The notes below the pieces were generated by a model. The model saw only the letters and a list, made by a program, of their open reading frames with translations, ran no database searches and was not told where the DNA came from. Position numbers and translations under genes: made by a program. This document shows, piece after piece, positions 1 through 64,000 of a stretch of 64,000 bases of DNA. The stretch's first letter is position 1, and every line of letters begins with the position of its first letter. Location of the stretch: the IMG/VR virus record IMGVR_UViG_3300032287_001394. The stretch is one strand, 5' to 3'. Origin of the DNA: a virus.

Positions 1-225
1 CTTAACCAACTTATGGTTAAACAACTTAAGAACCGTTATAATGATCCAAGTTATTATAAACGCTTTGTGATTGGTGTTGATAGGTCTAAGATGAAACTAT
101 ATGATGTAGAAGTATCTGCGCAAAATAACATCTCAGATTCTGGTCAAGATGATAAACCTGTATTCGATAAGTCAGACTTTGGTAAGCGGGTCACGGCTGA
201 AGAGTTTACGGGATTTAAGTTTTAA
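1..225 (+). CDS. 41: Replicative DNA helicase gp41, C-terminal part (truncated by window)
   Basis: VKQLKNRYNDP...RFVIGVDRSKMKLYDVE is the characteristic T4-like gp41 C-terminus. Confidence 0.9.
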   Translation, partial: LNQLMVKQLKNRYNDPSYYKRFVIGVDRSKMKLYDVEVSAQNNISDSGQDDKPVFDKSDFGKRVTAEEFTGFKF

Positions 226-226
226 C

Positions 227-250
227 AAAGGGGCTTCGGCTCCTTTTTTT
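227..250 (+). terminator. Rho-independent terminator with UUCG tetraloop
   Basis: aaaggggc-TTCG-gctccttt followed by T-run, directly after the gp41 stop. Confidence 0.9.
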
Positions 251-257
251 ATAAATA
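250..257 (+). promoter_or_regulatory. T4-type late promoter
   Basis: TATAAATA 4 nt before ATG 262. Confidence 0.8.
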
Positions 258-261
258 GACT

Positions 262-1653
262 ATGGCTAAAATATACTATCAAAGCGAAGCAGGATTTTCT
301 AAAATAAATGAAAAAAATGCTGCATTTAAAAAGACTTTCCCTAAATTAAAAGGTTATAATAATCTATATTTAGAGACTGATGATGGTAAATTTAATGGTA
401 CTCCAACACTAAAACTTGTCTCAAAAGAAAAGACAGTTTTTCAAGAAATATATAAGATCTTAGCTAGTAATGCAAATACTAAAGCTGTTGAAAAAGAAAA
501 GTTTAACGTAGCAACATTTACCTCTGCAGCATTTACTATAAAATTATATAAGTCTGGTGGAGGTTTTGCAAATATCATAGATTTTGATGGTAATGCAGTA
601 AACTCTAAGACTCCTACTACAGCACAACAAGAAGATGCTATAAAGTTTATATTAGAAACTGGTTCAAAATATCCTACTAAAGAAACTATTAATAAAGCTA
701 TTAAGTTTGAATTTGATAAGTCATGGCACGAATCTTTTATAAAATCATATAATGCTATTATAACAGTCATACCTAAAACATCACTATCACAATACAACTA
801 TTATAGAGATAGTAATAAAGACAAGATAGAATTTTTAAATAATATTACTGATGCCAAGATCCTTCCAGATAAGAAGGACAATTGGAATCCATCTGATATA
901 TGGTGTGTTAAAAAAACTAAAGAAGTTGCATTAAATAAAGAAGCTAATACGCTATATAAATCTATCATATCTAATAAGTCGACAGTAGAAGATCTAAATG
1001 GATTCATATCAACTAAGTTTAAAGATAAGTCTTTAATAGGTATATCTTTAAAAAAGGTTGATGGTAAAACGGCTACTATCACTAAGATAGAAACTGATAC
1101 CAAAATGTCAGATAATTTAACTTATACTGGAATCACAGATAAGTTTGAGTACTTAACTATAAACAGTTACTTTGACTTTCTTTTAGATTTTACTTTCTAT
1201 AAAGAAGTCATAAACTATAGGTTTAGATTTAGACCGAGAGCAAAGTCTGGACAATTAAAAACATATGGAGAAGGACAACCCCAGACTGCAAAAGTATTTG
1301 ATGGTGCTATATCAGCAAACTTAATCAATGAATTATTTCCGAATATAACTGGTTGGATATCATATTGTGAAACTACTATTCCTATAAAAAGTACTGTTAG
1401 GAACACAATTCAAGGTCAGCCATATGATAAGAACTTTGCAGCATTTATTAAATCTCCAAAGTTTAGCTTTGTAAATGTAAGCGGATTAGATGATAAAGAA
1501 CCTGATCCATATAAGATACGTAGAGCGTGTGTATTACTTTACTACATATGGCATCTTGAAACAGTAGCTAATAAGAAGGATGTATTTAAAAAGATGTTTT
1601 TGGCAGCTAAAAAGCTTAATTCTTTCTCATCCATTCATTATAAAGTATATTAA
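262..1653 (+). CDS. Hypothetical protein, possible PD-(D/E)xK nuclease-like fold
   Basis: 463-aa ORF; WNPSDIW...IGISLKK motif pair; very AT-rich. Confidence 0.5.
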   Translation: MAKIYYQSEAGFSKINEKNAAFKKTFPKLKGYNNLYLETDDGKFNGTPTLKLVSKEKTVFQEIYKILASNANTKAVEKEKFNVATFTSAAFTIKLYKSGGGFANIIDFDGNAVNSKTPTTAQQEDAIKFILETGSKYPTKETINKAIKFEFDKSWHESFIKSYNAIITVIPKTSLSQYNYYRDSNKDKIEFLNNITDAKILPDKKDNWNPSDIWCVKKTKEVALNKEANTLYKSIISNKSTVEDLNGFISTKFKDKSLIGISLKKVDGKTATITKIETDTKMSDNLTYTGITDKFEYLTINSYFDFLLDFTFYKEVINYRFRFRPRAKSGQLKTYGEGQPQTAKVFDGAISANLINELFPNITGWISYCETTIPIKSTVRNTIQGQPYDKNFAAFIKSPKFSFVNVSGLDDKEPDPYKIRRACVLLYYIWHLETVANKKDVFKKMFLAAKKLNSFSSIHYKVY

Positions 1654-1678
1654 CAATCCATTACAATCCATTACAATC
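1653..1678. repeat. 10-bp tandem repeat (ACAATCCATT x2.6)
   Basis: acaatccatt acaatccatt acaatc in the intergenic region. Confidence 0.9.
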
Positions 1679-1683
1679 TCGTA

Positions 1684-1712
1684 ACACCTTTAATTAGATA
1701 GTATGGTATAAT
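1684..1712 (+). promoter_or_regulatory. Sigma70-type promoter, degenerate -35
   Basis: acacct-TTAATT...TGG-TATAAT, same spacing as the promoter family elsewhere. Confidence 0.55.
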
Positions 1713-1729
1713 AAGAATATAGAGAATTT

Positions 1730-2338
1730 ATGCTCAAATTTAAAGAATACATAACAGAACAAAAAGAAGGCTACCTAAGCATATTTGACATAGATGACAC
1801 CTTATTCCATACGACTGCCCAAATCATAATCCGTAAGTCTGGTAAGGTTTTAAAGAAGCTGTCTTCAGCTGACTTTAACCATTATAAATTAGATCCTGGA
1901 GAGTCTGCAGACTTCTCAGAGTTTGAGGATGCAGAGAAGTTCAATAAAGAATCAACACCTATCACAAAGATGTTTAATAAGGCTAAGGCACTCCTTGCTG
2001 ATACCCACAAGCATCCAAACAATAAAGTCATCATAGTCACAGCAAGACCTGACTCAGATGATAAGAACAAATTCCTAGCCACCTTCCGTAAGTACGGCTT
2101 CCCAATCGATAATGTAAGGGTAGAAAGGGCTGGCAAGATATCAGCACTATCTGCTCCGCAATCAAAAGCAATCATCATCCACAACTATCTACAAACCAAA
2201 CAATTTAATAAAGTAAGGCTGTTCGATGATAGTATAAATAACCTAAAGGAGTTTCTCAAGTTAGAGAAACATTTTCCAGATGTTAAGTTTACAGCTTGGC
2301 ATGCACATATAGATGGGTCAGTGAGACAAGTAAAATGA
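1730..2338 (+). CDS. HAD-superfamily phosphatase with capsid-targeting-like N-terminus
   Basis: FDIDDTL motif I, VTAR motif II, FDDS motif IV; N-terminus MLKFKEYITE. Confidence 0.8.
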   Translation: MLKFKEYITEQKEGYLSIFDIDDTLFHTTAQIIIRKSGKVLKKLSSADFNHYKLDPGESADFSEFEDAEKFNKESTPITKMFNKAKALLADTHKHPNNKVIIVTARPDSDDKNKFLATFRKYGFPIDNVRVERAGKISALSAPQSKAIIIHNYLQTKQFNKVRLFDDSINNLKEFLKLEKHFPDVKFTAWHAHIDGSVRQVK

Positions 2339-3522
2339 TAGAATTTAAGCAATTCATAACAGAAGCCAAAGATGATGGCAAAGTAAAGCATATCCACCAT
2401 CCAGAGGATAGACCATTAATCGATGGTAAGAAGGGTTTTGAACATGCTATGGGTGTCTTACATCAAGCTTCTGAACATGTAGCTAAAGGTAAGAACGATT
2501 CAAGCATGACGATGAAGTACGACGGCTCTCCAGCTATTGTATTCGGTCATGACCCAAAGACAAAGAAGTTCTTTGTAGCTTCTAAGTCTGCATTCAATAA
2601 GAACCCAAAGATCAACTATACTCCTGAAGACATCGAACGAAACCATGGCCATGCGCCAGGTCTTGTAGAGAAGCTTAAGGATGCATTAGCACACTTACCT
2701 AAGATAGCACCTAAAGAAGGTGTATTCCAAGGCGACCTAATGTTTAGTGGTAAAGATGTAAGGCATAACCCAAACGGATCAGCATCATTCACACCTAATA
2801 CCATCACATACTCTGCACATGGTACAGAAGCACATGCGGTCAAGAAAGCTAAACTTGGCGTGGTAGTCCATACTCAATATAATGGTAGAAACCTGGCAGA
2901 CATGAAAGCTTCACCACAATTAACACATAAGTTTAAGACACATACTGATGTATGGAATAAACCTGCAACACATAATTCTAGTATAACAAACTATTCACCA
3001 GCTGACCAACTTAAGTTTAAAAAACATATGGAAGCTGCACAAAAGATCCATACAGAAGGTGGTAAACAGATGTATACTGCTACTGAACAGCATCATGGCG
3101 AAGGTGGTCATCTAGCTACTTACATCAATCAAACTGTTCGTAACGTAGCAAAGCCTACGGCCCAAGGATTACAACAACACATCATGGATAAGTCTCAGAT
3201 CGTTCAATCAAGACTTAAGACTGCAGCAAAAGCACAAGAGAAACAACAGTCAGCACAAGCAGAAGTCAACTATATCCAAAAGAACCGAGAACACTATGAC
3301 AACCTATTAAAGATGCATCAACACCTTGCTGCAGCAAAGAACGTATTAGTCAGTACACTTAACCAACATCCTGGTACCCTTAGTCATCATATCGATGGTA
3401 AAGAGACACATCCAGAAGGTTACGTGGTGACACATAAGAATGAACCTACAAAGTTAGTAAACAGAGCAGAGTTCAGCAGAGCAAACCTAATGAAAGTGAG
3501 GAAACCAAATGTTAACGTTTAA
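2335..3522 (+). CDS. Conserved T4-like protein with ligase-like nucleotidyltransferase motifs
   Basis: Start re-set to ATG 2335 (ATGA overlap); KYDG, FQGDL, EGYVV and KLV motifs in order; N-terminus MIEFKQFITE. Confidence 0.6.
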   Translation: MIEFKQFITEAKDDGKVKHIHHPEDRPLIDGKKGFEHAMGVLHQASEHVAKGKNDSSMTMKYDGSPAIVFGHDPKTKKFFVASKSAFNKNPKINYTPEDIERNHGHAPGLVEKLKDALAHLPKIAPKEGVFQGDLMFSGKDVRHNPNGSASFTPNTITYSAHGTEAHAVKKAKLGVVVHTQYNGRNLADMKASPQLTHKFKTHTDVWNKPATHNSSITNYSPADQLKFKKHMEAAQKIHTEGGKQMYTATEQHHGEGGHLATYINQTVRNVAKPTAQGLQQHIMDKSQIVQSRLKTAAKAQEKQQSAQAEVNYIQKNREHYDNLLKMHQHLAAAKNVLVSTLNQHPGTLSHHIDGKETHPEGYVVTHKNEPTKLVNRAEFSRANLMKVRKPNVNV

Positions 3523-3784
3523 AGAATACTTAGAAGAAGACAAATATAAATCAGAGACTGGTGGATTGACTCGTGCTGGTGTAGATAAGTATAATAGAGA
3601 AAATCCAGGAAGTAACTTGAAGATGGCTGTGACGACTCCTCCATCAAAGTTAGACCCTAAAGGTAAAGCCGCAGGAAGACGTAAATCGTTCTGTGCTCGT
3701 ATGGGCGGAGTTAAAGGTCCTATGAAAGACGAAAACGGTAAACCAACAAGGAAAGCATTAGCATTAAGGAAATGGAATTGTTAA
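3509..3784 (+). CDS. Small basic conserved phage protein
   Basis: RRKSFCARM...ALRKWNC motif; N-terminus MLTFKEYLEE. Confidence 0.7.
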   Translation: MLTFKEYLEEDKYKSETGGLTRAGVDKYNRENPGSNLKMAVTTPPSKLDPKGKAAGRRKSFCARMGGVKGPMKDENGKPTRKALALRKWNC

Positions 3785-4386
3785 ACTTTAAAGACTTCAT
3801 TACAGAGGACAAAGACCCACAACACCACCACGTGTTGGCTTTTGGTCGTATGAACCCTCCAACTTCTGGCCATATGGCAGTAATTAACAAAGTTCATGAT
3901 GTGGCTAAGAAGCAAGGCGCAGAACACACTGTCGTGACTTCACACAGCCATGATCCTAAGAAAAACCCATTGTCTCCTCAACAAAAGAAGAAACACCTTA
4001 AACGATTTGCACCAGGTACAAACTTTGAGTCATCATCTGCAGAACATCCAACTATCCTACATCACGCAGCAGAACTACATAAGAAAGGTGTCACACACCT
4101 ACATGTAGTAGTAGGATCAGATCGTAAGAAAGAGATGACATCCTTATTAAATAGGTATAATAATAAGAAGTCTAGTCATGGTCACTATAACTTTAAGAAG
4201 ATAACTGTACACTCTGCAGGTCAAAGAGATCCTGATTCAGAGGGTGCAAGTGGAGTATCAGGTACTAAACAAAGAGAGCATGCCCGTACTGGTAACTATG
4301 CGGCGTTCCGCAAGGGCGTACCAGAACATGTATCGCATGCACACGCTAAAGAATTGATGCACGACGTACAACATGGAAGCAAATAG
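3772..4386 (+). CDS. Cytidylyltransferase-like (HxGH-class) nucleotidyltransferase
   Basis: FGRMNPPTSGH, VVGSDR, SAGQRDPD, SGTK motifs. Confidence 0.8.
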   Translation: MELLNFKDFITEDKDPQHHHVLAFGRMNPPTSGHMAVINKVHDVAKKQGAEHTVVTSHSHDPKKNPLSPQQKKKHLKRFAPGTNFESSSAEHPTILHHAAELHKKGVTHLHVVVGSDRKKEMTSLLNRYNNKKSSHGHYNFKKITVHSAGQRDPDSEGASGVSGTKQREHARTGNYAAFRKGVPEHVSHAHAKELMHDVQHGSK

Positions 4387-7300
4387 TGACAGACTTAAAT
4401 GAATTATTCAAGGTCATAGCAGAAGGTAAAAAACAGTACGAAGAGACTGATCCTATAGGCCAACAAATCAAGCAAGCTAAAGAGCATGTTAAGGAAGACT
4501 TAAGCTCACTATTTGCACAGTTATCAACCCTCAAAGAAGACCTAGAAAAAGAATTAGTAGTAGAAGAAGCCAAGTTAGTAAGCCTTATCGATTCAGATTC
4601 AATCAAGCGTGATGCTAAAAACATCGTTAATGAAGTATTTGGTCAGATTCAAAAACCAATTATCACTGAAGAAATCCCTGCTCAGCCAGTTATCCATACA
4701 CCAGAAGTCAGAGCAAAACAAGTCGATGCAGATGTTGACAAGTATCTGACAGACAAATCATTCCAACAACCAAATCCCGATCTAGTAACTAAAAACATTG
4801 ATGACATCCGTAATAAGATTAAGTTCTTAGAGCAAGCCATTGGTCGTGTTGCTGCTGCCGGTCCAGGTGGCGGTGAAGTTAACCTCAGATATTTAGATGA
4901 CGTAGATCGTTCAACTATTACAGATGGTTGGTACTTAAGATACAATGCAACTAAGAAAAAATTCGAATTTGCAGAAGTAATATCAAGCGGTGGTAACGGA
5001 GCTACTGGTCCTGCTGGTGCAACTGGTCCAGGTGGAGGAGATACTGGAGCTACTGGCATTACAGGTTCAAGTGGAGCACAAGGAGCTTCAGGATTAAATG
5101 GTTCTACAGGTCCCACAGGAGCTAATGGAGTAAGTGGAGCATCCGGTACTAACGGTGCAACTGGTATTCAAGGAGCTTCAGGTACACAAGGATCTACAGG
5201 AGTTCAAGGTGCAAGTGGAAGTACTGGTTTAACTGGTGCCACAGGATTGACTGGTGCATCTGGCCCATCAGGAGCAAGCGGAGTTAATGGCTCCACAGGA
5301 ATTCAAGGAACTAGCGGTGTTCAAGGTGCTTCAGGTTCAACAGGTATAGACGGAGCTAGTGGAGCAACAGGTTTACAAGGAGCATCTGGTATTAATGGTG
5401 CTACAGGAACAAGTGGAGCTTCAGGAGTTAATGGTTCAACCGGTATTAGTGGTGCAACTGGAATCGACGGAGCATCTGGCATTCAAGGAGCTTCAGGTTC
5501 TACTGGTATTAGTGGAGCATCTGGTGTTGGAGTTCAAGGGGCAAGTGGAAGTACAGGATTAACTGGAGCCACGGGAATACCGGGTGCTTCTGGAATTGGT
5601 GGTGCAACGGGGGCATTGCCAGACTTGCCAACAGGCGAACCAATGGGTCATACTGATAGAACACAATCAATTATATCTTTTGATGATGCATCCCGAACAT
5701 TTAGTATATCACCAGTTGCCGCTTCATTTGAAATATGGACAAGAGGTGTTAAAAGAACTATCACTGATACTCGACAAGTAACTATTCCAGACACTACTGG
5801 ATTATATTATATCTATTTTGATCCAGATGGAATTTTGCAATATAGAACAACATTCTTTGATTGGCCAAATGATTGCGTAACAGCATATGTTTATTGGAAT
5901 GATGTAACAAATGATGCTCCATTTGTAGCAGATGAAAGACATGGTATTGTTTTAGATTGGCAAACACATGAGTATCTACATAGAACTCGTGGAGCAGCAA
6001 TTGCAAATGGATTTGATGCTACAAACTATATTGTAAATGGGGATGGATCTTTAGATTCACATATGCAAATTGATATTGCATCTGGTACTTTCTTTGATGA
6101 AGATCTACAAGTAGATATTGTTAATACAAATACTCCAGTAGCTAATACGTGGGATCAAGATCTAGCGGGTCCAGCTAGGATACCTATGTTCTATATTAAT
6201 AGTGCTGGCGGTTGGGTTATAGATACTCCAACTAACTTTCCTGTTAAAATGGGTACTTTACCAAAATATAATCTATATTCTGGTGGTGTTTGGACTACTC
6301 CAGATATTGATAACAATAAATTTGGTATTACATTTATTATTGCAACAAATAATATTAACTATCCAGTTATAGGAATCATAGGCCAAAATTCACATGCAAA
6401 TCAAGGAGATGCTGAAGCAGTTGACTTTTCAGAACTAAATCTTGCCGGATTTCCAGTTGTTGAGATGAGACCTCTTTATAAATTAGTATATGAATGTAAA
6501 GCTAGTTACACAAATTCTGTTAATGCACGTTTAAAATCTATATGGGATCAAAGAAGTTTTGAAAGTACAGTTTCAGCTATAGCAACATATACTGATCATG
6601 GAGCTTTAGGTGGTTTATCTGATGACGATCACCCACAATATCTACTAAGAACTGATGCTGTTTCATTTGTAGGTGCGACAGGTGCTACTGGTATTCAAGG
6701 CGCATCAGGTTCTACAGGATTAACTGGGGCTACAGGAATAAGTGGTGCTTCAGGAATAAGTGGTGCTTCAGGAATAAGTGGCTCGGCTTCTACTTTAACA
6801 GGAACATCTCTTGCGACTGGAATTGTATCATCAAGTTTAACATCAGTTGGTACATTAACTAATTTGTCAGTCACAAACACTATTACTGGATCAGTGAGTG
6901 GCAATGCTGGTACTGTAACCAACGGAGTTTACACAAATAGTATAGGTGCTGTCACGGACATAATGTTAGCCGGGTCGATTGCTAACAACAAACTAACCAA
7001 TAGTTCAATAACTGTAAATGGAACAGATATTAGTTTAGGATCAAGTGCTACTATCCTAGCCGCTAATCCAAACGCCTTAACTATTGGCACTGGATTAAGT
7101 GGTACAAATTATACCGGCGCTTCAGCAGTCACAATCGCATTGGCTTCGGGTTATGGTGATACACAGAACCCTTATGCCAGTAAGACAGCCAACTATTTCC
7201 TAGCCGCACCAAACGGATCTAATGGGGTTCCAACATTCCGTGCTATTGTAGCCGCTGACATACTGGGTACACTAAATCAAAATACCACAGGCTCAGCGGC

Positions 7301-8696
7301 AACACTGACCACAGCACGAAACATCAATGGTGTCGGCTTTAATGGCAGTGCAGACATTAACATACCTACATTAACAGATGGTACCAACTCAATAAAGATC
7401 ACAGCAGTGCCAGCAGCACTAACTGGTGCTACCGGTGATGTTGTGGGTAGTGTGGCATTTGACAGCACCTACATTTATTATTGTTTCCAAGCATTCACAG
7501 GTACAAGCTATTCCTTGACAGTAATATCAGGCCTCGGTGAATTCTCAGAGCGTGTTAATGCCGGTTCTTCCGAACTTCGGACTGCAATAGTTGCAGCCTT
7601 TGCCGCTACACCTGCAGGATGGTCATATGGCGGATATCCTGTAAACAATATCACGGCCGCTTCCGGTTCCTCTATCAATATCTTTAGGGATTATGGTTCG
7701 CCAATCTCCAACGGCAACTCTTACACATTAATACAACCGCCAGCAACCGCCAACTGGAAAGCAACTCCTTGGGGGGCTATAACAAGTGCGGCAGCAGGAT
7801 CTTTGACTGGAAATACATTAGCCAGCGGTGTAACAGCAAGCAGTCTAACCAGTTTTGGTGCTACGCCAGCAATGACCAGTCCAGCAATTACCACAAGTCT
7901 AACAACACCAAGCACAAGTTTTGATTTAATCAATACTACTGCTACAACTGTAAACTTTGCTGGTGCCGCTACCACTTTAGGTGTTGGAGCAGGTACAGGC
8001 ACAACTACTATCAACAATAACCTGTCAATGGCCAGTGGCAGGACCATAGGCACAACTGCCACTGTCACAAGTAATCACGCAACGGCATTCAGTGCAGGCG
8101 ACAGTGCTATCAGCAATGTGGCATTGTCTGTGCCCAGAAATGCTGCCATTCGTGATCGTACCAACGGAGCCAGTGTAATATACTTTGATGTTAGCAATGG
8201 TGGAACCACTAACGGAGAATTCCAGTTCCGTAGTAGCAGTGCGTTTACCAATGTATTGACCATGAACACCACTGCGTTTAATGTTAATACCAATGCCGTT
8301 GTTACAGCAAGAACACCTAGCCTAGCAAGAACAGCATTCAATGCCGCAATGGGCACTGAACTTACTGTGGATAATATGCGTTTCCGCATAACAAATTCTG
8401 GGCTTGCTGGCATATTTCCCCAGGTTATTGGCAACGGTTCAGCGAGGAATCTTGCCTGGACAGTGGTGGCTGCAAGATCAGGCAGTGCAGTAACACAAGC
8501 AGGCAGCACTGGAACAATCGTAGCGGATAATGCCTGGACTACTTTATACAGTCTTGGCGGTATGGATAGTGCTGGCGACACTTTTACAGCTACCTTACAG
8601 GATAAAGCAGAAAGTCGTATCTATCGTGTTACATTTATGCGCAGTGATGATGGCAACACAACAGGTTATAATATTATAGCCGAAAGATTGTTGTAA
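4386..8696 (+). CDS. Collagen-repeat fibre / virion appendage protein
   Basis: 1436 aa; GGGEVNLRYLDDVD; long G-X-Y (GAT/GAS) tract; S/T/G-rich fibre-like C-terminal half. Confidence 0.75.
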   Translation: MTDLNELFKVIAEGKKQYEETDPIGQQIKQAKEHVKEDLSSLFAQLSTLKEDLEKELVVEEAKLVSLIDSDSIKRDAKNIVNEVFGQIQKPIITEEIPAQPVIHTPEVRAKQVDADVDKYLTDKSFQQPNPDLVTKNIDDIRNKIKFLEQAIGRVAAAGPGGGEVNLRYLDDVDRSTITDGWYLRYNATKKKFEFAEVISSGGNGATGPAGATGPGGGDTGATGITGSSGAQGASGLNGSTGPTGANGVSGASGTNGATGIQGASGTQGSTGVQGASGSTGLTGATGLTGASGPSGASGVNGSTGIQGTSGVQGASGSTGIDGASGATGLQGASGINGATGTSGASGVNGSTGISGATGIDGASGIQGASGSTGISGASGVGVQGASGSTGLTGATGIPGASGIGGATGALPDLPTGEPMGHTDRTQSIISFDDASRTFSISPVAASFEIWTRGVKRTITDTRQVTIPDTTGLYYIYFDPDGILQYRTTFFDWPNDCVTAYVYWNDVTNDAPFVADERHGIVLDWQTHEYLHRTRGAAIANGFDATNYIVNGDGSLDSHMQIDIASGTFFDEDLQVDIVNTNTPVANTWDQDLAGPARIPMFYINSAGGWVIDTPTNFPVKMGTLPKYNLYSGGVWTTPDIDNNKFGITFIIATNNINYPVIGIIGQNSHANQGDAEAVDFSELNLAGFPVVEMRPLYKLVYECKASYTNSVNARLKSIWDQRSFESTVSAIATYTDHGALGGLSDDDHPQYLLRTDAVSFVGATGATGIQGASGSTGLTGATGISGASGISGASGISGSASTLTGTSLATGIVSSSLTSVGTLTNLSVTNTITGSVSGNAGTVTNGVYTNSIGAVTDIMLAGSIANNKLTNSSITVNGTDISLGSSATILAANPNALTIGTGLSGTNYTGASAVTIALASGYGDTQNPYASKTANYFLAAPNGSNGVPTFRAIVAADILGTLNQNTTGSAATLTTARNINGVGFNGSADINIPTLTDGTNSIKITAVPAALTGATGDVVGSVAFDSTYIYYCFQAFTGTSYSLTVISGLGEFSERVNAGSSELRTAIVAAFAATPAGWSYGGYPVNNITAASGSSINIFRDYGSPISNGNSYTLIQPPATANWKATPWGAITSAAAGSLTGNTLASGVTASSLTSFGATPAMTSPAITTSLTTPSTSFDLINTTATTVNFAGAATTLGVGAGTGTTTINNNLSMASGRTIGTTATVTSNHATAFSAGDSAISNVALSVPRNAAIRDRTNGASVIYFDVSNGGTTNGEFQFRSSSAFTNVLTMNTTAFNVNTNAVVTARTPSLARTAFNAAMGTELTVDNMRFRITNSGLAGIFPQVIGNGSARNLAWTVVAARSGSAVTQAGSTGTIVADNAWTTLYSLGGMDSAGDTFTATLQDKAESRIYRVTFMRSDDGNTTGYNIIAERLL
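4990..5615 (+). repeat. Collagen-like G-X-Y coding repeat
   Basis: Roughly 200 codons of GAT/GAS/GxQ triplets; a second short tract near 6670-6785 includes a near-triple caggaataagtggtgctt. Confidence 0.9.
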
Positions 8697-8731
8697 ATAG
8701 AATTATCAATAACTAAATTTTGTGAGAAAAT

Positions 8732-9082
8732 ATGAAAAAACTAACATTTATAGCAGTATTACTTTTAACTAGTTGTAGCTTCATCATGCCAGTACCGCAT
8801 GATCCAGCAGAAGCGTCAAAGCTTATAGATATTAAACAGAAAATGGAAACTCTAACCTGTGGAGCAACAAAAGACTTCCCAAGGTGGCAGTCCACAGTCG
8901 ACGACCTTAGATGGTTGAACATGTATACAGAGTTTAGAGCAGACCCACAAGCAAAGACAATTGAAGAACTATACATCGCGACTCAAAAGGCGAGGGACGG
9001 ATCAGAAGCATACTGTGAAGCTACCCTTAAACTACAAAAGACTAGAATCCTAGTTATAGAAAAAGCATGGAAAGGACGTTAA
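8732..9082 (+). CDS. Putative lipoprotein
   Basis: MKK + hydrophobic core + LTSC lipobox. Confidence 0.7.
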   Translation: MKKLTFIAVLLLTSCSFIMPVPHDPAEASKLIDIKQKMETLTCGATKDFPRWQSTVDDLRWLNMYTEFRADPQAKTIEELYIATQKARDGSEAYCEATLKLQKTRILVIEKAWKGR

Positions 9083-9083
9083 A

Positions 9084-9320
9084 ATGTCAGTATTAAACGA
9101 ACTAAGAGCAGCAATGACAGAGCCAGGTATCAAAGGTGCATTGGCCCAACAGTTACATGATATCACAGAACAATACAATGATGGCATCCTAAATGGTGAT
9201 GAGTTCAAAGACTTGGTTACCCAGATAGGTGACGTACAAGCTAACGATGATCTTGCAGGAGATGAGATAACTTCAAGATGGGTCGCAAATATTACGAAAG
9301 TGATACTCTCCGCTGTATAA
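9084..9320 (+). CDS. Hypothetical protein
   Basis: 78-aa ORF packed between neighbours. Confidence 0.7.
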   Translation: MSVLNELRAAMTEPGIKGALAQQLHDITEQYNDGILNGDEFKDLVTQIGDVQANDDLAGDEITSRWVANITKVILSAV

Positions 9321-9323
9321 ATA
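9316..9323 (+). promoter_or_regulatory. Late promoter
   Basis: TATAAATA upstream of ATG 9358. Confidence 0.75.
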
Positions 9324-9357
9324 ATAGTAACAGTAATACTTTTATAGATGGATAACA

Positions 9358-10935
9358 ATGAAGAACTATAGACAACTCATAAAGGGTTTGCCTTCCAAGA
9401 CCGTCATCATGACAGTCGGAAGCTTTAACCCTCCTACCTCGGTCAACGAGATGGCATTCAAACTAGTAGATAAGCTAGTTGAATCCCATAATGCTGACCA
9501 CATAATCTACGTTACAGAAGACAAGGACAACTTACCTATTGATCGTAAGCTGCACTTCCTTGAGCTCATGTTTGGTGCTATGAACTTTAAGCCATTGAAC
9601 GAGTCAAACCTAACTTCTGAACTAATCAGATTAAAGAGTAAGTATAAAGATGTTATCGTAGTATCTTCAGAAGATAAAGCCAAGCTATATGAGTCATTAC
9701 AAGTGGTTACTACAAGCAACGACTTAGACCATTCTAAGATCAAGTCATATGTAACAAAAGGCGACTTTGCCTCATTTAAGAAACAGATGCCTTCTACACT
9801 AAGAGAGCTGGATGCTCGTAGGCTAATGAACGAGATGAGACAAGTTACTGGCCTCGAGTTACTCAAAGAAGAAGTCAAGTTCACAGTCGATGCACTCAGA
9901 GAGAAGTATTTTAAAGGTCAGATCTACCACATAGGTGATATCGTTGAGTCTGCTGGACAACAGTACGAGATCATGGATCGTGGTTCAAACTACCTTGTGG
10001 TAGTTAATAATACTGGTGACCTATCACGCAAATGGATAAAAGACGTAAAGTTAGTAGAAGCATGCTGGTCTGGATATAAACAAGTTGGCACTAAGAAAAA
10101 AGGCAGCAGAACGGTCCCTAACTGTGTACCAGAATCTGTATTAAACCCTGCAGATCCACATAAAGACTATGCTGAGAAGAGCAAGACTCTACAAGACTTG
10201 TCACGTAACAAAGACGTAGATCAAAAATCTGTACAACAAAGACGCTTAGATCTAGACAAAGAATACGGTAAACTTAAAGAAGAAGTATTTAGCTATAAAG
10301 GCTATGTACCTAAGAACCTTAACAGTGAGTTAGTAGAAGCATTCAAGCTTGTCGCTGTAGACTCTAAAGATCCTGTAGCAATGCTTAATGCTATCAAAAC
10401 AACTGATACATACTTACAACTACATGGTAAGATTGGTGACAATCCAGATATCAATCAGCTTAAGACATATAAAGATGCTCACATTAAAGCTACTGAAGCC
10501 TTACAAAAGATTGGTGTATACAATGCTGAAGAAGAGAAGCCAGATACTAAGTTAGCAAGAAACGTATTAACATATCAAGACTTCATGAAAGCTGGCAAAG
10601 AACCTGTGCCTGAAAATACAGAGAAATATGTAGGTGAACCTCATACGACTCCAGGTCATACACTTGCTACACGTCAACATCTACGTAGACAAAAGGTTGC
10701 ATATGTAAATGAAGCTGCATCAGTTACAGATGGAGAAGTAGAAGGACAAGTGGTTACTAAGATTAAACCGTTACCACCTGAACTAACTCCACCGCCTGAT
10801 GAACCAGGTAAACAAAGAGGTAAAGGCAATAGTGCTTTCTTTGAGAAGAAGAATAAGAAAGTAGAGAAAGAAGCTCTAGACTACCTTGACTTAGATTCAT
10901 GGTTAAGACAACAATCACAACAGGCACACGGATAA
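9358..10935 (+). CDS. Degenerate cytidylyltransferase-like domain plus appended small modules
   Basis: GSFNPPTSVN (HxGH motif lost); LREKYFKGQIY segment; ACWSGY...VPNCVPE module. Confidence 0.65.
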   Translation: MKNYRQLIKGLPSKTVIMTVGSFNPPTSVNEMAFKLVDKLVESHNADHIIYVTEDKDNLPIDRKLHFLELMFGAMNFKPLNESNLTSELIRLKSKYKDVIVVSSEDKAKLYESLQVVTTSNDLDHSKIKSYVTKGDFASFKKQMPSTLRELDARRLMNEMRQVTGLELLKEEVKFTVDALREKYFKGQIYHIGDIVESAGQQYEIMDRGSNYLVVVNNTGDLSRKWIKDVKLVEACWSGYKQVGTKKKGSRTVPNCVPESVLNPADPHKDYAEKSKTLQDLSRNKDVDQKSVQQRRLDLDKEYGKLKEEVFSYKGYVPKNLNSELVEAFKLVAVDSKDPVAMLNAIKTTDTYLQLHGKIGDNPDINQLKTYKDAHIKATEALQKIGVYNAEEEKPDTKLARNVLTYQDFMKAGKEPVPENTEKYVGEPHTTPGHTLATRQHLRRQKVAYVNEAASVTDGEVEGQVVTKIKPLPPELTPPPDEPGKQRGKGNSAFFEKKNKKVEKEALDYLDLDSWLRQQSQQAHG

Positions 10936-10937
10936 AT

Positions 10938-11387
10938 ATGGATAAATTAATAGCATCTCTTAAAGTAGCATTAGGTAATACATTTACGATGTATTTCAAA
11001 GCACACTCATATCATTGGAATGTGGAAGGCCTACATTTTTCTATGTTTCATGACTTCTTCGGCGAAATCTATGAAGACGTATATGGTGCAGTAGATCCTC
11101 TTTCAGAAGAACTACGTAAGCTTGATGCATACGCGCCTATTAGTTTGATGGAGATCTATGGTTATAAGACTATCATGGAAGATAGTTCAAAACCAGATAC
11201 AGCTATAGAGATGGTAATGAACTTATTAACAGCTAATACAGAAGTATTAAATTGTCTATCACCATTATTTGATGAAGCGACAACACAAAAACAACAAGGT
11301 CTTGCAAACTTTATTGCAGATCGTATGGATAGACATAAATTTTTCGAATGGCAACTACAAGCAACACTTAAGAACCTCGGAGCGTAA
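10938..11387 (+). CDS. dps: Dps / ferritin-like protein
   Basis: HSYHWNVEG..F...H..F.E.Y ferroxidase signature; start re-set to ATG 10938. Confidence 0.9.
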   Translation: MDKLIASLKVALGNTFTMYFKAHSYHWNVEGLHFSMFHDFFGEIYEDVYGAVDPLSEELRKLDAYAPISLMEIYGYKTIMEDSSKPDTAIEMVMNLLTANTEVLNCLSPLFDEATTQKQQGLANFIADRMDRHKFFEWQLQATLKNLGA

Positions 11388-11389
11388 GA

Positions 11390-14101
11390 ATGAAATCATA
11401 CAAAGACATGGTAAACGAAGTATTAACTAAGATGACTCCATTAGAGACATGGATCGACGACTTCGTACACTCTAAGAATGCTAAGTTTGCTGGTAAGTCT
11501 ACAGCAGAACGTATATCTATGGCTAAGGGTGCATACTATGCTAAACAAAGACGTGAATCAGTAGAAGAAGCTGCAGCAGTATCGCAAAATAGTACAGCTA
11601 TCACTGACATGAACGAAGATCATTTAGTACACGTTAATGACGGTTCTAAATACGATGAACAACCACATGAAAAAGATGTGGAACATGTCAAATCGCACAT
11701 AGCACTTTTTGGTGGTAAGTTTGATAGTCATTCAGACAAAGGCGCATTCTTTAAATTTCCTGACAAAGATAAAGCTGAACGATTTGTCAATCATGCTAAT
11801 AAATGCCCACACAAGACATGCTCTGCAGAACATGTTACAGAAGCTGTAGAGTATAAAGGTATCGGTACAGACGTGGTTGACAAGAAAAAGAAACTAAACC
11901 CACAACCAAATTTTACAACTGATAAAAAACAAGTTAAAGACTTTAAAGAAGAAGTTAAAAAATCTACTGGCGATCTTAAGAAAGCATGCTGGAAAGGTTA
12001 CACTGCAGTTGGTCTTAAGATGAAAGATGGTAGAAAAGTGCCTAACTGTGTGCCTGAAGAAGTACAAGTACAAGTAGAAGCTAAAGTATATGATCCATTT
12101 ACAAAGAAGATGGTTCCTACTAAACCAATCAAAGTTCAAGCTGGTGGCGGCGCAACTAAGAACGGAGTTCCTGTTGAGACAGGTCCATCTAAGTATAAGA
12201 GTAAATTGCCTATGAGCAAAGCTGCAGGGGTATTAGCTGCAGAAGAAGTAGAACTAATCGCTAAGCATGAAGTTAAAGCTAATGCACCTCATAAATCAGG
12301 TGGTCATGTCATCTTAACTAAGTCATCTAATAAATGGCATGTATTACACAATAAGAAGAGCTCACCTGAAGCTAAAGATCTACATCGTTCAAAACTATTA
12401 CACTCATACGCTGATGAAAAAGAAGCAAGAGCTAAGTTTAAAGAATTACATGAAGAACAGATCGATGAGTTATCTAAAGGATTAGTTGCTAGATACGCAA
12501 ATAAAGTAGCAAAAACTACACAAGCTAATTATGATAAATCTAAAGATAAATTTCAATTCTCGTCAGGTAGACAAGATGGAATGAAAAATGCAGTTAAGAG
12601 ATTAACTAAAGAAGAAGTAGATTTGCACACAGATTTGTGGTCTATTAAAAATACAAAAACTGGTCAAGTATATCATAGTTCTGGTAAATATCCGATCACT
12701 AAAAATAGTCCTACATTCAAAAAAATTAAAGCTGCTGGTGGAGATCATGTACACGCTGCATTGTATAAAAACGGTAAATTAGTTGAAGAAACAGAACAGA
12801 TCGATGAAGTCTCTAAGTCAACATTAATGAGATACATCCCTAAAGCATCGAGAGATGTAGGTTCACACACTTATGCAGGTAAAGAAGCCGGTGAATGGGC
12901 AAGCCATTACACAAGAGCCGGTGACTGGTCTGCAGCAGAGAAACACTCTAAGAAATCTTATGCAGACTTTATGAAAGCAAACAAACGTATTGCTGGTATC
13001 GACACAGCTACTAAGAAGCTTGGTACACAAAAAGAAGAAGTAGAGTTAGATGAAGCTAAATACGGTATTGACGTTCATCGCAACAAGTTATCTAAACTAT
13101 TAACTCACGCTGGTAATGCTGGTATTAAAGCTAAAGTTGTTTCTCATAATCCAAATTGGGAAAAACAAAACGCTGGTGGCGAACATACAGTTTCTTTACA
13201 CGGTAAAGATGAACATATTCGTAAATTTATTCAAAAACATCATGACAGTGATCCACAGGGAACTGATGATTATAAAGAATATGGCAAATCACTTAAAGAA
13301 TCAGAACATATAGATGAAGCTATCGCTAAGAAGTTACCAGTACAACATGCAGTTGATGCAGTACATGCTACATTAGGTCCTAAATCAGCTACACGCTTCT
13401 TATCACACTTAAGCCCAGGTTCTGATAAGCATACTACATGGGATAAAGTAAACGATGCATTAGTGAAACAAGGTGTACAGACACATCACATTGCTTCTAT
13501 TGCACAAAAGACATCTCATATGAACGAAGAAGTTGTTGACGAATCAAGAGGTCATAAAGTATTAGCTACATTCTTTAAGAACCGAGAAGTTGCACAAAGA
13601 TCTTATCAAGGTAATCCTGCTAAGGATGCTGAAGTAGCTCAAGGTGGTGGTAGTCCAGCAGATCAAGGTATCGCTGCAGCTAAGAGAGACGCAGAAGAAC
13701 TTAAAAAAAAAGTAAGTGAGGCAAAGGCACCTGCAGTACACGCGGCTGAGCCTAAGAAGACAAAGTCTACGCCTAAGGAATATGCTAGCGCTACTATACC
13801 AGGTACAAAACGTGTAGCACATGCAAAGCCTGATGATAACGAAGTAGGTGGTGGTACTGCTACAAGGATTGCTGAAGATCAATATACGTCAGAGTATAAG
13901 ATCAAGTCTTATGTAGATCCGGTTACTGGTGAGAATAAGACTAGAAAGATTAGACCTCATCGTATTAATTTTAAATCATCTAAGATGAATGCTGCACCAG
14001 CACAAATGACAGAGCCAACAAAAGTTACAGAAGATGATAAAGTATACGATGAAAAATGGAAAAAAGTTAAATTTACAGATTTTATAAAGGGAGCTAAGTA
14101 A
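11390..14101 (+). CDS. Modular K/H/E-rich putative internal-head (poly)protein
   Basis: 903 aa; N-terminus MKSYKDMVNE; repeated EEQIDE/EEVELDE linkers. Confidence 0.6.
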   Translation: MKSYKDMVNEVLTKMTPLETWIDDFVHSKNAKFAGKSTAERISMAKGAYYAKQRRESVEEAAAVSQNSTAITDMNEDHLVHVNDGSKYDEQPHEKDVEHVKSHIALFGGKFDSHSDKGAFFKFPDKDKAERFVNHANKCPHKTCSAEHVTEAVEYKGIGTDVVDKKKKLNPQPNFTTDKKQVKDFKEEVKKSTGDLKKACWKGYTAVGLKMKDGRKVPNCVPEEVQVQVEAKVYDPFTKKMVPTKPIKVQAGGGATKNGVPVETGPSKYKSKLPMSKAAGVLAAEEVELIAKHEVKANAPHKSGGHVILTKSSNKWHVLHNKKSSPEAKDLHRSKLLHSYADEKEARAKFKELHEEQIDELSKGLVARYANKVAKTTQANYDKSKDKFQFSSGRQDGMKNAVKRLTKEEVDLHTDLWSIKNTKTGQVYHSSGKYPITKNSPTFKKIKAAGGDHVHAALYKNGKLVEETEQIDEVSKSTLMRYIPKASRDVGSHTYAGKEAGEWASHYTRAGDWSAAEKHSKKSYADFMKANKRIAGIDTATKKLGTQKEEVELDEAKYGIDVHRNKLSKLLTHAGNAGIKAKVVSHNPNWEKQNAGGEHTVSLHGKDEHIRKFIQKHHDSDPQGTDDYKEYGKSLKESEHIDEAIAKKLPVQHAVDAVHATLGPKSATRFLSHLSPGSDKHTTWDKVNDALVKQGVQTHHIASIAQKTSHMNEEVVDESRGHKVLATFFKNREVAQRSYQGNPAKDAEVAQGGGSPADQGIAAAKRDAEELKKKVSEAKAPAVHAAEPKKTKSTPKEYASATIPGTKRVAHAKPDDNEVGGGTATRIAEDQYTSEYKIKSYVDPVTGENKTRKIRPHRINFKSSKMNAAPAQMTEPTKVTEDDKVYDEKWKKVKFTDFIKGAK

Positions 14102-15882
14102 TGTTAAAGTTTAATGACTACTTAAAAGAGGCTGCATTGTCAGCTAAACAAAAGAAGATCGCAGCGGTCGCTGGCGACAAGGACAAGATTGATGCTGCAG
14201 ACTTAGCTGCTTTAAGAAACGGTAAGAAACCAGTTGAAGAAGCTAGTTGCTCTGGCAATATGAAGAAGGAAGAGCTCGTTGGCAATCAACATAAGCTTGA
14301 CAAGAATAAGAACGGCAAGTTAGATGCTCATGATTTTAAGTTACTTCGTAAAGAAGATAAAGATACCCATAGCCTGGATCATGAAATGGAAAAACATGGG
14401 GATACTTTTGGTCATCATCATGACTCATATGATCATGATAATAGTGATGTTGATAGATATTATGTTAAAAAACAAAAACAACATGTAAATGCTGCAGAAG
14501 AAGCTCTTAAAAAGGGTGATAAAAAAACTATGCATGCACATTTAACACATTTTTACCACCTTGCAGGAGAAGCACATGATTATGCAGGTAGAGATGAAGA
14601 ATCAGCTGAAGCTAGTGATTTAAAACATCATCATAAAAAATTAGCTGGTAAAGTCCATGTTAATGAAGAAGTAGAGTTAGACGAAGGTCGTGTTAAAGAA
14701 CTTGCAATGGATCTTAAAGATATGAGTCATGACGAGTTCCATAAACAATATGGTAAACCTAAGTCTCATTTCGATCCTACTAACTTTAAAAAACCAGTAG
14801 AACCTGGTAAAGGTATGGATCGTGCAAGAGCTTTAGCTCAACGCGGTATGCAATCATTATCTAAAGAAGAAGTAGAACGCATTGAAGAGAAGTTAACACA
14901 AATCGATGAGTTATCTAAGAAGACTTTAGGTTCATATGCTAAGAAAGCAACTAAAGATCTTAAATCACAAAAGACTAATTATGATTACCTACACTCAGAT
15001 GATGATGCAGAACATGAAGATGATGGTTCAGAAACTATGAAAGGCTTTGATGCTAGACGCATCCGTAATAAAGAAAAGGGTATCGATAGAGCTGTTAGTA
15101 AATTAGCTAAAGAAGAGACAGAACAAATCGATGAGTTATCAAAGAAGACTTTAGGTTCATATGTAAATAAAGCAGCTAAAGATTCACGTATCCATGGCCA
15201 AATAGCCACTGATTTTGAAAACACTGCTGATAAAGCTAGAAAGCAATCAAAGAAAGATTCTTTTGAAAGATTAAACAGAAAATATTTAGAAAAATCATGG
15301 AAGCGTGAAGATGGTATTGCTAAAGCTGTAGGTAAATTAACTAAAGAAGAAGTAGAGTTAGAAGAAGCTACTACTCGTAAAGACTTCCAAATGGTTGCTG
15401 ATCTTATCAAAGGTCATGAGTCTGCTGATAAACGTAAAGAGTTAGCTACACATCATGCTGGTATATTTGCTAAACAAAACCCTCGCTTCGATCATGCTAA
15501 GTTCATGAAAGCAGCTGGAGTTAATGAAGAAGTACAACAAGAAGTGTCACCATATCTTAAAGCAACACTTAAAGTTATGGATGAAGGTAAGATCGATAAC
15601 CTTAGAGATGCACAGAAGTTAAGACAAGATACACAATCTGCTTACGATAAGAACTACAAACCAGACACAAGTCATCCGCATATCCAAGTAGTTAAAGGTA
15701 ACGCGTATGGTGGTGCGAACCAAAAAGATGATGAAGGTGATGAGAAGCCTGATGAAACAAAAGAGAAAAAAGGTCGTGGCAGACCTACTGGATCTAAATC
15801 AGGTGCTAGACAAAAAGGTGGTGGACATGAAGACGGCGGTATTCCTGTGCATAACTTAAACTTGCCAAAATCATATAAATAG
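14101..15882 (+). CDS. Modular putative internal-head (poly)protein
   Basis: 593 aa; N-terminus MLKFNDYLKE; QIDELSKKTLGSY twice; EEVELDE/EEVELEE linkers. Confidence 0.6.
   Translation: MLKFNDYLKEAALSAKQKKIAAVAGDKDKIDAADLAALRNGKKPVEEASCSGNMKKEELVGNQHKLDKNKNGKLDAHDFKLLRKEDKDTHSLDHEMEKHGDTFGHHHDSYDHDNSDVDRYYVKKQKQHVNAAEEALKKGDKKTMHAHLTHFYHLAGEAHDYAGRDEESAEASDLKHHHKKLAGKVHVNEEVELDEGRVKELAMDLKDMSHDEFHKQYGKPKSHFDPTNFKKPVEPGKGMDRARALAQRGMQSLSKEEVERIEEKLTQIDELSKKTLGSYAKKATKDLKSQKTNYDYLHSDDDAEHEDDGSETMKGFDARRIRNKEKGIDRAVSKLAKEETEQIDELSKKTLGSYVNKAAKDSRIHGQIATDFENTADKARKQSKKDSFERLNRKYLEKSWKREDGIAKAVGKLTKEEVELEEATTRKDFQMVADLIKGHESADKRKELATHHAGIFAKQNPRFDHAKFMKAAGVNEEVQQEVSPYLKATLKVMDEGKIDNLRDAQKLRQDTQSAYDKNYKPDTSHPHIQVVKGNAYGGANQKDDEGDEKPDETKEKKGRGRPTGSKSGARQKGGGHEDGGIPVHNLNLPKSYK
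15874..15881 (+). promoter_or_regulatory. Late promoter
   Basis: TATAAATA, then AAGGAG RBS and ATG 15905. Confidence 0.8.
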
Positions 15883-15904
15883 ATAAAAATTAAGGAGTAA
15901 TAAA

Positions 15905-16885
15905 ATGGCTTTATGGGGAAAAACAGATACTTTAGCTTCGGCTCCAAAGTATGTAGCAAGAAAGGCGGTATTCGATGCGCAAGCTAAAGTTAGCTCAGCG
16001 AACGATACTATCGACCTAACAGATGCAAATACAAACTTTTCAACTGGTGACGGTGTTGTTTACACTGGTGCTAGTGGTATTGGTTTAACACAAGGTACAG
16101 CATACTATGCGATGAGACAAACAGATAACACTATCAAGCTTGCTACTACAGAAGCTGGTGCTAAAGCTGGTGCTACAGGTATTAACCTAACAGCTGGCGC
16201 TACTGGTGCTATCGGTTACCTACAACGTAATGCTGAAGGTAATGAAGCAACTGGAGCATCAGGTGCTACTGGCTCTTCACTACAATTCTCACCTGCAGGT
16301 GATCATGTATACAATGGTCGTGACTTATACTTCATCGATGCTGATGAAGCACAACAAGCTGAAAACATTGCACGTGGTCTTAACACACCAGGTTGGACAA
16401 ACTATCGTTCATATACTGATGCTAATGGCAACGTTAGAAATAAATCAGAAGTATTAATTGCTATGGGTGCATATACTGGCGCTACTGGTTCTGGTACATT
16501 CCAAGCTCAAACTGGTGATGCTTCAGATGACACAGTATTAGTTGATGGTACAATCACTATCGGTACACAACCTGCAAGTCAATCTAAAGTTGCTGGTTCT
16601 GGCGCTGGTAACAAGGGTGTATTCACTGTTGTTGCTACATTAGCTGGTGCTGGTTCATTGACATATCAATGGCAAGTTCAAGAGTCATCAGAATCTGGTG
16701 CAACATGGACTAACGTATCACGTGGTTCTGGCGGTACAACAGCTACTTACACAACAGGTAATACAGCTGTAACAGCGTCACCAACTGGTGATACTAATGG
16801 AGACAAATATCGTGTTATCGTTTCTTCAACTGGTTCTACAAGCGTAACATCATCAACAGCAGTATTAACAGTAACAGCAAGCTAA
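15905..16885 (+). CDS. Virion structural/decoration protein with C-terminal Ig-like domain
   Basis: MALWG start, TPGW motif, QPASQS...LTYQWQ...YRVIVS...AVLTV Ig-like pattern. Confidence 0.7.
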   Translation: MALWGKTDTLASAPKYVARKAVFDAQAKVSSANDTIDLTDANTNFSTGDGVVYTGASGIGLTQGTAYYAMRQTDNTIKLATTEAGAKAGATGINLTAGATGAIGYLQRNAEGNEATGASGATGSSLQFSPAGDHVYNGRDLYFIDADEAQQAENIARGLNTPGWTNYRSYTDANGNVRNKSEVLIAMGAYTGATGSGTFQAQTGDASDDTVLVDGTITIGTQPASQSKVAGSGAGNKGVFTVVATLAGAGSLTYQWQVQESSESGATWTNVSRGSGGTTATYTTGNTAVTASPTGDTNGDKYRVIVSSTGSTSVTSSTAVLTVTAS

Positions 16886-16892
16886 CTAAGTG

Positions 16893-16916
16893 GGGGAGGT
16901 TAACTCCCCTTCTTTT
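16893..16916 (+). terminator. Rho-independent terminator
   Basis: ggggag-gttaa-ctcccc followed by ttctttt. Confidence 0.75.
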
Positions 16917-16919
16917 AAT

Positions 16920-17297
16920 ATGAATCAAATGTTGACAGAAGATAATTTTTTGACCTATGCGATGCATCATTACGACAATAGCCAATGCTATTCGTTGGAA
17001 GAGTTTAATGATGACTTGAAAAGGTTTCTTTACTTGAAGAAGTTATTCAATAGGTATAAGAGCGAGGCTGACTTAAAACAAAACCTCATCTTAAACCATT
17101 TAATAGTCATATATAATATATTCGGCGAACACGCCACTAATATGTTATTCTTTAAGATAGAAGAAGAGTATTGGGACACACTAATAACTTTCTTAGTATT
17201 CCTTAACAGGATGCCAGAAGAAGTGACTCAATATAATATAAAGTTATCAGAAGTTGAATTAGACAATCATATAATACAAACACTTAGGAAAATATAA
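16920..17297 (+). CDS. Conserved T4-like hypothetical protein
   Basis: EEFNDDLKRFLYLKKLF...LILNHLIVIYNIFG; start re-set to ATG 16920. Confidence 0.75.
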   Translation: MNQMLTEDNFLTYAMHHYDNSQCYSLEEFNDDLKRFLYLKKLFNRYKSEADLKQNLILNHLIVIYNIFGEHATNMLFFKIEEEYWDTLITFLVFLNRMPEEVTQYNIKLSEVELDNHIIQTLRKI

Positions 17298-17842
17298 TGT
17301 CGCAAATAGTAGACAATTTAATAGCTTACAGAGTACTCACTATGTTGGTTAAGCCCTTCAGCGAGACTGATGCCTATAGACTTGGCATCATCGATAATAA
17401 AGGAAAAAATCTCATAAAGCCTTCTTCGCTCTCTACAACAGAGCAGAAGAGTGCATACACGTTCCTACATCGACTAGTCTTTAATATGAAGAAGATAATC
17501 AACAAACTGCCGGGTGGAGAAAGCAAGTTAAAGAGTGTCATATCTGCATACTTCTTGATAAGAGAGTATTACGAAAAGAATGATAGATCAACTTCAATGA
17601 TGGAACAAAAGTTTCATAAACTAATGGAGACTGATGCTATCTTAGCAGAAGAATCTATATTAGTAGAGAAGTTTATTAAGAAGATCGAAGAAGAGGGTGA
17701 AGGCGGAGCTCCAGCAAACGTAACCGGTGCAGGAGTTTCAACAGACATCCCATTACCTAAGAAGAAAGATCTTGATAAGTATAAACAGACGAACCAAGCT
17801 GGTGTAGTGTCGATGGCTCGTCGTAATAATAAGGTGATGTAA
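17297..17842 (+). CDS. Conserved T4-like hypothetical protein
   Basis: PFSETDAYRLGIID...AYTFLHRLVFNMKK. Confidence 0.75.
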   Translation: MSQIVDNLIAYRVLTMLVKPFSETDAYRLGIIDNKGKNLIKPSSLSTTEQKSAYTFLHRLVFNMKKIINKLPGGESKLKSVISAYFLIREYYEKNDRSTSMMEQKFHKLMETDAILAEESILVEKFIKKIEEEGEGGAPANVTGAGVSTDIPLPKKKDLDKYKQTNQAGVVSMARRNNKVM

Positions 17843-17843
17843 T

Positions 17844-18443
17844 ATGTGGTTATTGAATATTATACCCGATAGTATACTGTACGGGTTTATCTTATCTGTA
17901 ATGGGTATTGGTGCAGCGCTATTTGTATTTGGTACATTTACTGTATTCCTTCCATTAGTTAAAACGTATGGATTATTAATGAGGACAGTTGGTATCATCT
18001 TACTCATTGGAAGCGTATATCTATATGGTGGATATGGTACTGAAATGAAGTGGAGAGCTGAAGCTGCCAAACTTAAGGCAGACATGGACCGTAAGGTAGC
18101 ATTGTCAGAAAAGAAGTCAAAACAAATAGTAACTAAGTATGTAGTACAAACAAAAGTAATCAAGGAGAAGGGTGATGCAATTAAGAAGTTATCTCAACAT
18201 GTTAAAGAAGCTGATGCTAAGTGCATTGTGCCTAAGTCTTTTGTCTTGCTCCACGATTCTGCCGCAAAAAATGAAGTTCCCGACACCTCCGCAGGAGTTA
18301 ATGGTTCCGCCTCCAGAACTAATCTCTCTACCATCGGAGAAACAGTAACAATTAACTATAACAACTATCATCAGTTAAGTGAGCAATTAAAAGCGTTACA
18401 AGACTGGGTAAGTTCACAAGAGAAGATCTATAATGGCAAATAG
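17844..18443 (+). CDS. Membrane protein, possible spanin (Rz-like)
   Basis: Two N-terminal TM segments, coiled coil, CIVPKSFVLLHD and QLKALQDWV. Confidence 0.5.
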   Translation: MWLLNIIPDSILYGFILSVMGIGAALFVFGTFTVFLPLVKTYGLLMRTVGIILLIGSVYLYGGYGTEMKWRAEAAKLKADMDRKVALSEKKSKQIVTKYVVQTKVIKEKGDAIKKLSQHVKEADAKCIVPKSFVLLHDSAAKNEVPDTSAGVNGSASRTNLSTIGETVTINYNNYHQLSEQLKALQDWVSSQEKIYNGK

Positions 18444-18822
18444 TAACGAATTAGAACAATTAGAGCGAATAGTTCTTAAGTTAGATGATTCAATTGATAA
18501 GTTAACAGAGGTTTCTGCTAACATCAGTAAATTACTAGCCGTACAGGAACAGCGTATGAATACAATAGAAAAAGATACAGATAGGAATCAAGATGATATC
18601 CGTCATTTGTATAGCAAACTTGATTCAGTATCTAAAGCTTTAACAGATAAGATGGATGAATCAATGAAGAATTCATCTGCTGGTCATGATCGCATTGAGA
18701 AAGCTTTCGAACTTAAAGTAGAAGAAGTTAATAAAAGATTAAATGCATTAGAAGCATGGCGCTGGTTGGTTATTGGAGGCGCGATTGTAATCGGTTGGTT
18801 TGTTAATAGATTCTTTAAATGA
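18433..18822 (+). CDS. Coiled-coil protein with C-terminal TM helix
   Basis: Heptad-rich body, LEAWRWLVIGGAIVIGW tail. Confidence 0.7.
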   Translation: MANSNELEQLERIVLKLDDSIDKLTEVSANISKLLAVQEQRMNTIEKDTDRNQDDIRHLYSKLDSVSKALTDKMDESMKNSSAGHDRIEKAFELKVEEVNKRLNALEAWRWLVIGGAIVIGWFVNRFFK

Positions 18823-19535
18823 ACTATACGCAATATATCACCGAATTAAAACTTCAATTACAGTATCATTCTGAATTGAATCCCAAACTATGGGATGATT
18901 TCCAATTAAAATCTCAAGTAAGAGACAAACTACTTCAGTTTGCAGAAGTGTGGAGAGAATTTGCTAAAATACCTAAAAACGCTGTCAAAGAAGTTATCCT
19001 TCTCGGGGGAAACGCTAATTACAATTATACTGATATGTCTGACCTTGACGTACATTTGGTCGTTGACAAGTCTTTAATCGCTAAAGATAATCCATTATTA
19101 GATGACTACCTACAAGACAAGAAACAAATGTGGACTATGGCCCACAAGATTACTATCCTTGGTTATGGATTAGAACCATACGCACAAGATGAGTCTGTAC
19201 AATACCCAAAGAATCAAGGCGTGTATTCATTAACAAACGATGAATGGATATGTAAACCAGTATTCATTGGCGATGAGATGATTAAGGACCCATACCTTAA
19301 GAAAAAGGTTAAGTTCTATATGCATATGATAGATGACATGATTAAAAACCATGTAGACCTTGACTCAGTAAAACACTTCAAAGAAAAACTTAGAGACATG
19401 AGAGGTGCTGCCATTAAACGCGGTGGAGAATTTTCCTTTGAAAACCTAGTCTTTAAAGAACTACGCAACCAAGGATACTTAGATAAACTATCCGCCTATC
19501 AAAGAACTAATCAAGATCAAGAATTGAGTTTATAA
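18819..19535 (+). CDS. Pol-beta-superfamily nucleotidyltransferase
   Basis: LLGGNANYNY...SDLDVH (hG[GS]...DxD); N-terminus MNYTQYITE. Confidence 0.75.
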   Translation: MNYTQYITELKLQLQYHSELNPKLWDDFQLKSQVRDKLLQFAEVWREFAKIPKNAVKEVILLGGNANYNYTDMSDLDVHLVVDKSLIAKDNPLLDDYLQDKKQMWTMAHKITILGYGLEPYAQDESVQYPKNQGVYSLTNDEWICKPVFIGDEMIKDPYLKKKVKFYMHMIDDMIKNHVDLDSVKHFKEKLRDMRGAAIKRGGEFSFENLVFKELRNQGYLDKLSAYQRTNQDQELSL

Positions 19536-19903
19536 TGCAAAATGAATTTTGGGGTTATCATTTAATATTAGATTGTCACGCGTGTGATGTACCTAGTATT
19601 CAAAGTAAAGAAAATGTTTATAATTGGATTAAAAAACTAGTTAAAGATATTGACATGGAACCAATCGGTGAACCTCGTATTGAATATACTGCAGCAGAGT
19701 TTCCAGATAAAGCTGGATTTACAGCGGTACAGATCATAGTAACATCAAGTATAGTTGCACACTTTATTGATTCTACAGGCGATGTTTATATAGATGTATT
19801 CTCATGTAAGCCATTTGATAATGACACTGTCATCAAATCTATAGAAGAAGCTTTCCAACCTAAAAAGATCCGCCCTAACTATTTAACCCGTCAAGCTGGC
19901 TAA
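19535..19903 (+). CDS. speD: S-adenosylmethionine decarboxylase-family proenzyme
   Basis: GYHLILDC...GFTAVQIIVTSSIVAHF...YIDVFSCKPF. Confidence 0.85.
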   Translation: MQNEFWGYHLILDCHACDVPSIQSKENVYNWIKKLVKDIDMEPIGEPRIEYTAAEFPDKAGFTAVQIIVTSSIVAHFIDSTGDVYIDVFSCKPFDNDTVIKSIEEAFQPKKIRPNYLTRQAG

Positions 19904-19907
19904 TAAT

Positions 19908-19936
19908 TGTACTTTAATTAGCGCTTGAGGTATAAT
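19908..19936 (+). promoter_or_regulatory. Sigma70-type promoter
   Basis: TGTACT-17 nt-TATAAT, ATG 5 nt later. Confidence 0.8.
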
Positions 19937-19941
19937 ACATT

Positions 19942-20175
19942 ATGAAGTATTTTGATATCAAGTGGATCTCCACTGCCCTTTTTATATTCTGCGGAACATT
20001 AGTAGCTTTGAAGCTACCATATATGCAATATGCCTTTCCAGGCTTTATCATAGCCCATGGTATATTGGCACACCACTTCTATAGAGTACATCCAAATAAA
20101 CCATTATTGATTCAAAACATCTATTTCTTTTTCTTAAACACTGCAGCCAGTTACATTTGGCTATTCAAAGGATAA
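19942..20175 (+). CDS. Small membrane protein
   Basis: 77 aa, about three hydrophobic segments. Confidence 0.7.
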   Translation: MKYFDIKWISTALFIFCGTLVALKLPYMQYAFPGFIIAHGILAHHFYRVHPNKPLLIQNIYFFFLNTAASYIWLFKG

Positions 20176-20177
20176 TC

Positions 20178-20444
20178 ATGACATTTAAACCATTAGGCAA
20201 AAAAGTATTAGTAGCAGAAAACAAGCGCGAGAGTCAAACAGCTTCAGGTATTATACTTGAAGGGACCCAGGGCCTAGGAGAGTCAAAGACAGGTACAGTA
20301 ATGGCAATCGGCCCAGAGGTGACCCAAGTGCAGGTGGGAGACAAGATCCTATTGGAATGGAATAAAGCGGCAGTAACTACTGTAGATGGTGCGCAACGTG
20401 TAATCATCTTAGAAGAAAACATCGTAGCAGTATTAGATAATTAA
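20178..20444 (+). CDS. groES: GroES-like co-chaperonin
   Basis: FKPLGKKVLV...TASGIIL...GTVMAIG...VQVGDKIL...EENIVAVL; start re-set to ATG 20178. Confidence 0.9.
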   Translation: MTFKPLGKKVLVAENKRESQTASGIILEGTQGLGESKTGTVMAIGPEVTQVQVGDKILLEWNKAAVTTVDGAQRVIILEENIVAVLDN

Positions 20445-20473
20445 TGTACTTTAATTGAGTTGTATTATATAAT
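20445..20473 (+). promoter_or_regulatory. Sigma70-type promoter
   Basis: TGTACT-17 nt-TATAAT, ATG 6 nt later. Confidence 0.8.
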
Positions 20474-20479
20474 GGGTCT

Positions 20480-21487
20480 ATGTTATACATTGATGCAAAA
20501 TACGTAGGTCAAATCTCCTACAAACTCCGCAACTTTAAAAAGAAGAATGACTACTATTGGAACTTTAGTTGTCCGATATGTGGTGACTCCAAGAAGAACG
20601 AACTCAAGGCTCGAGGCTTTGTCTATAAGAACCAAGACAGACTAGTCTATAAGTGTCATAACTGTGGTGTATCCACATCTATCGGCGGGTTATTAAAGCA
20701 ACTTGATCCGTTAGTCTATAATGAATATGTGTTAGAACGCTATAAAGAAAATACTTCTAAACACATGCCTCATGCTAATGTCAAAGAAGTGGTACCAGAG
20801 ATTGCACCTGAAATAAGCACTGATCTTATCAAAGCTGGTGCACAGTCTATACAATCTAATCAAGAAGCATTACAATACGTGATGTCTCGTAAGATCCCAG
20901 CTGAACGCTGGAAAGATCTATATTATGTGCCTAAGTTTAAAGAGTTTGTTAATAACCTTAAGTATACATTTCCCGATACAACATACGATGCACCAAGATT
21001 AATCATCCCATTCTTTGATGAAGACGGTAAGTGTATAGCGTTTCAAGGCAGAGCATTCGGCAAAGAGATGCCTAAGTATGTGACCATCAAGCTTAATGAG
21101 AAGAAAGAAAAGATCTATGGTCTCGATCGTATGGATCATAACAAACGAATCTATGTGACAGAAGGTCCTATCGATTCTATGTTTATCCCTAATGCTATCG
21201 CTGTCGCTGGTGCAGGGTTCGATACTAAGTTCATCGATGCTATCAAAGATAATGCTACATTGATAATGGATAACGAACCAAGGTCTAAAGAGATTACCAA
21301 GTTTATTGAAAAGCTTATAGATAATAATTACACAGTATGTCTATGGCCAGATACCATACAAGAGAAAGATATCAATGAGATGGTGTTAGCAGGAAAACCT
21401 ATAGAGTCAATCATGGATACTATAAATACAAATACCTTCCAAGGCATGGAAGCTAAATTGCAATTTACTCAATGGAGAAAGTGTTGA
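20480..21487 (+). CDS. 61: DNA primase gp61
   Basis: CPICGDS...CHNC zinc finger; EGPIDS and DNEPR TOPRIM motifs. Confidence 0.95.
   Translation: MLYIDAKYVGQISYKLRNFKKKNDYYWNFSCPICGDSKKNELKARGFVYKNQDRLVYKCHNCGVSTSIGGLLKQLDPLVYNEYVLERYKENTSKHMPHANVKEVVPEIAPEISTDLIKAGAQSIQSNQEALQYVMSRKIPAERWKDLYYVPKFKEFVNNLKYTFPDTTYDAPRLIIPFFDEDGKCIAFQGRAFGKEMPKYVTIKLNEKKEKIYGLDRMDHNKRIYVTEGPIDSMFIPNAIAVAGAGFDTKFIDAIKDNATLIMDNEPRSKEITKFIEKLIDNNYTVCLWPDTIQEKDINEMVLAGKPIESIMDTINTNTFQGMEAKLQFTQWRKC
21421..21428 (+). promoter_or_regulatory. Possible late promoter for galE
   Basis: TATAAATA inside the 3' end of primase. Confidence 0.5.
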
Positions 21488-22353
21488 AAGTATTAATCAC
21501 AGGAGTTACTGGTTATATTGGCTCTCACCTAGCAAAGGTGTTATATGAAGCAGGTCACCACATCGTAGGTCTAGATTTAGAATGGAAGAAGCATAATGAT
21601 GTAAGTAGATACTGTCATCGCATCCTTATCAAAGACGTTACAAAGCACATATGTGATGAAGACTACGATGTCATCGTCCATCTTGCTGGATTAATTCAAG
21701 TAGAAGAAAGCGTTGCGCACCCAACAAAGTATTACTCAACAAATCTTGGTGGTACTGTTAACATGTTAAGGCAGAACATTAATGGTGAACCACACTTTAT
21801 ATTTGCATCTACCGCTGGTGCATTCGATGCACAGTCACCGTATGCAAGGTCTAAGCTAGCAGCAGAAGACGTTATCAAAGAAAAATCAAAGAACTATACT
21901 ATATTTAGATTCTTTAACGTAGCAGGTTCTGATGGTATGCATAGACAAGTTGGTAGAGCATCACACTTAATTCGCATCGCTGCTGAAGCTGCAGCTGGTA
22001 AACGAGACTATATGTCAATTTATGGAGAAGACTATGATACACCAGATGGTAGTTGTGTTAGGGATTATATCCACGTTGTGGATCTTGTTAACGCTATTCG
22101 TGATACGATTAAGCATGGTGCCTTTAACACGCCATATGAATGTATTGGTTCGGGCCAAGGATACTCGGTCAAAGAAGTAGTTAAGGCCATGAAAGACGTT
22201 ACAAATCAAGACTTTACTGTAAAGATGGCCGGTCGTAGAGATGGAGATCCGGCTTCTTTAGCAATTGATAATCAATTCAATCTGTTGCATCCACAATATC
22301 AACTAAAAGATATGTGTCTGTCGGCATATAATATTGAGAACAGAAAGGTATAA
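21472..22353 (+). CDS. galE: UDP-glucose 4-epimerase
   Basis: GVTGYIG Rossmann motif, YARSK, RFFNVAG, DGSCVRDYIHVVDL; exact start uncertain. Confidence 0.9.
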   Translation: MEKVLKVLITGVTGYIGSHLAKVLYEAGHHIVGLDLEWKKHNDVSRYCHRILIKDVTKHICDEDYDVIVHLAGLIQVEESVAHPTKYYSTNLGGTVNMLRQNINGEPHFIFASTAGAFDAQSPYARSKLAAEDVIKEKSKNYTIFRFFNVAGSDGMHRQVGRASHLIRIAAEAAAGKRDYMSIYGEDYDTPDGSCVRDYIHVVDLVNAIRDTIKHGAFNTPYECIGSGQGYSVKEVVKAMKDVTNQDFTVKMAGRRDGDPASLAIDNQFNLLHPQYQLKDMCLSAYNIENRKV

Positions 22354-22355
22354 AT

Positions 22356-22772
22356 ATGAAAATAGGTTTCACTGCTTCTACCTTTGATTTATTACATGCT
22401 GGTCATATAAGTATGTTAAGGGAAGCAAAAGAGAATTGTGAATACCTGATATGTGGTCTTCAGATCGACCCTTCTGTTGATAGACCAACTAAGAACTCAC
22501 CTATCCAAACAATAGTAGAGAGACAAGTACAGCTATCAGCAGTTAAATATGTTGATGAGATCATAGTATATAGGACTGAGCAAGATCTAGAGGATATACT
22601 TGAGATGTATCATATAGATATAAGAATACTTGGTGATGAATACAGAGATAAAGATTTTACAGGTAAGGACATCTGCAAGAAACGTGGTATCCAACTCTAC
22701 TTCAATAAGAGAGACCATCGCTTCTCATCATCTGAGTTAAGAAAACAAGTAATAGATAAATCTAAAATTTAA
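22356..22772 (+). CDS. tagD: Glycerol-3-phosphate cytidylyltransferase-like protein
   Basis: FDLLHAGH, RFSSSELR. Confidence 0.85.
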   Translation: MKIGFTASTFDLLHAGHISMLREAKENCEYLICGLQIDPSVDRPTKNSPIQTIVERQVQLSAVKYVDEIIVYRTEQDLEDILEMYHIDIRILGDEYRDKDFTGKDICKKRGIQLYFNKRDHRFSSSELRKQVIDKSKI

Positions 22773-22783
22773 TTGGAGTAATA

Positions 22784-24568
22784 ATGACTGACGAAGTCCA
22801 CGGTATTAAGGTAGACTATTTACGCGACTCATTGTTCGATGAGTTAGGAATGATTAGGTTAAAAGAGTCATACATGGCAGACGGTGAAGTAAGTCCTCAA
22901 GAAAGATTTGCATTCGTATCAAGCAAATTCGCAACAGACAAATTTCATGCACAAAGATTGTACGAGTATAGCAGTAAGCATTGGTTGTCATATGCTACGC
23001 CTATCCTTTCATTTGGCAGATCCAAGCGAGGATTACCTATATCATGTTTTTTAAACTTTATTGAAGATACGGCCGAAGGCCTAGTGGAGAATTTGAGTGA
23101 GACTAATTGGTTATCTATGCTTGGGGGTGGTGTTGGTATTGGCTTTGGAATCAGGTCTGCTGATGATAAGTCTACTGGCGTTATGCCTCATCTTAAAATG
23201 TATGATGCTAGCTCTCTTGCTTATCGTCAAGGCCGTACTCGTCGCGGTAGTTATGCTGCTTACTTGGATATTTCACACCCTGACATTCTAATGTTCCTTG
23301 AGATGCGTAAGCCTACAGGTGACCAAAACATGCGTTGCTTGAACTTACATCATGGTGTAAACATTCCTGATGCATTCATGGAGATCATTGAGAACTGTAT
23401 GAAAGATCCTGAAGCTAATGATGATTGGGAATTAAGAGATCCACATTCAGGTGAATTAAGAGAAACTGTATCTGCAAAAGAACTATGGCAAAAGCTATTA
23501 GAACTACGCATGACTACAGGAGAACCATATCTGCACTTCATTGATGAGTCTAATAGAAAGATGCCTCAATGGTTAAAAGACAAAGGTTTGAAGATACATC
23601 AATCTAACCTATGTTCAGAGATTATTCTACCTACTAATGAGAAGAGGACGGCTGTATGTTGTCTATCTAGTTTAAACTTGGAGTATTATGATGATTGGAA
23701 AAATGATAAACTTTTTCTTAAAGACGTTGCAGAAATGTTGGATAATGTGTTACAATATTTTATTGACACTGCTCCTTCTAGTATTAAGCGTGCTCGTTAT
23801 TCTGCTACTCGTGAGCGGAGCATTGGGATTGGTGCTCTTGGCTGGCATGCTTTGCTTCAGCGAAAAAATACTCCCTGGGAGAGTGCAATGGCAACCGGAC
23901 TTAATAAACAAATCTTCGCGCATATTAGATCAAGCCTTGATAAAGCAAATCAACAGTTGGGTAAAGAACGAGGAGAAGCTCCAGATGCCGAAGGTACTGG
24001 AAACCGTTTTTCTCATCTTATGGCTATTGCTCCCAATGCTAGCTCTTCTATTCTTATGGGAAATACATCTCCATCTATTGAGCCATTCAGAGCTAATGCC
24101 TACCGCCAAGATACTCTATCAGGATCTCACTTACACAAGAACCAGTATTTAGATAAAATTATTAAGGAAAAAGCTAATGATAAATATGATGAGATTTGGT
24201 CTTCGATTATTGCAAATGATGGTTCAGTTCAACATCTGGATATACTTGACGATTGGACCAAAGATGTGTTCAAGACTTCTATGGAGATTGACCAACGATG
24301 GGTGGTACAACACGCAGCAGATCGTCAAGAGTACATCGACCAAGCACAAAGCTTAAATGTATTCTTTAGACCTGATAGCAATATCAAGTATGTTCATGCA
24401 GTACATTTCCAAGCATGGAAACAAAAACTAAAAACAATGTATTATTGCAGATCTGACAAGATCGCTAAGGCCGACAAAGTATCTAAACGTATTGAACGTG
24501 AAGTCATCGCTGAGATTGATTTAAAAGCAATGACCGAAGGTGAAACATGTTTAGCTTGCGAAGGTTAA
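22784..24568 (+). CDS. nrdA: Ribonucleotide reductase class Ia, alpha subunit
   Basis: ISCF, SNLCSEI, APNASSS, KTMYYCRS, C-terminal CLACEG; short form with no obvious ATP cone. Confidence 0.95.
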   Translation: MTDEVHGIKVDYLRDSLFDELGMIRLKESYMADGEVSPQERFAFVSSKFATDKFHAQRLYEYSSKHWLSYATPILSFGRSKRGLPISCFLNFIEDTAEGLVENLSETNWLSMLGGGVGIGFGIRSADDKSTGVMPHLKMYDASSLAYRQGRTRRGSYAAYLDISHPDILMFLEMRKPTGDQNMRCLNLHHGVNIPDAFMEIIENCMKDPEANDDWELRDPHSGELRETVSAKELWQKLLELRMTTGEPYLHFIDESNRKMPQWLKDKGLKIHQSNLCSEIILPTNEKRTAVCCLSSLNLEYYDDWKNDKLFLKDVAEMLDNVLQYFIDTAPSSIKRARYSATRERSIGIGALGWHALLQRKNTPWESAMATGLNKQIFAHIRSSLDKANQQLGKERGEAPDAEGTGNRFSHLMAIAPNASSSILMGNTSPSIEPFRANAYRQDTLSGSHLHKNQYLDKIIKEKANDKYDEIWSSIIANDGSVQHLDILDDWTKDVFKTSMEIDQRWVVQHAADRQEYIDQAQSLNVFFRPDSNIKYVHAVHFQAWKQKLKTMYYCRSDKIAKADKVSKRIEREVIAEIDLKAMTEGETCLACEG

Positions 24569-24582
24569 TTAAAAGGGGAAAT

Positions 24583-25329
24583 ATGAAGAAGTTATTAGTA
24601 CTAGCATTATTAGCATTTGCGTCAGTAGTATCAGCAAATGATATCGATACAAAGTGTAAGCAGCATGTAATCTATGGTGCACCAGTTAAAGTTGAAGGTA
24701 ATAACCAATACCTATGTCGTACAGCTTATGCAGTGAATTATAATTATAGTACAAAAGTTGCATTCTATGCAGTAGAACATATTACTGTACAAAACCTTAC
24801 TAAAACTGCTGCACGTAAAGATGACTTTAGAGAAGATCCAGAAGTACCTGTGCAACACAGAGCAACATTAGCAGACTATACCGGTATGGGTTTTGATCGT
24901 GGTCATGTTGCTCCTGCTGCGGATATGACGTTTGATGCTAAAGCAATGTCTGAATCATTCTATTTAACTAATATGATGCCTCAAGTTCCTGGTAATAATC
25001 GTGGAATTTGGAAATACCTTGAAGAAAATGTTAGGTATTGGGTACAAGTTAAAGGTGAAGTGTATGTGATTACTGGTACTTTATTTGAAGGTCAACCAAA
25101 GATGATGAATAAGGTAGCTATCCCATCTCATGTATATAAGATAGCGATTGATCCTAAATCTGGTAAACAAATCGCGTATCTATTCCCTAATGAAAAACTA
25201 GATCCTAAGTTAATTGATAACTATGCAGTATCTGTTGCATCTATAGAACAAAAGACAGGTATTAACTTTTCGCCGCTACTATCAAACAACACTGCAGAAA
25301 AAGCAGTATTAAAACTGAAAGACTTCTAA
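24583..25329 (+). CDS. Exported DNA/RNA non-specific endonuclease (NucA/EndoG family)
   Basis: Signal peptide MKKLLVLALLAFASVVSA; DRGH catalytic motif; FYLTNMMPQ...NRGIW; RBS AGGGG. Confidence 0.9.
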   Translation: MKKLLVLALLAFASVVSANDIDTKCKQHVIYGAPVKVEGNNQYLCRTAYAVNYNYSTKVAFYAVEHITVQNLTKTAARKDDFREDPEVPVQHRATLADYTGMGFDRGHVAPAADMTFDAKAMSESFYLTNMMPQVPGNNRGIWKYLEENVRYWVQVKGEVYVITGTLFEGQPKMMNKVAIPSHVYKIAIDPKSGKQIAYLFPNEKLDPKLIDNYAVSVASIEQKTGINFSPLLSNNTAEKAVLKLKDF

Positions 25330-25330
25330 G

Positions 25331-26311
25331 ATGGCAAGTAAACTAACTGACACAAGAGAATATTTTAAACCATTCAATTATGCATGGGCTTATGATGCAT
25401 GGCTAAAACATGAACAAGCACATTGGCTTCATACAGAAGTTCCTATGGCAGAAGATGTAAAAGATTGGAAGAAGAAATTAACTAAGGAAGAAAAACTATT
25501 CCTTACTAATATCTTTAGGTTCTTTACACAAGGCGACATAGACGTGGCCGGTGGATATGTTAAGAACTATCTACCATATTTCCCACAACCCGAAATACGA
25601 ATGATGTTGATGGGTTTTGCAGCGCGCGAAGCATTACATATTGCAGCTTACTCTCATCTTATTGAAACATTAGGTATGCCTGAATCAACTTATAACGAAT
25701 TCTTGGAATACCAAGAGATGAGGGATAAACATGATTATGTCACCGAGCTTAGTTCTAAAAACGGAGATCTTTCTAGTACTGCTACTCATATTGCTGTGTT
25801 TTCAGCATTTACCGAGGGGATGCAGTTATTCAGTTCTTTTATTATGTTGCTTAATTTTCCTCGTCATGGCTTGATGAAGGGTATGGGTCAGATCGTTACA
25901 TGGTCAATCGTAGACGAAACCATGCATGCTGAGAACATGATTAAATTATTTAAGACGTTCATCAAAGAGAACAATGAAATCTGGAATGATGACTTAAAAG
26001 GTCGCATATATACTATAGCAGAAAAGATGGTGCAACTTGAAGATAAGTTTATTGACTTATGTTATCAAGGTGCTAATATGAGAGCGTTAGAGCCAGAAGA
26101 TGTTAAACAATATATTCGCTACATCGCTGATAGACGACTCATCTCATTAGGATTAAAAGGTATTTTTAAAGTTAAAAAGAACCCACTACCATGGGTGGAG
26201 GAGATGATTAATGCTCCTGTACATGGTAACTTCTTTGAGAACCGTGTGACCGACTATGCAAAAGGTGCACTCAAAGGTTCATGGGAAGACGTATGGGGAG
26301 GAGCCCAATAA
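25331..26311 (+). CDS. nrdB: Ribonucleotide reductase class Ia, beta subunit
   Basis: REALH and DETMH diiron motifs, EGMQLFSSF, NFFENRVTDY. Confidence 0.95.
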   Translation: MASKLTDTREYFKPFNYAWAYDAWLKHEQAHWLHTEVPMAEDVKDWKKKLTKEEKLFLTNIFRFFTQGDIDVAGGYVKNYLPYFPQPEIRMMLMGFAAREALHIAAYSHLIETLGMPESTYNEFLEYQEMRDKHDYVTELSSKNGDLSSTATHIAVFSAFTEGMQLFSSFIMLLNFPRHGLMKGMGQIVTWSIVDETMHAENMIKLFKTFIKENNEIWNDDLKGRIYTIAEKMVQLEDKFIDLCYQGANMRALEPEDVKQYIRYIADRRLISLGLKGIFKVKKNPLPWVEEMINAPVHGNFFENRVTDYAKGALKGSWEDVWGGAQ

Positions 26312-26454
26312 TGGCAACAAAATATTTTCACTGTGAGAACTGTGAATCAACAGGTAAGGTGACCGTTAAGACTAACGACGTCACTATAGAAGATATTGTG
26401 TTTTGTCCAGTATGTGGAGCAGATATCTTTGAAGAAGACGAAGACGAAGAATGA
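26311..26454 (+). CDS. 47-aa zinc-ribbon protein (not in ORF track)
   Basis: MATKYFHCENC...FCPVCGADIFEEDEDEE; overlaps both neighbours (TAATG, ATGA). Confidence 0.8.
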   Translation: MATKYFHCENCESTGKVTVKTNDVTIEDIVFCPVCGADIFEEDEDEE

Positions 26455-26882
26455 CATGGTATTATAAAGGTGAGCCAGTTGAAGAGATTGATGAGAAATA
26501 TACAGGATTTGTATATATCATTACTAATCTGGTTACTGACAAGAAGTATATCGGAAAAAAACTTTCAAAGTTCTCTAAAACGAATGTTCGAACTATTAAG
26601 CTTAAGAATGGGACAAAGAAGAAAAAGAAGATCAGAAGTAAGGTCGAGTCGGACTGGAAGACATATTGGTCTTCATCAAAAGAAGTTATTGATGATGTCA
26701 AAATATTGGGAGAGGATAAGTTTAAACGGGAAATCCTAATGTTTTGTTTATCTAAAGGGACAGCCTCATACTTTGAGGCTAAGTTCCAAATGCAGAATGA
26801 AGTGCTTGAACATCCTGATAAGTGGTATAATGGGATAGTTAATTGTCGTGTACATAGGAGTCATATAAAATATGAAGATTAG
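26451..26882 (+). CDS. GIY-YIG endonuclease
   Basis: GFVYIITN...YIGKK, later YFE and YN. Confidence 0.85.
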   Translation: MTWYYKGEPVEEIDEKYTGFVYIITNLVTDKKYIGKKLSKFSKTNVRTIKLKNGTKKKKKIRSKVESDWKTYWSSSKEVIDDVKILGEDKFKREILMFCLSKGTASYFEAKFQMQNEVLEHPDKWYNGIVNCRVHRSHIKYED

Positions 26883-27156
26883 ATTAGCGTTTTTAACAAT
26901 AACTTTAATAGCTGTAGTTGCTGCATATTTCGCTTATGCATCATATATCCAAACAAAGCATTATGAAAATATATTAGTTGAGTTTGATAAGCGATTAACA
27001 TATAATGCTAGTAGATTAGATAACATACAAGAAGAAGATCGTAAATTAAATGCTGACATAGATAGTCTTAATAATAAGATCAATGCACTTAATGAAAAAA
27101 TAAGAATTCAAGAAGCATTAATTAATGAAACAAGAGCTAGAACAAAAAGGAAGTAA
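26872..27156 (+). CDS. Membrane-anchored coiled-coil protein
   Basis: N-terminal TM followed by heptads. Confidence 0.65.
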   Translation: MKIRLAFLTITLIAVVAAYFAYASYIQTKHYENILVEFDKRLTYNASRLDNIQEEDRKLNADIDSLNNKINALNEKIRIQEALINETRARTKRK

Positions 27157-27158
27157 TT

Positions 27159-28139
27159 ATGAAAAGAGTATTGATCACTGGAGGTGCTGGATTCATAGCG
27201 CACCATGTAATAACATATATCTTAAACAAAACTGACTGGAACATAGTCACCTTAGATAGGTTAGATTTTTCAGGTAATTTAAACCGATTAGCTGAAGTAG
27301 TACCTAATGATGGCAGAGTAACAACTGTTTTTCATGATCTTAAAGCAGAATTAAATCCACAAATCATAAATGCAATTGGTGATATTGATATCATTTTACA
27401 TCTTGCAGCAGGTTCTCATGTAGACCGGTCTATTCAATTCCCAATGGAGTTTGTAATGGATAATGTTGTTGGTACATGTAATATTTTAAATTATGCAAGG
27501 TCATTGCCAAACTTAGAACGATTTATCTACTTTTCAACAGATGAAGTATTCGGTCCAGCTCCACAAGGTATTAACTATGGAGAATATGATCGATATAATT
27601 CATCTAACCCATACTCAGCTACCAAAGCTGGTGGAGAAGAACTCGCTGTAGCATTTGCTAATACATATGATTTACCATTATACATCACTCACACCATGAA
27701 TGTGTTTGGTGAAAGACAACATCCTGAAAAATATATTCCAGTTTGTATTAAACGCGTAAGAGATGGTGAAAAGATTACTATTCATTCAGATCCTACTAAA
27801 ACAATCCCAGGTAGTAGATATTATATTCATGCTTCTGAAGTAGCATCAGCATTATTATTCATACTTAACTTAAAAGATCAATCTAATGGATCTAAGTTTA
27901 ATGTAGTAGGTAAAGAAGAAATAAATAATCTACAGTTGGCTCAAATAATTGCTGATGTTCAAGGTAAACAACTCATCTATGAATTATCAGATTTCCATTC
28001 TGCTAGACCTGGGCACGACTTAAGGTATGCATTATCTGGAGAATATATGAGAAATCTTGGATGGGAACCACAAATATCACTAAAAGATCGAATATCTCAA
28101 GTTGTTTCTTGGACATTAGAAAACCATAGGTGGTTATGA
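27159..28139 (+). CDS. rfbB: dTDP-glucose 4,6-dehydratase
   Basis: GGAGFIA, SHVDRSI, STDEVFG, YSATK, RPGHDLRY. Confidence 0.9.
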   Translation: MKRVLITGGAGFIAHHVITYILNKTDWNIVTLDRLDFSGNLNRLAEVVPNDGRVTTVFHDLKAELNPQIINAIGDIDIILHLAAGSHVDRSIQFPMEFVMDNVVGTCNILNYARSLPNLERFIYFSTDEVFGPAPQGINYGEYDRYNSSNPYSATKAGGEELAVAFANTYDLPLYITHTMNVFGERQHPEKYIPVCIKRVRDGEKITIHSDPTKTIPGSRYYIHASEVASALLFILNLKDQSNGSKFNVVGKEEINNLQLAQIIADVQGKQLIYELSDFHSARPGHDLRYALSGEYMRNLGWEPQISLKDRISQVVSWTLENHRWL

Positions 28140-29155
28140 ACGATAAAGTAATGACAGGTGTAATGTTCGGCGCAGCTATATCGCTGTCTGCTATCGCAGC
28201 GTGGTATTCAATCGCAGGACTAACAGCAATATTTGCTGCTGCAGTAGTGCCTATCATTATCATGGGTGGAATCTTAGAAGTATCTAAGTTAGTCGTAGCC
28301 TCATGGTTATATCGCAATTGGACAGAAGTCCCTAATACATTTAAAGTATACTTCACTGTAGCCGTTGTTATTTTAATGATGCTTACTTCTATGGGTATCT
28401 TTGGCTTCTTGTCTAAGGCACACTTAGATCAAGCAGTGCCAGCTGGTGACGTAACAGCGCAAGTTACTATATACGATGATAAGATCATGACAGAACGAGA
28501 TAATATAGCTGCTGCTCGTAAAGCTATATCCCAAATGGATGCACAAGTCGATCAGAAGCTATCAAGATCTACTGATGAGAAGGGTGCAGATAAAGCAGTA
28601 CAGATCAGACGTTCACAATCATCAGAACGTAAGAAGTTACAGAATGAGATATCAGAATCACAAAAGGCTATCGTTAAGCTACAAACAGAGCGTGCACCTA
28701 TAGCATCTCAAGCCCGTAAGATCGAGGCTGAGGTAGGTCCTATTAAGTATATCGCAGCATTAATCTATGGTGATACTCTTGATGCTAATGTACTTGAAAA
28801 GGCTGTCCGTTGGGTCATCATCATGATCGTACTGGTATTTGATCCATTGGCAGTACTCATGCTTGTGGCTGTCAACTGGTCTCTAAAAAAAAGACAACCT
28901 GAAGTAGAACTAGAAAATATAGAGCCTTGGCTTAATTATCCTATTGATCTACCAAAAAGGAAAGCAAAGCCTAAGAAGCGTAAATGGCTTGAACCAGAAC
29001 CAGAGTCTACACCTCTACCAGAACCAGAGGATCGTTATGATCCTGATGAGTATGTATCCCCAGCCAAGACCATAGAGCAAGAAGTAGACGAGCTCAATAA
29101 GCCTTTGAATTCATTGGAAAGATTGAAGCAGAAATACGGCGAACCTAACATCTAA
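28136..29155 (+). CDS. Multi-TM coiled-coil membrane protein
   Basis: TM segments, TSMGIFGFLSKAH, EVGPIKYIA, VFDPLAV. Confidence 0.75.
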   Translation: MNDKVMTGVMFGAAISLSAIAAWYSIAGLTAIFAAAVVPIIIMGGILEVSKLVVASWLYRNWTEVPNTFKVYFTVAVVILMMLTSMGIFGFLSKAHLDQAVPAGDVTAQVTIYDDKIMTERDNIAAARKAISQMDAQVDQKLSRSTDEKGADKAVQIRRSQSSERKKLQNEISESQKAIVKLQTERAPIASQARKIEAEVGPIKYIAALIYGDTLDANVLEKAVRWVIIMIVLVFDPLAVLMLVAVNWSLKKRQPEVELENIEPWLNYPIDLPKRKAKPKKRKWLEPEPESTPLPEPEDRYDPDEYVSPAKTIEQEVDELNKPLNSLERLKQKYGEPNI

Positions 29156-29159
29156 TCAT

Positions 29160-29167
29160 TATAAATA
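29160..29167 (+). promoter_or_regulatory. Late promoter heading the curli locus
   Basis: TATAAATA 4 nt before ATG 29172. Confidence 0.8.
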
Positions 29168-29171
29168 GAAT

Positions 29172-29450
29172 ATGGGAGAGATATTCAAACTTATAGCAGA
29201 CGTAGGATTTCCAATAGCCGGAGCATGTGCGGCAGGTTACTTTGTATTCCTTACAGTTAGGTTTATCCTTGAAGGTGTTACTGGATCCGTAAAAGGTATG
29301 TCTGGTATCATCAAAGCTTTGGATAGAAGAGTAGCAGCTATGAATCATGATGTTATTCGCATCGACACTAAAGTATCTCATGCATTAGGTATCCCACCAG
29401 ATTTAGATAGAATTGCAAGAGCTGAGCAATCGGACGCTAGGAGAGACTAG
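29172..29450 (+). CDS. Small single-TM protein (paralog 1)
   Basis: VGFPIAG...GYFV TM followed by a helical tail. Confidence 0.75.
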   Translation: MGEIFKLIADVGFPIAGACAAGYFVFLTVRFILEGVTGSVKGMSGIIKALDRRVAAMNHDVIRIDTKVSHALGIPPDLDRIARAEQSDARRD

Positions 29451-29719
29451 TGGAAGACTTAGCAGATTTAATTAATAAGTATGGGTTTCCCATTATTGCG
29501 GCAGGCGGGTTAGGGTACTTCGTCTACTATGTTTGGAAATGGGTAACTGAAGAAATTGACCCTGTTATAGGTGAATCTAATAAAGTTTTAATTGAACTAA
29601 TCGATCGTATCAGGATGTTAGATAACGACTTGATTAGACTCAATCAAAAAGTGAACGTCATTTTATCTTTAAGAGAGAAGGAACAAAATGAAGCTCACGA
29701 CAAGGATACTAAGTCTTAG
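29450..29719 (+). CDS. Small single-TM protein (paralog 2)
   Basis: YGFPIIA...GYFV; DRIRMLDNDLIRL mirrors DRRVAAMNHDVIRI of paralog 1. Confidence 0.75.
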   Translation: MEDLADLINKYGFPIIAAGGLGYFVYYVWKWVTEEIDPVIGESNKVLIELIDRIRMLDNDLIRLNQKVNVILSLREKEQNEAHDKDTKS

Positions 29720-30140
29720 TATTTTATTGACAGGTTTTGCTGTTCAAGCACAACCGCTCCCTGATTATACATTCAAGAGCCCATCATTTAACGGTAATGG
29801 GTACTCTGCACACGTCTTGACTATTGAGAACCAAGAACACAATCGCAGAGATGCTATTGAAAAAGAAATCCAAGCAGCTCTTGATAAAGAAAAGAACGAA
29901 GCAAAGAATACGAATATATCTAAGTTCCTTAACAACCTAGAATCCCGTATCTATGCACAGATTTCTCAAAACGTGGCGACTGCCATGTTTGCAGATGGTG
30001 GTAGTAATGCCGGCACATTAAACTTTGAAGGCAACATCATCAATTGGACAAAGAGCTCTACTGAGATAACTCTTAACGTGACTGATTATGTAGGTAGCAG
30101 CACGTCTATATCAATACCATTAGGATCATTTCAGTTCTAA
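29688..30140 (+). CDS. csgF: Curli assembly protein CsgF
   Basis: Signal peptide, YTFKSPSFNGNG N-terminal CsgF-type motif, adjacent to csgG. Confidence 0.85.
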   Translation: MKLTTRILSLSILLTGFAVQAQPLPDYTFKSPSFNGNGYSAHVLTIENQEHNRRDAIEKEIQAALDKEKNEAKNTNISKFLNNLESRIYAQISQNVATAMFADGGSNAGTLNFEGNIINWTKSSTEITLNVTDYVGSSTSISIPLGSFQF

Positions 30141-30961
30141 TGAAACATTTTTTAATAATACTATCGCTTCTAGTTTTATCTGGTTGCGCGACTTCTACAG
30201 TTATTAAAGATGTAGAGAAACCTCTCATCTCTAAAAACTTAATGCAAAAGGAATTCGACATGCTTCCTGGCCCACATGGCAAGAAGCTATCTATTGCTGT
30301 ATATAGTTTTGCTGATAAGACTGGTCAGAGAAAACCAAGTGCTAACGTAGCTCAACTATCGACGGCAGTTACACAAGGTGCTGATGCATTCCTCATCAAG
30401 GCATTACAAGATGTGGGTAAAGGTCAGTGGTTTGATGTTGTCGAACGAGTTGGCTTGGATAGTCTAACTAAAGAGCGTCAGCTGATTCGCCAAATGCGCG
30501 AAGCTTACGAGGGTGACAAAGCCAAGCCTCTATCTCCCATGATGTTTGCGGGAATTATATTAGAAGGTGGTATCGTAGGATATGATTCATCGACAAGGTC
30601 TGGTGGATCTGCGATGAGGATGTTGGGCATTGGCCCACAAACACAATATTCTGAGGATATAGTAACTATCAGCTTAAGAGCTGTTAGTGTGAATTCAGGA
30701 AAAGTTTTAGTATCAGTGACAGTGCAGAAGACGGTTTATTCTGCTGCTGACAGCTTAGCGATGTTGAAGTTCGTTAAGAATGGAACACAAGCATTTGAAT
30801 TGGAGACAGGATTAACTATCAACGAGCCAGGTACATTAGCTGTTAAAGCTGCTGTTGAGGCTGCAGTTGTTGAGCTTATTAAAGAAGGAGAGAAGAAAGG
30901 TGTATGGGAGTTCTCATATCCTTATGTCGCTCCAGAAAATAAAATAGAGGAGACAAAATAG
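30140..30961 (+). CDS. csgG: Curli secretion channel CsgG
   Basis: LSGC lipobox; AVYSFADKTGQRK, STAVTQGA, WFDVVERVGLDSLTKERQLIR, EGGIVGYD. Confidence 0.95.
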   Translation: MKHFLIILSLLVLSGCATSTVIKDVEKPLISKNLMQKEFDMLPGPHGKKLSIAVYSFADKTGQRKPSANVAQLSTAVTQGADAFLIKALQDVGKGQWFDVVERVGLDSLTKERQLIRQMREAYEGDKAKPLSPMMFAGIILEGGIVGYDSSTRSGGSAMRMLGIGPQTQYSEDIVTISLRAVSVNSGKVLVSVTVQKTVYSAADSLAMLKFVKNGTQAFELETGLTINEPGTLAVKAAVEAAVVELIKEGEKKGVWEFSYPYVAPENKIEETK

Positions 30962-31744
30962 ATGAACAACTATTTAAAGATAATGGTTGCGATGATATTT
31001 TCGGCGTCTGCATTCGCAGCAGACAATAGTATCTACATTGACCAATCAGGTGATAATTCTACTATTGATATCACTCAAACGGGTGCTGGTAACGTTATTC
31101 GTGGGATTCAAGGAGTTGGTACTGGTAATACAACGCCAGCTAAGATCTATGGTAATAATACTGCTATAGATATCCAACAAGTTGGTTCTACTAACACGTT
31201 AAACTTAGGTGTGAATACATCTACTGCAACTGGTAGAGCATACGGTATTGACTTAACATACTACGTGACTGGTAATTCTGGTACTGCTACTATTAACAGT
31301 AATAACTCTGGTACAGGTACTTCTGGATCTAACTTTATTGACGTAAGACAAACAGGCAACTCTGCAGGTATTAACTTAAATATCTTAGGTTCTAAGAATG
31401 ACTTTACTGCTGTAACATCAGGTGGTTCTGGTAATAGTATCACAGCATCAATTACTGCTGACGAGACTGTTAATAATATATCAATGACTGGTGGTGGTAG
31501 CAATACATTAACACAGACTACTACAAGTAATAAAGCAACAAACAATATTACTACACTTGGTGCAAGTAATGGTATAGTGTTAACACAGTCTGGTACAGCT
31601 GGAACTAATGGTCATGCATTTACATTAAATCTAACTGGTTCAAGTAATACATTAAACGTAACACAATCAGGTACTATTGATACCACAGTGAACTTACTTA
31701 GCAATGGTAGTGGTAATGCATGGAACATCACAACTGGAAATTAA
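30962..31744 (+). CDS. Curlin-repeat protein (CsgA/CsgB-like)
   Basis: Signal peptide then repeated N-x5-Q-x-G-x2-N units (NSIYIDQSGDNSTIDITQTGAGN). Confidence 0.8.
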   Translation: MNNYLKIMVAMIFSASAFAADNSIYIDQSGDNSTIDITQTGAGNVIRGIQGVGTGNTTPAKIYGNNTAIDIQQVGSTNTLNLGVNTSTATGRAYGIDLTYYVTGNSGTATINSNNSGTGTSGSNFIDVRQTGNSAGINLNILGSKNDFTAVTSGGSGNSITASITADETVNNISMTGGGSNTLTQTTTSNKATNNITTLGASNGIVLTQSGTAGTNGHAFTLNLTGSSNTLNVTQSGTIDTTVNLLSNGSGNAWNITTGN

Positions 31745-32835
31745 TAGTTCTACTCTTATTCGCTGTTAATTCATACGCAGCGATAGGAACTATTACTGAA
31801 CAAAGTAATACCGCTCCTAGCATATCGCGAAAGAGCGGTACACTTTCAGGCACAAAAGGTACAGGCGTTGAGATGTCTGATACCATCAAAACAACTCAAG
31901 GTAAAGTAGGTATTACCTTTGAAGATAAAACAAAAGTAGACATCACAGAAAACTCGAAGTTAGTTATCGATGAGTTCGTCTATGATCCAAATTCTAAGAA
32001 GGGCGGAAAGTTAGCCGTTAACATTGCATTAGGAACTGCACGATATGCTTCTGGTCAAATTGCGAAGAACAATCCGCAGAGCGTGGCGATTAATACTCCT
32101 ACGGCTACTGTCGCTGTCCGTGGTACAGACTTTACTGCTACTGTTGATGAGTTAGGTAGATCCACATTCATACTATTGCCTTCATGTCCAAAAGGTTGGA
32201 TTGACATAGAAAAAGACTGTAAGACTGGTAAGATCGAAGTTATTACGGATGAAGGTAAGGTTCTATTAGATAAAGCATTCCAAGCTACGAGGGTAGATTC
32301 AAAAGAAACAAGGCCATTCAAACCAGTCATCGTTAATCTGACAGAAGACATGATTAATAACCTATTGGTATTATCTCCTCCAAAAGAACTAAGAGAGACT
32401 GATAAAGATAGACAGCGAAATAGAGAATCTGCAAAGGGAGCACTTGATGTTGACTTCCTTGCAGAGAATAAACTAGTAGACGTACTAGCTAAAGAAGAGA
32501 AAGAGATGTACCAAGATAAGTTATCTCGTAACCTGTTAGATAATGACTTCCTTGCAAACGTATTAGACATCATTAATGCGCAACTAGCAGCACAACTAGA
32601 TTTACTTGGTAAGACAAAGACAGGTTTATTACCTGATTATGTACCAACTTCAGGTGTTACAGTTGAGGTCGATGATTTACAAGTTACATTATGTCGTGAG
32701 GCTGGTGGAGATACTCAATGCATTACGACTCCAAAAAACCAAAATACTACTGTGACACAGACACAAGGTCCAGTAGAAATTAAGAATAGGATTAATAACG
32801 GTGGCGGCACTACTATCAATACTACTCAGAATTAG
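31720..32835 (+). CDS. Exported FecR-domain protein
   Basis: Signal peptide; DTIKT...ITFEDKT...ENSKLVIDEFVYDP...TPTATVAVRGTDF. Confidence 0.85.
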   Translation: MEHHNWKLIVLLLFAVNSYAAIGTITEQSNTAPSISRKSGTLSGTKGTGVEMSDTIKTTQGKVGITFEDKTKVDITENSKLVIDEFVYDPNSKKGGKLAVNIALGTARYASGQIAKNNPQSVAINTPTATVAVRGTDFTATVDELGRSTFILLPSCPKGWIDIEKDCKTGKIEVITDEGKVLLDKAFQATRVDSKETRPFKPVIVNLTEDMINNLLVLSPPKELRETDKDRQRNRESAKGALDVDFLAENKLVDVLAKEEKEMYQDKLSRNLLDNDFLANVLDIINAQLAAQLDLLGKTKTGLLPDYVPTSGVTVEVDDLQVTLCREAGGDTQCITTPKNQNTTVTQTQGPVEIKNRINNGGGTTINTTQN

Positions 32836-34069
32836 TCTTGTATTCTTATTAATATTTAGTACTGTGGCTCAGGCTATAACTTACTCTCCTAATGGGACAT
32901 CAGGATTAAATCTTGTTTATAATGGTAATGATGATGATAATTCTTATACTGTCAATCTGCCTTGGTCAATTAATTTTTTAGGTACTAACTATAGTTCTGT
33001 TTATGTTGGTACAAATGGATATATCACTTTATCCTCACCTAATTCTACTTACTCAGGATTCTCTCCTTCCAATCCAGCTGGTCCACATATAAGCATATAT
33101 CCCGCAGATCGTAGACTATATAAATTGTATTATGCGCAAATAGATGCAGGTACTGCTCAAGCACGATTTGTTATCAGAGCGCAGGGTGTTGATTATTCTA
33201 ATGCCGCGGTCACCTATATATGGGAGGTTCATTTTTATCCAGGTTCATCATATTTTGATATCTACTTTGTAGATGCACCATCATCAGGCAACGCTGGAAC
33301 TACAGGTATTAGTAATGGATCTACTTATGTTTCAACGTTTACCACAACTGAATTAACAGGTATTCGTATTAATGCTAATGGAACACTTGATACCGGTGCA
33401 CCAGCGTATAGTTCATCTATCACTATTGCACAACAAGCACGTAAGAACTCTGAGACTGCTCAAAGGACATCTCAATCTGGTAATGAAATACAGATTGAGC
33501 AGATAGGTGATAATAACAACATTACGATAAGACAAGGTGTTAACGTTACTGGTAAGAATAGGATTGAGTTATACTCTAATGGTAATTATAATACGCTTAA
33601 CTTAAATCAAGGTTATACTACAACAGGAACAGTATCAATAGGAGATAGTAATAACCATTATCTTAATTTAAACTTAATAGGCAATAATAACACAGTAACA
33701 AAACAACAGACTGGTACAAATAACTTTTTAGAGACAACTATAAGTGGTAACAATAATAATGTTACTAATCTTCAACAGGGTACTAGTGGTAAGATATTAT
33801 TTCAGAGTGTGAGTGGTAATAGTAATACAGTGACTACTAATCAGAAGGATTCTGGTCAGCATTACTTGGATCTTAAGTTAACTGGGAATGGTCATAATGT
33901 AGGTGTAACTCAACAAGGAACAGGTAACCACGCTGCTACGATTGACTTGACTAATTCAGGCGGTGCAGCAACACTTAACCTTAACCAGTTAGGATCTACA
34001 AATCAGATATATAGTATACAACAAAGCTGTGTTAATGCTGCAGGCTGTTCAACAAACATTAGCCAATGA
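32801..34069 (+). CDS. Secreted protein: N-terminal globular domain plus C-terminal curlin repeats
   Basis: DDNSYTVNLPWSINFLG...VGTNGYI domain; NEIQIEQIGDNNNITIRQG-type repeats; C-terminal CVNAAGC. Confidence 0.75.
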   Translation: MAALLSILLRISLVFLLIFSTVAQAITYSPNGTSGLNLVYNGNDDDNSYTVNLPWSINFLGTNYSSVYVGTNGYITLSSPNSTYSGFSPSNPAGPHISIYPADRRLYKLYYAQIDAGTAQARFVIRAQGVDYSNAAVTYIWEVHFYPGSSYFDIYFVDAPSSGNAGTTGISNGSTYVSTFTTTELTGIRINANGTLDTGAPAYSSSITIAQQARKNSETAQRTSQSGNEIQIEQIGDNNNITIRQGVNVTGKNRIELYSNGNYNTLNLNQGYTTTGTVSIGDSNNHYLNLNLIGNNNTVTKQQTGTNNFLETTISGNNNNVTNLQQGTSGKILFQSVSGNSNTVTTNQKDSGQHYLDLKLTGNGHNVGVTQQGTGNHAATIDLTNSGGAATLNLNQLGSTNQIYSIQQSCVNAAGCSTNISQ

Positions 34070-34127
34070 TTGACCATGCCAAGATTAATGCGCCTAATGC
34101 TAATAAAAGTTCTAAAGTATATAACAT
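34059..34127 (-). CDS. 22-aa hydrophobic peptide (not in ORF track)
   Basis: Minus strand AAAGGAGAATAAC-ATG; MLYTLELLLALGALILAWSIIG*. Confidence 0.55.
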   Translation of the reverse strand: MLYTLELLLALGALILAWSIIG

Positions 34128-34207
34128 GTTATTCTCCTTTCTATATTACTTATAGGAATAATATGTGTTTCTTTATATTATGTTTTTATAAGCTTATTCC
34201 AGGAATG

Positions 34208-34215
34208 TATAAATA
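34208..34215 (+). promoter_or_regulatory. Late promoter
   Basis: TATAAATA 6 nt before ATG 34222. Confidence 0.75.
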
Positions 34216-34221
34216 AACAAA

Positions 34222-34965
34222 ATGAAAAAGTATAAAACCATTTGCATTTCCGATACACATCTTGGTTCTAAGGATGCAAAGGCTGATTTACTTAATAACT
34301 TCCTTAAGAACCATGAGTGTGATAACCTATTTTTAGTAGGCGATATCATAGATGGTTGGAAGATCCAACAGAATAAATGGAAGTGGAAGCAAAGTCATAC
34401 TAACGTTATCCGTAGGATATTAGGTTATGCTAAACGCGGAACTAAAGTTACGTATGTGACAGGTAATCATGATGAGTTTATTAGACCATTTGTTAATCAA
34501 TTTTCTCTTGGTTCTATTACTATATGCAACCAAGCAGAGTACAGAGGCATTGATGGAAATCTATTCTTAGTAACACATGGCGACATGTTTGATGGCATTA
34601 CAAGAGTTGGCAAATGGATCGGGTTTCTTGGCGATACAGCTTATGACTGTGTATTATGGATCAACACTAAGTTTAATTACATAAGACATAGGTTAGGGTT
34701 TGGTTATTGGTCGTTAAGTAAGTTTCTTAAACATCAAGTAAAGAAAGCGATAGATTTTGTATTCAAATTCGAAGAAAACCTTGCAGGATACTGCGAACGA
34801 AAAAACTTTGACGGAGTTATTTGCGGGCATATCCATACTGCATCGATTAAGTCTATCAATGGAATAATCTATATGAACGACGGAGATTGGGTAGAATCAT
34901 GTTCAGCTCTAGTAGAACATGAAGATGGTAAATGGGAAATAATTTATTGGAATAAAATAATATGA
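34222..34965 (+). CDS. plcP: PlcP-like phospholipase C (LpxH-related metallophosphoesterase)
   Basis: SDTHLG, GDIIDGW, GNHDE, HGD, YWSLSKFLK, CGHIH, NDGDWVESCSALVEH. Confidence 0.8.
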   Translation: MKKYKTICISDTHLGSKDAKADLLNNFLKNHECDNLFLVGDIIDGWKIQQNKWKWKQSHTNVIRRILGYAKRGTKVTYVTGNHDEFIRPFVNQFSLGSITICNQAEYRGIDGNLFLVTHGDMFDGITRVGKWIGFLGDTAYDCVLWINTKFNYIRHRLGFGYWSLSKFLKHQVKKAIDFVFKFEENLAGYCERKNFDGVICGHIHTASIKSINGIIYMNDGDWVESCSALVEHEDGKWEIIYWNKII

Positions 34966-35093
34966 AAGTAAAAAAATTAGTACGCAAGATGTATCTAGCA
35001 TGTGTTAGACACCAAAAGAAGAAGCAAAAGAAACTTTGGTTTAAAGCATTGAAGAAAAGTTTACAACATAAGAAGACGCAAATCATACAATGA
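34962..35093 (+). CDS. 43-aa very basic peptide (not in ORF track)
   Basis: MKVKKLVRKMYLACVRHQKKKQKKLWFK...; ATGA overlaps on both sides. Confidence 0.65.
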   Translation: MKVKKLVRKMYLACVRHQKKKQKKLWFKALKKSLQHKKTQIIQ

Positions 35094-36082
35094 AGATATT
35101 AATAGTAACAGACAATTTAAGAGATCAAGTCAATGGCGTTGTCACCACATACAAAAATATTGAGGATCATGCTGTTTCTGCTGGCCATAGTATTGTTTAT
35201 TTTGATCCCCGGCAGTTCCGTCATATTGATTGTCCTTTTTATCCTGAGGTCAAACTTTCCATTCCTTCGTACTTTATCAGTAAGATTAAGAAGATGGGTG
35301 CGGATCGCATTCACATCGCGACAGAAGGTCCGCTAGGACTATTTGCAAAGTTCTACTGTGACGCAAACAAGATACCATACACCACAGCGTATCATACTAA
35401 GTTTCCAGAATTCTTAAAAAAATTACTATGGATACCTACATCTATCACATATAGGTATCTTAAATGGTTTCACAAGTATTCTAAGGCTACACTAGTCCCT
35501 TCACAATCAATGAAAGATGAGCTAGAATCAAAAGGATTTAAAAACTTAGTTACTTGGACAAGAGGTGTATCACACGAACTAATAACTAAGAGGACTACTT
35601 CTAAAAACAATCAACCACTAAAAGTATTATACGTAGGGCGCGTATCTAAAGAAAAGAACTTAGAAGACTTATGTAAGTTACAAGATGTCTATGATATCAC
35701 TATTGTAGGTGATGGCCCAACATTAAATGATTTAATTCGCAAGTATAGAAAAGTTTATTTTACTGGATATAAGTTTGGAGAAGAGTTATCTAAGATCTAT
35801 TCTGAGAACGATGTATTTGCCTTCCCATCTTTAACAGATACATTTGGTATAGTCATCATTGAAGCAATGTGTAATGGATTGCCAGTGGCAGCATATAGAG
35901 TAACCGGTCCACAGGATATAGTCGAGTATGGAGTTACAGGATACCTAAGTATGTATGGTAATGGGTTAGATTCTTCTATAGAAAAGTGTAGGTCATTAGA
36001 TAATATTAAAGTCCAAGATCTATCTGTTAATAAGTGGACGTGGAAAAACTGTTATGATATATTCATTAACACAATAAAATAA
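35090..36082 (+). CDS. GT4 glycosyltransferase, Agt-like glycolipid synthase
   Basis: QVNGVV, IHIATEGPLG, TTAYHTKFPE, YVGRVSKEKN, FPSLTDTFGIVIIEAM. Confidence 0.85.
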   Translation: MKILIVTDNLRDQVNGVVTTYKNIEDHAVSAGHSIVYFDPRQFRHIDCPFYPEVKLSIPSYFISKIKKMGADRIHIATEGPLGLFAKFYCDANKIPYTTAYHTKFPEFLKKLLWIPTSITYRYLKWFHKYSKATLVPSQSMKDELESKGFKNLVTWTRGVSHELITKRTTSKNNQPLKVLYVGRVSKEKNLEDLCKLQDVYDITIVGDGPTLNDLIRKYRKVYFTGYKFGEELSKIYSENDVFAFPSLTDTFGIVIIEAMCNGLPVAAYRVTGPQDIVEYGVTGYLSMYGNGLDSSIEKCRSLDNIKVQDLSVNKWTWKNCYDIFINTIK

Positions 36083-36083
36083 T

Positions 36084-36112
36084 TTTACTTTAATTAAATA
36101 TAATAATATAAT
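36084..36112 (+). promoter_or_regulatory. Sigma70-type promoter
   Basis: TTTACT-17 nt-TATAAT, ATG 6 nt later. Confidence 0.7.
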
Positions 36113-36118
36113 ACTATT

Positions 36119-38131
36119 ATGAAAAAAATATTACTAAGCCCATGGTTGGCTCTATTAACGTTAACATTATTAATAGCGATCAGAGTTACTGACCCATCAT
36201 TTGTAGAGTCAGTTAGACTAAGATACTTTGATACATTAATTACAAGTAAGCAACAAACTATTTCAAAACAGGTTCATGTCGTAAACATTGATGATAAGTC
36301 AATTGAACGACTAGGGCAATTCCCATTTCCAAGGACACAATATGCAAATATTATCGAAGATCTTTATGCTCGTGGCGCTGGCCTCGTTGTTTTTAATCTG
36401 TTTATGCCTGATAGTGATAGGTTTAGACAAGATGCTGGACTTGCTGATACCATCGCTAGACACCCTGTGGTCTTACCTCAGGTAGCTACATCAGACAAAC
36501 AAAAACCTGGTGCATTTAGACCAGGAGTTTCAGAGATTGGTGGTAAAGCTTCTGACTTTGCAGTAAATTATCCAGGCATTCAAGCCAATATATCATTATT
36601 TAACAGCAAAGCTGCTGGAATAGGAGTCGTAAATGTATTACCTGAAATTGATGGTGTTGTTCGTCGTATCCCTATGGTCGTTGCAAGTGAAGGCCAACTG
36701 TACCCAAGTATCAGTCTTGAAACAATGCGTGTTGCAGTCGGAGACCCAAGTTTCCAAGTTAAATCTACCGATGCAGGAATCGAAGCTGTTCGAATCCCCA
36801 AGTTCGCAAAGATTACCACTGACACCGTTGGCCGAATATGGGTCGACTGGTCGTCTAATCCAATTGAACACTCCGTTGTGGACCTCCCAAAATCATTCAA
36901 CGGAGGTATCGTCATCGTTGGGCTTACCGCTCGGGGACTTAATAACCCAGTCGCAACTGCCAGAGGTGCAATCTATCCGCATTATGTACAAGCTTCTGTA
37001 CTAGATACACTAACATCAGGCACCAGCATATCACGTCCTGACTGGGCAGATGGTGCTGAGATATTAGGATTAGTATTACTTTCTATCATATCAATTTTAT
37101 TAACAAGGTGGACATATGGATTTATTCCTGTCATTGCTATTCTCGGTGGTGTTTATTTCGGCAGTAGGTATATTTTCCAAGGACATTCGCTTTTACTGGA
37201 TGTTAGCTTTCCTATTATTGGGCTTGTGTTGGTTTACTTACACAGCTATACAGTTAAGTTCCTTAGCGAGTTAAGCCAGAAGTTACAGATCAAGAAACAG
37301 TTTGGTTCTTATGTAAGTCCTATCATCGTTGAACGTTTACAAAAAAATCCAGATCTTATTAAACTAGGTGGTGAAGAGAAGATGCTGACCGCAGTCATGA
37401 CTGACATGCGTAACTTTACTGGACTTGGCGAGAAGTATGGTGCAGACGTAGAAGGTTTTACTGCTATCATGAACCAATACATGACAGCGATCGCTCAACC
37501 GGTATTTAAGAATGATGGATGTTTAATTAAGTTTATTGGTGATGCATCACTACATATTCATGGTGCTCCGTTAGATGATGATAAACATGCATATCATGCA
37601 GTTAAGACGACGCTTGAAATGATTGAAGCAGTCGAAGAGTTTAATAAGCATTTAGAATCTATTGGCAAACCTCCTGTCGGTATGGGTGCTGGTGTCAATA
37701 CAGGTAAGATCTTAGTAGGTAACATCGGATCTGAAGGTAAGATGGGCTATGACGTGTTAGGTGATCCTGTCTCAGTAGCTGCACGATTAGAGAGTCAAAC
37801 AAAATCATATGGCGTATTGATGATCCTTGGTCCTGATACAGCTGAAGCAGTTAAAGATGACTTTGATGTCGTATGGTTAGATAACATCGCTGTTAAAGGT
37901 AAGACAGTTGGATTAGACATCTACACAGTCGGTAAGACTATCAAACATAAACATGAAGAGTATAAGAAAGAGTATACTCGCGGTAATTGGAAACGTGCCA
38001 CAGAATGGGCATTAGAACTCATCGACGATAAAGACGTCACCATCAAAGACTATTATCATAAGATGATAGAGAGAATGAATCAAGGTCTCCCAGCTAACTG
38101 GGATGGCACTTATCACGCTACCTCTAAGTAG
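36119..38131 (+). CDS. CHASE2-domain class III adenylate cyclase
   Basis: TM, CHASE2 (VNIDDKSI..LGQFPFPR, DGVVRRIP), 3 TM, cyclase domain (TDMRNFT, KFIGDA, YDVLGD..SVAARLE, VKGK). Confidence 0.9.
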   Translation: MKKILLSPWLALLTLTLLIAIRVTDPSFVESVRLRYFDTLITSKQQTISKQVHVVNIDDKSIERLGQFPFPRTQYANIIEDLYARGAGLVVFNLFMPDSDRFRQDAGLADTIARHPVVLPQVATSDKQKPGAFRPGVSEIGGKASDFAVNYPGIQANISLFNSKAAGIGVVNVLPEIDGVVRRIPMVVASEGQLYPSISLETMRVAVGDPSFQVKSTDAGIEAVRIPKFAKITTDTVGRIWVDWSSNPIEHSVVDLPKSFNGGIVIVGLTARGLNNPVATARGAIYPHYVQASVLDTLTSGTSISRPDWADGAEILGLVLLSIISILLTRWTYGFIPVIAILGGVYFGSRYIFQGHSLLLDVSFPIIGLVLVYLHSYTVKFLSELSQKLQIKKQFGSYVSPIIVERLQKNPDLIKLGGEEKMLTAVMTDMRNFTGLGEKYGADVEGFTAIMNQYMTAIAQPVFKNDGCLIKFIGDASLHIHGAPLDDDKHAYHAVKTTLEMIEAVEEFNKHLESIGKPPVGMGAGVNTGKILVGNIGSEGKMGYDVLGDPVSVAARLESQTKSYGVLMILGPDTAEAVKDDFDVVWLDNIAVKGKTVGLDIYTVGKTIKHKHEEYKKEYTRGNWKRATEWALELIDDKDVTIKDYYHKMIERMNQGLPANWDGTYHATSK

Positions 38132-38195
38132 CATATATCCTCCAGTCCGTGCTGTCCCAGGAGCTCCCGGGCATACCCAAAACAAAGTCTAATAT

Positions 38196-38230
38196 AATCA
38201 ATAACTTGCATAATACGTAAGTTATTGATC
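38196..38230. promoter_or_regulatory. Inverted pair of IHF-consensus-like sites
   Basis: AATCAATAACTTG (13/13 WATCAANNNNTTR) and inverted TAAGTTATTGATC (12/13). Confidence 0.55.
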
Positions 38231-38260
38231 CATATACAATATTTATTTTCAGCAGGCCTA

Positions 38261-38289
38261 TGTACTTTAATTAGCTAATCCGGTATAAT
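38261..38289 (+). promoter_or_regulatory. Sigma70-type promoter
   Basis: TGTACT-17 nt-TATAAT. Confidence 0.85.
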
Positions 38290-38321
38290 GGTTATATTAA
38301 ATCAAACAACGGAGAGAAACA

Positions 38322-38600
38322 ATGAAAAGCTTACAAGAACAAATCAAATGGGAAATGCAATGTTACGGTATGACAAAGGACCAATTAAAACGTATGGTTA
38401 AAGAGCAATCATTTCCAGGTACTGAAATCATGTTCGCGGCGGGATTATTAAGTGACGCACAAGAAGTTATCGGTGCTGACTTAAATGGTGCTAACGAAGG
38501 TTGGGTTTCACCTCAACAAGCTAATGAAGCTCGTCAATTCATCAACTGTGCAAAGGCAATTATATTTGAGTTGATGGAATCACGTAAAGAGCCAATCTAA
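38322..38600 (+). CDS. Hypothetical early protein
   Basis: 92-aa ORF with GGAGA RBS after the promoter. Confidence 0.75.
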   Translation: MKSLQEQIKWEMQCYGMTKDQLKRMVKEQSFPGTEIMFAAGLLSDAQEVIGADLNGANEGWVSPQQANEARQFINCAKAIIFELMESRKEPI

Positions 38601-38603
38601 GCA

Positions 38604-38632
38604 TGTACATTAATTAACTAATTTGGTATAAT
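38604..38632 (+). promoter_or_regulatory. Sigma70-type promoter
   Basis: TGTACA-17 nt-TATAAT, ATG 6 nt later. Confidence 0.85.
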
Positions 38633-38638
38633 AACATT

Positions 38639-38803
38639 ATGGAAAATCAAGATAACATTAAACTAAACGTAAAAGGTCTTAAGAGGGGTTACATGTATTC
38701 TACTCCAGACCCTATCGACTATGATGATCTCATAGAAGACGAACGTGAACTTTTAAATGCCATGGCCGATCCTCACTTTAACGGTCCTGGCTTTGACGAA
38801 TAA
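38639..38803 (+). CDS. 54-aa acidic hypothetical protein (not in ORF track)
   Basis: MENQDNIKLNVKGLKRG...NGPGFDE*, starts at the predicted TSS. Confidence 0.65.
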   Translation: MENQDNIKLNVKGLKRGYMYSTPDPIDYDDLIEDERELLNAMADPHFNGPGFDE

Positions 38804-38952
38804 GACTCTACGCCACTTAATACATATATGCGGACTATGTCGACTCAGCTTCCGCGGGTCAGTGTGGATACGCACGCTGTAGAGTCTTTTTTAAAGTGCA
38901 TTAGAGAGGTCAAACTAAGGGTACCTCTATTTGATCTAATGCACTTTAAAAA
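38802..38952 (+). ncRNA. Candidate structured RNA(s) immediately 5' of the tRNA
   Basis: 10-bp closing stem with two inner hairpins, then an 18-bp perfect inverted repeat. Confidence 0.5.
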
Positions 38953-39029
38953 GGGCCTATAGCTCAGTTGGTTAGAGCAGAGGACTCATAATCCTTTGGT
39001 CCATGGTTCGAGTCCATGTGGGCCCACCA
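38953..39029 (+). tRNA. tRNA with CAU anticodon, probably Ile2 (lysidine) type
   Basis: GGGCCTA/TGGGCCC acceptor stem, D arm, CTCATAA loop, GGTTCGAGTCC T arm, encoded CCA. Confidence 0.93.
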
Positions 39030-39054
39030 TTTTTTTTAACTTGAAAGGTATATC

Positions 39055-39312
39055 ATGCAATTATTAGAAGAAGATCGTAAGAAAATCAAAGGCGCATTAG
39101 GCGAGATCTCTGATTCAATGACACGAGTCGAGGCTGAAAAAGACTTTGTTAAAGAAGTACTTAAGAACCTTTATGACGAATTTAAGATCCCTAAGAAAAC
39201 TTTAGCTAAGCTTGCTAATACGTATCATAGACAAAACTTCAATGAAGAAGTAGCTTTGAACGATGAGTTCGAGACTATCTATCAAACAGTTACGAACCAA
39301 GAAGCAGAATAA
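39055..39312 (+). CDS. dsbA: Double-stranded DNA binding protein (T4 DsbA-like)
   Basis: EISDSMTRVEAEKD...LANTYHRQNF; position upstream of rnh. Confidence 0.75.
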   Translation: MQLLEEDRKKIKGALGEISDSMTRVEAEKDFVKEVLKNLYDEFKIPKKTLAKLANTYHRQNFNEEVALNDEFETIYQTVTNQEAE

Positions 39313-39313
39313 T

Positions 39314-39342
39314 TGTACATTATTAATTAATTATGGTATACT
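39314..39342 (+). promoter_or_regulatory. Sigma70-type promoter
   Basis: TGTACA-17 nt-TATACT, ATG 6 nt later. Confidence 0.8.
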
Positions 39343-39348
39343 GCCAAT

Positions 39349-40443
39349 ATGAAAACTAAAAAACCTACCAAAGAATGGCAAGAAAAAGCTATCGCTAAAG
39401 GCAAAGGCGATGGTGCTCCTGTGGTAACACAAGACGAGTATCGTACATCTTTGATGAAAGCGTTAGGATACTATAATCTTAATATGGATAATAGCGAACG
39501 TGCTAAAGTCGTCCTTAATTATCTTAAGAAGACTAATAAGAAGTATTATGATGTCTTATCTAAAGCGCCTGACTATGAATTCTTGTCTTTAGGATCATTA
39601 ATAACTATCCTTAATAAAGGTGAATACTTATCTGACAAAGATCAAAAAGGTATGCAAGATAAGCTTGACTCTCTATATGAGTGTTACTCTTATAATCAGC
39701 CAGTAATAGATGATCGTCCTAAGGCTCAAGTGATATCTATCGAGAAGCGAGTCATTGATGCAGCACGTACAGCATCTGAAGACATCGACTATGCTATCGA
39801 TAAGTTTATGCATTCAAAGGTGTGGGACTTCAATACTAAAGCACATCTATTATCTAATAATGTGTCGGGTATGGTGGCCAAAAAGATTGGTGATTACTAT
39901 AAGCTTAACGTTGACGAGATCGATGAAGCTATGGCTGGTACTGATGAGCAACTTACTGAAGGCTATTCATTCCTTACTAAGACTGAACTTAAGAAGTTTA
40001 GAGCTGCTATCCAATCCATCGTAGATGATTGTGCCCAACATCAAGTTACAGTTAAGAAGCCTAGAGCTGTTAAGGTTAAATCTCCGGCTTTAGTGGTTAA
40101 GAAACTTAAGTATATGTTTAAGCATGATCTATTGAATCTTAAGTCTATCAATCCAGCAGACATCGTTGGTGCTAAAGAGTTGTGGGTCTATAATATCAAG
40201 TATAGAAAGCTTGTAGCTTATGTAGCTGACGACTCTGATAGCTTAACAGTTAAAGGTACAACCATCATCAACTATAGTATCGCTAAGTCTTGGGCATGGA
40301 CTCTTAGGAATCCTGAGAAGTTCTTTAAAGATACACAGATCGGTAAGCGTGCACTTAATGCTGCAGCAAAAGCTTTGACTACAAAGCCTGTAGCACCAAA
40401 TGGGCGTGTCAATGAAGAAACAATTTTATTAGGTGCATTTTAA
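39349..40443 (+). CDS. Conserved T4-like hypothetical protein
   Basis: C-terminal LWVYNIKYRKL...VKGTTI...TLRNPE...NGRVNEETILL. Confidence 0.75.
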   Translation: MKTKKPTKEWQEKAIAKGKGDGAPVVTQDEYRTSLMKALGYYNLNMDNSERAKVVLNYLKKTNKKYYDVLSKAPDYEFLSLGSLITILNKGEYLSDKDQKGMQDKLDSLYECYSYNQPVIDDRPKAQVISIEKRVIDAARTASEDIDYAIDKFMHSKVWDFNTKAHLLSNNVSGMVAKKIGDYYKLNVDEIDEAMAGTDEQLTEGYSFLTKTELKKFRAAIQSIVDDCAQHQVTVKKPRAVKVKSPALVVKKLKYMFKHDLLNLKSINPADIVGAKELWVYNIKYRKLVAYVADDSDSLTVKGTTIINYSIAKSWAWTLRNPEKFFKDTQIGKRALNAAAKALTTKPVAPNGRVNEETILLGAF

Positions 40444-41336
40444 TGATCATATTAGATTATAGTCAGATAGCATTAAGTAATATCTTACCATTTCAGAAGG
40501 ATATAAAGAATCAAACTCCTGAAGAGATTAAGAACTTAATCCGTCATACTACACTATCAACCATCAAATCTTATAAGAAGAAGTACAAGGAATATGGTGA
40601 AGTGGTCATCGCGTGTGATGGTCCTTCATATTGGCGTAAGACAGTATTCCCTCATTATAAAGCACACCGTAAAGCTAATCGTGATAAATCAGATCTTGAT
40701 TGGAAGTTTATATTCGAGACTCTTTCTGAATTAAGACAAGACCTTATCGACTATTTCCCGTATAAAGTATTGATCAATGAAGGCGCAGAGGCAGATGACA
40801 TCATAGCTGTACTTACAGAGTTTACGCAAGAACACTTATTACATCAGAACGGGTTATTTCCTGAACCACAAAAAGTATTGATCGTCTCATCTGATAAAGA
40901 CTTCATTCAACTACAACGTAATAAGAACGTACGTCAGTGGTCGCCTATGCAACGTAAGTTTGTAGAAGGATCTCAGAAGGAAGTTCAAGAGTATACTATT
41001 CAGCACATCGTAAAAGGTGATAGCGGTGATGGTATACCAAACATCTTATCAAGAGATGATGTGTTTGTATCAGGTGATAGACAAAAGCCTTTCTCAGCAA
41101 AACGTTTACCTGATTTTTTTGAGAAGGGTATAGAAGCATGTAAGAACGATGAAGAGAAGAGAAACTATCAGCGTAATCAACAGTTAGTTAACTTTGACTT
41201 TATACCTGAACCATTAGCTAAGATTATCATATATACTTATGAGAATACTAAACCTAAAGGTGATAAGAATTCTATTATGGAATATTTAATTAAAAACCAA
41301 TGTCGACTACTACTCGACGAAATTGAGGACTTTTAA
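40443..41336 (+). CDS. rnh: T4 RNase H (5'-3' exonuclease)
   Basis: YWRK..FPHYKAHRK, EADDIIA, SSDKDFIQL, GDSGDGIPN. Confidence 0.95.
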   Translation: MIILDYSQIALSNILPFQKDIKNQTPEEIKNLIRHTTLSTIKSYKKKYKEYGEVVIACDGPSYWRKTVFPHYKAHRKANRDKSDLDWKFIFETLSELRQDLIDYFPYKVLINEGAEADDIIAVLTEFTQEHLLHQNGLFPEPQKVLIVSSDKDFIQLQRNKNVRQWSPMQRKFVEGSQKEVQEYTIQHIVKGDSGDGIPNILSRDDVFVSGDRQKPFSAKRLPDFFEKGIEACKNDEEKRNYQRNQQLVNFDFIPEPLAKIIIYTYENTKPKGDKNSIMEYLIKNQCRLLLDEIEDF

Positions 41337-41337
41337 A

Positions 41338-41757
41338 ATGGCAACAACATTTTTACCAGAGATACTTGAAGCGGTCAATAATGATCCTAAGTTATTAGGC
41401 ACCAAATATAGGGGTAACGCTGCGCTTCGCATAGTATTCGAATACGCATTCTTACCTGAAAAGAAGTTCCTTCTACCTGAAGATGAACCTCCTTATAGAC
41501 CAGATGCCGCACCTATTGGCATGAATCCAGCTATCCTTACACAAGAGCTTAGAAGGTTCTATGTATTCCTTAGAAAAGACTTGAAGCCTATCAAGCGAGA
41601 GGCATTATTCATATCTTTATTGGAATCAGTACATCCGACTGAGGCCAAATTAATCTTAGCTATCAAAGACCAAAAGATACCAAAGCTATATAAAAAGATC
41701 ACGCGTAAGCTTGTAGAAGAGGCAGGCTTCATCGCACCAGAAGCGCCCAAAGCATAA
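41338..41757 (+). CDS. Conserved T4-like hypothetical protein
   Basis: LPEDEPPY...KREALFISLLESVHPTEAKL. Confidence 0.75.
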   Translation: MATTFLPEILEAVNNDPKLLGTKYRGNAALRIVFEYAFLPEKKFLLPEDEPPYRPDAAPIGMNPAILTQELRRFYVFLRKDLKPIKREALFISLLESVHPTEAKLILAIKDQKIPKLYKKITRKLVEEAGFIAPEAPKA

Positions 41758-41829
41758 ATTTGCATAAATAGATAGTAAGCTATATATCAGACAGTTCATG
41801 AGTCTGGGTGCGTTTTAAATTGTCTTTAT

Positions 41830-41879
41830 AATCAATAAGTTATGTTAGCATGTACTTTAATCAAAGGATGTGGTAGTAT
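41830..41879 (+). promoter_or_regulatory. IHF-like site plus sigma70-type promoter
   Basis: AATCAATAAGTTA at 41830-41842; TGTACT-17 nt-TAGTAT. Confidence 0.6.
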
Positions 41880-41886
41880 ATTAGGT

Positions 41887-42423
41887 ATGATAAGACAAAT
41901 ATTACTTTATAAAACAGATAAGATCTCGGTCTATTGCACCCCAGCAGTAAGACGCTTATCACCTCGCAGGCTTACTACGTTTGTAAAGCAATGCATAGCT
42001 GCTGAAAAAACTCTCATCAAAAGTATATCTAATAAGTATCCCAAAAAGTCAAATGATGTTAAGTATACATTCTTGTTTAAGAACTATAAAACTGATGAGA
42101 TGTTAGGTTCATGTGACCAAGAATATGATGACGATATCATGATCGAGCTTAACGCTAAGAATACATCTAACTTATGTAAGACTATAGCACATGAGTTAGT
42201 TCACGCCAGGCAATTTATATCTGGTCAATTGAAATATAATGTTAGGATCCAATATCTTACGTATGAAAACGATAACCATAGATACATATATCGTAGACAG
42301 CCGTGGGAACTTGAAGCCTATAAACTTGAGCAAAAAGGTGCACTTAAGATTAAGAAGTGGTTAATGGAACACCCACGCTTCTTACCTAAAATTGAAGATG
42401 AATATATTTTACCTAGATACTGA
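41887..42423 (+). CDS. HExxH metallopeptidase-like protein
   Basis: IAHELVHARQF...PWELEAY; start re-set to ATG 41887. Confidence 0.75.
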   Translation: MIRQILLYKTDKISVYCTPAVRRLSPRRLTTFVKQCIAAEKTLIKSISNKYPKKSNDVKYTFLFKNYKTDEMLGSCDQEYDDDIMIELNAKNTSNLCKTIAHELVHARQFISGQLKYNVRIQYLTYENDNHRYIYRRQPWELEAYKLEQKGALKIKKWLMEHPRFLPKIEDEYILPRY

Positions 42424-42967
42424 TCCTAAAAAAGCAGCAGAATACCACGTAGATAAACACTGTGTCAAGATGATACTAGAATCTTGTCAACTATTATGTA
42501 CTGCACATCGAATATTAGATGGCGATCAATTTATCGGTAAGACTGCAACTGGTCGTAATATCAAACGTTGGTTATTATCTGACGAACGAAATGAAACATT
42601 GTATACTGCTACACATGTCAATCACCCATCTGCAGTATGGTGTAGACAAAACCGCGATAATTATTATTGGCTATGGTGTTTACTTAAAGAATTATGTGCC
42701 GAGTATACATATCGATATGGTAAGATCCACAAGTGTCAAGAAATTGGTTTAGTAGATAAACTAAAATGGTTTCCTAATAATCTACCACATGGAGAATTTA
42801 CGGATCCAACTCCAGCGATGCCTGATCAATATAAGATCCCAGGTGATGGTGTACAGTCATATCGCAACTATTATAACGGCGAAAAGCAAAGAATGTTCTC
42901 TTGGAAGAAAAGGCAAGTCCCAGGGTTTATAAATAAAACTACAGAGGAAAATTATGCCAACATATGA
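42398..42967 (+). CDS. Pyrimidine-dimer-glycosylase-like family protein
   Basis: MNIFYLD...DKHCVKMILESCQLL...HVNHPSAVW...EYTYRYGKIH. Confidence 0.6.
   Translation: MNIFYLDTDPKKAAEYHVDKHCVKMILESCQLLCTAHRILDGDQFIGKTATGRNIKRWLLSDERNETLYTATHVNHPSAVWCRQNRDNYYWLWCLLKELCAEYTYRYGKIHKCQEIGLVDKLKWFPNNLPHGEFTDPTPAMPDQYKIPGDGVQSYRNYYNGEKQRMFSWKKRQVPGFINKTTEENYANI
42928..42935 (+). promoter_or_regulatory. Late promoter
   Basis: TATAAATA, then GAGG RBS and ATG 42954. Confidence 0.7.
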
Positions 42968-43202
42968 TTTTAGAAACAAAGATACTGGTGAAGTATTTGA
43001 AAGAGTTATGAGTATCGCTGCAAAGGCAGAGTTCCTCGAAGCTAACCCAAATCTTGAGCCATTAATTACTGGCCTTAATCCATTAATAGATCCAGTTAGA
43101 TTAGGTATTCATAAAGCCGATAACGGATTTAAAGAAGTGTTACAACGAATCCACGAGAAGACTCCTGGAAGCATACTAAATAAAACAAGTAAATATATTT
43201 AA
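42954..43202 (+). CDS. FmdB-like small protein
   Basis: MPTYDFRNKDTGEVFE...GFKEVLQRIH. Confidence 0.7.
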   Translation: MPTYDFRNKDTGEVFERVMSIAAKAEFLEANPNLEPLITGLNPLIDPVRLGIHKADNGFKEVLQRIHEKTPGSILNKTSKYI

Positions 43203-43262
43203 ATATGGGCCTTGCTGAACCCCATAGCAATATAAGTTCAGCTGTTAATAAAGGAGAAACAT

Positions 43263-43406
43263 ATGTTAACAAACATTATCGTATTTTTAGTTGGTGCTCA
43301 TTTGGGTGCAAAATACCCACAAAAAGCAACACTAATCGTTGACACAGCTGTATCTTTTGCAAAAGCAGTATGGGCAAAAGTAACAGGATTAGTGGCTAAA
43401 AAATAA
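43263..43406 (+). CDS. 47-aa amphipathic/hydrophobic peptide (not in ORF track)
   Basis: AAGGAG RBS; MLTNIIVFLVGAHLGAKYP...; TAATG coupling to the endolysin. Confidence 0.75.
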   Translation: MLTNIIVFLVGAHLGAKYPQKATLIVDTAVSFAKAVWAKVTGLVAKK

Positions 43407-44047
43407 TGGCATTCGAATTCGATTTTACTGAGCAAAAACTAGGCAAGATTCTCACGCGTAATAAGAACGTTCACGCGTGGTATGAAGCGATGGCTGTACA
43501 GTTACCTCAATTTGAAGTAACTACTGCAAAACGCGTTGCTGCTTTTGTAGCTCAGTGTGCTCATGAATCCGCGGACTTCACGACTCTACAAGAAAACTTA
43601 AACTACTCTGCTGACGCATTAAACAAACTATTTGGTAAGTATTTTGCTGCAGCTGGTAGAGATGCTGCTCCATATCATCGTAAACCTGAAATGATCGCTA
43701 ATGTAATATATGCGAATCGTATGGGTAACGGAGATACTGCAAGCGGTGACGGTTATAAGTTTAGAGGACGTGGTCCAATTCAATTAACAGGTAAGGCTAA
43801 CTATCAAGCGTTTGCTACAGACTTCTTTGAAGATCCTGAAACAGTGATAAATGATCCTGACCTCGTGACAGATGATGTACCAACTTCCTTATATTCAGCG
43901 CTTTGGTTTTGGAATAAAAACAAAATCAATAAGTATGCTGATGCAAGTGACATTAAAGGGATGACAAAGGTTATCAATGGTGGATATATTGGTTTAGAAG
44001 ACCGTATCAAACATTATAACCATGCAATCGAAGTCCTCGAAGCTTAA
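43406..44047 (+). CDS. Glycoside hydrolase family 19 endolysin
   Basis: AQCAHES, ENLNYS, FRGRGPIQLTGKANY, SALWFW, TKVINGG..GLEDR. Confidence 0.9.
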   Translation: MAFEFDFTEQKLGKILTRNKNVHAWYEAMAVQLPQFEVTTAKRVAAFVAQCAHESADFTTLQENLNYSADALNKLFGKYFAAAGRDAAPYHRKPEMIANVIYANRMGNGDTASGDGYKFRGRGPIQLTGKANYQAFATDFFEDPETVINDPDLVTDDVPTSLYSALWFWNKNKINKYADASDIKGMTKVINGGYIGLEDRIKHYNHAIEVLEA

Positions 44048-44048
44048 T

Positions 44049-44077
44049 TGTACTTTAATTAAGTCCTAATGTATAAT
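44049..44077 (+). promoter_or_regulatory. Sigma70-type promoter
   Basis: TGTACT-17 nt-TATAAT; the -10 overlaps the first codons of the next ORF. Confidence 0.65.
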
Positions 44078-44605
44078 AAGAAAGTAGCGGTACTATGTAA
44101 TGGTCCCAGTCGGTCAGCCTATGATCCCAATAAAGAATATGCATACCGCATAGGTTGCAATATTCCTTGGACTAAGGTTGACTGCACTGTGATACTAGAC
44201 CCTCAGATGGTTAAAGTATTGGTCAAAGACATATCGCTCATAGACTGTGGTGTATACTTTAGTGAATCTGCATGGGATTATGTTGAAGAAGTTGGAGCTT
44301 CGTCTTTGTTTAACAGTTTAGGCATCATACAAAAGACTCGTAAAGGTTTATCAAGCGGTAATCTAGCATGTCTTAAAGCTATCGAGCTCGGTTATAAAGA
44401 CATAGATATATACGGAGCTGATGCATTTACTACAAAAGACATACGTAGTAATAATGTCAGTAAGAGTTATACAAGAAACTTCTTAGACTCAGATAGTATG
44501 AACATGTCTCCAAATTGGAGAACTAATTTTAATAAGATGATTAAAGATCATCCTAATGTTAAGTTTAATTTTATTGAAAGGAATGGAAATGTTAAATCAT
44601 TATAA
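44069..44605 (+). CDS. Hypothetical protein, possible sugar-transferase-like Rossmann fold
   Basis: VLCNGPS, IGCN, SSG..A...A..LG...I.IYGAD pattern. Confidence 0.5.
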   Translation: MYNKKVAVLCNGPSRSAYDPNKEYAYRIGCNIPWTKVDCTVILDPQMVKVLVKDISLIDCGVYFSESAWDYVEEVGASSLFNSLGIIQKTRKGLSSGNLACLKAIELGYKDIDIYGADAFTTKDIRSNNVSKSYTRNFLDSDSMNMSPNWRTNFNKMIKDHPNVKFNFIERNGNVKSL

Positions 44606-44816
44606 AAATGAATTAATAACTATCGCTGTAGTATTTGGTTTATTAAGCTATACGATTTCTGTAGTTGCAGCTGAACCGGTTAAATCAAAACCTGTTATAG
44701 TTAAAGCTAAGAAGGAAGTCGCAAAGCCTGCTAAAGAAGTAAAACCTGCAGAGCCAGTAAAAAAAGATCCTAACCGTAAAAAACCTACGCTTAAGAAAAA
44801 ATACGCAGATAAATAA
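44589..44816 (+). CDS. Small exported/membrane K/P-rich protein
   Basis: Hydrophobic N-terminus, low-complexity basic tail. Confidence 0.55.
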   Translation: MLNHYKNELITIAVVFGLLSYTISVVAAEPVKSKPVIVKAKKEVAKPAKEVKPAEPVKKDPNRKKPTLKKKYADK

Positions 44817-45467
44817 TTGAAGAACTTTATACATCATGAGTTTCCAGTGTTGCAACGAATTGATTCAGAACAGGGTCGAGTATATCAAACCCCATCTGGA
44901 GATAAATATCCTAGTGTAACACAAGTAACAGGTCTCTTAAATAAACAATTCATCGTCGAATGGCGTAAAAGAGTTGGAGAAGAAGAGGCAAATAGAGTAT
45001 CAACACTGGCTTCCGGTCGAGGTACTCGTATTCATGGACTATGTGAGGATTTCTTATTAGGGAATCCAACTCAAGCCGACATGTTCGACGTTGAGATGTG
45101 GAATGATTTACGACCAGTCGTGGATAAGATAGACAATATACATGCTCTAGAGAGCAAGTTATATTCCGATAAACTACAATTGGCAGGAACTGTTGACTGT
45201 ATCGGAGAGTTTGATGGATTACTTAGCGTCATTGACTTTAAGACATCCAAACGACCCAAAGATATTAATAATATAGATAATTACTTTATACAGGCAACTG
45301 CTTATTCAGTTATGTTCGAAGAACTTACAGGAATTAAAGTTCCAGACTTAACGATAATCATAGGAGTAGACGATGCAAAACCACAAATCTTCCAACAGAA
45401 GCGCAAGGGCTTCATCCATCAATTAGTTGATCTTCGTCAACAATTTAAAAAATTAAATTTACTTTAA
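44817..45467 (+). CDS. PD-(D/E)xK exonuclease
   Basis: YPSVT, RGTRIH, AGTVDC, IDFKTS, YFIQATAY. Confidence 0.9.
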   Translation: MKNFIHHEFPVLQRIDSEQGRVYQTPSGDKYPSVTQVTGLLNKQFIVEWRKRVGEEEANRVSTLASGRGTRIHGLCEDFLLGNPTQADMFDVEMWNDLRPVVDKIDNIHALESKLYSDKLQLAGTVDCIGEFDGLLSVIDFKTSKRPKDINNIDNYFIQATAYSVMFEELTGIKVPDLTIIIGVDDAKPQIFQQKRKGFIHQLVDLRQQFKKLNLL

Positions 45468-45486
45468 TTAACAACTAAAGTATAAT
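45458..45486 (+). promoter_or_regulatory. Sigma70-type promoter
   Basis: TTTACT-17 nt-TATAAT. Confidence 0.75.
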
Positions 45487-45536
45487 ACTACTAAGCGCAT
45501 AAAAAGCTAAGTACTAATCGTAAGGAGAATATCCCC

Positions 45537-46064
45537 ATGAGAAAAACTTTCGCCGCAATATTGGCTATATGTTACCTGTGTTATTTTAATATAGCACATA
45601 CAGAAATAATACATCAAGAAATAAAACCACCAAAAAAACTAACTAAGGTGGAGAAACAACAAGTAGAATGTCTAGCACAGAATATGTACTATGAGGCTGG
45701 ATATGAACCTACTAAAGGACAGATCGCTGTCGCACTAGTGACTCTTAATAGAGTACACTCTGGATTGTATCCAAAATCTATATGTGGTACTATGACACAA
45801 AAGACCGAGTATACATGTCAGTTTAGTTGGTACTGTGATGACTATAAGAGAGTCAAAGCTACATCTTATAGATATACAAAGCATGAGAAAGAAGTATTTA
45901 ATAATATTAGATCTTTAGCTTTACATACATACTTAAACTATCAAACTATGCAAGATATTACGCATGGTGCATTATTTTTCCACACTAAGGATATTAATCC
46001 TAGATGGCAAAATGTTCGTGTAACAACTACTATTGGAAATCATATATTTTATAGAAAGGCTTGA
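45537..46064 (+). CDS. SleB-like cell wall hydrolase
   Basis: CLAQNMYYEA, VTLNRV, CQFSW, GALFFH, IGNHIFY; signal/TM N-terminus. Confidence 0.9.
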   Translation: MRKTFAAILAICYLCYFNIAHTEIIHQEIKPPKKLTKVEKQQVECLAQNMYYEAGYEPTKGQIAVALVTLNRVHSGLYPKSICGTMTQKTEYTCQFSWYCDDYKRVKATSYRYTKHEKEVFNNIRSLALHTYLNYQTMQDITHGALFFHTKDINPRWQNVRVTTTIGNHIFYRKA

Positions 46065-46753
46065 TCGTGGCACAACTTGCAAATGAAAATCCAGCTAATA
46101 TATTTAGCGGACTACTTAATAATGTACATATCAATACGATCGAGTCTGTATATAGAACTCATGAAGTATTTCTTGATCAAGAGATAGAGGACCCTAGTAA
46201 GTATCGAGAGCTAGTCTCTCTGCTTATCAATGCATCCGAGAATGACAAGATCCACCTGTTTATCAATTCCCCAGGTGGTAACCTTGATTCTGCCGGAGCA
46301 ATCATATCAGGCATCCTCTCGTCTCAGGCAGAAGTGACTGCATTCCTAATGGGTGCATGTCACTCTGCTGCCTCTCTAATCGCCATGTATTGCCATGCTG
46401 TCCATGTATATGATACTGCATACATCATGATCCATACGGCATCATTCGGCTCTGCCGGTAATACACCAACAGTCAAGGCTCACACAGATTTTACAGTCAA
46501 ACAGTGTGAGAAGCTATTGATTGATGCATACGAAGGTTTCTTAAGCAAGGCAGAACTTGATAAGGTATTGAACGGTCTTGAATTGTGGTTCAATGCAGAA
46601 GAGATCAAGCCTAGACTAAAGAAGAGGTTTGAAGCTGTACAATTACAAGATAAGAAAGCTGCTGAGAAACAAAATGAGATCGTGGATCAACCAAAGCCTG
46701 CCGCCAAGAAAGCTAAAGTAAAAGTTAAAGTTGAGGACGGCGCAATCGATTAG
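46061..46753 (+). CDS. ClpP-like protease
   Basis: INSPGG, CHSAAS (catalytic Ser), IMIH (catalytic His). Confidence 0.85.
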   Translation: MIVAQLANENPANIFSGLLNNVHINTIESVYRTHEVFLDQEIEDPSKYRELVSLLINASENDKIHLFINSPGGNLDSAGAIISGILSSQAEVTAFLMGACHSAASLIAMYCHAVHVYDTAYIMIHTASFGSAGNTPTVKAHTDFTVKQCEKLLIDAYEGFLSKAELDKVLNGLELWFNAEEIKPRLKKRFEAVQLQDKKAAEKQNEIVDQPKPAAKKAKVKVKVEDGAID

Positions 46754-46756
46754 TTG

Positions 46757-46785
46757 TGTACATTAATTCTTTATTATGGTATAAT
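46757..46785 (+). promoter_or_regulatory. Sigma70-type promoter
   Basis: TGTACA-17 nt-TATAAT. Confidence 0.85.
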
Positions 46786-46810
46786 ATATTTTTAAATCAA
46801 GGAAAGTGAA

Positions 46811-47068
46811 ATGAACGTGGCTCAACATATAAATCACAGTTATCAAACTGGCAATAAGCAAGAACTTCTCAGAGTCAAAGGTGAACTAGATAAACAACTC
46901 AAAGAGCTTGATGTATTCTTTGAAGAGTATCTTGAAGTATTCGACGATCAACTTAATGCATCAGATAAATCTTCTCCAGTATGGAAAGCGTATAATGATA
47001 AGTATAAAGTTTATGAGAACCTTAAGCATAGTTTTAAGATGACAGATTATTATTTAGGCATGCTATAA
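46811..47068 (+). CDS. Hypothetical protein
   Basis: 85-aa helical ORF with RBS. Confidence 0.7.
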   Translation: MNVAQHINHSYQTGNKQELLRVKGELDKQLKELDVFFEEYLEVFDDQLNASDKSSPVWKAYNDKYKVYENLKHSFKMTDYYLGML

Positions 47069-47295
47069 TGGAAGGCAAGATATTTAAGACTACGAATGAG
47101 TTTGCCTTGTTTATAGAAGAACTGGTATCACACAAGCGAATATCTCATATGGATGCAGTCTTATTGTATTGTGAAAAGAACTTCATAGATCCTGAAGACA
47201 TCAGCAAACTAATCAATAAAAACCTCAAACAAAAAATCGAACTTAATATGATTGAAGCTAATTATTTACCCAAAAAGGGTACTCTTGATATATGA
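47068..47295 (+). CDS. 33: Late transcription co-activator gp33
   Basis: FALFIEELV...MDAVLLYCEKN.IDPEDI..LINKNLKQKIE; order 33-59-32. Confidence 0.85.
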   Translation: MEGKIFKTTNEFALFIEELVSHKRISHMDAVLLYCEKNFIDPEDISKLINKNLKQKIELNMIEANYLPKKGTLDI

Positions 47296-47897
47296 CAGGA
47301 TTTAAGGCATTTAGATACTATCTAGCCTTAAAGCTGCATTTCAACAATGATAAGTACAACGTATTTGAAAACAAAGGCAACATCAAGTACTCATATGAAA
47401 ACTTTAATTCTCGAAATGATAGGCATATATTTGAGAAGCTAGCCAGAAAGTTTGATACAGACAAGGACTTAATCCAATTCCTTGCGGCAAACTTTGCATA
47501 TGGTCATGACAACATGATATTTGCCATAGAAGAAGCTAACGAGTACTATCTCGAATGGCAAAAGAGAAAACAAAGTATTAGCCGTATATTTAAGGATGAC
47601 CTCAATACTATTGAGCTAGAATCTCAGAAGCATGCCTTATCTCTGGACCAAATAATTAATTTTACTTTAAATGAATATCCGAGTATAATTAAACTATACT
47701 TAGGAAAAAAGATAGCCATTGAGTCTGTATCAATACTTAATGACTTATTGGACTTTATACCCAAGTGGAAGCAGAACCAATCGGGCATGCTTATACTAGA
47801 GTCTGATATAAGAAAGATAGAAAAGCTTAAAGGGTTTGTTAAGTATGAGCAAGATAAAATTAAACCAATTTTTAACGAATTTATTGCAATCTTTTGA
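47292..47897 (+). CDS. 59: Helicase loader gp59
   Basis: YLALKLHF...Y, F..RND...FEKLARK; gene order. Confidence 0.85.
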   Translation: MTGFKAFRYYLALKLHFNNDKYNVFENKGNIKYSYENFNSRNDRHIFEKLARKFDTDKDLIQFLAANFAYGHDNMIFAIEEANEYYLEWQKRKQSISRIFKDDLNTIELESQKHALSLDQIINFTLNEYPSIIKLYLGKKIAIESVSILNDLLDFIPKWKQNQSGMLILESDIRKIEKLKGFVKYEQDKIKPIFNEFIAIF

Positions 47898-47906
47898 TGT
47901 GGGTTG

Positions 47907-47914
47907 TATAAATA
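47907..47914 (+). promoter_or_regulatory. Late promoter
   Basis: TATAAATA upstream of gene 32. Confidence 0.65.
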
Positions 47915-47973
47915 AAAATGAGTAGCAGTTATACTCTATACACATTTAATACTAAAAATATAAGGAAAATACG

Positions 47974-48897
47974 ATGGACATTAATACACTCCGCGCTTCG
48001 CGCAATCAAGACTTCGGTGCAATCGCATCAGCATTCGAAAAAGTAGCAAACCCACAACAATCAAACTCATATGAAGATGACCGTTTCTGGAAGATGGAAC
48101 GAGATAAAGCTGGTAATGCCACAGCAGTCATTCGCTTCTTACCACGTGTAGAAGGTGATGAACTTCCATGGGTAAAGATCTTCTCTCATGGCTTCAAAGG
48201 ACCAACAGGTAAATGGTACATTGAGAACTCACTCACTACATTAGGTCAGAACGATCCAGTTGGTGAACTCAATACAAAACTATGGAACTCTGGTTCAGAT
48301 GCTAACAAAGAGATCGCACGTCTACAAAAACGTAGACTACACTTCATCTCAAACATCTTGGTTGTATCAGATCCTAAACACCCAGAAAACGAAGGCAAAG
48401 TAATGTTATTCAAGTATGGTAAGAAGATCTTTGATATGATCATGAACAAGGCTCGTCCTACATTTGAAGATGAGAAACCAGTTAATGTATTTGATCTATG
48501 GGAAGGTGCAAACTTCAAGATCCGTATGCGTACGGTAGAAGGTTATCCTAACTATGACCAATCAGCATTCGCTGAGCCAACTCCAGTAGCACCAAGCGAT
48601 GAAGCTATCTTAGCTGTTGCTAATAGACAAGTTAAACTTGGTGAGTTCCTTGAAGCTAAAAACTTTAAGAGTTATGAAGAACTTAAGACTAAGTTGGATT
48701 CAGTATTAAGTGGCGATGGTCAAGTTCCTACAGCAGAACAGCTTACTAATGAGCCGTTACCTGTAGCAGCTCCACCATCATTTACATCAGCTCCATCTCC
48801 AACTTATGCTGCAGCACCAGCAGCTAAAGCCCCAGAGATTAATGAAGATGATGACGATGTCATGTCATTCTTTCAAAAGATAGCTGACGAAGCTTAA
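47974..48897 (+). CDS. 32: Single-stranded DNA-binding protein gp32
   Basis: DDRFWK, AVIRFLP, WYIENSLTT, YGKKIFD, GANFKI, acidic tail. Confidence 0.95.
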   Translation: MDINTLRASRNQDFGAIASAFEKVANPQQSNSYEDDRFWKMERDKAGNATAVIRFLPRVEGDELPWVKIFSHGFKGPTGKWYIENSLTTLGQNDPVGELNTKLWNSGSDANKEIARLQKRRLHFISNILVVSDPKHPENEGKVMLFKYGKKIFDMIMNKARPTFEDEKPVNVFDLWEGANFKIRMRTVEGYPNYDQSAFAEPTPVAPSDEAILAVANRQVKLGEFLEAKNFKSYEELKTKLDSVLSGDGQVPTAEQLTNEPLPVAAPPSFTSAPSPTYAAAPAAKAPEINEDDDDVMSFFQKIADEA

Positions 48898-48910
48898 TTA
48901 GATGTAAAAG

Positions 48911-48936
48911 AAAAGGGAGCGAAAGCTCCCTTTTTT
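48911..48936. terminator. Bidirectional terminator between convergent genes
   Basis: aaaagggagc-gaaa-gctccctttt. Confidence 0.9.
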
Positions 48937-50710
48937 ATGTGGCAAATCTGGAGTTATAATATTTTCTTATTGAATGGTCTTGATCCCTGACTGGGACATT
49001 TACTGCGGTATTCTGAGTTTGTTTACTTACAGTAGTAGGTGCATTTACTATAGTATTGGATGAGGCTGCATTACTTGGAGTCTTAGCTATAGCATTCTCT
49101 GAAGATTGTGCTGCAACTCTATCAGCATTATTAATTGCAGTCTTAATAGCTTTTATGTGTTGATCACCATCACTATTCTGTATCTTTTCATAATCCTTTT
49201 CACTTATCTCTTTTCCATTTACTGTATATTTTCCAGTAGCTGGATCATAACGCGCACTATAGTTATCTTTTTCTTTATAGGACATTGTTTCACTAGATGA
49301 TGATATAATTTTAGGTTTATCATCGCTAAAATATTGATCATAGGCACCTTTACCGGCACCAATTAATCCACCTACACCAGCACCGACAGCAGTACCAACT
49401 CCTGGAATTACAGAGCCTATCATAGCTCCATAACCAGCATACTTAGTTGCAGTACCGGCAACACCTACAGCTTTACCGGTCTTTTCATATCCAGCTTCTT
49501 TAAGTTTATCACCGCCCATTTGGATGCCTTCGCCAGCAAGACTAGCTATAGCTCCAATACCGAATCCTTTTGCTAATTTACCAACACCACCTACTTTAGA
49601 CAAATATCCAGCGCCTTTTTTAAGAATTGCGCCTTTGCCACCAACTAGATTGGAAGCTGCATTAGCTACACCGCCTAGAGCTCCTCCGCCTGATGTTTCA
49701 ATACCTTTAACAGCTTCAAGCAAATCAGTATCAGCTTTAGCTTTACGTTCGTTCTCAACTTTGGTGATATTGATTAATTCTTCCATAGGTTGAGATGCAC
49801 TCTCTATGGCTTGGAGTTGAGAAGATTCTTCTTCTGATACGTTTAGCTTATCATCAGTTGGACCAGCAAACTGAATAGCACCTTTCTTTTCACCCTGTAA
49901 TCTAGGATCTACATCGATAACTGCTTGACCGGCTTCTGCAAGTTTTTTAACTTGTTGTTTACCGCCAGTAGTTCTTTCATATTCTTCGTCTGATATACCA
50001 GCTTCTCTATACTTCTCTCTATTATATTCTTCTGATTGTAAACCGGCACGAGCCTTGATAGTATCTTGTCCACGTCTTTGATAATATTGTTCAACAGCTG
50101 CTTTACTACCAAACTGTTTTAAGTTCTCCATGCCAGCATTTGCTTCAGTCATGCGAGTAGCCGTTCTTAATCGTTCTTCACGGACTGCTAACTTATTGTC
50201 AATAAATCCACCTTCTTTGACAAGACCAGTGGTTTGTGCTAGACCTCTTAATGAACCTAATTTATAACGTAATGAGTTAGTGTCAAACTTATCTCCACCT
50301 CGGCCCATTATCTTTTCTTTAAACTGTTGGCCGATACCTCTATAGTCAAGCTTTTGCTTACCAGCAATCTCTTCAGCTCTATTAGCTTTTACTTTATTTT
50401 TACCTAATACAGAATCAGATATAGTCTTTGTTAACTTCTCTATGTTTGTAGTTAACTTCTTATTAGACTCTAATAGATGTTGTCCACTCTTTCTTTCTTC
50501 TTGTTTAGATTGAATTTCTTTAGAATCTTTAACGACTGGTTCCGCAAGTGTCTTAGCACTTATGTTATCAGCTGATATGCTTTTTGCAGATAGATTGTTA
50601 GTACGTAACTGTTGTACGACTTGTTGAAAAGCCTTAGGGTTCATAGTAGTACCCATACTTTTTTGAAAGTCTTGCTCTGTCTTAAAACTTAATCCAGGAT
50701 CTTTTGCCAT
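48935..50710 (-). CDS. Putative tape-measure / baseplate hub protein
   Basis: 591 aa helical, glycine-zipper GAMIGSVIPGVGTAVGAGVGGLIG; downstream of gp26/gp51-like genes. Confidence 0.55.
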   Translation of the reverse strand: MAKDPGLSFKTEQDFQKSMGTTMNPKAFQQVVQQLRTNNLSAKSISADNISAKTLAEPVVKDSKEIQSKQEERKSGQHLLESNKKLTTNIEKLTKTISDSVLGKNKVKANRAEEIAGKQKLDYRGIGQQFKEKIMGRGGDKFDTNSLRYKLGSLRGLAQTTGLVKEGGFIDNKLAVREERLRTATRMTEANAGMENLKQFGSKAAVEQYYQRRGQDTIKARAGLQSEEYNREKYREAGISDEEYERTTGGKQQVKKLAEAGQAVIDVDPRLQGEKKGAIQFAGPTDDKLNVSEEESSQLQAIESASQPMEELINITKVENERKAKADTDLLEAVKGIETSGGGALGGVANAASNLVGGKGAILKKGAGYLSKVGGVGKLAKGFGIGAIASLAGEGIQMGGDKLKEAGYEKTGKAVGVAGTATKYAGYGAMIGSVIPGVGTAVGAGVGGLIGAGKGAYDQYFSDDKPKIISSSSETMSYKEKDNYSARYDPATGKYTVNGKEISEKDYEKIQNSDGDQHIKAIKTAINNADRVAAQSSENAIAKTPSNAASSNTIVNAPTTVSKQTQNTAVNVPVRDQDHSIRKYYNSRFAT

Positions 50711-50889
50711 TACCTACTTTCCAGTTTTTGTTTTTCTTCTTCTAAATGCTTAACTAACATAGCTACATAAATTTCACGTTCAAATGGGAACATCTCTTCA
50801 ATCTCAGTCAACGAATACTTGTGGTATTGCATGAGAGCGAAGTTCATCTTATAATAGTTGGCTAAGCTCTCGTGACTGAGATTAATTAA
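50710..50889 (-). CDS. gp51-like baseplate hub assembly ORF (first ATG at 50847; probably entered by -1 frameshift)
   Basis: SHESLANYYKMNFALMQYHKYSLTEIEEMFPFEREIY; not in ORF track. Confidence 0.8.
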   Translation of the reverse strand, partial: LINLSHESLANYYKMNFALMQYHKYSLTEIEEMFPFEREIYVAMLVKHLEEEKQKLESR

Positions 50890-51599
50890 AAAAAACTTGC
50901 CAGACCCTCCATCGTCTTAACATGATGCTTATTACATACAGGACAATCATATTCAACTGTCTGCTGTAGCTTAGGCATAGTTAAGAAGAAGCTTTCAATC
51001 TTCTTAAATTGCTCTTGAGTTAAGTTCTCAAGGAAATCAATCACTTCTTGTTTAGTTTGATCTTTAGTATTAAACACTTCTTCTGTGGTATAGACTGATT
51101 CCATACAGTCAGCTACTACATCAAATATACTATTAATGTCACCTTCTTTTATCTTTTCTAACTTATCTAAAGTAGCAAGAGTAGGATTATTCATAACGAT
51201 ACCTACATCATCAAATAAAGATATTTTGTTATCATGTCCTTCTGGGAACTCAACTGCAAACTTAGAGATATCAAGGTTAACTTGAGCTTTAGCTTTATCA
51301 TCATCACATGTGTCACATAAGAATAATAACTCTACTATCTCGCCTACAGACTTTGCTCGTATCTGTGTAAACAAATACTCATAGTCAAACGTAGCTAACT
51401 TATCAACATCAACATTATCTACTATACAGTTTTCAATAATAGACTTAAGTGTGTTTATCATGACTTTTGGATCTTCAGACTGCTGAGCTAATAATAAAGA
51501 CTTCTCTTCTTTAACTAGGAACGGTCTAAACTTTACTTCCTTCTTTGTAGAAGGGATCGTCACGTTATATAATGGTGCATTCATCTTTGGTAATGCCAT
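50886..51599 (-). CDS. Baseplate hub assembly protein (gp26-like)
   Basis: MALPK, FRPFLVKEEK, IRAKSVGE, CxxC pairs, ends EGLASFF. Confidence 0.85.
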   Translation of the reverse strand: MALPKMNAPLYNVTIPSTKKEVKFRPFLVKEEKSLLLAQQSEDPKVMINTLKSIIENCIVDNVDVDKLATFDYEYLFTQIRAKSVGEIVELLFLCDTCDDDKAKAQVNLDISKFAVEFPEGHDNKISLFDDVGIVMNNPTLATLDKLEKIKEGDINSIFDVVADCMESVYTTEEVFNTKDQTKQEVIDFLENLTQEQFKKIESFFLTMPKLQQTVEYDCPVCNKHHVKTMEGLASFF

Positions 51600-51600
51600 A

Positions 51601-52035
51601 CTATTCTCCTTTATTCATGTCTTTAATCATCTTACTCAATTCACTTGTAGATCCCACAAATATTGCGTTATTATTAGTGACTTGTTTATTTGGTTGGCCT
51701 TCAGCGTTAGCTTTAGGTGCATCCAACTTTTGTTTACGTTCACTCAATGCTAGTAGCTGTTCGTTAGTGTCAGCTAGTTGTTTCATTAAGTTACCTACTA
51801 CTTCAAATGCTCTCGGATGCTCAGATTGTTTGGCTATCTCTAGTGCATGATACAATGCATCCTGTCCTTGATTCAATAGTTTGTGTAGATTATTTCTAGC
51901 AGAATCATAGTCATAGTTGACGTTCTCTTCTACCTTATTAGAAGCTGGGACAATCTCTTGTCCCGTGCTTGCAACTTCACCCTGTTTAAGAGGTTCTACA
52001 TCAAATATCTTTGATAAATTTTCATCAGACTTCAT
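51601..52035 (-). CDS. Terminase small subunit-like (gp16)
   Basis: DYDSARNNL, SEHPRAFEV, NNNAIFVGSTSEL. Confidence 0.7.
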   Translation of the reverse strand: MKSDENLSKIFDVEPLKQGEVASTGQEIVPASNKVEENVNYDYDSARNNLHKLLNQGQDALYHALEIAKQSEHPRAFEVVGNLMKQLADTNEQLLALSERKQKLDAPKANAEGQPNKQVTNNNAIFVGSTSELSKMIKDMNKGE

Positions 52036-52049
52036 AATATACCTTTATG

Positions 52050-52559
52050 TTACATAATCTTACGTGTTGGTGTTGCTCTAGCTGCAGGAGCAGCTGGTGT
52101 TTCTGATTCACTATAATCCTCTACACTTGGTGGTGCAGGAGGTGTTGGCTCTGATCTAGGAGCTTGTGATCTTAACGCCATTGGTTGCATAGGCGGCGGA
52201 ACGGCCGCTTCAGACTTTTTTGATGATGAATATGCATTAGCACCAAAGAAAGCTGCAACTAAAGCTGAGATAGCTACAAAGTATGTAGGAGCAATATTAC
52301 CGATAATAGTTGCTGCATCATCTACGTTTAACCATGAAGCAATAACGATCGTTACTGGATAGAGTAACATGCCCCATAGAGCGAACCATGTCATCTTACG
52401 CATAGCGTCGCGCTGAGCGTCTTGATCTTCAAGCTCTCTGCGTTTAAACTCTAGGTACATAGCTAGCTCTTGGCTACTTACATAGCCGTCACCATTTGTA
52501 TCTGCTTCTGCTAATTGTCTGTAAGCATTATCGCTTACACCTTGTTTTATATCTGCCAT
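52050..52559 (-). CDS. EF-hand-like, two-TM membrane protein
   Basis: DTNGDGYVSSQE loop; two TM helices; Pro-rich tail. Confidence 0.7.
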   Translation of the reverse strand: MADIKQGVSDNAYRQLAEADTNGDGYVSSQELAMYLEFKRRELEDQDAQRDAMRKMTWFALWGMLLYPVTIVIASWLNVDDAATIIGNIAPTYFVAISALVAAFFGANAYSSSKKSEAAVPPPMQPMALRSQAPRSEPTPPAPPSVEDYSESETPAAPAARATPTRKIM

Positions 52560-52568
52560 TTTATTTCC

Positions 52569-53312
52569 TTATATTTTTATGCTTCCTTGACCAACTGAAG
52601 CTGTTTCTGATGAGAATAATGAAGCCCTACCTTGCTCAAATGAGTTAAATCCGGTTTGATATTGATTAAAGTTTGTATAGTAAGTATCAGGTATTTCTGC
52701 CGTATCACCTAAATATTCATTAAGAGAATCTTGTGAATTGGAGAATAAATCACCAATACCTGAATTATTACTATAAGTATTTGTTGTGGCTGAAGATCTC
52801 CAATATTTGTAGTTCATAGCTACAACCATCTTCATGACTTCTTTATTTCCATAATCCATTTGCACTGGATTTAAAGCTTTAGGATAGCACTGATATAATG
52901 TAACTTGATAGCGACTCTTATCTGCAACATCAAATACATCTATTACAATATCCGTAGTATAATCTCTATAATAACTAAATGTTCTTGTCACTGGATCTTG
53001 TATTGCACCCATCCAATTATCAAATAATAACTTAACTGACATGGAGTTGTCTACATAGAATCCCATATTTATTGTATCAAATAATTTATTATGTGGCATC
53101 TCGCGAGCCTCGCCAAACGTCTTAGCCGCAGTAGTTTCTAGTGTAATACCTGGTAAATTTATATTATCACAATATAATAATACTTTTCTTAGGTCTCTGC
53201 TGTACTTACCTTCAACTATAGCATTTGGTAATGTGAACATGACAGCGAACCGCGAAGTTCGCATCAATCCTTCTCCAGCTACAGCTGATATGAATTCGTT
53301 TAATGTTGCCAT
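52569..53312 (-). CDS. Tail tube initiator / gp54-like (tube fold)
   Basis: LYCDNINLPG, FYVD, FDNWM, YPK; start re-set to ATG 53312. Confidence 0.7.
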   Translation of the reverse strand: MATLNEFISAVAGEGLMRTSRFAVMFTLPNAIVEGKYSRDLRKVLLYCDNINLPGITLETTAAKTFGEAREMPHNKLFDTINMGFYVDNSMSVKLLFDNWMGAIQDPVTRTFSYYRDYTTDIVIDVFDVADKSRYQVTLYQCYPKALNPVQMDYGNKEVMKMVVAMNYKYWRSSATTNTYSNNSGIGDLFSNSQDSLNEYLGDTAEIPDTYYTNFNQYQTGFNSFEQGRASLFSSETASVGQGSIKI

Positions 53313-53314
53313 TA

Positions 53315-53896
53315 TTATCCTATCGAGTCTTTCCAGACTTTTGCTTTTTGAGCTCCTACAAATTGTTCTACTGGCAACAGCATAGCCGTAGTCCAATCAG
53401 GAGCATCTATCTTCCTAAATGTAGATCTAACATGATCATTTAGGTAGTGTTTAACACATGGTTGGGCCCAATTAAACTTAGACACCCCGCCTATAAGTTT
53501 CCAAGAAAGCTTAAGACGAGTATTTTCAGTCAAGTTACTATCAGTAGCAAAATCCATTAATCTTTGTAATAGCATGACACGCATTTGGTATGGTATATAG
53601 TGCATGTTTAATCCCATAAATCCACCCGGAACTCTTTTAAATGGGAATACTAATGGAAATTTATCATAGTATGGTAAGGTATCTTTATGCTTAGGATCAT
53701 AGAAGAACATGTACAAACTGCCTGGAACGACCTGAGCTTTTACTTGTTTTGGATTTGAATTCATTACCTTTTGACGGGTAATATTCTGTCTACCAAGTAA
53801 GATAGCTTGTTGTTGAAACCATGCCCTTGACCTAAATGCAGCCTGCTTTAGTTCATATGGATTCTGTTTAAATACGTCTTTTAATTGCTGAGCCAT
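53315..53896 (-). CDS. 2: DNA end protector protein gp2
   Basis: YDPKHKDTLPYYDKFPLVF, GLNMHY, CVKHYL, LLPVEQF. Confidence 0.9.
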   Translation of the reverse strand: MAQQLKDVFKQNPYELKQAAFRSRAWFQQQAILLGRQNITRQKVMNSNPKQVKAQVVPGSLYMFFYDPKHKDTLPYYDKFPLVFPFKRVPGGFMGLNMHYIPYQMRVMLLQRLMDFATDSNLTENTRLKLSWKLIGGVSKFNWAQPCVKHYLNDHVRSTFRKIDAPDWTTAMLLPVEQFVGAQKAKVWKDSIG

Positions 53897-53901
53897 TTGA
53901 T

Positions 53902-53909
53902 TATTTATA
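53902..53909 (-). promoter_or_regulatory. Late promoter (minus strand)
   Basis: tatttata = TATAAATA on the minus strand, upstream of gene 2. Confidence 0.75.
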
Positions 53910-53911
53910 TG

Positions 53912-54349
53912 TTATTTCAGGCCTAATTCATTTTCTGTGATGATAACAAACTCATATCCTCTATCTTTACAATACTCTGTAGCGGCTTTCCATTTAGCCT
54001 GATTCTTAATAAAAGACATTGATTCTGTAATATAGTGTTTAGTCCTACGACCTGGATACTCTGGTGGCTGGGTTTGTTTAGCTGGTTTAACTTCAACAAG
54101 ATATGTTTTTGTTTGGTTATCTCGCGTCTTAACACGGATCTTAAAGTCTATGAAATATCTATGGAGTCTATTATCTGTAGGACATCTATATGGGACCACA
54201 GTCTCCTCAGAACACCATTTTAATATAGATGGGTTCTTATCACACCATGATGCAAAGCGGGTCTCCCAACTGGATCTCATGATTATGTTGGTAGGGTCTC
54301 CTTCATACTTCTCAGGAAACATTGGTTTGTATCTTCGTTTATGAAACAT
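53912..54349 (-). CDS. 4: Head completion nuclease gp4
   Basis: RSSWE, WCSEE, HRYFIDF, VEVKP, NQAKW, ITENELG; start re-set to ATG 54349. Confidence 0.9.
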   Translation of the reverse strand: MFHKRRYKPMFPEKYEGDPTNIIMRSSWETRFASWCDKNPSILKWCSEETVVPYRCPTDNRLHRYFIDFKIRVKTRDNQTKTYLVEVKPAKQTQPPEYPGRRTKHYITESMSFIKNQAKWKAATEYCKDRGYEFVIITENELGLK

Positions 54350-54354
54350 ATTCT

Positions 54355-54371
54355 TATTTATCATATAAATA
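54355..54371. promoter_or_regulatory. Divergent late promoters
   Basis: TATAAATA (+) at 54364-54371; GATAAATA variant (-) at 54355-54362. Confidence 0.65.
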
Positions 54372-54396
54372 ATAATAAACATATGCAGGAGCAAGT

Positions 54397-55578
54397 ATGG
54401 CACTAGGACCACAAGGATTAAATGCAGCTAATTTTGCATCAGGAGCAATGCCAACTCCACGTCAAATAGATGCAGCACGATTACCAAAATCAGAACAATC
54501 GAAAATAGGAGATTATTCAGGTAGCACTCTTTATAACAGTAGAGGTGGACCTGCTTCGTTTGACACTAATAAGTATAATATATCACAGCATTCATATCCT
54601 TATGATTTAATGGGTCCTGTAGGAGAGTATGGCGGCAACTATGTCATATTCTATATCAATGTTGCGGTTGATTCAAAACTTCTTAAAGATCCAAGTACAC
54701 AAACTGTAGAAGATAATACTCCAAGAGATAATGGAGATTTAACAGCTTTATCTAATAAGTATGATACTGGAGCATTGGGTGCTGTAGCTGCTCCTGCCGC
54801 TGTGGGTATTGGTGGAGCATTATTAGGTGGAGATAAAAAAGCTGCAGCGCAAGCTGCAGGTATAGCTGCTATAGGAGCGTTAGGTTTAGAAACTGTAGCA
54901 TCTACGTTCTCAGGTGCAAAGAAAAGATTAGCTACAGCAATCGCATTACACACACCAAACAATATGTCTACTACATATAGTATCAACTATGATGAAGAAG
55001 ATACTGACGTTTATGCTATGGGTTTGGCTGCAGCTGGTGGTTCTGCTGCTCTTGCTGAAGCAGTAAAACAAAATGGTTTAAGCGATACTGCGGCATCCTC
55101 AGGCAATGCTGTAGTAGCTGCAGCATTATCACAAGGTCTTAAATTGCCTGGTACCGGAGGAATCTCTAAGATTACTGGTCTTGCGCCCAATCCTAGAAAA
55201 GAACAAATATTTAAACATGTTAACTTTAGAAATTTTACATTTGACTATCAGTTCTATCCAAGAGACGCTAAAGAAGCAGAGAACGTATTAAACATCATAT
55301 ATGAATTCAAGTATCATATGCATCCAGAGTTTAAAGATGCGAATAACTTCTTATACATATATCCATCAGAGTTTGACATATTCTATTATAATAATGGCCA
55401 AGAAAACTTAAATGTTAATAGACATACGTCGTGTGTACTTACAGATATGGTAGTTAACTATTCTCCAAATGGACAGTTTGCCGCATTTGAAAATGGTATG
55501 CCAACACAAATTAATGTAACATTAACCTTTAAAGAGCTTGCAACCCTTACTAAAGAAAAAATACAGGATAGACTATAA
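54397..55578 (+). CDS. 48: Baseplate tail-tube cap gp48-like
   Basis: NPRKEQIFKHVNFRNFTFDYQFYP, CVLTDMVVNYSP, LTFKE. Confidence 0.8.
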   Translation: MALGPQGLNAANFASGAMPTPRQIDAARLPKSEQSKIGDYSGSTLYNSRGGPASFDTNKYNISQHSYPYDLMGPVGEYGGNYVIFYINVAVDSKLLKDPSTQTVEDNTPRDNGDLTALSNKYDTGALGAVAAPAAVGIGGALLGGDKKAAAQAAGIAAIGALGLETVASTFSGAKKRLATAIALHTPNNMSTTYSINYDEEDTDVYAMGLAAAGGSAALAEAVKQNGLSDTAASSGNAVVAAALSQGLKLPGTGGISKITGLAPNPRKEQIFKHVNFRNFTFDYQFYPRDAKEAENVLNIIYEFKYHMHPEFKDANNFLYIYPSEFDIFYYNNGQENLNVNRHTSCVLTDMVVNYSPNGQFAAFENGMPTQINVTLTFKELATLTKEKIQDRL

Positions 55579-56066
55579 TGTACTTCGAAAACTTCCCTAC
55601 ATTTTTATATGATTTTAAGATCAATGGTAAGACTGAATATAAGTTAGTCAAAGACATCTCACAAAACGTTCGTATTCGTAAAGAGATATTATCTAGCGTA
55701 ACTTTATATGATGAGTATGATATTAGAGACGGTGAGACCCCAGAGATCATATCAGAAAAAGTATATGGCACTCCTCTATATCATTGGGTGGTCATGCTAT
55801 GTAATGATAAATATAACTACGTTGATGATTTTCCATTACCAAGTTATGAATTAGAAAAACACATCACTAATAAGTATGGTTCTGGTAATGAATATGATAT
55901 ACATCACTATGTAAATGCAAATGGATTTATAGTAGATTCCAGTCAAGGCACTTCCGTATCTAATTATGATTATGAGGTTTCTGTAAATGAATCAAAGCGC
56001 AGGATCAAATTAATCACTCCATCATTATTAAACACTATCCTCAAAAACTTTAAAGATATTATATAA
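55578..56066 (+). CDS. 53: Baseplate wedge gp53
   Basis: MYFENFP, GETPEIISEKVYG, NESKRRIKL. Confidence 0.9.
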   Translation: MYFENFPTFLYDFKINGKTEYKLVKDISQNVRIRKEILSSVTLYDEYDIRDGETPEIISEKVYGTPLYHWVVMLCNDKYNYVDDFPLPSYELEKHITNKYGSGNEYDIHHYVNANGFIVDSSQGTSVSNYDYEVSVNESKRRIKLITPSLLNTILKNFKDII

Positions 56067-57358
56067 TGCCAGCTTATAATGAAGCCATACGTTTCGCAGG
56101 AGACGTTGCATTTGATGAAATTCGTATCATATCATCGAACGGGTTTGGTCAAGATGTAACCAATCAAGTAGTAGCTATAGAACTATATGAAGATCTATGG
56201 TCTCCATTCATGTCTGGTGTCTTAGCATTAAAAGATTCATTAGATCTTACAAACTTATTTCCTTTTGTAGGTGAAGAGTTTGTTAATATCAAGATACATA
56301 CGCCATCATTTGAAGGCAAAGACAAAACAATAAATGATCAATTCTATATCTATAAGATGACAAATAGAATTGCAAAGGGTGATAGGAGTGCTATATATGA
56401 ACTACATTTCATATCACGGGAAGCTATCGTCGACCTTAATAAAGCTACAAGTAAAGCTTATTCTGGAAAATGCTCAGACATAGCAAGAGCTATTATTACT
56501 GGAGTTGATGGGTTAGAATCTAAGAAATCTGCTATCATTGAAGAAACACCTAATGGCGTTAAGTTTGTAGCAAACTATTGGCCACCAGTAAAGAGTCTTA
56601 ATTATACAGCCGAGACTGCTTCAAATAGAGATGGTGCTGCTAATTACTTATTCTTTGAAAATAGGTTAGGTCTTAATTTTGTATCATTAGATTACCTATA
56701 TAAAGGCGATGTAATACAAGAGTTTGTGCAAGATAATTACATGAGAGACTTTACTGCAGATGGCAGAACATATAGAAATGTTGAAAAAGAGTATCAACGA
56801 ATCGTTGATATAACTATACCAGAAATATTTGATTATATGGATAAAGTTAGATCAGGTATGTATGCAAATAAGATGACTAACTATGACTTAGTAACTAAGA
56901 AGTACGTAGTTAAGACGTTTGATATGCTAGAAGACTTTAATAAGAATGCTCATTTAAATGAGTTTGCATCTGCATCAAACAAATCAATAAGAAGATTTAA
57001 TGCGATGGGTTTTACTTATCCCAAATATCATGGTAATTTTAATAACTTTGGTGATGTAACTAACTCTAAGACTATTCAAAAACGCATGTCGCAATTAAGA
57101 CAAGCAGAAGCAACTAAGATACAGATAGTAGTTCCTGGTCGAACTGACTATACTGTCGGCAAAAAAGTAAGAGTTAAACTTAATAAGTTCAACCCTATAG
57201 AAGGTGCAGATTCGCAACAAGACACAGTAGATAATATGTTCTCTGGAAACTATCTGATATCAGGTATCAATCATTTTATCAATAGAGAGAAGCACCAATG
57301 CCATATGGAATTAATGAAGGATTCATTTATAGTAGATTTAGATAAAGGTGGGAAGTAA
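56066..57358 (+). CDS. Baseplate hub protein (gp27-like)
   Basis: ELYEDL, YLFFEN, VPG..D..VG, SGNYLISGINH; between gp53 and gp5. Confidence 0.65.
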   Translation: MPAYNEAIRFAGDVAFDEIRIISSNGFGQDVTNQVVAIELYEDLWSPFMSGVLALKDSLDLTNLFPFVGEEFVNIKIHTPSFEGKDKTINDQFYIYKMTNRIAKGDRSAIYELHFISREAIVDLNKATSKAYSGKCSDIARAIITGVDGLESKKSAIIEETPNGVKFVANYWPPVKSLNYTAETASNRDGAANYLFFENRLGLNFVSLDYLYKGDVIQEFVQDNYMRDFTADGRTYRNVEKEYQRIVDITIPEIFDYMDKVRSGMYANKMTNYDLVTKKYVVKTFDMLEDFNKNAHLNEFASASNKSIRRFNAMGFTYPKYHGNFNNFGDVTNSKTIQKRMSQLRQAEATKIQIVVPGRTDYTVGKKVRVKLNKFNPIEGADSQQDTVDNMFSGNYLISGINHFINREKHQCHMELMKDSFIVDLDKGGK

Positions 57359-59775
57359 TGCATTTATATACAGGATGCGTAGAGAATAGACAAGATCCAT
57401 TAAAACTTGGTAGATGCCAGGTTCGTGTGGTAGGTCTACACAATAGTGATAAGACCCAGTTAAAGACAGAAGATTTGCCATGGGCATATCCTATGCAACC
57501 TATTACCTCGGCGGGTATATCAGGAGTAGGTCATACTCCGTTAGGTCCAGTTGAAGGTTCATGGGTCGTTATCATGTTCAGAGACGATGATGAACAACAA
57601 CCAATCATCTTAGGTACAATCGGCGGTATACCACAAGCACAGGGTACCATAGATCAAGACAATGATCAGATGATCCTCAAAGAAGATGGTATGCTCGCGG
57701 GTTCAGATGGTCAAACTACTACAAACACCAATGGCGATACTGTAACTAATACTTCCTCAACTCCTGGAGAAGAAGATGTTGGGTTAAATCTTGCAAGTAA
57801 GTATACTCCGTCGTCAGATGCGATAAACTTAATCAAACAATATGAAGGATTAAGACTAACTGCGTATCAAGACTCTGTTGGTATATGGACTATAGGCTAC
57901 GGCACTACAACTATTAATGGGGTTGCAGTCTATGAAGGTCAAACTATTACTCAAGCACAAGCTGACGAGTATTTGTTAGATCATATAGAGAATAATGTGT
58001 CTCCTATAATAAACACAAAAGTTAAAGCTCCAATCACCCAATCAATGTATGACGCACTATGTTGTTTTACATATAACCTAGGTTCTGGTAATTTAAGTAA
58101 GTCTACACTATTAAAAGAACTAAACACTACAAAATATCTAGATACCGCGACATCATTCTTAGACTATAATAAAGCCGGTGGAGTAGTATTAGCTGGTCTA
58201 ACTAAACGCAGGTCTGCAGAAAAAGATCTATTCTTAAAAGATGGTATACCTAGTATTTCAGGAGATCTAACTCCAGTACAAGGAGCCAATGCTCCTGTTG
58301 ATTCATCTAATACTAGTTCAGGCCTTAATAATGGCGGTGCTGCTGTTGTTATGGGATTTAAAGATCCTAAAGGCAAGTATCCATTATATCTAAATGAACC
58401 TGACACTAATAAACTAGCTAGACATGAAGACATCAAGAAGACTATAGTCTACAAGAAAGAATTAGCAAGAGAGAAAGCAGTGCTGACTGCCGCTGGTAAA
58501 ACTTGGGATCAAGCTCATATCCCTTACAATGCTTCATATCCTTATAATCATGTATTCATGACAGAGTCCGGCCATATCATGGAGTTTGATGATACCCAAT
58601 ACTCTGAACGCGTACACATATATCATAAGAGCGGCACCTTCACTGAGATAGATGCCAATGGCACACAAGTCAATAGGATAGTTGGAGATAACTACGAGAT
58701 ACTTGAACGAAACGGCCATGTATACATCAAAGGTACCATGGATGTCACTATAGATGGTGATCATAACGTTAAAGTTAATAATGCTATGAACCTTGAAGTA
58801 GTCGGTAATGTTAACATGAAAGTTACTGGAAACATGAATGTTGATGTAGCAGGCACATATAACTTAAAAGCTTCAGGAATTAACTTAGAAACGCATACTG
58901 GTCCAATGAATATAAAATCGGCCAATAGCATTAACGTACAGTCCGCCGCGGCACAAAGCTTTAAAGCTGGAGCAACATTTAATGTTGATGCCGTACGTGT
59001 AGACATGAATAGCGGAACAGCTGGAGATGCATCTGGTTCTGGATTAGATACACTTTCTGTTGCTACTCCAGAATTGCCAGAGTTTACAGACTTAGTAGTC
59101 ATAACTCGTGGGGCAGAGGCCGCCGCACATTATGAGACTCCAGAAGAGGGTGATGCTACCGCTTATACTGCTAAACAAATTAGCGATGGTACATTAAGAG
59201 CTGATGAGAAAGATTTTGGTACAGCACAAGGATCAGCGACAGCAAGTCCTAATGATGTGGCACCATTACCACAAAGCTGTAACTTAATTAGTAGTATGGA
59301 TAAGTTTACTCCAGACTTACAATTGTCAACACACTTTAATCTTGGATCATTAACTAAAAACGGCACACGCATGCCAGTCAATCAGCAAGGATTAACTGCA
59401 CAAGAGATAGTATGTAATCTTAAAGGTCTTGCTGAGAATTGTTTAGAGCCTATTATTAGGCTGTATCCAAGTATGATCATTACTTCAGGATTTAGAAGAC
59501 CTAACGATGTGGCTGCGTCTAGCAAGACATCACAACATTACCTAGGTCAAGCTGCAGACATTGTAATCCCAGGATTTAGTAGACAGAAACATTATGATGC
59601 CATTCAAGCTATACAACAATTAATACCATATGACCAACTAATACTAGAATATTCTGGTGCAAATACTGTATGGATCCATGTGTCATTTAAGTATACTGCT
59701 AATAGACAGATGGCATTTACCATGAGAGACCATACCAAAGTTGGTGATACAGGACAGTTTACGCTGATAGCATAA
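57358..59775 (+). CDS. 5: Tail spike gp5: OB fold, GH24 lysozyme, beta-helix, C-terminal M15 peptidase
   Basis: DPLKLGRCQVRV; EGLRLTAYQDSVGIWTIGYG; YPYNHV..TESGH; SGFR...SQHYLGQAADI...WIHVS. Confidence 0.9.
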   Translation: MHLYTGCVENRQDPLKLGRCQVRVVGLHNSDKTQLKTEDLPWAYPMQPITSAGISGVGHTPLGPVEGSWVVIMFRDDDEQQPIILGTIGGIPQAQGTIDQDNDQMILKEDGMLAGSDGQTTTNTNGDTVTNTSSTPGEEDVGLNLASKYTPSSDAINLIKQYEGLRLTAYQDSVGIWTIGYGTTTINGVAVYEGQTITQAQADEYLLDHIENNVSPIINTKVKAPITQSMYDALCCFTYNLGSGNLSKSTLLKELNTTKYLDTATSFLDYNKAGGVVLAGLTKRRSAEKDLFLKDGIPSISGDLTPVQGANAPVDSSNTSSGLNNGGAAVVMGFKDPKGKYPLYLNEPDTNKLARHEDIKKTIVYKKELAREKAVLTAAGKTWDQAHIPYNASYPYNHVFMTESGHIMEFDDTQYSERVHIYHKSGTFTEIDANGTQVNRIVGDNYEILERNGHVYIKGTMDVTIDGDHNVKVNNAMNLEVVGNVNMKVTGNMNVDVAGTYNLKASGINLETHTGPMNIKSANSINVQSAAAQSFKAGATFNVDAVRVDMNSGTAGDASGSGLDTLSVATPELPEFTDLVVITRGAEAAAHYETPEEGDATAYTAKQISDGTLRADEKDFGTAQGSATASPNDVAPLPQSCNLISSMDKFTPDLQLSTHFNLGSLTKNGTRMPVNQQGLTAQEIVCNLKGLAENCLEPIIRLYPSMIITSGFRRPNDVAASSKTSQHYLGQAADIVIPGFSRQKHYDAIQAIQQLIPYDQLILEYSGANTVWIHVSFKYTANRQMAFTMRDHTKVGDTGQFTLIA

Positions 59776-60314
59776 TGCCATTTAGTCCAACTACTACATC
59801 ATTAAACACGTTAAATGAGTTTAAGAATTTAAGTCATACTATAACGTATGTATCAGGAGGTGCTACAGGAGCTACAGGTGCTGGAGTTAGTTATCCAGTA
59901 ACTATAACTGCAGCTGAAAGCAATCCTACGATTACTATATCTGGAAATATTATATCTGGATATTACTCTGACGTATTTGTAGGAGAGATAGCATATAGGA
60001 CTATTGATGATCAGTTCATTACTGTTACAACTTGGCAAGCAATAGAAAATGCGGTTAATAATGGCACATTATCAGAGATATATTACTATTATGCAGATAC
60101 GCGGGTAAATTATGTTTATACATATACCGCGACTGCTAATGGAGAAACAAAAGCCTATACTATTACAGTTACTAATGATTGGACTTATGGAAGAGATCAA
60201 CTATTACGATATGTACATCCTTCACAAGTTTCTGGCATAGTATGGATAAATAACAGTGGACAACCCGTTACATGGAATAATGTTAATGGTAACACAATTA
60301 CTTGGAATAATTAA
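59775..60314 (+). CDS. Hypothetical structural protein
   Basis: T/Y/N-rich beta-type sequence with GATGATGA. Confidence 0.65.
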   Translation: MPFSPTTTSLNTLNEFKNLSHTITYVSGGATGATGAGVSYPVTITAAESNPTITISGNIISGYYSDVFVGEIAYRTIDDQFITVTTWQAIENAVNNGTLSEIYYYYADTRVNYVYTYTATANGETKAYTITVTNDWTYGRDQLLRYVHPSQVSGIVWINNSGQPVTWNNVNGNTITWNN

Positions 60315-60652
60315 TGACTATACCTAATACTCTCGCTAATTTATCAGGTTCGATACAACTATCGTTACTTGATGATAACTTTACATATTTAGATGCAGCA
60401 ATAGCAACCGCTGTAGTTGGTGCAACTAGCTTTGTAAACGTTGCAACCTTAGTAGCAGGTGCTGGCGCGACAGGAGCTACAGGCTCTATAACTGGTGCAT
60501 CATTTAAAACATCAAATTGGACAATTACTGGCGCATCAGGTGCCACAGGAGCTTTATACTTTTCAATTGGTGGTGTAAACAAAGCTAAGTTAGATATAGA
60601 TGGAAACTTTAGTGTAACTGGTGATGTCATAGCATTTGAGACTATTACTTAA
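60314..60652 (+). CDS. Small fibre-like structural protein
   Basis: LDDNFTYL, GATG motifs, VTGDVIAF. Confidence 0.65.
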   Translation: MTIPNTLANLSGSIQLSLLDDNFTYLDAAIATAVVGATSFVNVATLVAGAGATGATGSITGASFKTSNWTITGASGATGALYFSIGGVNKAKLDIDGNFSVTGDVIAFETIT

Positions 60653-60654
60653 TC

Positions 60655-61677
60655 ATGGCTTTACCATCTAGCGGAAGAATTAAATTAAGTGATGTTAATA
60701 CTGAATTAGGATTATCATCTACTACACGTATAACTTTAGGTCAAGCTACTGTTAGGACTTTGACTGGTGTTTCTTCTGGTAGGATTAGGTTAGCTGCAGA
60801 TGGATATGGTAAATCTAATAGAGCAGTATTGAGTTATATTTTCTCTAGTAATACTACACAAACTACAATTAATCCAGCTGCTGTAGCTGGATATATAGCT
60901 GGAAAGACAGACTTAACCATAACAGTTAATAGTGGAGTGTATGTTTATTCTACAAATACATCAGTTGCTGGACTAACTATATCAGGATTCTCAGCTGGTG
61001 ATACTATTGCATTAGTGAATAATGGCTATATTATAGGCAGAGGTGGAAATGGTGCGACAGGTACAAGTAATAATTCTCAAAATAGCGGGTTATCCGGAGG
61101 ACCTGCTTTAAGTATATCATATAATGTTACTATAACCAATAATAGTTATATAGCTGGTGGCGGTGGTGGGGGAGGATGTTATGTCGTTGGCGGTGGAGGC
61201 GGTGCAGGAGGTGGAAATGGAGGTAATTCTTTCACGCAACCCGCTGGTCAAGGAATTGGAGGAGCTGGAGGTGGCCCAGGTGAAGTTGGGCAAAATAGTA
61301 TCCCACCCTATTCTAGCCCGCGGGCTAGTCCCGGCGGTGGAGCAGGAGGAGCCGGATCAGTTAATATGACATTTAACGGAAATAATGGATTCGGCGGTGG
61401 AGGCGGAGGTAGAATTTTACCTGGAGTTGGTGGGGTAGCTTACAGTGGATACTCCGACTGGCGTGCCGGTAATGGTGGTTCTGGTAACTCTCCAGGATCA
61501 AGTCCTCCATATTCTAGTAACTTTTGGTTTGCTGGTGCCGGTGGCGGAGGTTGGGGAGCAGCAGGAGGAAATGCCTTTGGAGCAGCAAGTGGAGGAGCAG
61601 GTGGTAAAGCTATAGCACTCAATGGATATTCAGTCACGTATGCAGTAACAGGCACAATTTATGGAGCAGTTAGTTAG
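60655..61677 (+). CDS. Glycine-rich adhesin-like protein (gp38-like)
   Basis: MALPSSG.I.LSDVNTELG start; GRGGNG and poly-Gly tracts separated by variable loops. Confidence 0.65.
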   Translation: MALPSSGRIKLSDVNTELGLSSTTRITLGQATVRTLTGVSSGRIRLAADGYGKSNRAVLSYIFSSNTTQTTINPAAVAGYIAGKTDLTITVNSGVYVYSTNTSVAGLTISGFSAGDTIALVNNGYIIGRGGNGATGTSNNSQNSGLSGGPALSISYNVTITNNSYIAGGGGGGGCYVVGGGGGAGGGNGGNSFTQPAGQGIGGAGGGPGEVGQNSIPPYSSPRASPGGGAGGAGSVNMTFNGNNGFGGGGGGRILPGVGGVAYSGYSDWRAGNGGSGNSPGSSPPYSSNFWFAGAGGGGWGAAGGNAFGAASGGAGGKAIALNGYSVTYAVTGTIYGAVS

Positions 61678-61686
61678 GAGATAATT

Positions 61687-61893
61687 ATGGCAAGAAAATG
61701 GGCAGTACATAACCAAATTACAGGATTACAAGAAGAGCTTGATTCATTTGAAGCAATCAAGACTCGCAGGTTAGAGATCATTGAACAATCTCGCCTATTT
61801 GATATAACAGTTTTAGTACAAAACGAAGATGAAACATGGACACAAACATTAGCTGATGCCAATGGTGATCCAGTTCCACCACCAACAGAATAA
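61687..61893 (+). CDS. Hypothetical protein
   Basis: 68-aa ORF with AGGAG RBS. Confidence 0.65.
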   Translation: MARKWAVHNQITGLQEELDSFEAIKTRRLEIIEQSRLFDITVLVQNEDETWTQTLADANGDPVPPPTE

Positions 61894-62177
61894 TGCCAGC
61901 AGCTACTAGATTAGGAGATGTTTGTACAGGACATGGATGCTTTCCTCCAAGAGTTAATGACGAGGCATCTGATAATGTATTCATCAATGGAATCGGTGCT
62001 CATCGAGTAGATGACCATTGGGTGACTCACTGCTGTACTATTATTTGTCATGATGGTGTGGCTGCAGAAGGCTCATCAACCGTGTTTATCAATGGAAAGG
62101 CTGCTGTTAGGATAGGTGATATGATTTCATGTGGATCAGCCTCAGCAGAAGGTTCTCCTAATGTATTCTTTGGATAA
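61893..62177 (+). CDS. PAAR spike-tip protein (gp5.4)
   Basis: MPAATRLGD.CTGH, AAVRIGD, GSPNVF. Confidence 0.92.
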   Translation: MPAATRLGDVCTGHGCFPPRVNDEASDNVFINGIGAHRVDDHWVTHCCTIICHDGVAAEGSSTVFINGKAAVRIGDMISCGSASAEGSPNVFFG

Positions 62178-62182
62178 AAGCA

Positions 62183-62190
62183 TATAAATA
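62183..62190 (+). promoter_or_regulatory. Late promoter
   Basis: TATAAATA 4 nt before ATG 62195. Confidence 0.8.
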
Positions 62191-62194
62191 AGCT

Positions 62195-62587
62195 ATGGTA
62201 CGAAATACTAGGACATTCTCTGATTTAGACCTCAACTTTACTAAACACCCAGTAACGAAGGATGTCGTCCGTAAGTTTGATGAAGAAGCTATCAAGGCAT
62301 CAGTAAAGAACCTTGTCCTAACACAGAACTATGAGAGACCTTTCCATTCAGAGATAGGTTCACAAATTAGAGGGTTGTTGTTTGAGCCAGCCACCCCAAT
62401 GTTAAACGTCATGCTCAAGAGAGCTATAACTGACACCATAGTCAACTTTGAACCTAGAGTTAGACTTAATGAGGTATTAGTTACCATCTCTCCAGATAAC
62501 AATGAAGTGTATGTATCAGTATACTTTACTATCATAAACACTACTAAGCCATTGCAAGTGGATCTAGTACTAACGAGAACTCGATAA
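62195..62587 (+). CDS. 25: Baseplate wedge gp25
   Basis: FSDLDLNF..HP, ERPF, LLFE, FEPRV. Confidence 0.92.
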   Translation: MVRNTRTFSDLDLNFTKHPVTKDVVRKFDEEAIKASVKNLVLTQNYERPFHSEIGSQIRGLLFEPATPMLNVMLKRAITDTIVNFEPRVRLNEVLVTISPDNNEVYVSVYFTIINTTKPLQVDLVLTRTR

Positions 62588-64000
62588 TGTCAACAGCTAA
62601 TAAAATCATTAACACTACAGAGTTAGATTTTGATACAATTAAGTCAAACTTAAAAACATTCTTACAAGGACAATCAGCTTTTGCTGATTATGACTTTGAG
62701 GGTGCTGGCCTTTCGGTCCTTATTGACTTACTTGCATACAATACCCATTACAACGCTCTATATACAAACTTAGCTATCAATGAATCTTTCTTAGATTCTG
62801 CTAGCAAACGATCAAGCGTCGTTTCAAGAGCTAAAGAAATTGGGTATGTGCCTTATTCATCCTCTGCTGCCACTGCTGTTGTTAATATAGTCGTATCATC
62901 CACGACTACTACACCAGCCACTTTAACATTACCGGCTTATAGTTCATTTAGTACAAGTATAGATGGAGAACAATATACGTTTTATACTACAGAGAGTATA
63001 GTCTCTACTTTAGTAGGATCTACATATACATTCACAAATGTAAATATCAAAGAAGGTACACCATTAACATTTAAGTATACTGTAGCTGATGGTACCCAAT
63101 ACATAATCCCTAATCAAAATGTAGATATGTCTACCCTATCTGTCCGCATACAAGATAATGCGGCATCTTCTAATTTTGCCACATGGGTCAATCAAGAATT
63201 AATAATAAACTTAGACTCAGAATCTAAGGTATACTTTGTCAAAGAGATTGAAGGCCAATTCAATCAATTAGAATTCGGCAATGGAGTCATAGGTAAAGCT
63301 CTAGCAAACGGAAATCTAGTCAACCTCACATACTTAGTAACTAATGAGGATGCAGGTAATGGAGCTAGAGTATTCGCTTATACTGGTTCAACACTATTAG
63401 GTGGTTCTGTTGCAGTCACCACAGTCACTCCAGCTGTTGGAGGAGCTGTTGCAGAGACCATCGAATCGATTAGATACAATGCTCCTAGAGCTTATTCAGC
63501 ACAAAATAGAGCAGTGACAGTAGAAGACTATAGGACTATGATATTTAGACTCTATCCAGAAGCTCAGACGATCAATGTATGGGGAGGTGAAGATAATGAT
63601 CCACCTATCTATGGTAAAGTGTTCTTATCTATAAAACCCACAACTACGGATGTATTGACACAAAATCAAAAAGATTATATTAAAGACTCTATCTTAAAAG
63701 AAAAAAACGTTGTGTCTATAACTCCTGAGATTGTAGATCCAGAATTTATTAATATTAAAATAGAATCATCAATTTATTACAATCCTAGACTAACTGCTAA
63801 ATCCGAGAATACACTTAAATCATTAGTCGTTCAAACTATTAAAGACTATAACACAGATAACCTTAATTCATTTACTGGAGTATTTAGACATTCAAACCTC
63901 AGTGCATTGATAGATAATACTGAAGATTCTATCGTTAGTAATATTACTACTATAAAACTACATCGAGAAGTAGACGTACAGTACAATACTAATGCTAACT
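62587..64000 (+). CDS. 6: Baseplate wedge gp6 (truncated by window end; not in ORF track)
   Basis: ELDFDTIKSNLK, DYDFEGAGLSVLIDLLAYNTHYNA, QNRAVTVEDY, WGGEDNDPP.YGKV. Confidence 0.92.
   Translation, partial: MSTANKIINTTELDFDTIKSNLKTFLQGQSAFADYDFEGAGLSVLIDLLAYNTHYNALYTNLAINESFLDSASKRSSVVSRAKEIGYVPYSSSAATAVVNIVVSSTTTTPATLTLPAYSSFSTSIDGEQYTFYTTESIVSTLVGSTYTFTNVNIKEGTPLTFKYTVADGTQYIIPNQNVDMSTLSVRIQDNAASSNFATWVNQELIINLDSESKVYFVKEIEGQFNQLEFGNGVIGKALANGNLVNLTYLVTNEDAGNGARVFAYTGSTLLGGSVAVTTVTPAVGGAVAETIESIRYNAPRAYSAQNRAVTVEDYRTMIFRLYPEAQTINVWGGEDNDPPIYGKVFLSIKPTTTDVLTQNQKDYIKDSILKEKNVVSITPEIVDPEFINIKIESSIYYNPRLTAKSENTLKSLVVQTIKDYNTDNLNSFTGVFRHSNLSALIDNTEDSIVSNITTIKLHREVDVQYNTNAN

What the first reader, a model, noticed from the sequence alone, without database searches (positions are those of the whole stretch)
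31720..38131. Possible trans-envelope signalling chain: curli pore, FecR-domain protein, CHASE2 adenylate cyclase
Seen: a FecR-domain gene embedded between the curlin genes and a complete membrane CHASE2 cyclase about 2 kb downstream with its own sigma70-type promoter. Metal-binding Asp residues (TDMRNFT, IGDA) and adenine-specifying K/D are present, but the usual N of NxxxR is Ser (VSVAARL). Known: FecR-domain proteins relay signals across the periplasm and often neighbour CHASE2 cyclases in bacteria. Inference: the phage may sense an outside cue (contact, fibre state, superinfection) and convert it to cAMP to tune host metabolism or lysis timing.
Basis: partly seen in the sequence, partly recalled or inferred. 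Interest (0 to 1): 0.8.

Follow-up and report, generated by a model that had tools for sequence, protein, structure and literature searches.

The report
Phage curli cassette with FecR-CHASE2 cyclase
An uncultured T4-like aquatic phage carries the curli fibre-export gene block already published in 2022, with its exported FecR-type protein and membrane receptor cyclase; the genes are real and tightly linked, but whether they form one signalling chain is untested, and the one fresh point is an unusual, conserved active-site variant of the cyclase.

Summary
The genes are there. CsgF, CsgG, a curlin-repeat protein, a secreted FecR-domain protein and a second curlin-repeat protein lie at 29688-34069. 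A TM-CHASE2-3TM class III cyclase lies at 36119-38131.

The cassette is conserved. 28 of 29 cyclase-anchored and 29 of 30 CsgG-anchored relatives with enough flank hold both parts. It also occurs in Pelagibacter phage HTVC008M and Methylophilales phage Melnitz.

It is already published: Wittmers et al. 2022 (PMC9599517) describe the viral T8SS with "putatively regulatory" FecR and adenylate cyclase. This scan has also noted it on other DNA (325 notes in at least 204 genomes).

What I add:
- The cyclase is a CHASE2 receptor. In Alphaproteobacteria a FecR-domain gene lay within about 8 kb of 17 of 40 sampled CHASE2 cyclase genes (about 2% expected), and never with curli genes.
- The phage FecR protein has only the PupR/FecR CJM fold, so it is not an anti-sigma factor.
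- The Asn-to-Ser change covaries perfectly with Thr-to-Asp (31 D+S, 33 T+N). It arose once inside the phage clade, is under strong purifying selection, and moves between CHASE2 backgrounds by recombination.

No cNMP-binding domain (PF00027) was found in five related phage records. The "own promoter" is no better than chance. No physical link between the parts is shown.

The parts
29160..29167 (+). T4-type late promoter motif TATAAATA, 5 nt before the first gene of the block
   Evidence: An exact motif lies within 60 nt upstream of the homologous gene in 25 of 61 relatives.
29172..29450 (+). Small single-TM protein (92 aa), paralogue of the next gene. By position it matches the 'HK' of the published cassette.
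   Evidence: phrog_18771 E 1e-32. No Pfam kinase domain. It flanks the module in nearly all relatives.
29450..29719 (+). Second small single-TM paralogue (89 aa)
   Evidence: phrog_18771 E 2e-35; faint holin PHROG match E 8e-4.
29688..30140 (+). CsgF-like curli assembly protein with signal peptide
   Evidence: Pfam CsgF E 2.3e-15.
30140..30961 (+). CsgG outer-membrane curli pore lipoprotein (lipobox LSGC)
   Evidence: Pfam CsgG E 1.2e-47; sequence.
30962..31744 (+). Secreted curlin-repeat protein (CsgA/B-like)
   Evidence: Curlin_rpt E 0.005 here. 34 of 48 family members match, best E 2.9e-17.
31720..32835 (+). Secreted FecR-domain protein: signal peptide, CJM/FecR beta domain (about 23-215), low-confidence linker (about 216-300), and a six-strand C-terminal beta domain (313-370)
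   Evidence: Pfam FecR in 48 of 48 relatives. AF2 model pLDDT 77.7. Match to PupR 6ovk_R: Z 15.3, rmsd 2.6 over 135 residues.
32801..34069 (+). Second curlin-repeat protein with an about 190-aa N-terminal domain of unknown family
   Evidence: NCBIfam CsgA E 1.6e-4. Homologues in relatives carry PA14, F5/8 type C or GLEYA heads.
34208..34215 (+). Second late promoter motif TATAAATA, before the inserted cargo genes
34222..36082 (+). Inserted cargo, not part of the chain: metallophosphoesterase (34222-34965) and GT4 glycosyltransferase (35090-36082)
   Evidence: Present between the second curlin gene (or FecR) and the cyclase in only some relatives.
36084..36112 (+). Sigma70-like hexamer pair (TTTACT-17-TATAAT) directly before the cyclase start
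   Evidence: not enriched over shuffles. Shared by few relatives.
36119..38131 (+). Receptor cyclase: TM1, periplasmic CHASE2 (about 24-312), three TM segments, class III catalytic domain (about 405-600, active site D-K-D-D-S-R), and a conserved C-terminal tail

Best explanation
This is a member of the viral type VIII (curli) secretion cassette of pelagiphage-like T4-type phages.

Shown:
- A late-promoter-headed block encodes two small TM proteins, CsgF, CsgG, two exported curlin-repeat proteins and an exported FecR-domain protein. A CHASE2 receptor class III cyclase follows.
- The FecR-domain/CHASE2-cyclase gene pair is common in Alphaproteobacteria. There it occurs without curli genes.

Inferred:
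- The phage lineage joined this envelope-sensor pair to a curli export kit.
- Late in infection CsgG/CsgF export curlin subunits, some with lectin-like heads in relatives.
- The FecR-domain protein has only the periplasmic CJM fold of FecR/PupR plus a linker and a small C-terminal beta domain. It reports secretion, fibre or envelope state to the periplasmic CHASE2 domain.
- CHASE2 in turn sets the output of the cytoplasmic cyclase, giving cAMP or a related cyclic nucleotide that acts on host targets.

The Ser-for-Asn active site is a derived, selected variant, not decay.
For: Identity and linkage:
- Domain calls.
- The same gene order in HTVC008M and Melnitz.
- 28 of 29 cyclase-anchored loci with at least 6 kb on both sides hold CsgG and FecR. 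29 of 30 CsgG-anchored loci with at least 8 kb downstream hold the cyclase, and 30 of 30 hold FecR.
- ORF overlaps couple curlin 1, FecR and curlin 2.
- The block stays near the cyclase even when inverted (L039, L041, L066, L067).

Sensor pair:
- CHASE2 is present in 89 of 201 alphaproteobacterial genomes.
- 39 of 40 sampled CHASE2 proteins are cyclases. 17 of 40 have a FecR-domain ORF within about 8 kb, 11 of them next to the cyclase gene.
- Those genomes hold only 2-9 FecR genes each, so about 2% is expected.
- Literature precedents: the Burkholderia LysM-FecR/CHASE2 kinase operon (PMC5192318); S. meliloti cyaD1 beside FecR-domain SMc02177 (PMC5498481), with an outer-membrane receptor NsrA needed for signalling (PMC7529298).

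FecR fold: match to the PupR CJM subdomain, Z 15.3.

Enzyme:
- D429, K471, D475 and R556 are invariant in 64 sequences.
- Catalytic-domain dN/dS is 0.02-0.1.

Topology puts CHASE2 in the periplasm and the catalytic domain in the cytoplasm.
Against: - No binding between any two parts is shown.
- FecR N-domain distances correlate with CsgF (0.71) and CsgG (0.62) much more than with CHASE2 (0.37) or the catalytic domain (0.14). Some phages pair a window-like CHASE2 (about 83% identity) with a FecR only about 40-47% identical. There is therefore no sign of pair-specific co-evolution.
- Cargo genes are often inserted between FecR/curlin 2 and the cyclase, and in some relatives the two lie on opposite strands.
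- One 118-kb contig holds the cyclase but no FecR. It is estimated at only 33% complete.
- No PF00027 cNMP-binding domain was found in five related phage records, so the receiver of the signal is unknown.
- None of 45 alphaproteobacterial cyclase domains shows the D+S active site. From my own recollection, not checked here, replacing this Asn lowers kcat of mammalian cyclase strongly.
Confidence: 0.42

Rival explanations
1. Two functions share one island. The FecR-domain protein is an accessory or structural part of the phage curli system, for example a stand-in for the missing CsgE/CsgC or a fibre-associated protein. The CHASE2 cyclase is a separate host-manipulating gene that senses something unrelated to curli.
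For: - FecR co-inherits with CsgF and CsgG, not with CHASE2, and overlaps both curlin genes.
- Its C-terminal 45 residues resemble the last curlin repeat weakly: hhalign score 21.2, P 0.0017, above all 30 column shuffles.
- Cargo genes and inversions separate the cyclase from the curli block in many relatives.
- The region is described as hypervariable (PMC7029224).
Against: - FecR-domain genes are specifically enriched next to CHASE2 cyclases in bacteria, and 0 of 40 such loci hold curli genes. The FecR gene most simply came with the cyclase.
- Linkage of all parts is above 95% in both directions.
- Pfam finds no Curlin_rpt in any of 48 FecR proteins.
Confidence: 0.3
2. The block, including the two small TM paralogues, times lysis or blocks superinfection. 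The pore or the TM proteins act on the envelope, and the cyclase is a periplasmic alarm comparable in logic to T4 lysis inhibition.
For: - A late promoter motif heads the block.
- The second TM paralogue has a faint holin-family match.
- A lysis-timing role was proposed for Melnitz CsgGF (PMC9004378) and superinfection defence for pelagiphage curli (PMC9599517).
Against: - The holin match is weak (E 8e-4 over about 30 residues).
- Nothing links cAMP to lysis here.
- Curlin proteins with lectin-type heads in relatives point to an adhesive fibre rather than a lysis device.
Confidence: 0.15
3. The D+S type catalytic domain is a weak or inactive cyclase, so the protein acts as a receptor or scaffold, or it makes a product other than cAMP.
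For: - Ser replaces the transition-state Asn.
- The D+S clade sits on a long stem branch (0.98 changes per site) inside the phage clade.
- No cellular sequence in the sample shares it.
Against: - All other catalytic residues are invariant in 31 D+S sequences.
- The catalytic domain is under stronger purifying selection than the sensor domain.
- Lys plus Asp is the classical adenine-reading pair of class III cyclases (my own recollection, not checked here).
Confidence: 0.13

Closest known systems
Viral T8SS (curli) region of pelagiphages: Wittmers et al. 2022, PMC9599517; also Zaragoza-Solas et al. 2020, PMC7029224; Buchholz et al. 2022, PMC9004378; records KC465899 (HTVC008M) and MZ577097 (Melnitz)
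   Same: - Same gene order: two small upstream genes, CsgF, CsgG, curlin-repeat protein, FecR, second curlin-repeat protein, adenylate cyclase.
- Proteins are 35-47% identical to those of the two cultured phages.
- The paper already calls FecR and the cyclase putatively regulatory and reports multigene selection and transcripts at sea.
   Different: - This phage has a metallophosphoesterase and a GT4 gene inserted before the cyclase, and a D+S active site.
- The papers do not mention CHASE2 (0 occurrences), read FecR as an iron regulator, and call the roughly 90-aa upstream proteins histidine kinases. Pfam does not support that last reading here.
Bacterial FecR-domain / CHASE2 sensor gene pairs (Burkholderia LysM-FecR + CHASE2 histidine kinase operon, PMC5192318; alphaproteobacterial CHASE2 cyclases sampled here)
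   Same: A secreted FecR-domain protein is encoded beside a TM-CHASE2-3TM sensor. In Alphaproteobacteria the output is a class III cyclase in 39 of 40 sampled loci.
   Different: - None of the 40 bacterial loci holds CsgG or CsgF.
- Bacterial partners often carry LysM or giant adhesin-type repeats (He_PIG, cadherin-like, Big_9, Laminin_G_3) instead of the phage linker plus small beta domain.
- Bacterial active sites read S/T + N, never D + S.
- The function of these pairs is itself unknown.
Sinorhizobium meliloti CyaD1/CyaD2/CyaK receptor cyclases with outer-membrane NsrA and the cAMP receptor Clr (PMC5498481, PMC7529298)
   Same: - An inner-membrane receptor cyclase (CHASE2 in CyaD1; PMC5498481) receives an outside signal with the help of an outer-membrane protein.
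- cyaD1 neighbours a FecR-domain gene.
   Different: - The outer-membrane component here would be CsgG, not NsrA. Homology to NsrA was not tested.
- A Clr-like receptor is absent from five related phage records.
- In S. meliloti the FecR-domain gene was not required for signal perception (PMC5498481).
FecR/PupR anti-sigma regulators of cell-surface signalling (PDB 6ovk)
   Same: The CJM (Pfam FecR) beta domain: Z 15.3, rmsd 2.6 A over 135 residues.
   Different: The phage protein starts with a cleavable signal peptide. It has no cytoplasmic anti-sigma domain and no membrane anchor, and the match does not cover the STN subdomain.

Membership tests
Pelagiphage viral T8SS (curli) cassette (Wittmers et al. 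2022) | CsgF and CsgG genes adjacent | tested here: met
   Pfam CsgF E 2.3e-15 and CsgG E 1.2e-47, at 29688-30961.
Pelagiphage viral T8SS (curli) cassette (Wittmers et al. 2022) | Curlin-repeat (CsgA/B-like) gene after CsgG, often a second one after FecR | tested here: met
   Curlin_rpt E 0.005 and CsgA model E 1.6e-4 in the window. 34 of 48 family members hit Curlin_rpt.
Pelagiphage viral T8SS (curli) cassette (Wittmers et al. 2022) | FecR-domain gene and adenylate cyclase gene linked to the curli genes | tested here: met
Pelagiphage viral T8SS (curli) cassette (Wittmers et al. 2022) | One or two 'histidine kinase' genes upstream of CsgF | tested here: inconclusive
   Two paralogous genes sit at that position (29172-29719). 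They encode 89-92 aa single-TM proteins with no kinase domain in Pfam or NCBIfam.
Class III nucleotidyl cyclase (active enzyme) | Two metal-binding Asp | tested here: met
   D429 and D475, invariant in 64 sequences.
Class III nucleotidyl cyclase (active enzyme) | Base-reading pair (Lys plus Asp or Thr/Ser for adenine) | tested here: met
   K471 and D545.
Class III nucleotidyl cyclase (active enzyme) | Transition-state Asn of the N-x-x-x-R motif | tested here: not met
   Ser552 aligns with the Asn of the Cya2 (2w01) and OaPAC (5x4t) entries. It is shared by 31 of 64 phage relatives.
Class III nucleotidyl cyclase (active enzyme) | Transition-state Arg | tested here: met
   R556 is invariant.
Class III nucleotidyl cyclase (active enzyme) | Measured cyclase activity and product | not testable with these tools
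   Needs an enzyme assay.
CHASE2 receptor architecture | TM, extracytoplasmic CHASE2, three TM segments, cytoplasmic output domain | tested here: met
   CHASE2 residues 15-324, E 2.5e-39. Hydrophobic segments at 1-24 and about 309-377.
FecR/PupR-type anti-sigma factor | Cytoplasmic anti-sigma domain and membrane anchor | tested here: not met
   The protein begins with a signal peptide followed directly by the beta domain.
FecR/PupR-type anti-sigma factor | CJM (Pfam FecR) periplasmic domain | tested here: met
   Z 15.3 to 6ovk_R residues 111-249. Pfam FecR in 48 of 48.
FecR/PupR-type anti-sigma factor | C-terminal STN-like subdomain that binds the transducer's signalling domain | tested here: inconclusive
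   The structural match ends at PupR residue 249. The phage C-terminal domain, modelled alone (pLDDT 93), has no match above Z 3.8.
Bacterial FecR / CHASE2 sensor gene pair | FecR-domain gene next to the CHASE2 sensor gene | tested here: inconclusive
   In the window the two are 3.3 kb apart with three genes between. In many relatives the second curlin gene, at most, lies between them, and in a few FecR directly precedes the cyclase. In bacteria 11 of 40 are directly adjacent.
Bacterial FecR / CHASE2 sensor gene pair | Physical or functional coupling of the two proteins | not testable with these tools

The most novel reading that the evidence does not exclude
Phage receptor cyclases of this cassette have split into two active-site classes.
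- The derived D+S class (Asp545/Ser552, as in this window) arose once inside the phage clade on a long branch.
- It is held under strong purifying selection.
- It is moved onto different CHASE2 sensors by recombination.
- It makes a different product, or has different kinetics or regulation, from the ancestral T+N class.
Related phages would then couple the same envelope sensor to two different second-messenger outputs.
Probability: 0.15. Interest if true: 0.6.

Novelty: new member of a known kind. Interest (0 to 1): 0.33.

Why it matters
These phages belong to the group that includes phages of SAR11 and OM43, some of the most abundant bacteria in water. They give the infected cell a secretion system, and apparently a sensor, that those hosts are reported to lack (PMC9599517, PMC9004378).

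If the FecR/CHASE2 pair really reads the state of the envelope or of the exported fibre, it would be a phage-encoded outside-to-inside signalling route. It would also be a handle on the unknown ligand logic of CHASE2 sensors, which I found in 89 of 201 sampled alphaproteobacterial genomes.

As it stands, the cassette and the regulatory idea are published. The value here is narrower:
- a correct reading of the parts (a CHASE2 receptor; FecR as a CJM-only exported protein, not an iron regulator);
- a measured bacterial precedent for the gene pair;
- the two-class active site, which tells experimenters which variants to assay.

Tried and rejected
- Co-folding of the FecR protein (residues 22-371) with the CHASE2 domain (24-312), both with alignments, gave no verdict (score 0.00, controls not run). 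It counts neither way.
- megablast of the region against phage records found nothing. Only protein-level searches did.
- The genome-contig scan with the cyclase alignment returned 20 loci. Those at 37-60% identity with enough flank (seven of L083-L091) carry the phage cassette, and five short contigs are similar fragments, so these look like phage contigs binned into MAGs of unrelated phyla. True cellular hits were only 26-31% identical. The Thiomicrospira locus had no FecR neighbour.
- The profile search with 48 FecR proteins returned mostly the phage family in its best 150.
- I rejected the idea that the FecR C-terminus is a curlin repeat as a firm claim. Profile similarity is weak (probability 15%, P 0.0017), Pfam sees no Curlin_rpt in 48 proteins, and the confident model of the domain has no structural match (best Z 3.8, no Foldseek hit at E <= 0.001).
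- I rejected the metallophosphoesterase as a cAMP phosphodiesterase partner. Its best matches are LpxH-type enzymes, it pairs with a lipid-type GT4, and it is only a sporadic insert.
- No whole genome is held for the window. The host, and any host cAMP receptor, could not be examined.


Full report
WHAT IS THERE. The window is a T4-like phage. It has tail-fibre, head, primase and ribonucleotide reductase genes and T4-type late motifs ahead of many ORFs.

All genes of the block lie on the + strand:
- two paralogous single-TM proteins of about 90 aa (29172-29719);
- CsgF (29688-30140);
- CsgG with a lipobox (30140-30961);
- a secreted curlin-repeat protein (30962-31744);
- a secreted FecR-domain protein (31720-32835);
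- a second secreted curlin-repeat protein with an extra N-terminal domain (32801-34069);
- a metallophosphoesterase (34222-34965);
- a GT4 glycosyltransferase (35090-36082);
- a 670-aa TM-CHASE2-3TM class III cyclase (36119-38131).

The FecR gene overlaps both curlin genes. A late motif, TATAAATA, heads the block at 29160, and a second one precedes the phosphoesterase at 34208.

The catalytic-residue reading is right. In alignments to solved cyclases and to 63 phage relatives, both metal Asp, the base-reading Lys and Asp, and the transition-state Arg are present. Ser552 replaces the canonical Asn.

The sigma70 promoter exists only as a 10/12 hexamer match that ends 6 nt before the ATG. Such matches are as frequent in shuffled sequence, and a comparable element precedes the cyclase in 5 of 82 sequences checked (the window and 81 relatives). 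The pore genes lie upstream of the stated span.

CONSERVATION. Protein searches find the same order in Pelagibacter phage HTVC008M and Methylophilales phage Melnitz, where the genes are annotated as FecR domain protein and adenylate/guanylate cyclase.

IMG/VR holds at least 149 cyclase relatives and 122 CsgG relatives.
- Of the cyclase-anchored loci with at least 6 kb on both sides, 28 of 29 also hold CsgG and FecR.
- Of the CsgG-anchored loci with at least 8 kb downstream, 29 of 30 hold the cyclase and 30 of 30 hold FecR. The one exception ends at a contig edge.
- In four relatives the curli-FecR block is inverted but still lies beside the cyclase.
- The phosphoesterase and GT4 genes are a sporadic insert.

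PRIOR ART. Zaragoza-Solas et al. 2020 (PMC7029224) and Buchholz et al. 2022 (PMC9004378) described the phage CsgF/CsgG genes without mentioning cyclase, FecR or CHASE2.

Wittmers et al. 2022 (PMC9599517) described the full cassette in podo- and myo-type pelagiphages. It runs one or two "HK" genes, CsgF, CsgG, CsgA/B, FecR, often a second CsgA/B, and an adenylate cyclase. They called FecR and the cyclase putatively regulatory, found transcripts at sea, and argued for selection at the multigene level. They do not mention CHASE2, and they read FecR as an iron regulator.

This scan has also flagged the cassette many times on other DNA: 325 notes in at least 204 genomes, with several follow-ups that reached the same placing. 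The cassette, and the idea that FecR and the cyclase regulate it, are therefore known.

WHAT THE PARTS ARE. The FecR protein models with mean pLDDT 77.7.
- Residues 51-216 superpose on the CJM subdomain of the anti-sigma regulator PupR (6ovk_R: Z 15.3, rmsd 2.6 A, 135 residues).
- There is no anti-sigma domain and no membrane anchor, and the match does not cover the STN subdomain. It shares a domain with FecR but is not a FecR-type regulator.
- A low-confidence linker follows.
- The C-terminal six-strand beta domain models at pLDDT 93 on its own and has no structural match.
- Its last 45 residues resemble the last curlin repeat only weakly (hhalign P 0.0017, above 30 of 30 column shuffles), and Pfam sees no curlin repeat in it.

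The curlin-like proteins are real curlins at family level: 34 of 48 match Curlin_rpt, best E 2.9e-17. Some relatives of the second one carry PA14, discoidin or GLEYA heads, which suggests an adhesive fibre.

THE BACTERIAL PRECEDENT, TESTED. CHASE2 occurs in 89 of 201 sampled alphaproteobacterial genomes. I fetched about 17 kb around one CHASE2 gene in each of 40 genomes and searched it with profiles built from the phage proteins.
- 39 of 40 CHASE2 proteins are cyclases.
- 17 of 40 loci hold a FecR-domain ORF, 11 of them next to the cyclase gene.
- None holds CsgG or CsgF.
- Pfam confirmed the FecR domain in the eight neighbours I checked. Two of these are roughly 2000-aa proteins with He_PIG, cadherin-like, Big_9 and Laminin_G_3 domains.
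- Five of these genomes hold 2-9 FecR genes each, which gives about 2% expected by chance. In two of them every FecR gene lies near a CHASE2 gene.

Literature agrees (PMC5192318, PMC5498481). The S. meliloti system shows that receptor cyclases, among them the CHASE2 cyclase CyaD1, can depend on an outer-membrane protein (PMC7529298). The simplest history is that a FecR/CHASE2-cyclase pair was joined to a curli kit in the phage lineage.

LIMITS OF THE SIGNALLING-CHAIN READING. No contact between parts is shown.
- Across 55 phages, FecR N-domain distances follow CsgF (Spearman 0.71) and CsgG (0.62) much more than CHASE2 (0.37) or the catalytic domain (0.14). This measure is confounded by map distance, but it gives no sign of pair-specific co-evolution.
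- No PF00027 cNMP-binding domain was found in Melnitz, HTVC008M or three large IMG/VR records, so any receiver must be a host protein or of another kind.
- The host of this phage is unknown, and no whole genome is held for the window.

THE ACTIVE-SITE VARIANT. In 64 cyclases, positions 545 and 552 covary perfectly: Thr+Asn in 33 and Asp+Ser in 31. All 45 alphaproteobacterial cyclase domains near CHASE2 keep the Asn, and 42 read Ser/Thr+Asn. None reads Asp+Ser.

In a quick maximum-likelihood tree:
- the phage domains form one clade (SH-aLRT 99);
- inside it the D+S sequences form one clade (99) on a stem of 0.98 changes per site.

The careful tree search did not finish, and the bacterial sample is one class only.

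Catalytic-domain dN/dS within the D+S clade is 0.02-0.1, lower than for the CHASE2 domain in the same pairs (0.09-0.33). Many dS values are saturated. The least saturated pairs give 0.032 (window vs L003, dS 0.79) and 0.023 (L058 vs L064, dS 0.39).

The window is a mosaic:
- Its CHASE2 domain is 79-91% identical to many phages that have T+N domains.
- Its catalytic domain is about 52% identical to theirs.
- That catalytic domain is 93-98% identical to those of L003, L027 and L031, and the last two have CHASE2 domains only 46-51% identical.

So the Ser is a selected feature of a derived enzyme class that recombines between sensors, not decay. Its product is unknown.

VERDICT. The trans-envelope chain is a reasonable but unproven reading. 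Its FecR-CHASE2 link has solid comparative support, and its curli-FecR link rests on gene order and co-inheritance only. The new and testable element is the two-class active site.

Noticed in passing
window 34222-36082: A metallophosphoesterase (weak LpxH-type matches) and a GT4 glycosyltransferase (weak glycolipid-synthase matches) sit behind their own late motif. In relatives the pair sits at varying places or is absent.
   Followed up: partly
window 29172-29719: Two paralogous single-TM proteins of about 90 aa flank the cassette in nearly all relatives, sometimes on the far side of the cyclase on the opposite strand. The 2022 paper labels the genes at this position histidine kinases. Pfam and NCBIfam find no kinase domain, and one paralogue has a faint holin-family match.
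   Followed up: partly
L083-L091 (GTDB genome contigs): Contigs carrying cyclases of the phage type (37-60% identical), seven of them with other genes of the phage cassette, are binned into MAGs labelled Luteolibacter, Bacteroidetes, Chitinophagales, Legionellales, Rhodobacteraceae and Pirellulales. These are most likely phage contigs mis-binned into bacterial genomes.
   Followed up: partly
relatives of window 32801-34069 (alignment A5): Some homologues of the second curlin-repeat protein carry PA14, F5/8 type C or GLEYA carbohydrate-binding domains in place of the window's unassigned N-terminal domain. Protein lengths range from about 200 to 716 aa.
   Followed up: partly
relatives of window 30140-30961: CsgG homologues in several relatives are extended to 300-444 aa, against 273 aa here. 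The extra part was not examined.
   Followed up: no
L231, L244 and other alphaproteobacterial loci: Bacterial FecR-domain neighbours of CHASE2 cyclases include proteins of 2000 aa and more with an N-terminal FecR domain followed by adhesin-type repeats. This hints that the FecR domain is the cell-proximal end of a surface protein.
   Followed up: partly
window, whole: 12 of the 13 exact TATAAATA motifs lie on the + strand, most of them shortly upstream of an ORF start. The total count alone is not above chance (13 found, 9.8 +/- 2.7 expected).
   Followed up: partly
window 38953-39029: A tRNA-Met (CAT) gene lies about 0.8 kb downstream of the cyclase.
   Followed up: no
window 37919-38128 (cyclase residues 601-670): A conserved C-terminal tail after the catalytic domain (invariant Tyr, Arg and Gly) co-varies with the catalytic domain (Spearman 0.54) rather than with CHASE2. 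No family is assigned.
   Followed up: no

What the first reader, a model, noticed from the sequence alone, without database searches (positions are those of the whole stretch)
34208..36082. Phage-encoded plcP-agt-like membrane lipid remodelling cassette
Seen: late promoter, a metallophosphoesterase with YWSLS and NDGDWVESC motifs, a short basic ORF and a GT4 with QVNGVV/HIATEGPLG/YHTKFPE, all translationally coupled. Known: this gene pair matches PlcP phospholipase C plus Agt glycosyltransferase, which aquatic heterotrophs use under phosphate starvation to convert phospholipid to DAG and then phosphorus-free glycolipid. Inference: the phage may mine host membrane phosphorus for DNA synthesis or change membrane properties. 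Automated annotation would probably hide this as 'UDP-2,3-diacylglucosamine hydrolase'.
Basis: partly seen in the sequence, partly recalled or inferred. Interest (0 to 1): 0.8.

Follow-up and report, generated by a model that had tools for sequence, protein, structure and literature searches.

The report
Phage-encoded PlcP-Agt membrane lipid swap genes
An uncultured T4-like aquatic phage carries, behind its own late promoter, the two bacterial enzymes that cut the phosphate head off membrane phospholipids and put a sugar in its place. A small phage-only protein sits between them, so the phage probably rewrites its host's membrane lipids during infection.

Summary
At 34208-36082 a TATAAATA late-promoter motif is followed by three ORFs joined by ATGA overlaps: a 247-aa metallophosphoesterase, a 43-aa basic ORF and a 330-aa GT4 glycosyltransferase. 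The window is an uncultured pelagimyophage/Melnitz-type T4-like phage.

The phosphoesterase is not LpxH. It scores 30-39 bits against LpxH models whose cut-offs are 134 and 190 bits, has GNHD where LpxH has GNRD, and falls with the second, PlcP-type paralogue in trees (100* split).

The glycosyltransferase keeps every residue shown by mutagenesis to be essential in the SAR11 Agt enzyme GTcp, including the Asp in FPSxTDTFG. Full-length homologues lie just downstream of the PlcP homologue in 54 of 80 bacterial loci.

New here:
- The phage PlcP belongs to a clade seen only in viral contigs (at least 592 IMG/VR contigs carry a relative). No genome searched exceeds 57% identity.
- The 43-aa ORF is a conserved gene under purifying selection, linked to plcP only in phages.
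- There is no Pho box; expression looks phage-programmed.

Enzyme activity and the benefit to the phage (phosphorus salvage or envelope change) remain inferred. No paper in the library describes phage plcP. Other windows of this scan noted the same pair on other phage DNA.

The parts
34208..34215 (+). TATAAATA, T4-type late promoter motif 6 nt upstream of the plcP start codon
   Evidence: 12 of 13 copies in the window lie within 60 nt upstream of a same-strand ORF start, against 6.8% of positions.
34222..34965 (+). plcP-like metallophosphoesterase, 247 aa (PlcP family, LpxH-like fold with a helical lid)
   Evidence: Pfam Metallophos. LpxH models score 30-39 bits against cut-offs of 190 and 134. 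Invariant D11, H13, D41, N82-H83-D84, H119, H203, H205. GNHD where LpxH has GNRD. Trees. AF2 model pLDDT 84.9, best PDB fold LpxH at TM about 0.57 and 17-20% identity.
34962..35093 (+). 43-aa strongly basic ORF, overlapping plcP and agt by ATGA at both ends; member of a phage-only small-protein family linked to plcP
   Evidence: 43-aa or 52-aa homologues lie directly beside plcP, on either side, in 18 viral loci and in none of about 118 bacterial loci. dN/dS is about 0.04-0.15 where dS is not saturated. No Pfam, PHROG or Atlas match.
35090..36082 (+). agt-like GT4 glycosyltransferase, 330 aa (Agt/GTcp-type diacylglycerol glycosyltransferase)
   Evidence: Pfam GT4/GT1 domains. Motifs GRVSKEKN and FPSLTDTFG. 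G16, L56, G80, G83, H102, R158, R184, K189, D250, T251, F252, G253, E258 and W318 match the residues tested in GTcp. Homologues lie downstream of plcP in 54 of 80 bacterial loci. Tree.

Best explanation
This is a phage-borne version of the bacterial PlcP-Agt lipid-renovation pathway. It is transcribed from a phage late promoter as one translationally coupled unit (plcP, small basic protein, agt). The proposed steps are all inferred from homology. First, PlcP, a Mn-dependent phospholipase-C-type metallophosphoesterase with an LpxH-like fold and helical lid, removes the phospho-head group from host PE or PG and leaves diacylglycerol. Second, Agt transfers glucose or glucuronic acid from a UDP-sugar to that diacylglycerol, making phosphorus-free glycolipids (MGDG/GADG), so the membrane stays intact while its phosphorus is released into the infected cell. 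Third, the conserved 43-aa basic protein is a phage-specific accessory of PlcP whose role is unknown. The most likely benefit is phosphorus salvage for phage nucleic acid synthesis in P-poor water. The enzyme assignment is well supported; the benefit is the weakest step.
For: The protein is not LpxH. It scores 30 and 39 bits against curated cut-offs of 190 and 134. Five bacterial genomes each hold a true LpxH (239-336 bits) plus a separate paralogue that scores 30-41 bits, like the window's protein. LpxH and the PlcP family are split by a 100* branch. GNHD, GDIIDGW, YWSLS and CGHIH replace the LpxH motifs GNRD, GDFFExW and HGHTHRP. All metal-binding residues are intact. The fold is LpxH-like with a lid. 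The window's PlcP is 45-57% identical to bacterial PlcP-family proteins, the same range as between characterised PlcPs (51% for OB3b against HTCC7211, PMC9239053). In Agt, every residue whose mutation abolished GTcp activity is conserved, including the Asp that replaces the usual GT4 Glu and the DAG-contact residues His, Arg and Trp. The plcP-then-agt gene order is the published 'type 2' operon (PMC4796936) and was found in 54 of 80 bacterial loci. The pair recurs in relatives of this phage in the same position (L002-L005) and in 24 of 80 further viral loci. Linkage to phosphate genes in other phages: pstS lies next to plcP in Mosig and in L133.
Against: No activity or lipid data exist for any phage copy. 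I could not align directly to the characterised proteins (MED193_17359, PB7211_983, SMc00171, Atu2297, WP_008545403.1), because none was reachable with the tools. No Pho box lies upstream: the best match is 9 of 14 positions, no better than background. A late promoter is odd timing for feeding DNA replication. In 51 of 75 related viral loci with room for it, plcP has no agt within 5 kb, so glycolipid synthesis is not essential to what phages gain from PlcP. The window holds no pstS. The host is unknown.
Confidence: 0.72

Rival explanations
1. The enzymology is the same, but the benefit is envelope remodelling rather than phosphorus supply. Late in infection the phage changes membrane lipid composition to exclude superinfecting phages, to support the neighbouring curli/FecR/CHASE2 envelope machinery, or to prime the membrane for lysis.
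For: The pair sits inside the envelope-related hypervariable island: CsgF, CsgG, curlin-like proteins and FecR upstream, CHASE2 cyclase downstream. It has a late promoter and no Pho box. Published work links membrane lipid composition to phage attachment (PMC9938194 and PMC9804370, listed). The pelagimyophage paper reads glycosyltransferases in this region as surface modifiers (PMC7029224).
Against: PlcP and Agt act on inner-membrane glycerolipids, not on the exposed LPS. Most related phages carry plcP away from any curli or cyclase genes. plcP is adjacent to pstS in two other phages.
Confidence: 0.2
2. It is what the databases say: an LpxH lipid A enzyme plus an LPS glycosyltransferase that modify host lipopolysaccharide.
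For: Source annotations read 'UDP-2,3-diacylglucosamine pyrophosphatase LpxH' and 'glycosyltransferase involved in cell wall biosynthesis'. The nearest solved fold is LpxH.
Against: The protein is far below both LpxH equivalog cut-offs. It has GNHD, not GNRD. It is separated from true LpxH by a 100* branch and sits with the second paralogue that coexists with LpxH in the same genomes. phmmer finds no PDB LpxH at E<=0.01. The GT carries the Agt-specific Asp and the DAG-contact residues.
Confidence: 0.02
3. The phosphoesterase is a cyclic-nucleotide or other soluble phosphodiesterase working with the adjacent CHASE2 adenylate/guanylate cyclase, and the GT4 glycosylates a non-lipid acceptor.
For: The cyclase gene starts 36 nt after agt. 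Some metallophosphoesterases, such as Rv0805 and GpdQ, are cNMP or glycerophosphodiesterases and appear as weaker fold matches.
Against: The protein has the lid insertion and the PlcP family motifs. Most viral plcP loci have no cyclase nearby. Melnitz and HTVC008M have the cyclase but gave no plcP match.
Confidence: 0.04

Closest known systems
Bacterial PlcP-Agt lipid-renovation operon ('type 2' arrangement; Phaeobacter sp. MED193 and SAR11 HTCC7211, PMC4796936; Methylosinus trichosporium OB3b, PMC9239053; GTcp, bioRxiv 10.1101/2021.03.25.437072)
   Same: Same two protein families in the same order and strand. The metal-binding and PlcP family motifs are intact. All mutationally defined Agt residues are present. 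Identity to bacterial members (45-57% PlcP, 35-54% Agt) is as high as between characterised members.
   Different: It is encoded by a lytic T4-like phage. It sits behind a phage late promoter with no Pho box, rather than under PhoB control. A phage-only 43-aa gene is inserted between the two genes. PlcP belongs to a clade found only in viral contigs. Agt belongs to a clade of viral contigs and unplaced environmental proteins whose nearest cellular relatives are streamlined Methylophilaceae-like genomes (53-54%).
LpxH (UDP-2,3-diacylglucosamine pyrophosphatase), e.g. PDB 6PIB, 5B49, 5K8K
   Same: Calcineurin-like metallophosphoesterase core with a helical lid that holds acyl chains. It is the best structural match (TM about 0.57).
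   Different: Only 17-20% identity, sub-threshold on LpxH models, GNHD instead of GNRD, a 12-residue insertion after the HGD motif, and a separate paralogue in genomes that have LpxH.
Phage phosphate-stress auxiliary genes (pstS, phoH, phoA, mazG of cyanomyophages and pelagimyophages)
   Same: A host-derived metabolic gene carried by T4-like aquatic phages of streamlined hosts. In Mosig and L133 plcP lies beside pstS.
   Different: It acts on the cell's own membrane phosphorus store rather than on uptake. Here it is not linked to pstS and has no Pho box.
plcP-like genes of isolated phages Pelagibacter phage Mosig EXVC030M (MT647606) and Synechococcus phage S-SRM01 (MW015081)
   Same: Same family (47% and 36% identity), both deposited as UDP-2,3-diacylglucosamine hydrolase or diphosphatase.
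   Different: Neither has an adjacent agt or the small basic ORF. Mosig's copy lies outside the viral clade that holds the window's.

Membership tests
PlcP (phospholipase-C-type metallophosphoesterase of lipid remodelling) | Calcineurin-like metallophosphoesterase metal-binding motifs intact (DxH, GD, GNHD/E, HGD, GHxH) | tested here: met
   D11, H13, G40-D41, N82-H83-D84, H119-G120-D121 and G202-H203-I204-H205 are invariant in 27 family members. Pfam Metallophos E=5.8e-12.
PlcP (phospholipase-C-type metallophosphoesterase of lipid remodelling) | Groups with the PlcP-type paralogue and apart from LpxH | tested here: met
   A 100* split separates LpxH from all PlcP-family rows. Five genomes hold both paralogues. 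The window's protein has GNHD, YWSLS and GDWVES, not the LpxH motifs.
PlcP (phospholipase-C-type metallophosphoesterase of lipid remodelling) | Gene immediately upstream of a DAG glycosyltransferase (agt) on the same strand | tested here: met
   The same arrangement occurs in 54 of 80 bacterial loci and in low-GC small alphaproteobacterial genomes.
PlcP (phospholipase-C-type metallophosphoesterase of lipid remodelling) | Direct similarity to an experimentally characterised PlcP (MED193_17359/EAQ46983, PB7211_983, SMc00171, PA3219), e.g. BLASTP E<1e-40 as used by Sebastian et al. | not testable with these tools
   None of these sequences could be fetched.
PlcP (phospholipase-C-type metallophosphoesterase of lipid remodelling) | Mn-dependent release of DAG from PE or PG | not testable with these tools
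   This is biochemistry; no data exist for any phage copy.
PlcP-Agt system as a Pho-regulon operon | PhoB binding site (Pho box) upstream | tested here: not met
   The best match to CTGTCAT-N4-CTGTCAT in 33900-34230 is 9 of 14; 52 sites in the window score 10 or more. A TATAAATA late promoter is present instead.
Agt / GTcp clade of GT4 (diacylglycerol glucosyl/glucuronosyl transferase) | GT-B GT4 domains | tested here: met
   Glyco_transf_4 1.4e-14 and Glycos_transf_1 4.5e-22.
Agt / GTcp clade of GT4 (diacylglycerol glucosyl/glucuronosyl transferase) | UDP-sugar motifs GRVAxEKN and FPSxTDTFG, with Asp (not Glu) as the catalytic carboxylate, and the catalytic His | tested here: met
   GRVSKEKN (one A-to-S change), FPSLTDTFG, H102 and D250.
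Agt / GTcp clade of GT4 (diacylglycerol glucosyl/glucuronosyl transferase) | Residues whose mutation inactivates GTcp, including DAG contacts His104, Arg163 and Trp320 | tested here: met
   G16, G80, G83, H102, R158, R184, K189, D250, T251, F252, G253, E258 and W318 are all present and conserved across about 100 homologues. Correspondence was set by family alignment and motif, not by alignment to GTcp itself.
Agt / GTcp clade of GT4 (diacylglycerol glucosyl/glucuronosyl transferase) | Falls in one clade with characterised Agt (Atu2297, PB7211_960) | tested here: inconclusive
   The window's Agt lies in a clade of viral contigs and unplaced environmental proteins (99*). That clade is sister to the clade of plcP-linked bacterial Agt homologues. 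The characterised sequences themselves were not available.
LpxH (UDP-2,3-diacylglucosamine diphosphatase) | Reaches the curated equivalog score of NF003743 / TIGR01854 | tested here: not met
   39.1 bits against 134, and 30.1 bits against 190.35. True LpxH scores 239-336 bits.
LpxH (UDP-2,3-diacylglucosamine diphosphatase) | GNRD motif | tested here: not met
   The window has GNHD; all 5 true LpxH have GNRD.

The most novel reading that the evidence does not exclude
Aquatic T4-like and larger phages maintain their own long-evolved lineage of PlcP, seen here only in viral contigs and accompanied by a phage-only 43/52-aa basic partner protein. They fire it from late promoters independently of the host Pho regulon. 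If so, phages strip phosphorus from host membranes as a routine part of infection. A sizeable share of the environmental 'PlcP' and 'viral lpxH' signal, including signal used as a marker of bacterial P stress, would then be viral.
Probability: 0.3. Interest if true: 0.75.

Novelty: new variant of a known kind. Interest (0 to 1): 0.62.

Why it matters
Lipid renovation by PlcP-Agt is a major way that marine and freshwater heterotrophs lower their phosphorus quota, and plcP abundance or transcription is proposed as a field marker of P limitation (PMC4796936, PMC9239053). If phages carry and express the pathway, three things follow. Infection itself can convert membrane phospholipid into phosphorus for virion DNA and change the lipid make-up of infected cells. 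Part of the metagenomic PlcP signal would be viral. Viral AMG surveys that list 'lpxH' under LPS biosynthesis (PMC10653327, PMC9611531) would be misreading a phosphorus gene. The phage-only small protein gives a handle on how PlcP is controlled or targeted.

Tried and rejected
- The search for related loci on genome contigs with the single protein found nothing.
Several clusters have contigs of nearly the same length (about 343-346 kb), and IMG/VR holds plcP contigs of 219-332 kb. That suggests large phages but is not shown.
- I tried to pin the donor or host. Samples of 401 Alphaproteobacteria, 401 Burkholderiales-order and 401 Gammaproteobacteria genomes gave at most 53%, at most 54%, and no match at E<=1e-90 for PlcP. 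SAR11-like small low-GC genomes have the operon but at 45-48%. I rejected my first assumption that the 68-98% environmental homologues were SAR11. They cluster with, and in one case are identical to, IMG/VR viral proteins.
- Complex prediction of PlcP with the 43-aa protein returned no verdict; it is not used as evidence either way.
- The protein Atlas gave no usable hit for the 43-aa protein.
- The small ORFs next to plcP in S-SRM01 and Mosig are unrelated to it.
- phmmer of PlcP against PDB sequences found nothing; only the fold search linked it to LpxH.
- A Pho box was sought and not found.
- Genome G248, flagged unpublished, is one of 139 matching genomes in that tally.

Full report
**What is there.**
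On the + strand, a 152-nt intergenic region ends in TATAAATA (34208-34215), 6 nt before the ATG of a 247-aa ORF (34222-34965). That ORF's stop overlaps the ATG of a 43-aa ORF (34962-35093). The stop of the 43-aa ORF in turn overlaps the ATG of a 330-aa ORF (35090-36082). Both junctions read ATGA. Pfam calls the first ORF a calcineurin-like metallophosphoesterase and the third a GT4/GT1 glycosyltransferase; the small ORF matches nothing.

**Phage context.**
The window is a T4-like phage.
- It encodes a gp5-type baseplate hub/lysozyme, tail proteins, RNR large and small subunits, a primase, a SegE-type homing endonuclease and a CsgF/CsgG curli secretion pair.
- No nucleotide match exists among deposited phages.
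- The downstream CHASE2 cyclase is 40% identical to that of Methylophilales phage Melnitz and 35% to Pelagibacter phage HTVC008M.
- The cassette lies in the variable island between the replication and structural modules, the region described for pelagimyophages (PMC7029224). That paper does not mention a phospholipase.

**The promoter.**
TATAAATA occurs 13 times against 9.8 expected, which alone means nothing. But 12 of the 13 copies lie within 60 nt upstream of a same-strand ORF start, where only 6.8% of positions do. The motif therefore behaves as a genuine late promoter, and plcP has one. No Pho box is present: the best match is 9 of 14 positions, at background level. No terminator-like site on the + strand separates the three genes from each other or from the cyclase.

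**PlcP, not LpxH.**
- The 247-aa protein scores 39 and 30 bits on the two NCBIfam LpxH equivalog models, whose cut-offs are 134 and 190 bits.
- In five bacterial genomes that hold a homologue of it, a true LpxH (239-336 bits) lies elsewhere. The homologue scores 30-41 bits, like the window's protein.
- In trees, LpxH and the PlcP-type family are separated by a 100* branch.
- In alignment, all five LpxH have GNRD, GDFFExW and HGHTHRP. The window's protein and all PlcP-type proteins have GNHD, GDIIDGW, a 12-residue insertion after HGD, YWSLS, CGHIH and GDWVES.
- Metal-binding residues are invariant.
- An AlphaFold model (pLDDT 84.9) has the phosphoesterase sandwich plus two long lid helices (residues 120-193, modelled with lower confidence). 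Its best PDB matches are all LpxH, at 17-20% identity and TM about 0.57. The fold family is therefore shared, which explains the usual annotation.

**Agt.**
The 330-aa protein has GRVSKEKN and FPSLTDTFG. These are the two UDP-sugar motifs reported for GTcp, the biochemically characterised SAR11 HTCC7211 enzyme, and they include the Asp that replaces the canonical GT4 Glu and cannot be swapped for Glu. By family alignment, every residue whose mutation inactivated GTcp has its counterpart: G16, G80, G83, H102, R158, R184, K189, D250, T251, F252, G253, E258 and W318. The dimer residue L56 is also present.

**The pair.**
In 54 of 80 bacterial loci found with the PlcP alignment, a full-length homologue of the window's GT (34-46% identity) lies downstream of the PlcP homologue, in nearly all cases directly adjacent on the same strand. 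The same holds in small, low-GC alphaproteobacterial genomes. This is the published 'type 2' plcP-agt arrangement (PMC4796936).

**A viral lineage.**
The best 80 are 66-96% identical to the window's.
- Against this, the best bacterial genome match is 57%. Samples of 401 Alphaproteobacteria, 401 Burkholderiales-order and 401 Gammaproteobacteria genomes gave at most 53%, at most 54%, and nothing at E<=1e-90. These are samples; closer cellular relatives are not excluded.
- In the tree, the window sits in a 43-row clade (99*) of 37 viral contigs and 6 unplaced environmental proteins, one of which is identical to a viral one. No cellular genome is in it. Phage Mosig and one MAG are sister to it. 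In that run, rows L206 and L210 were mislabelled 'vir'; they are cellular.
- The Agt tree likewise puts all viral copies in one clade (99*). The nearest cellular relatives of the window's subclade are a Methylophilaceae protein cluster (53%) and a 1.3-Mb, 38-39% G+C Burkholderiales-order genome (54%). Together with the Melnitz similarity and the window's 37% G+C, this makes a streamlined methylotroph a host lead, no more.
- Only 24 of the 80 viral loci have agt within 5 kb, and 51 have room but lack it. PlcP is therefore the core phage gene and Agt an addition.
- Direct relatives of this phage (L002-L005) keep FecR, a curlin-like gene, plcP, agt and the cyclase in the same order. Three of them lack the small ORF.

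**The small ORF.**
It is a real gene. Homologues of exactly 43 aa lie just downstream of plcP in nine loci, including loci without agt. A related 51-52-aa form lies next to plcP in eight more, just upstream in all but one. An HMM finds it in 18 viral loci and in none of about 118 bacterial loci. Where dS is not saturated, dN/dS is 0.04-0.15. Tyr11, Ala13, Cys14 and His17 and several lysines are nearly invariant. Its function is unknown; I propose that it is an accessory of PlcP.

**Literature.**
No paper in the searched library links plcP to a phage. Viral AMG surveys list 'lpxH' under LPS biosynthesis in surface oligotrophic water and in Lake Baikal viral transcripts. Earlier notes of this scan report the same pair on other phage genomes.

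**Verdict.**
The enzymatic assignment is strong for an in-silico case. The benefit to the phage is inferred: phosphorus salvage is favoured, and envelope remodelling is the main rival.

Noticed in passing
window 250-257, 29160-29167, 34208-34215, 62183-62190 (+) and 53902-53909 (-): Five TATAAATA late-promoter motifs end only 4-6 nt before the start codon of the gene they precede. That leaves no room for a leader or ribosome-binding site if transcription starts where it does in T4. These may be leaderless late mRNAs, or the promoter geometry may differ.
   Followed up: partly
window 29688-34069 and 36119-38131: An envelope island surrounds the cassette. It holds CsgF (29688-30140), CsgG (30140-30961), a curlin-repeat protein (30962-31744), a FecR-domain protein (31720-32835), a 422-aa Asn/Thr-rich repeat protein with a signal-like N-terminus (32801-34069), and then a CHASE2 adenylate/guanylate cyclase. 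plcP-agt looks like an insertion between FecR/curlin and the cyclase; Melnitz and HTVC008M have the cyclase but gave no plcP match.
   Followed up: partly
window 21472-22353 and 27159-28139: Two NAD-dependent sugar epimerase/dehydratase genes lie in the nucleotide-metabolism module. They could supply or interconvert the UDP-sugars used by Agt, or serve LPS modification.
   Followed up: no
window 24547-25329 and 26451-26882: A non-specific DNA/RNA endonuclease (Endonuclease_NS) lies between nrdA and nrdB, and a SegE-type GIY-YIG homing endonuclease lies just after nrdB.
   Followed up: no
L001 (Mosig, MT647606) 5903-7738; L133 5001-6428: In two other phages, plcP lies next to a pstS phosphate-binding protein gene: divergently in Mosig, directly downstream in L133. 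This is independent support for a phosphorus role.
   Followed up: partly
protein clusters of P0046 and P0193; IMG/VR contigs L136, L161, L172: PlcP and Agt homologues sit on metagenome contigs of nearly identical length (about 343-346 kb) and on IMG/VR contigs of 219, 250 and 332 kb. This suggests that jumbo phages also carry the genes.
   Followed up: no
L211 (Synechococcus phage S-SRM01, MW015081) 3495-4199: A freshwater cyanophage carries a PlcP-family gene (36% identity) near its psbA region, although cyanobacteria are reported to lack plcP largely (PMC4796936).
   Followed up: no
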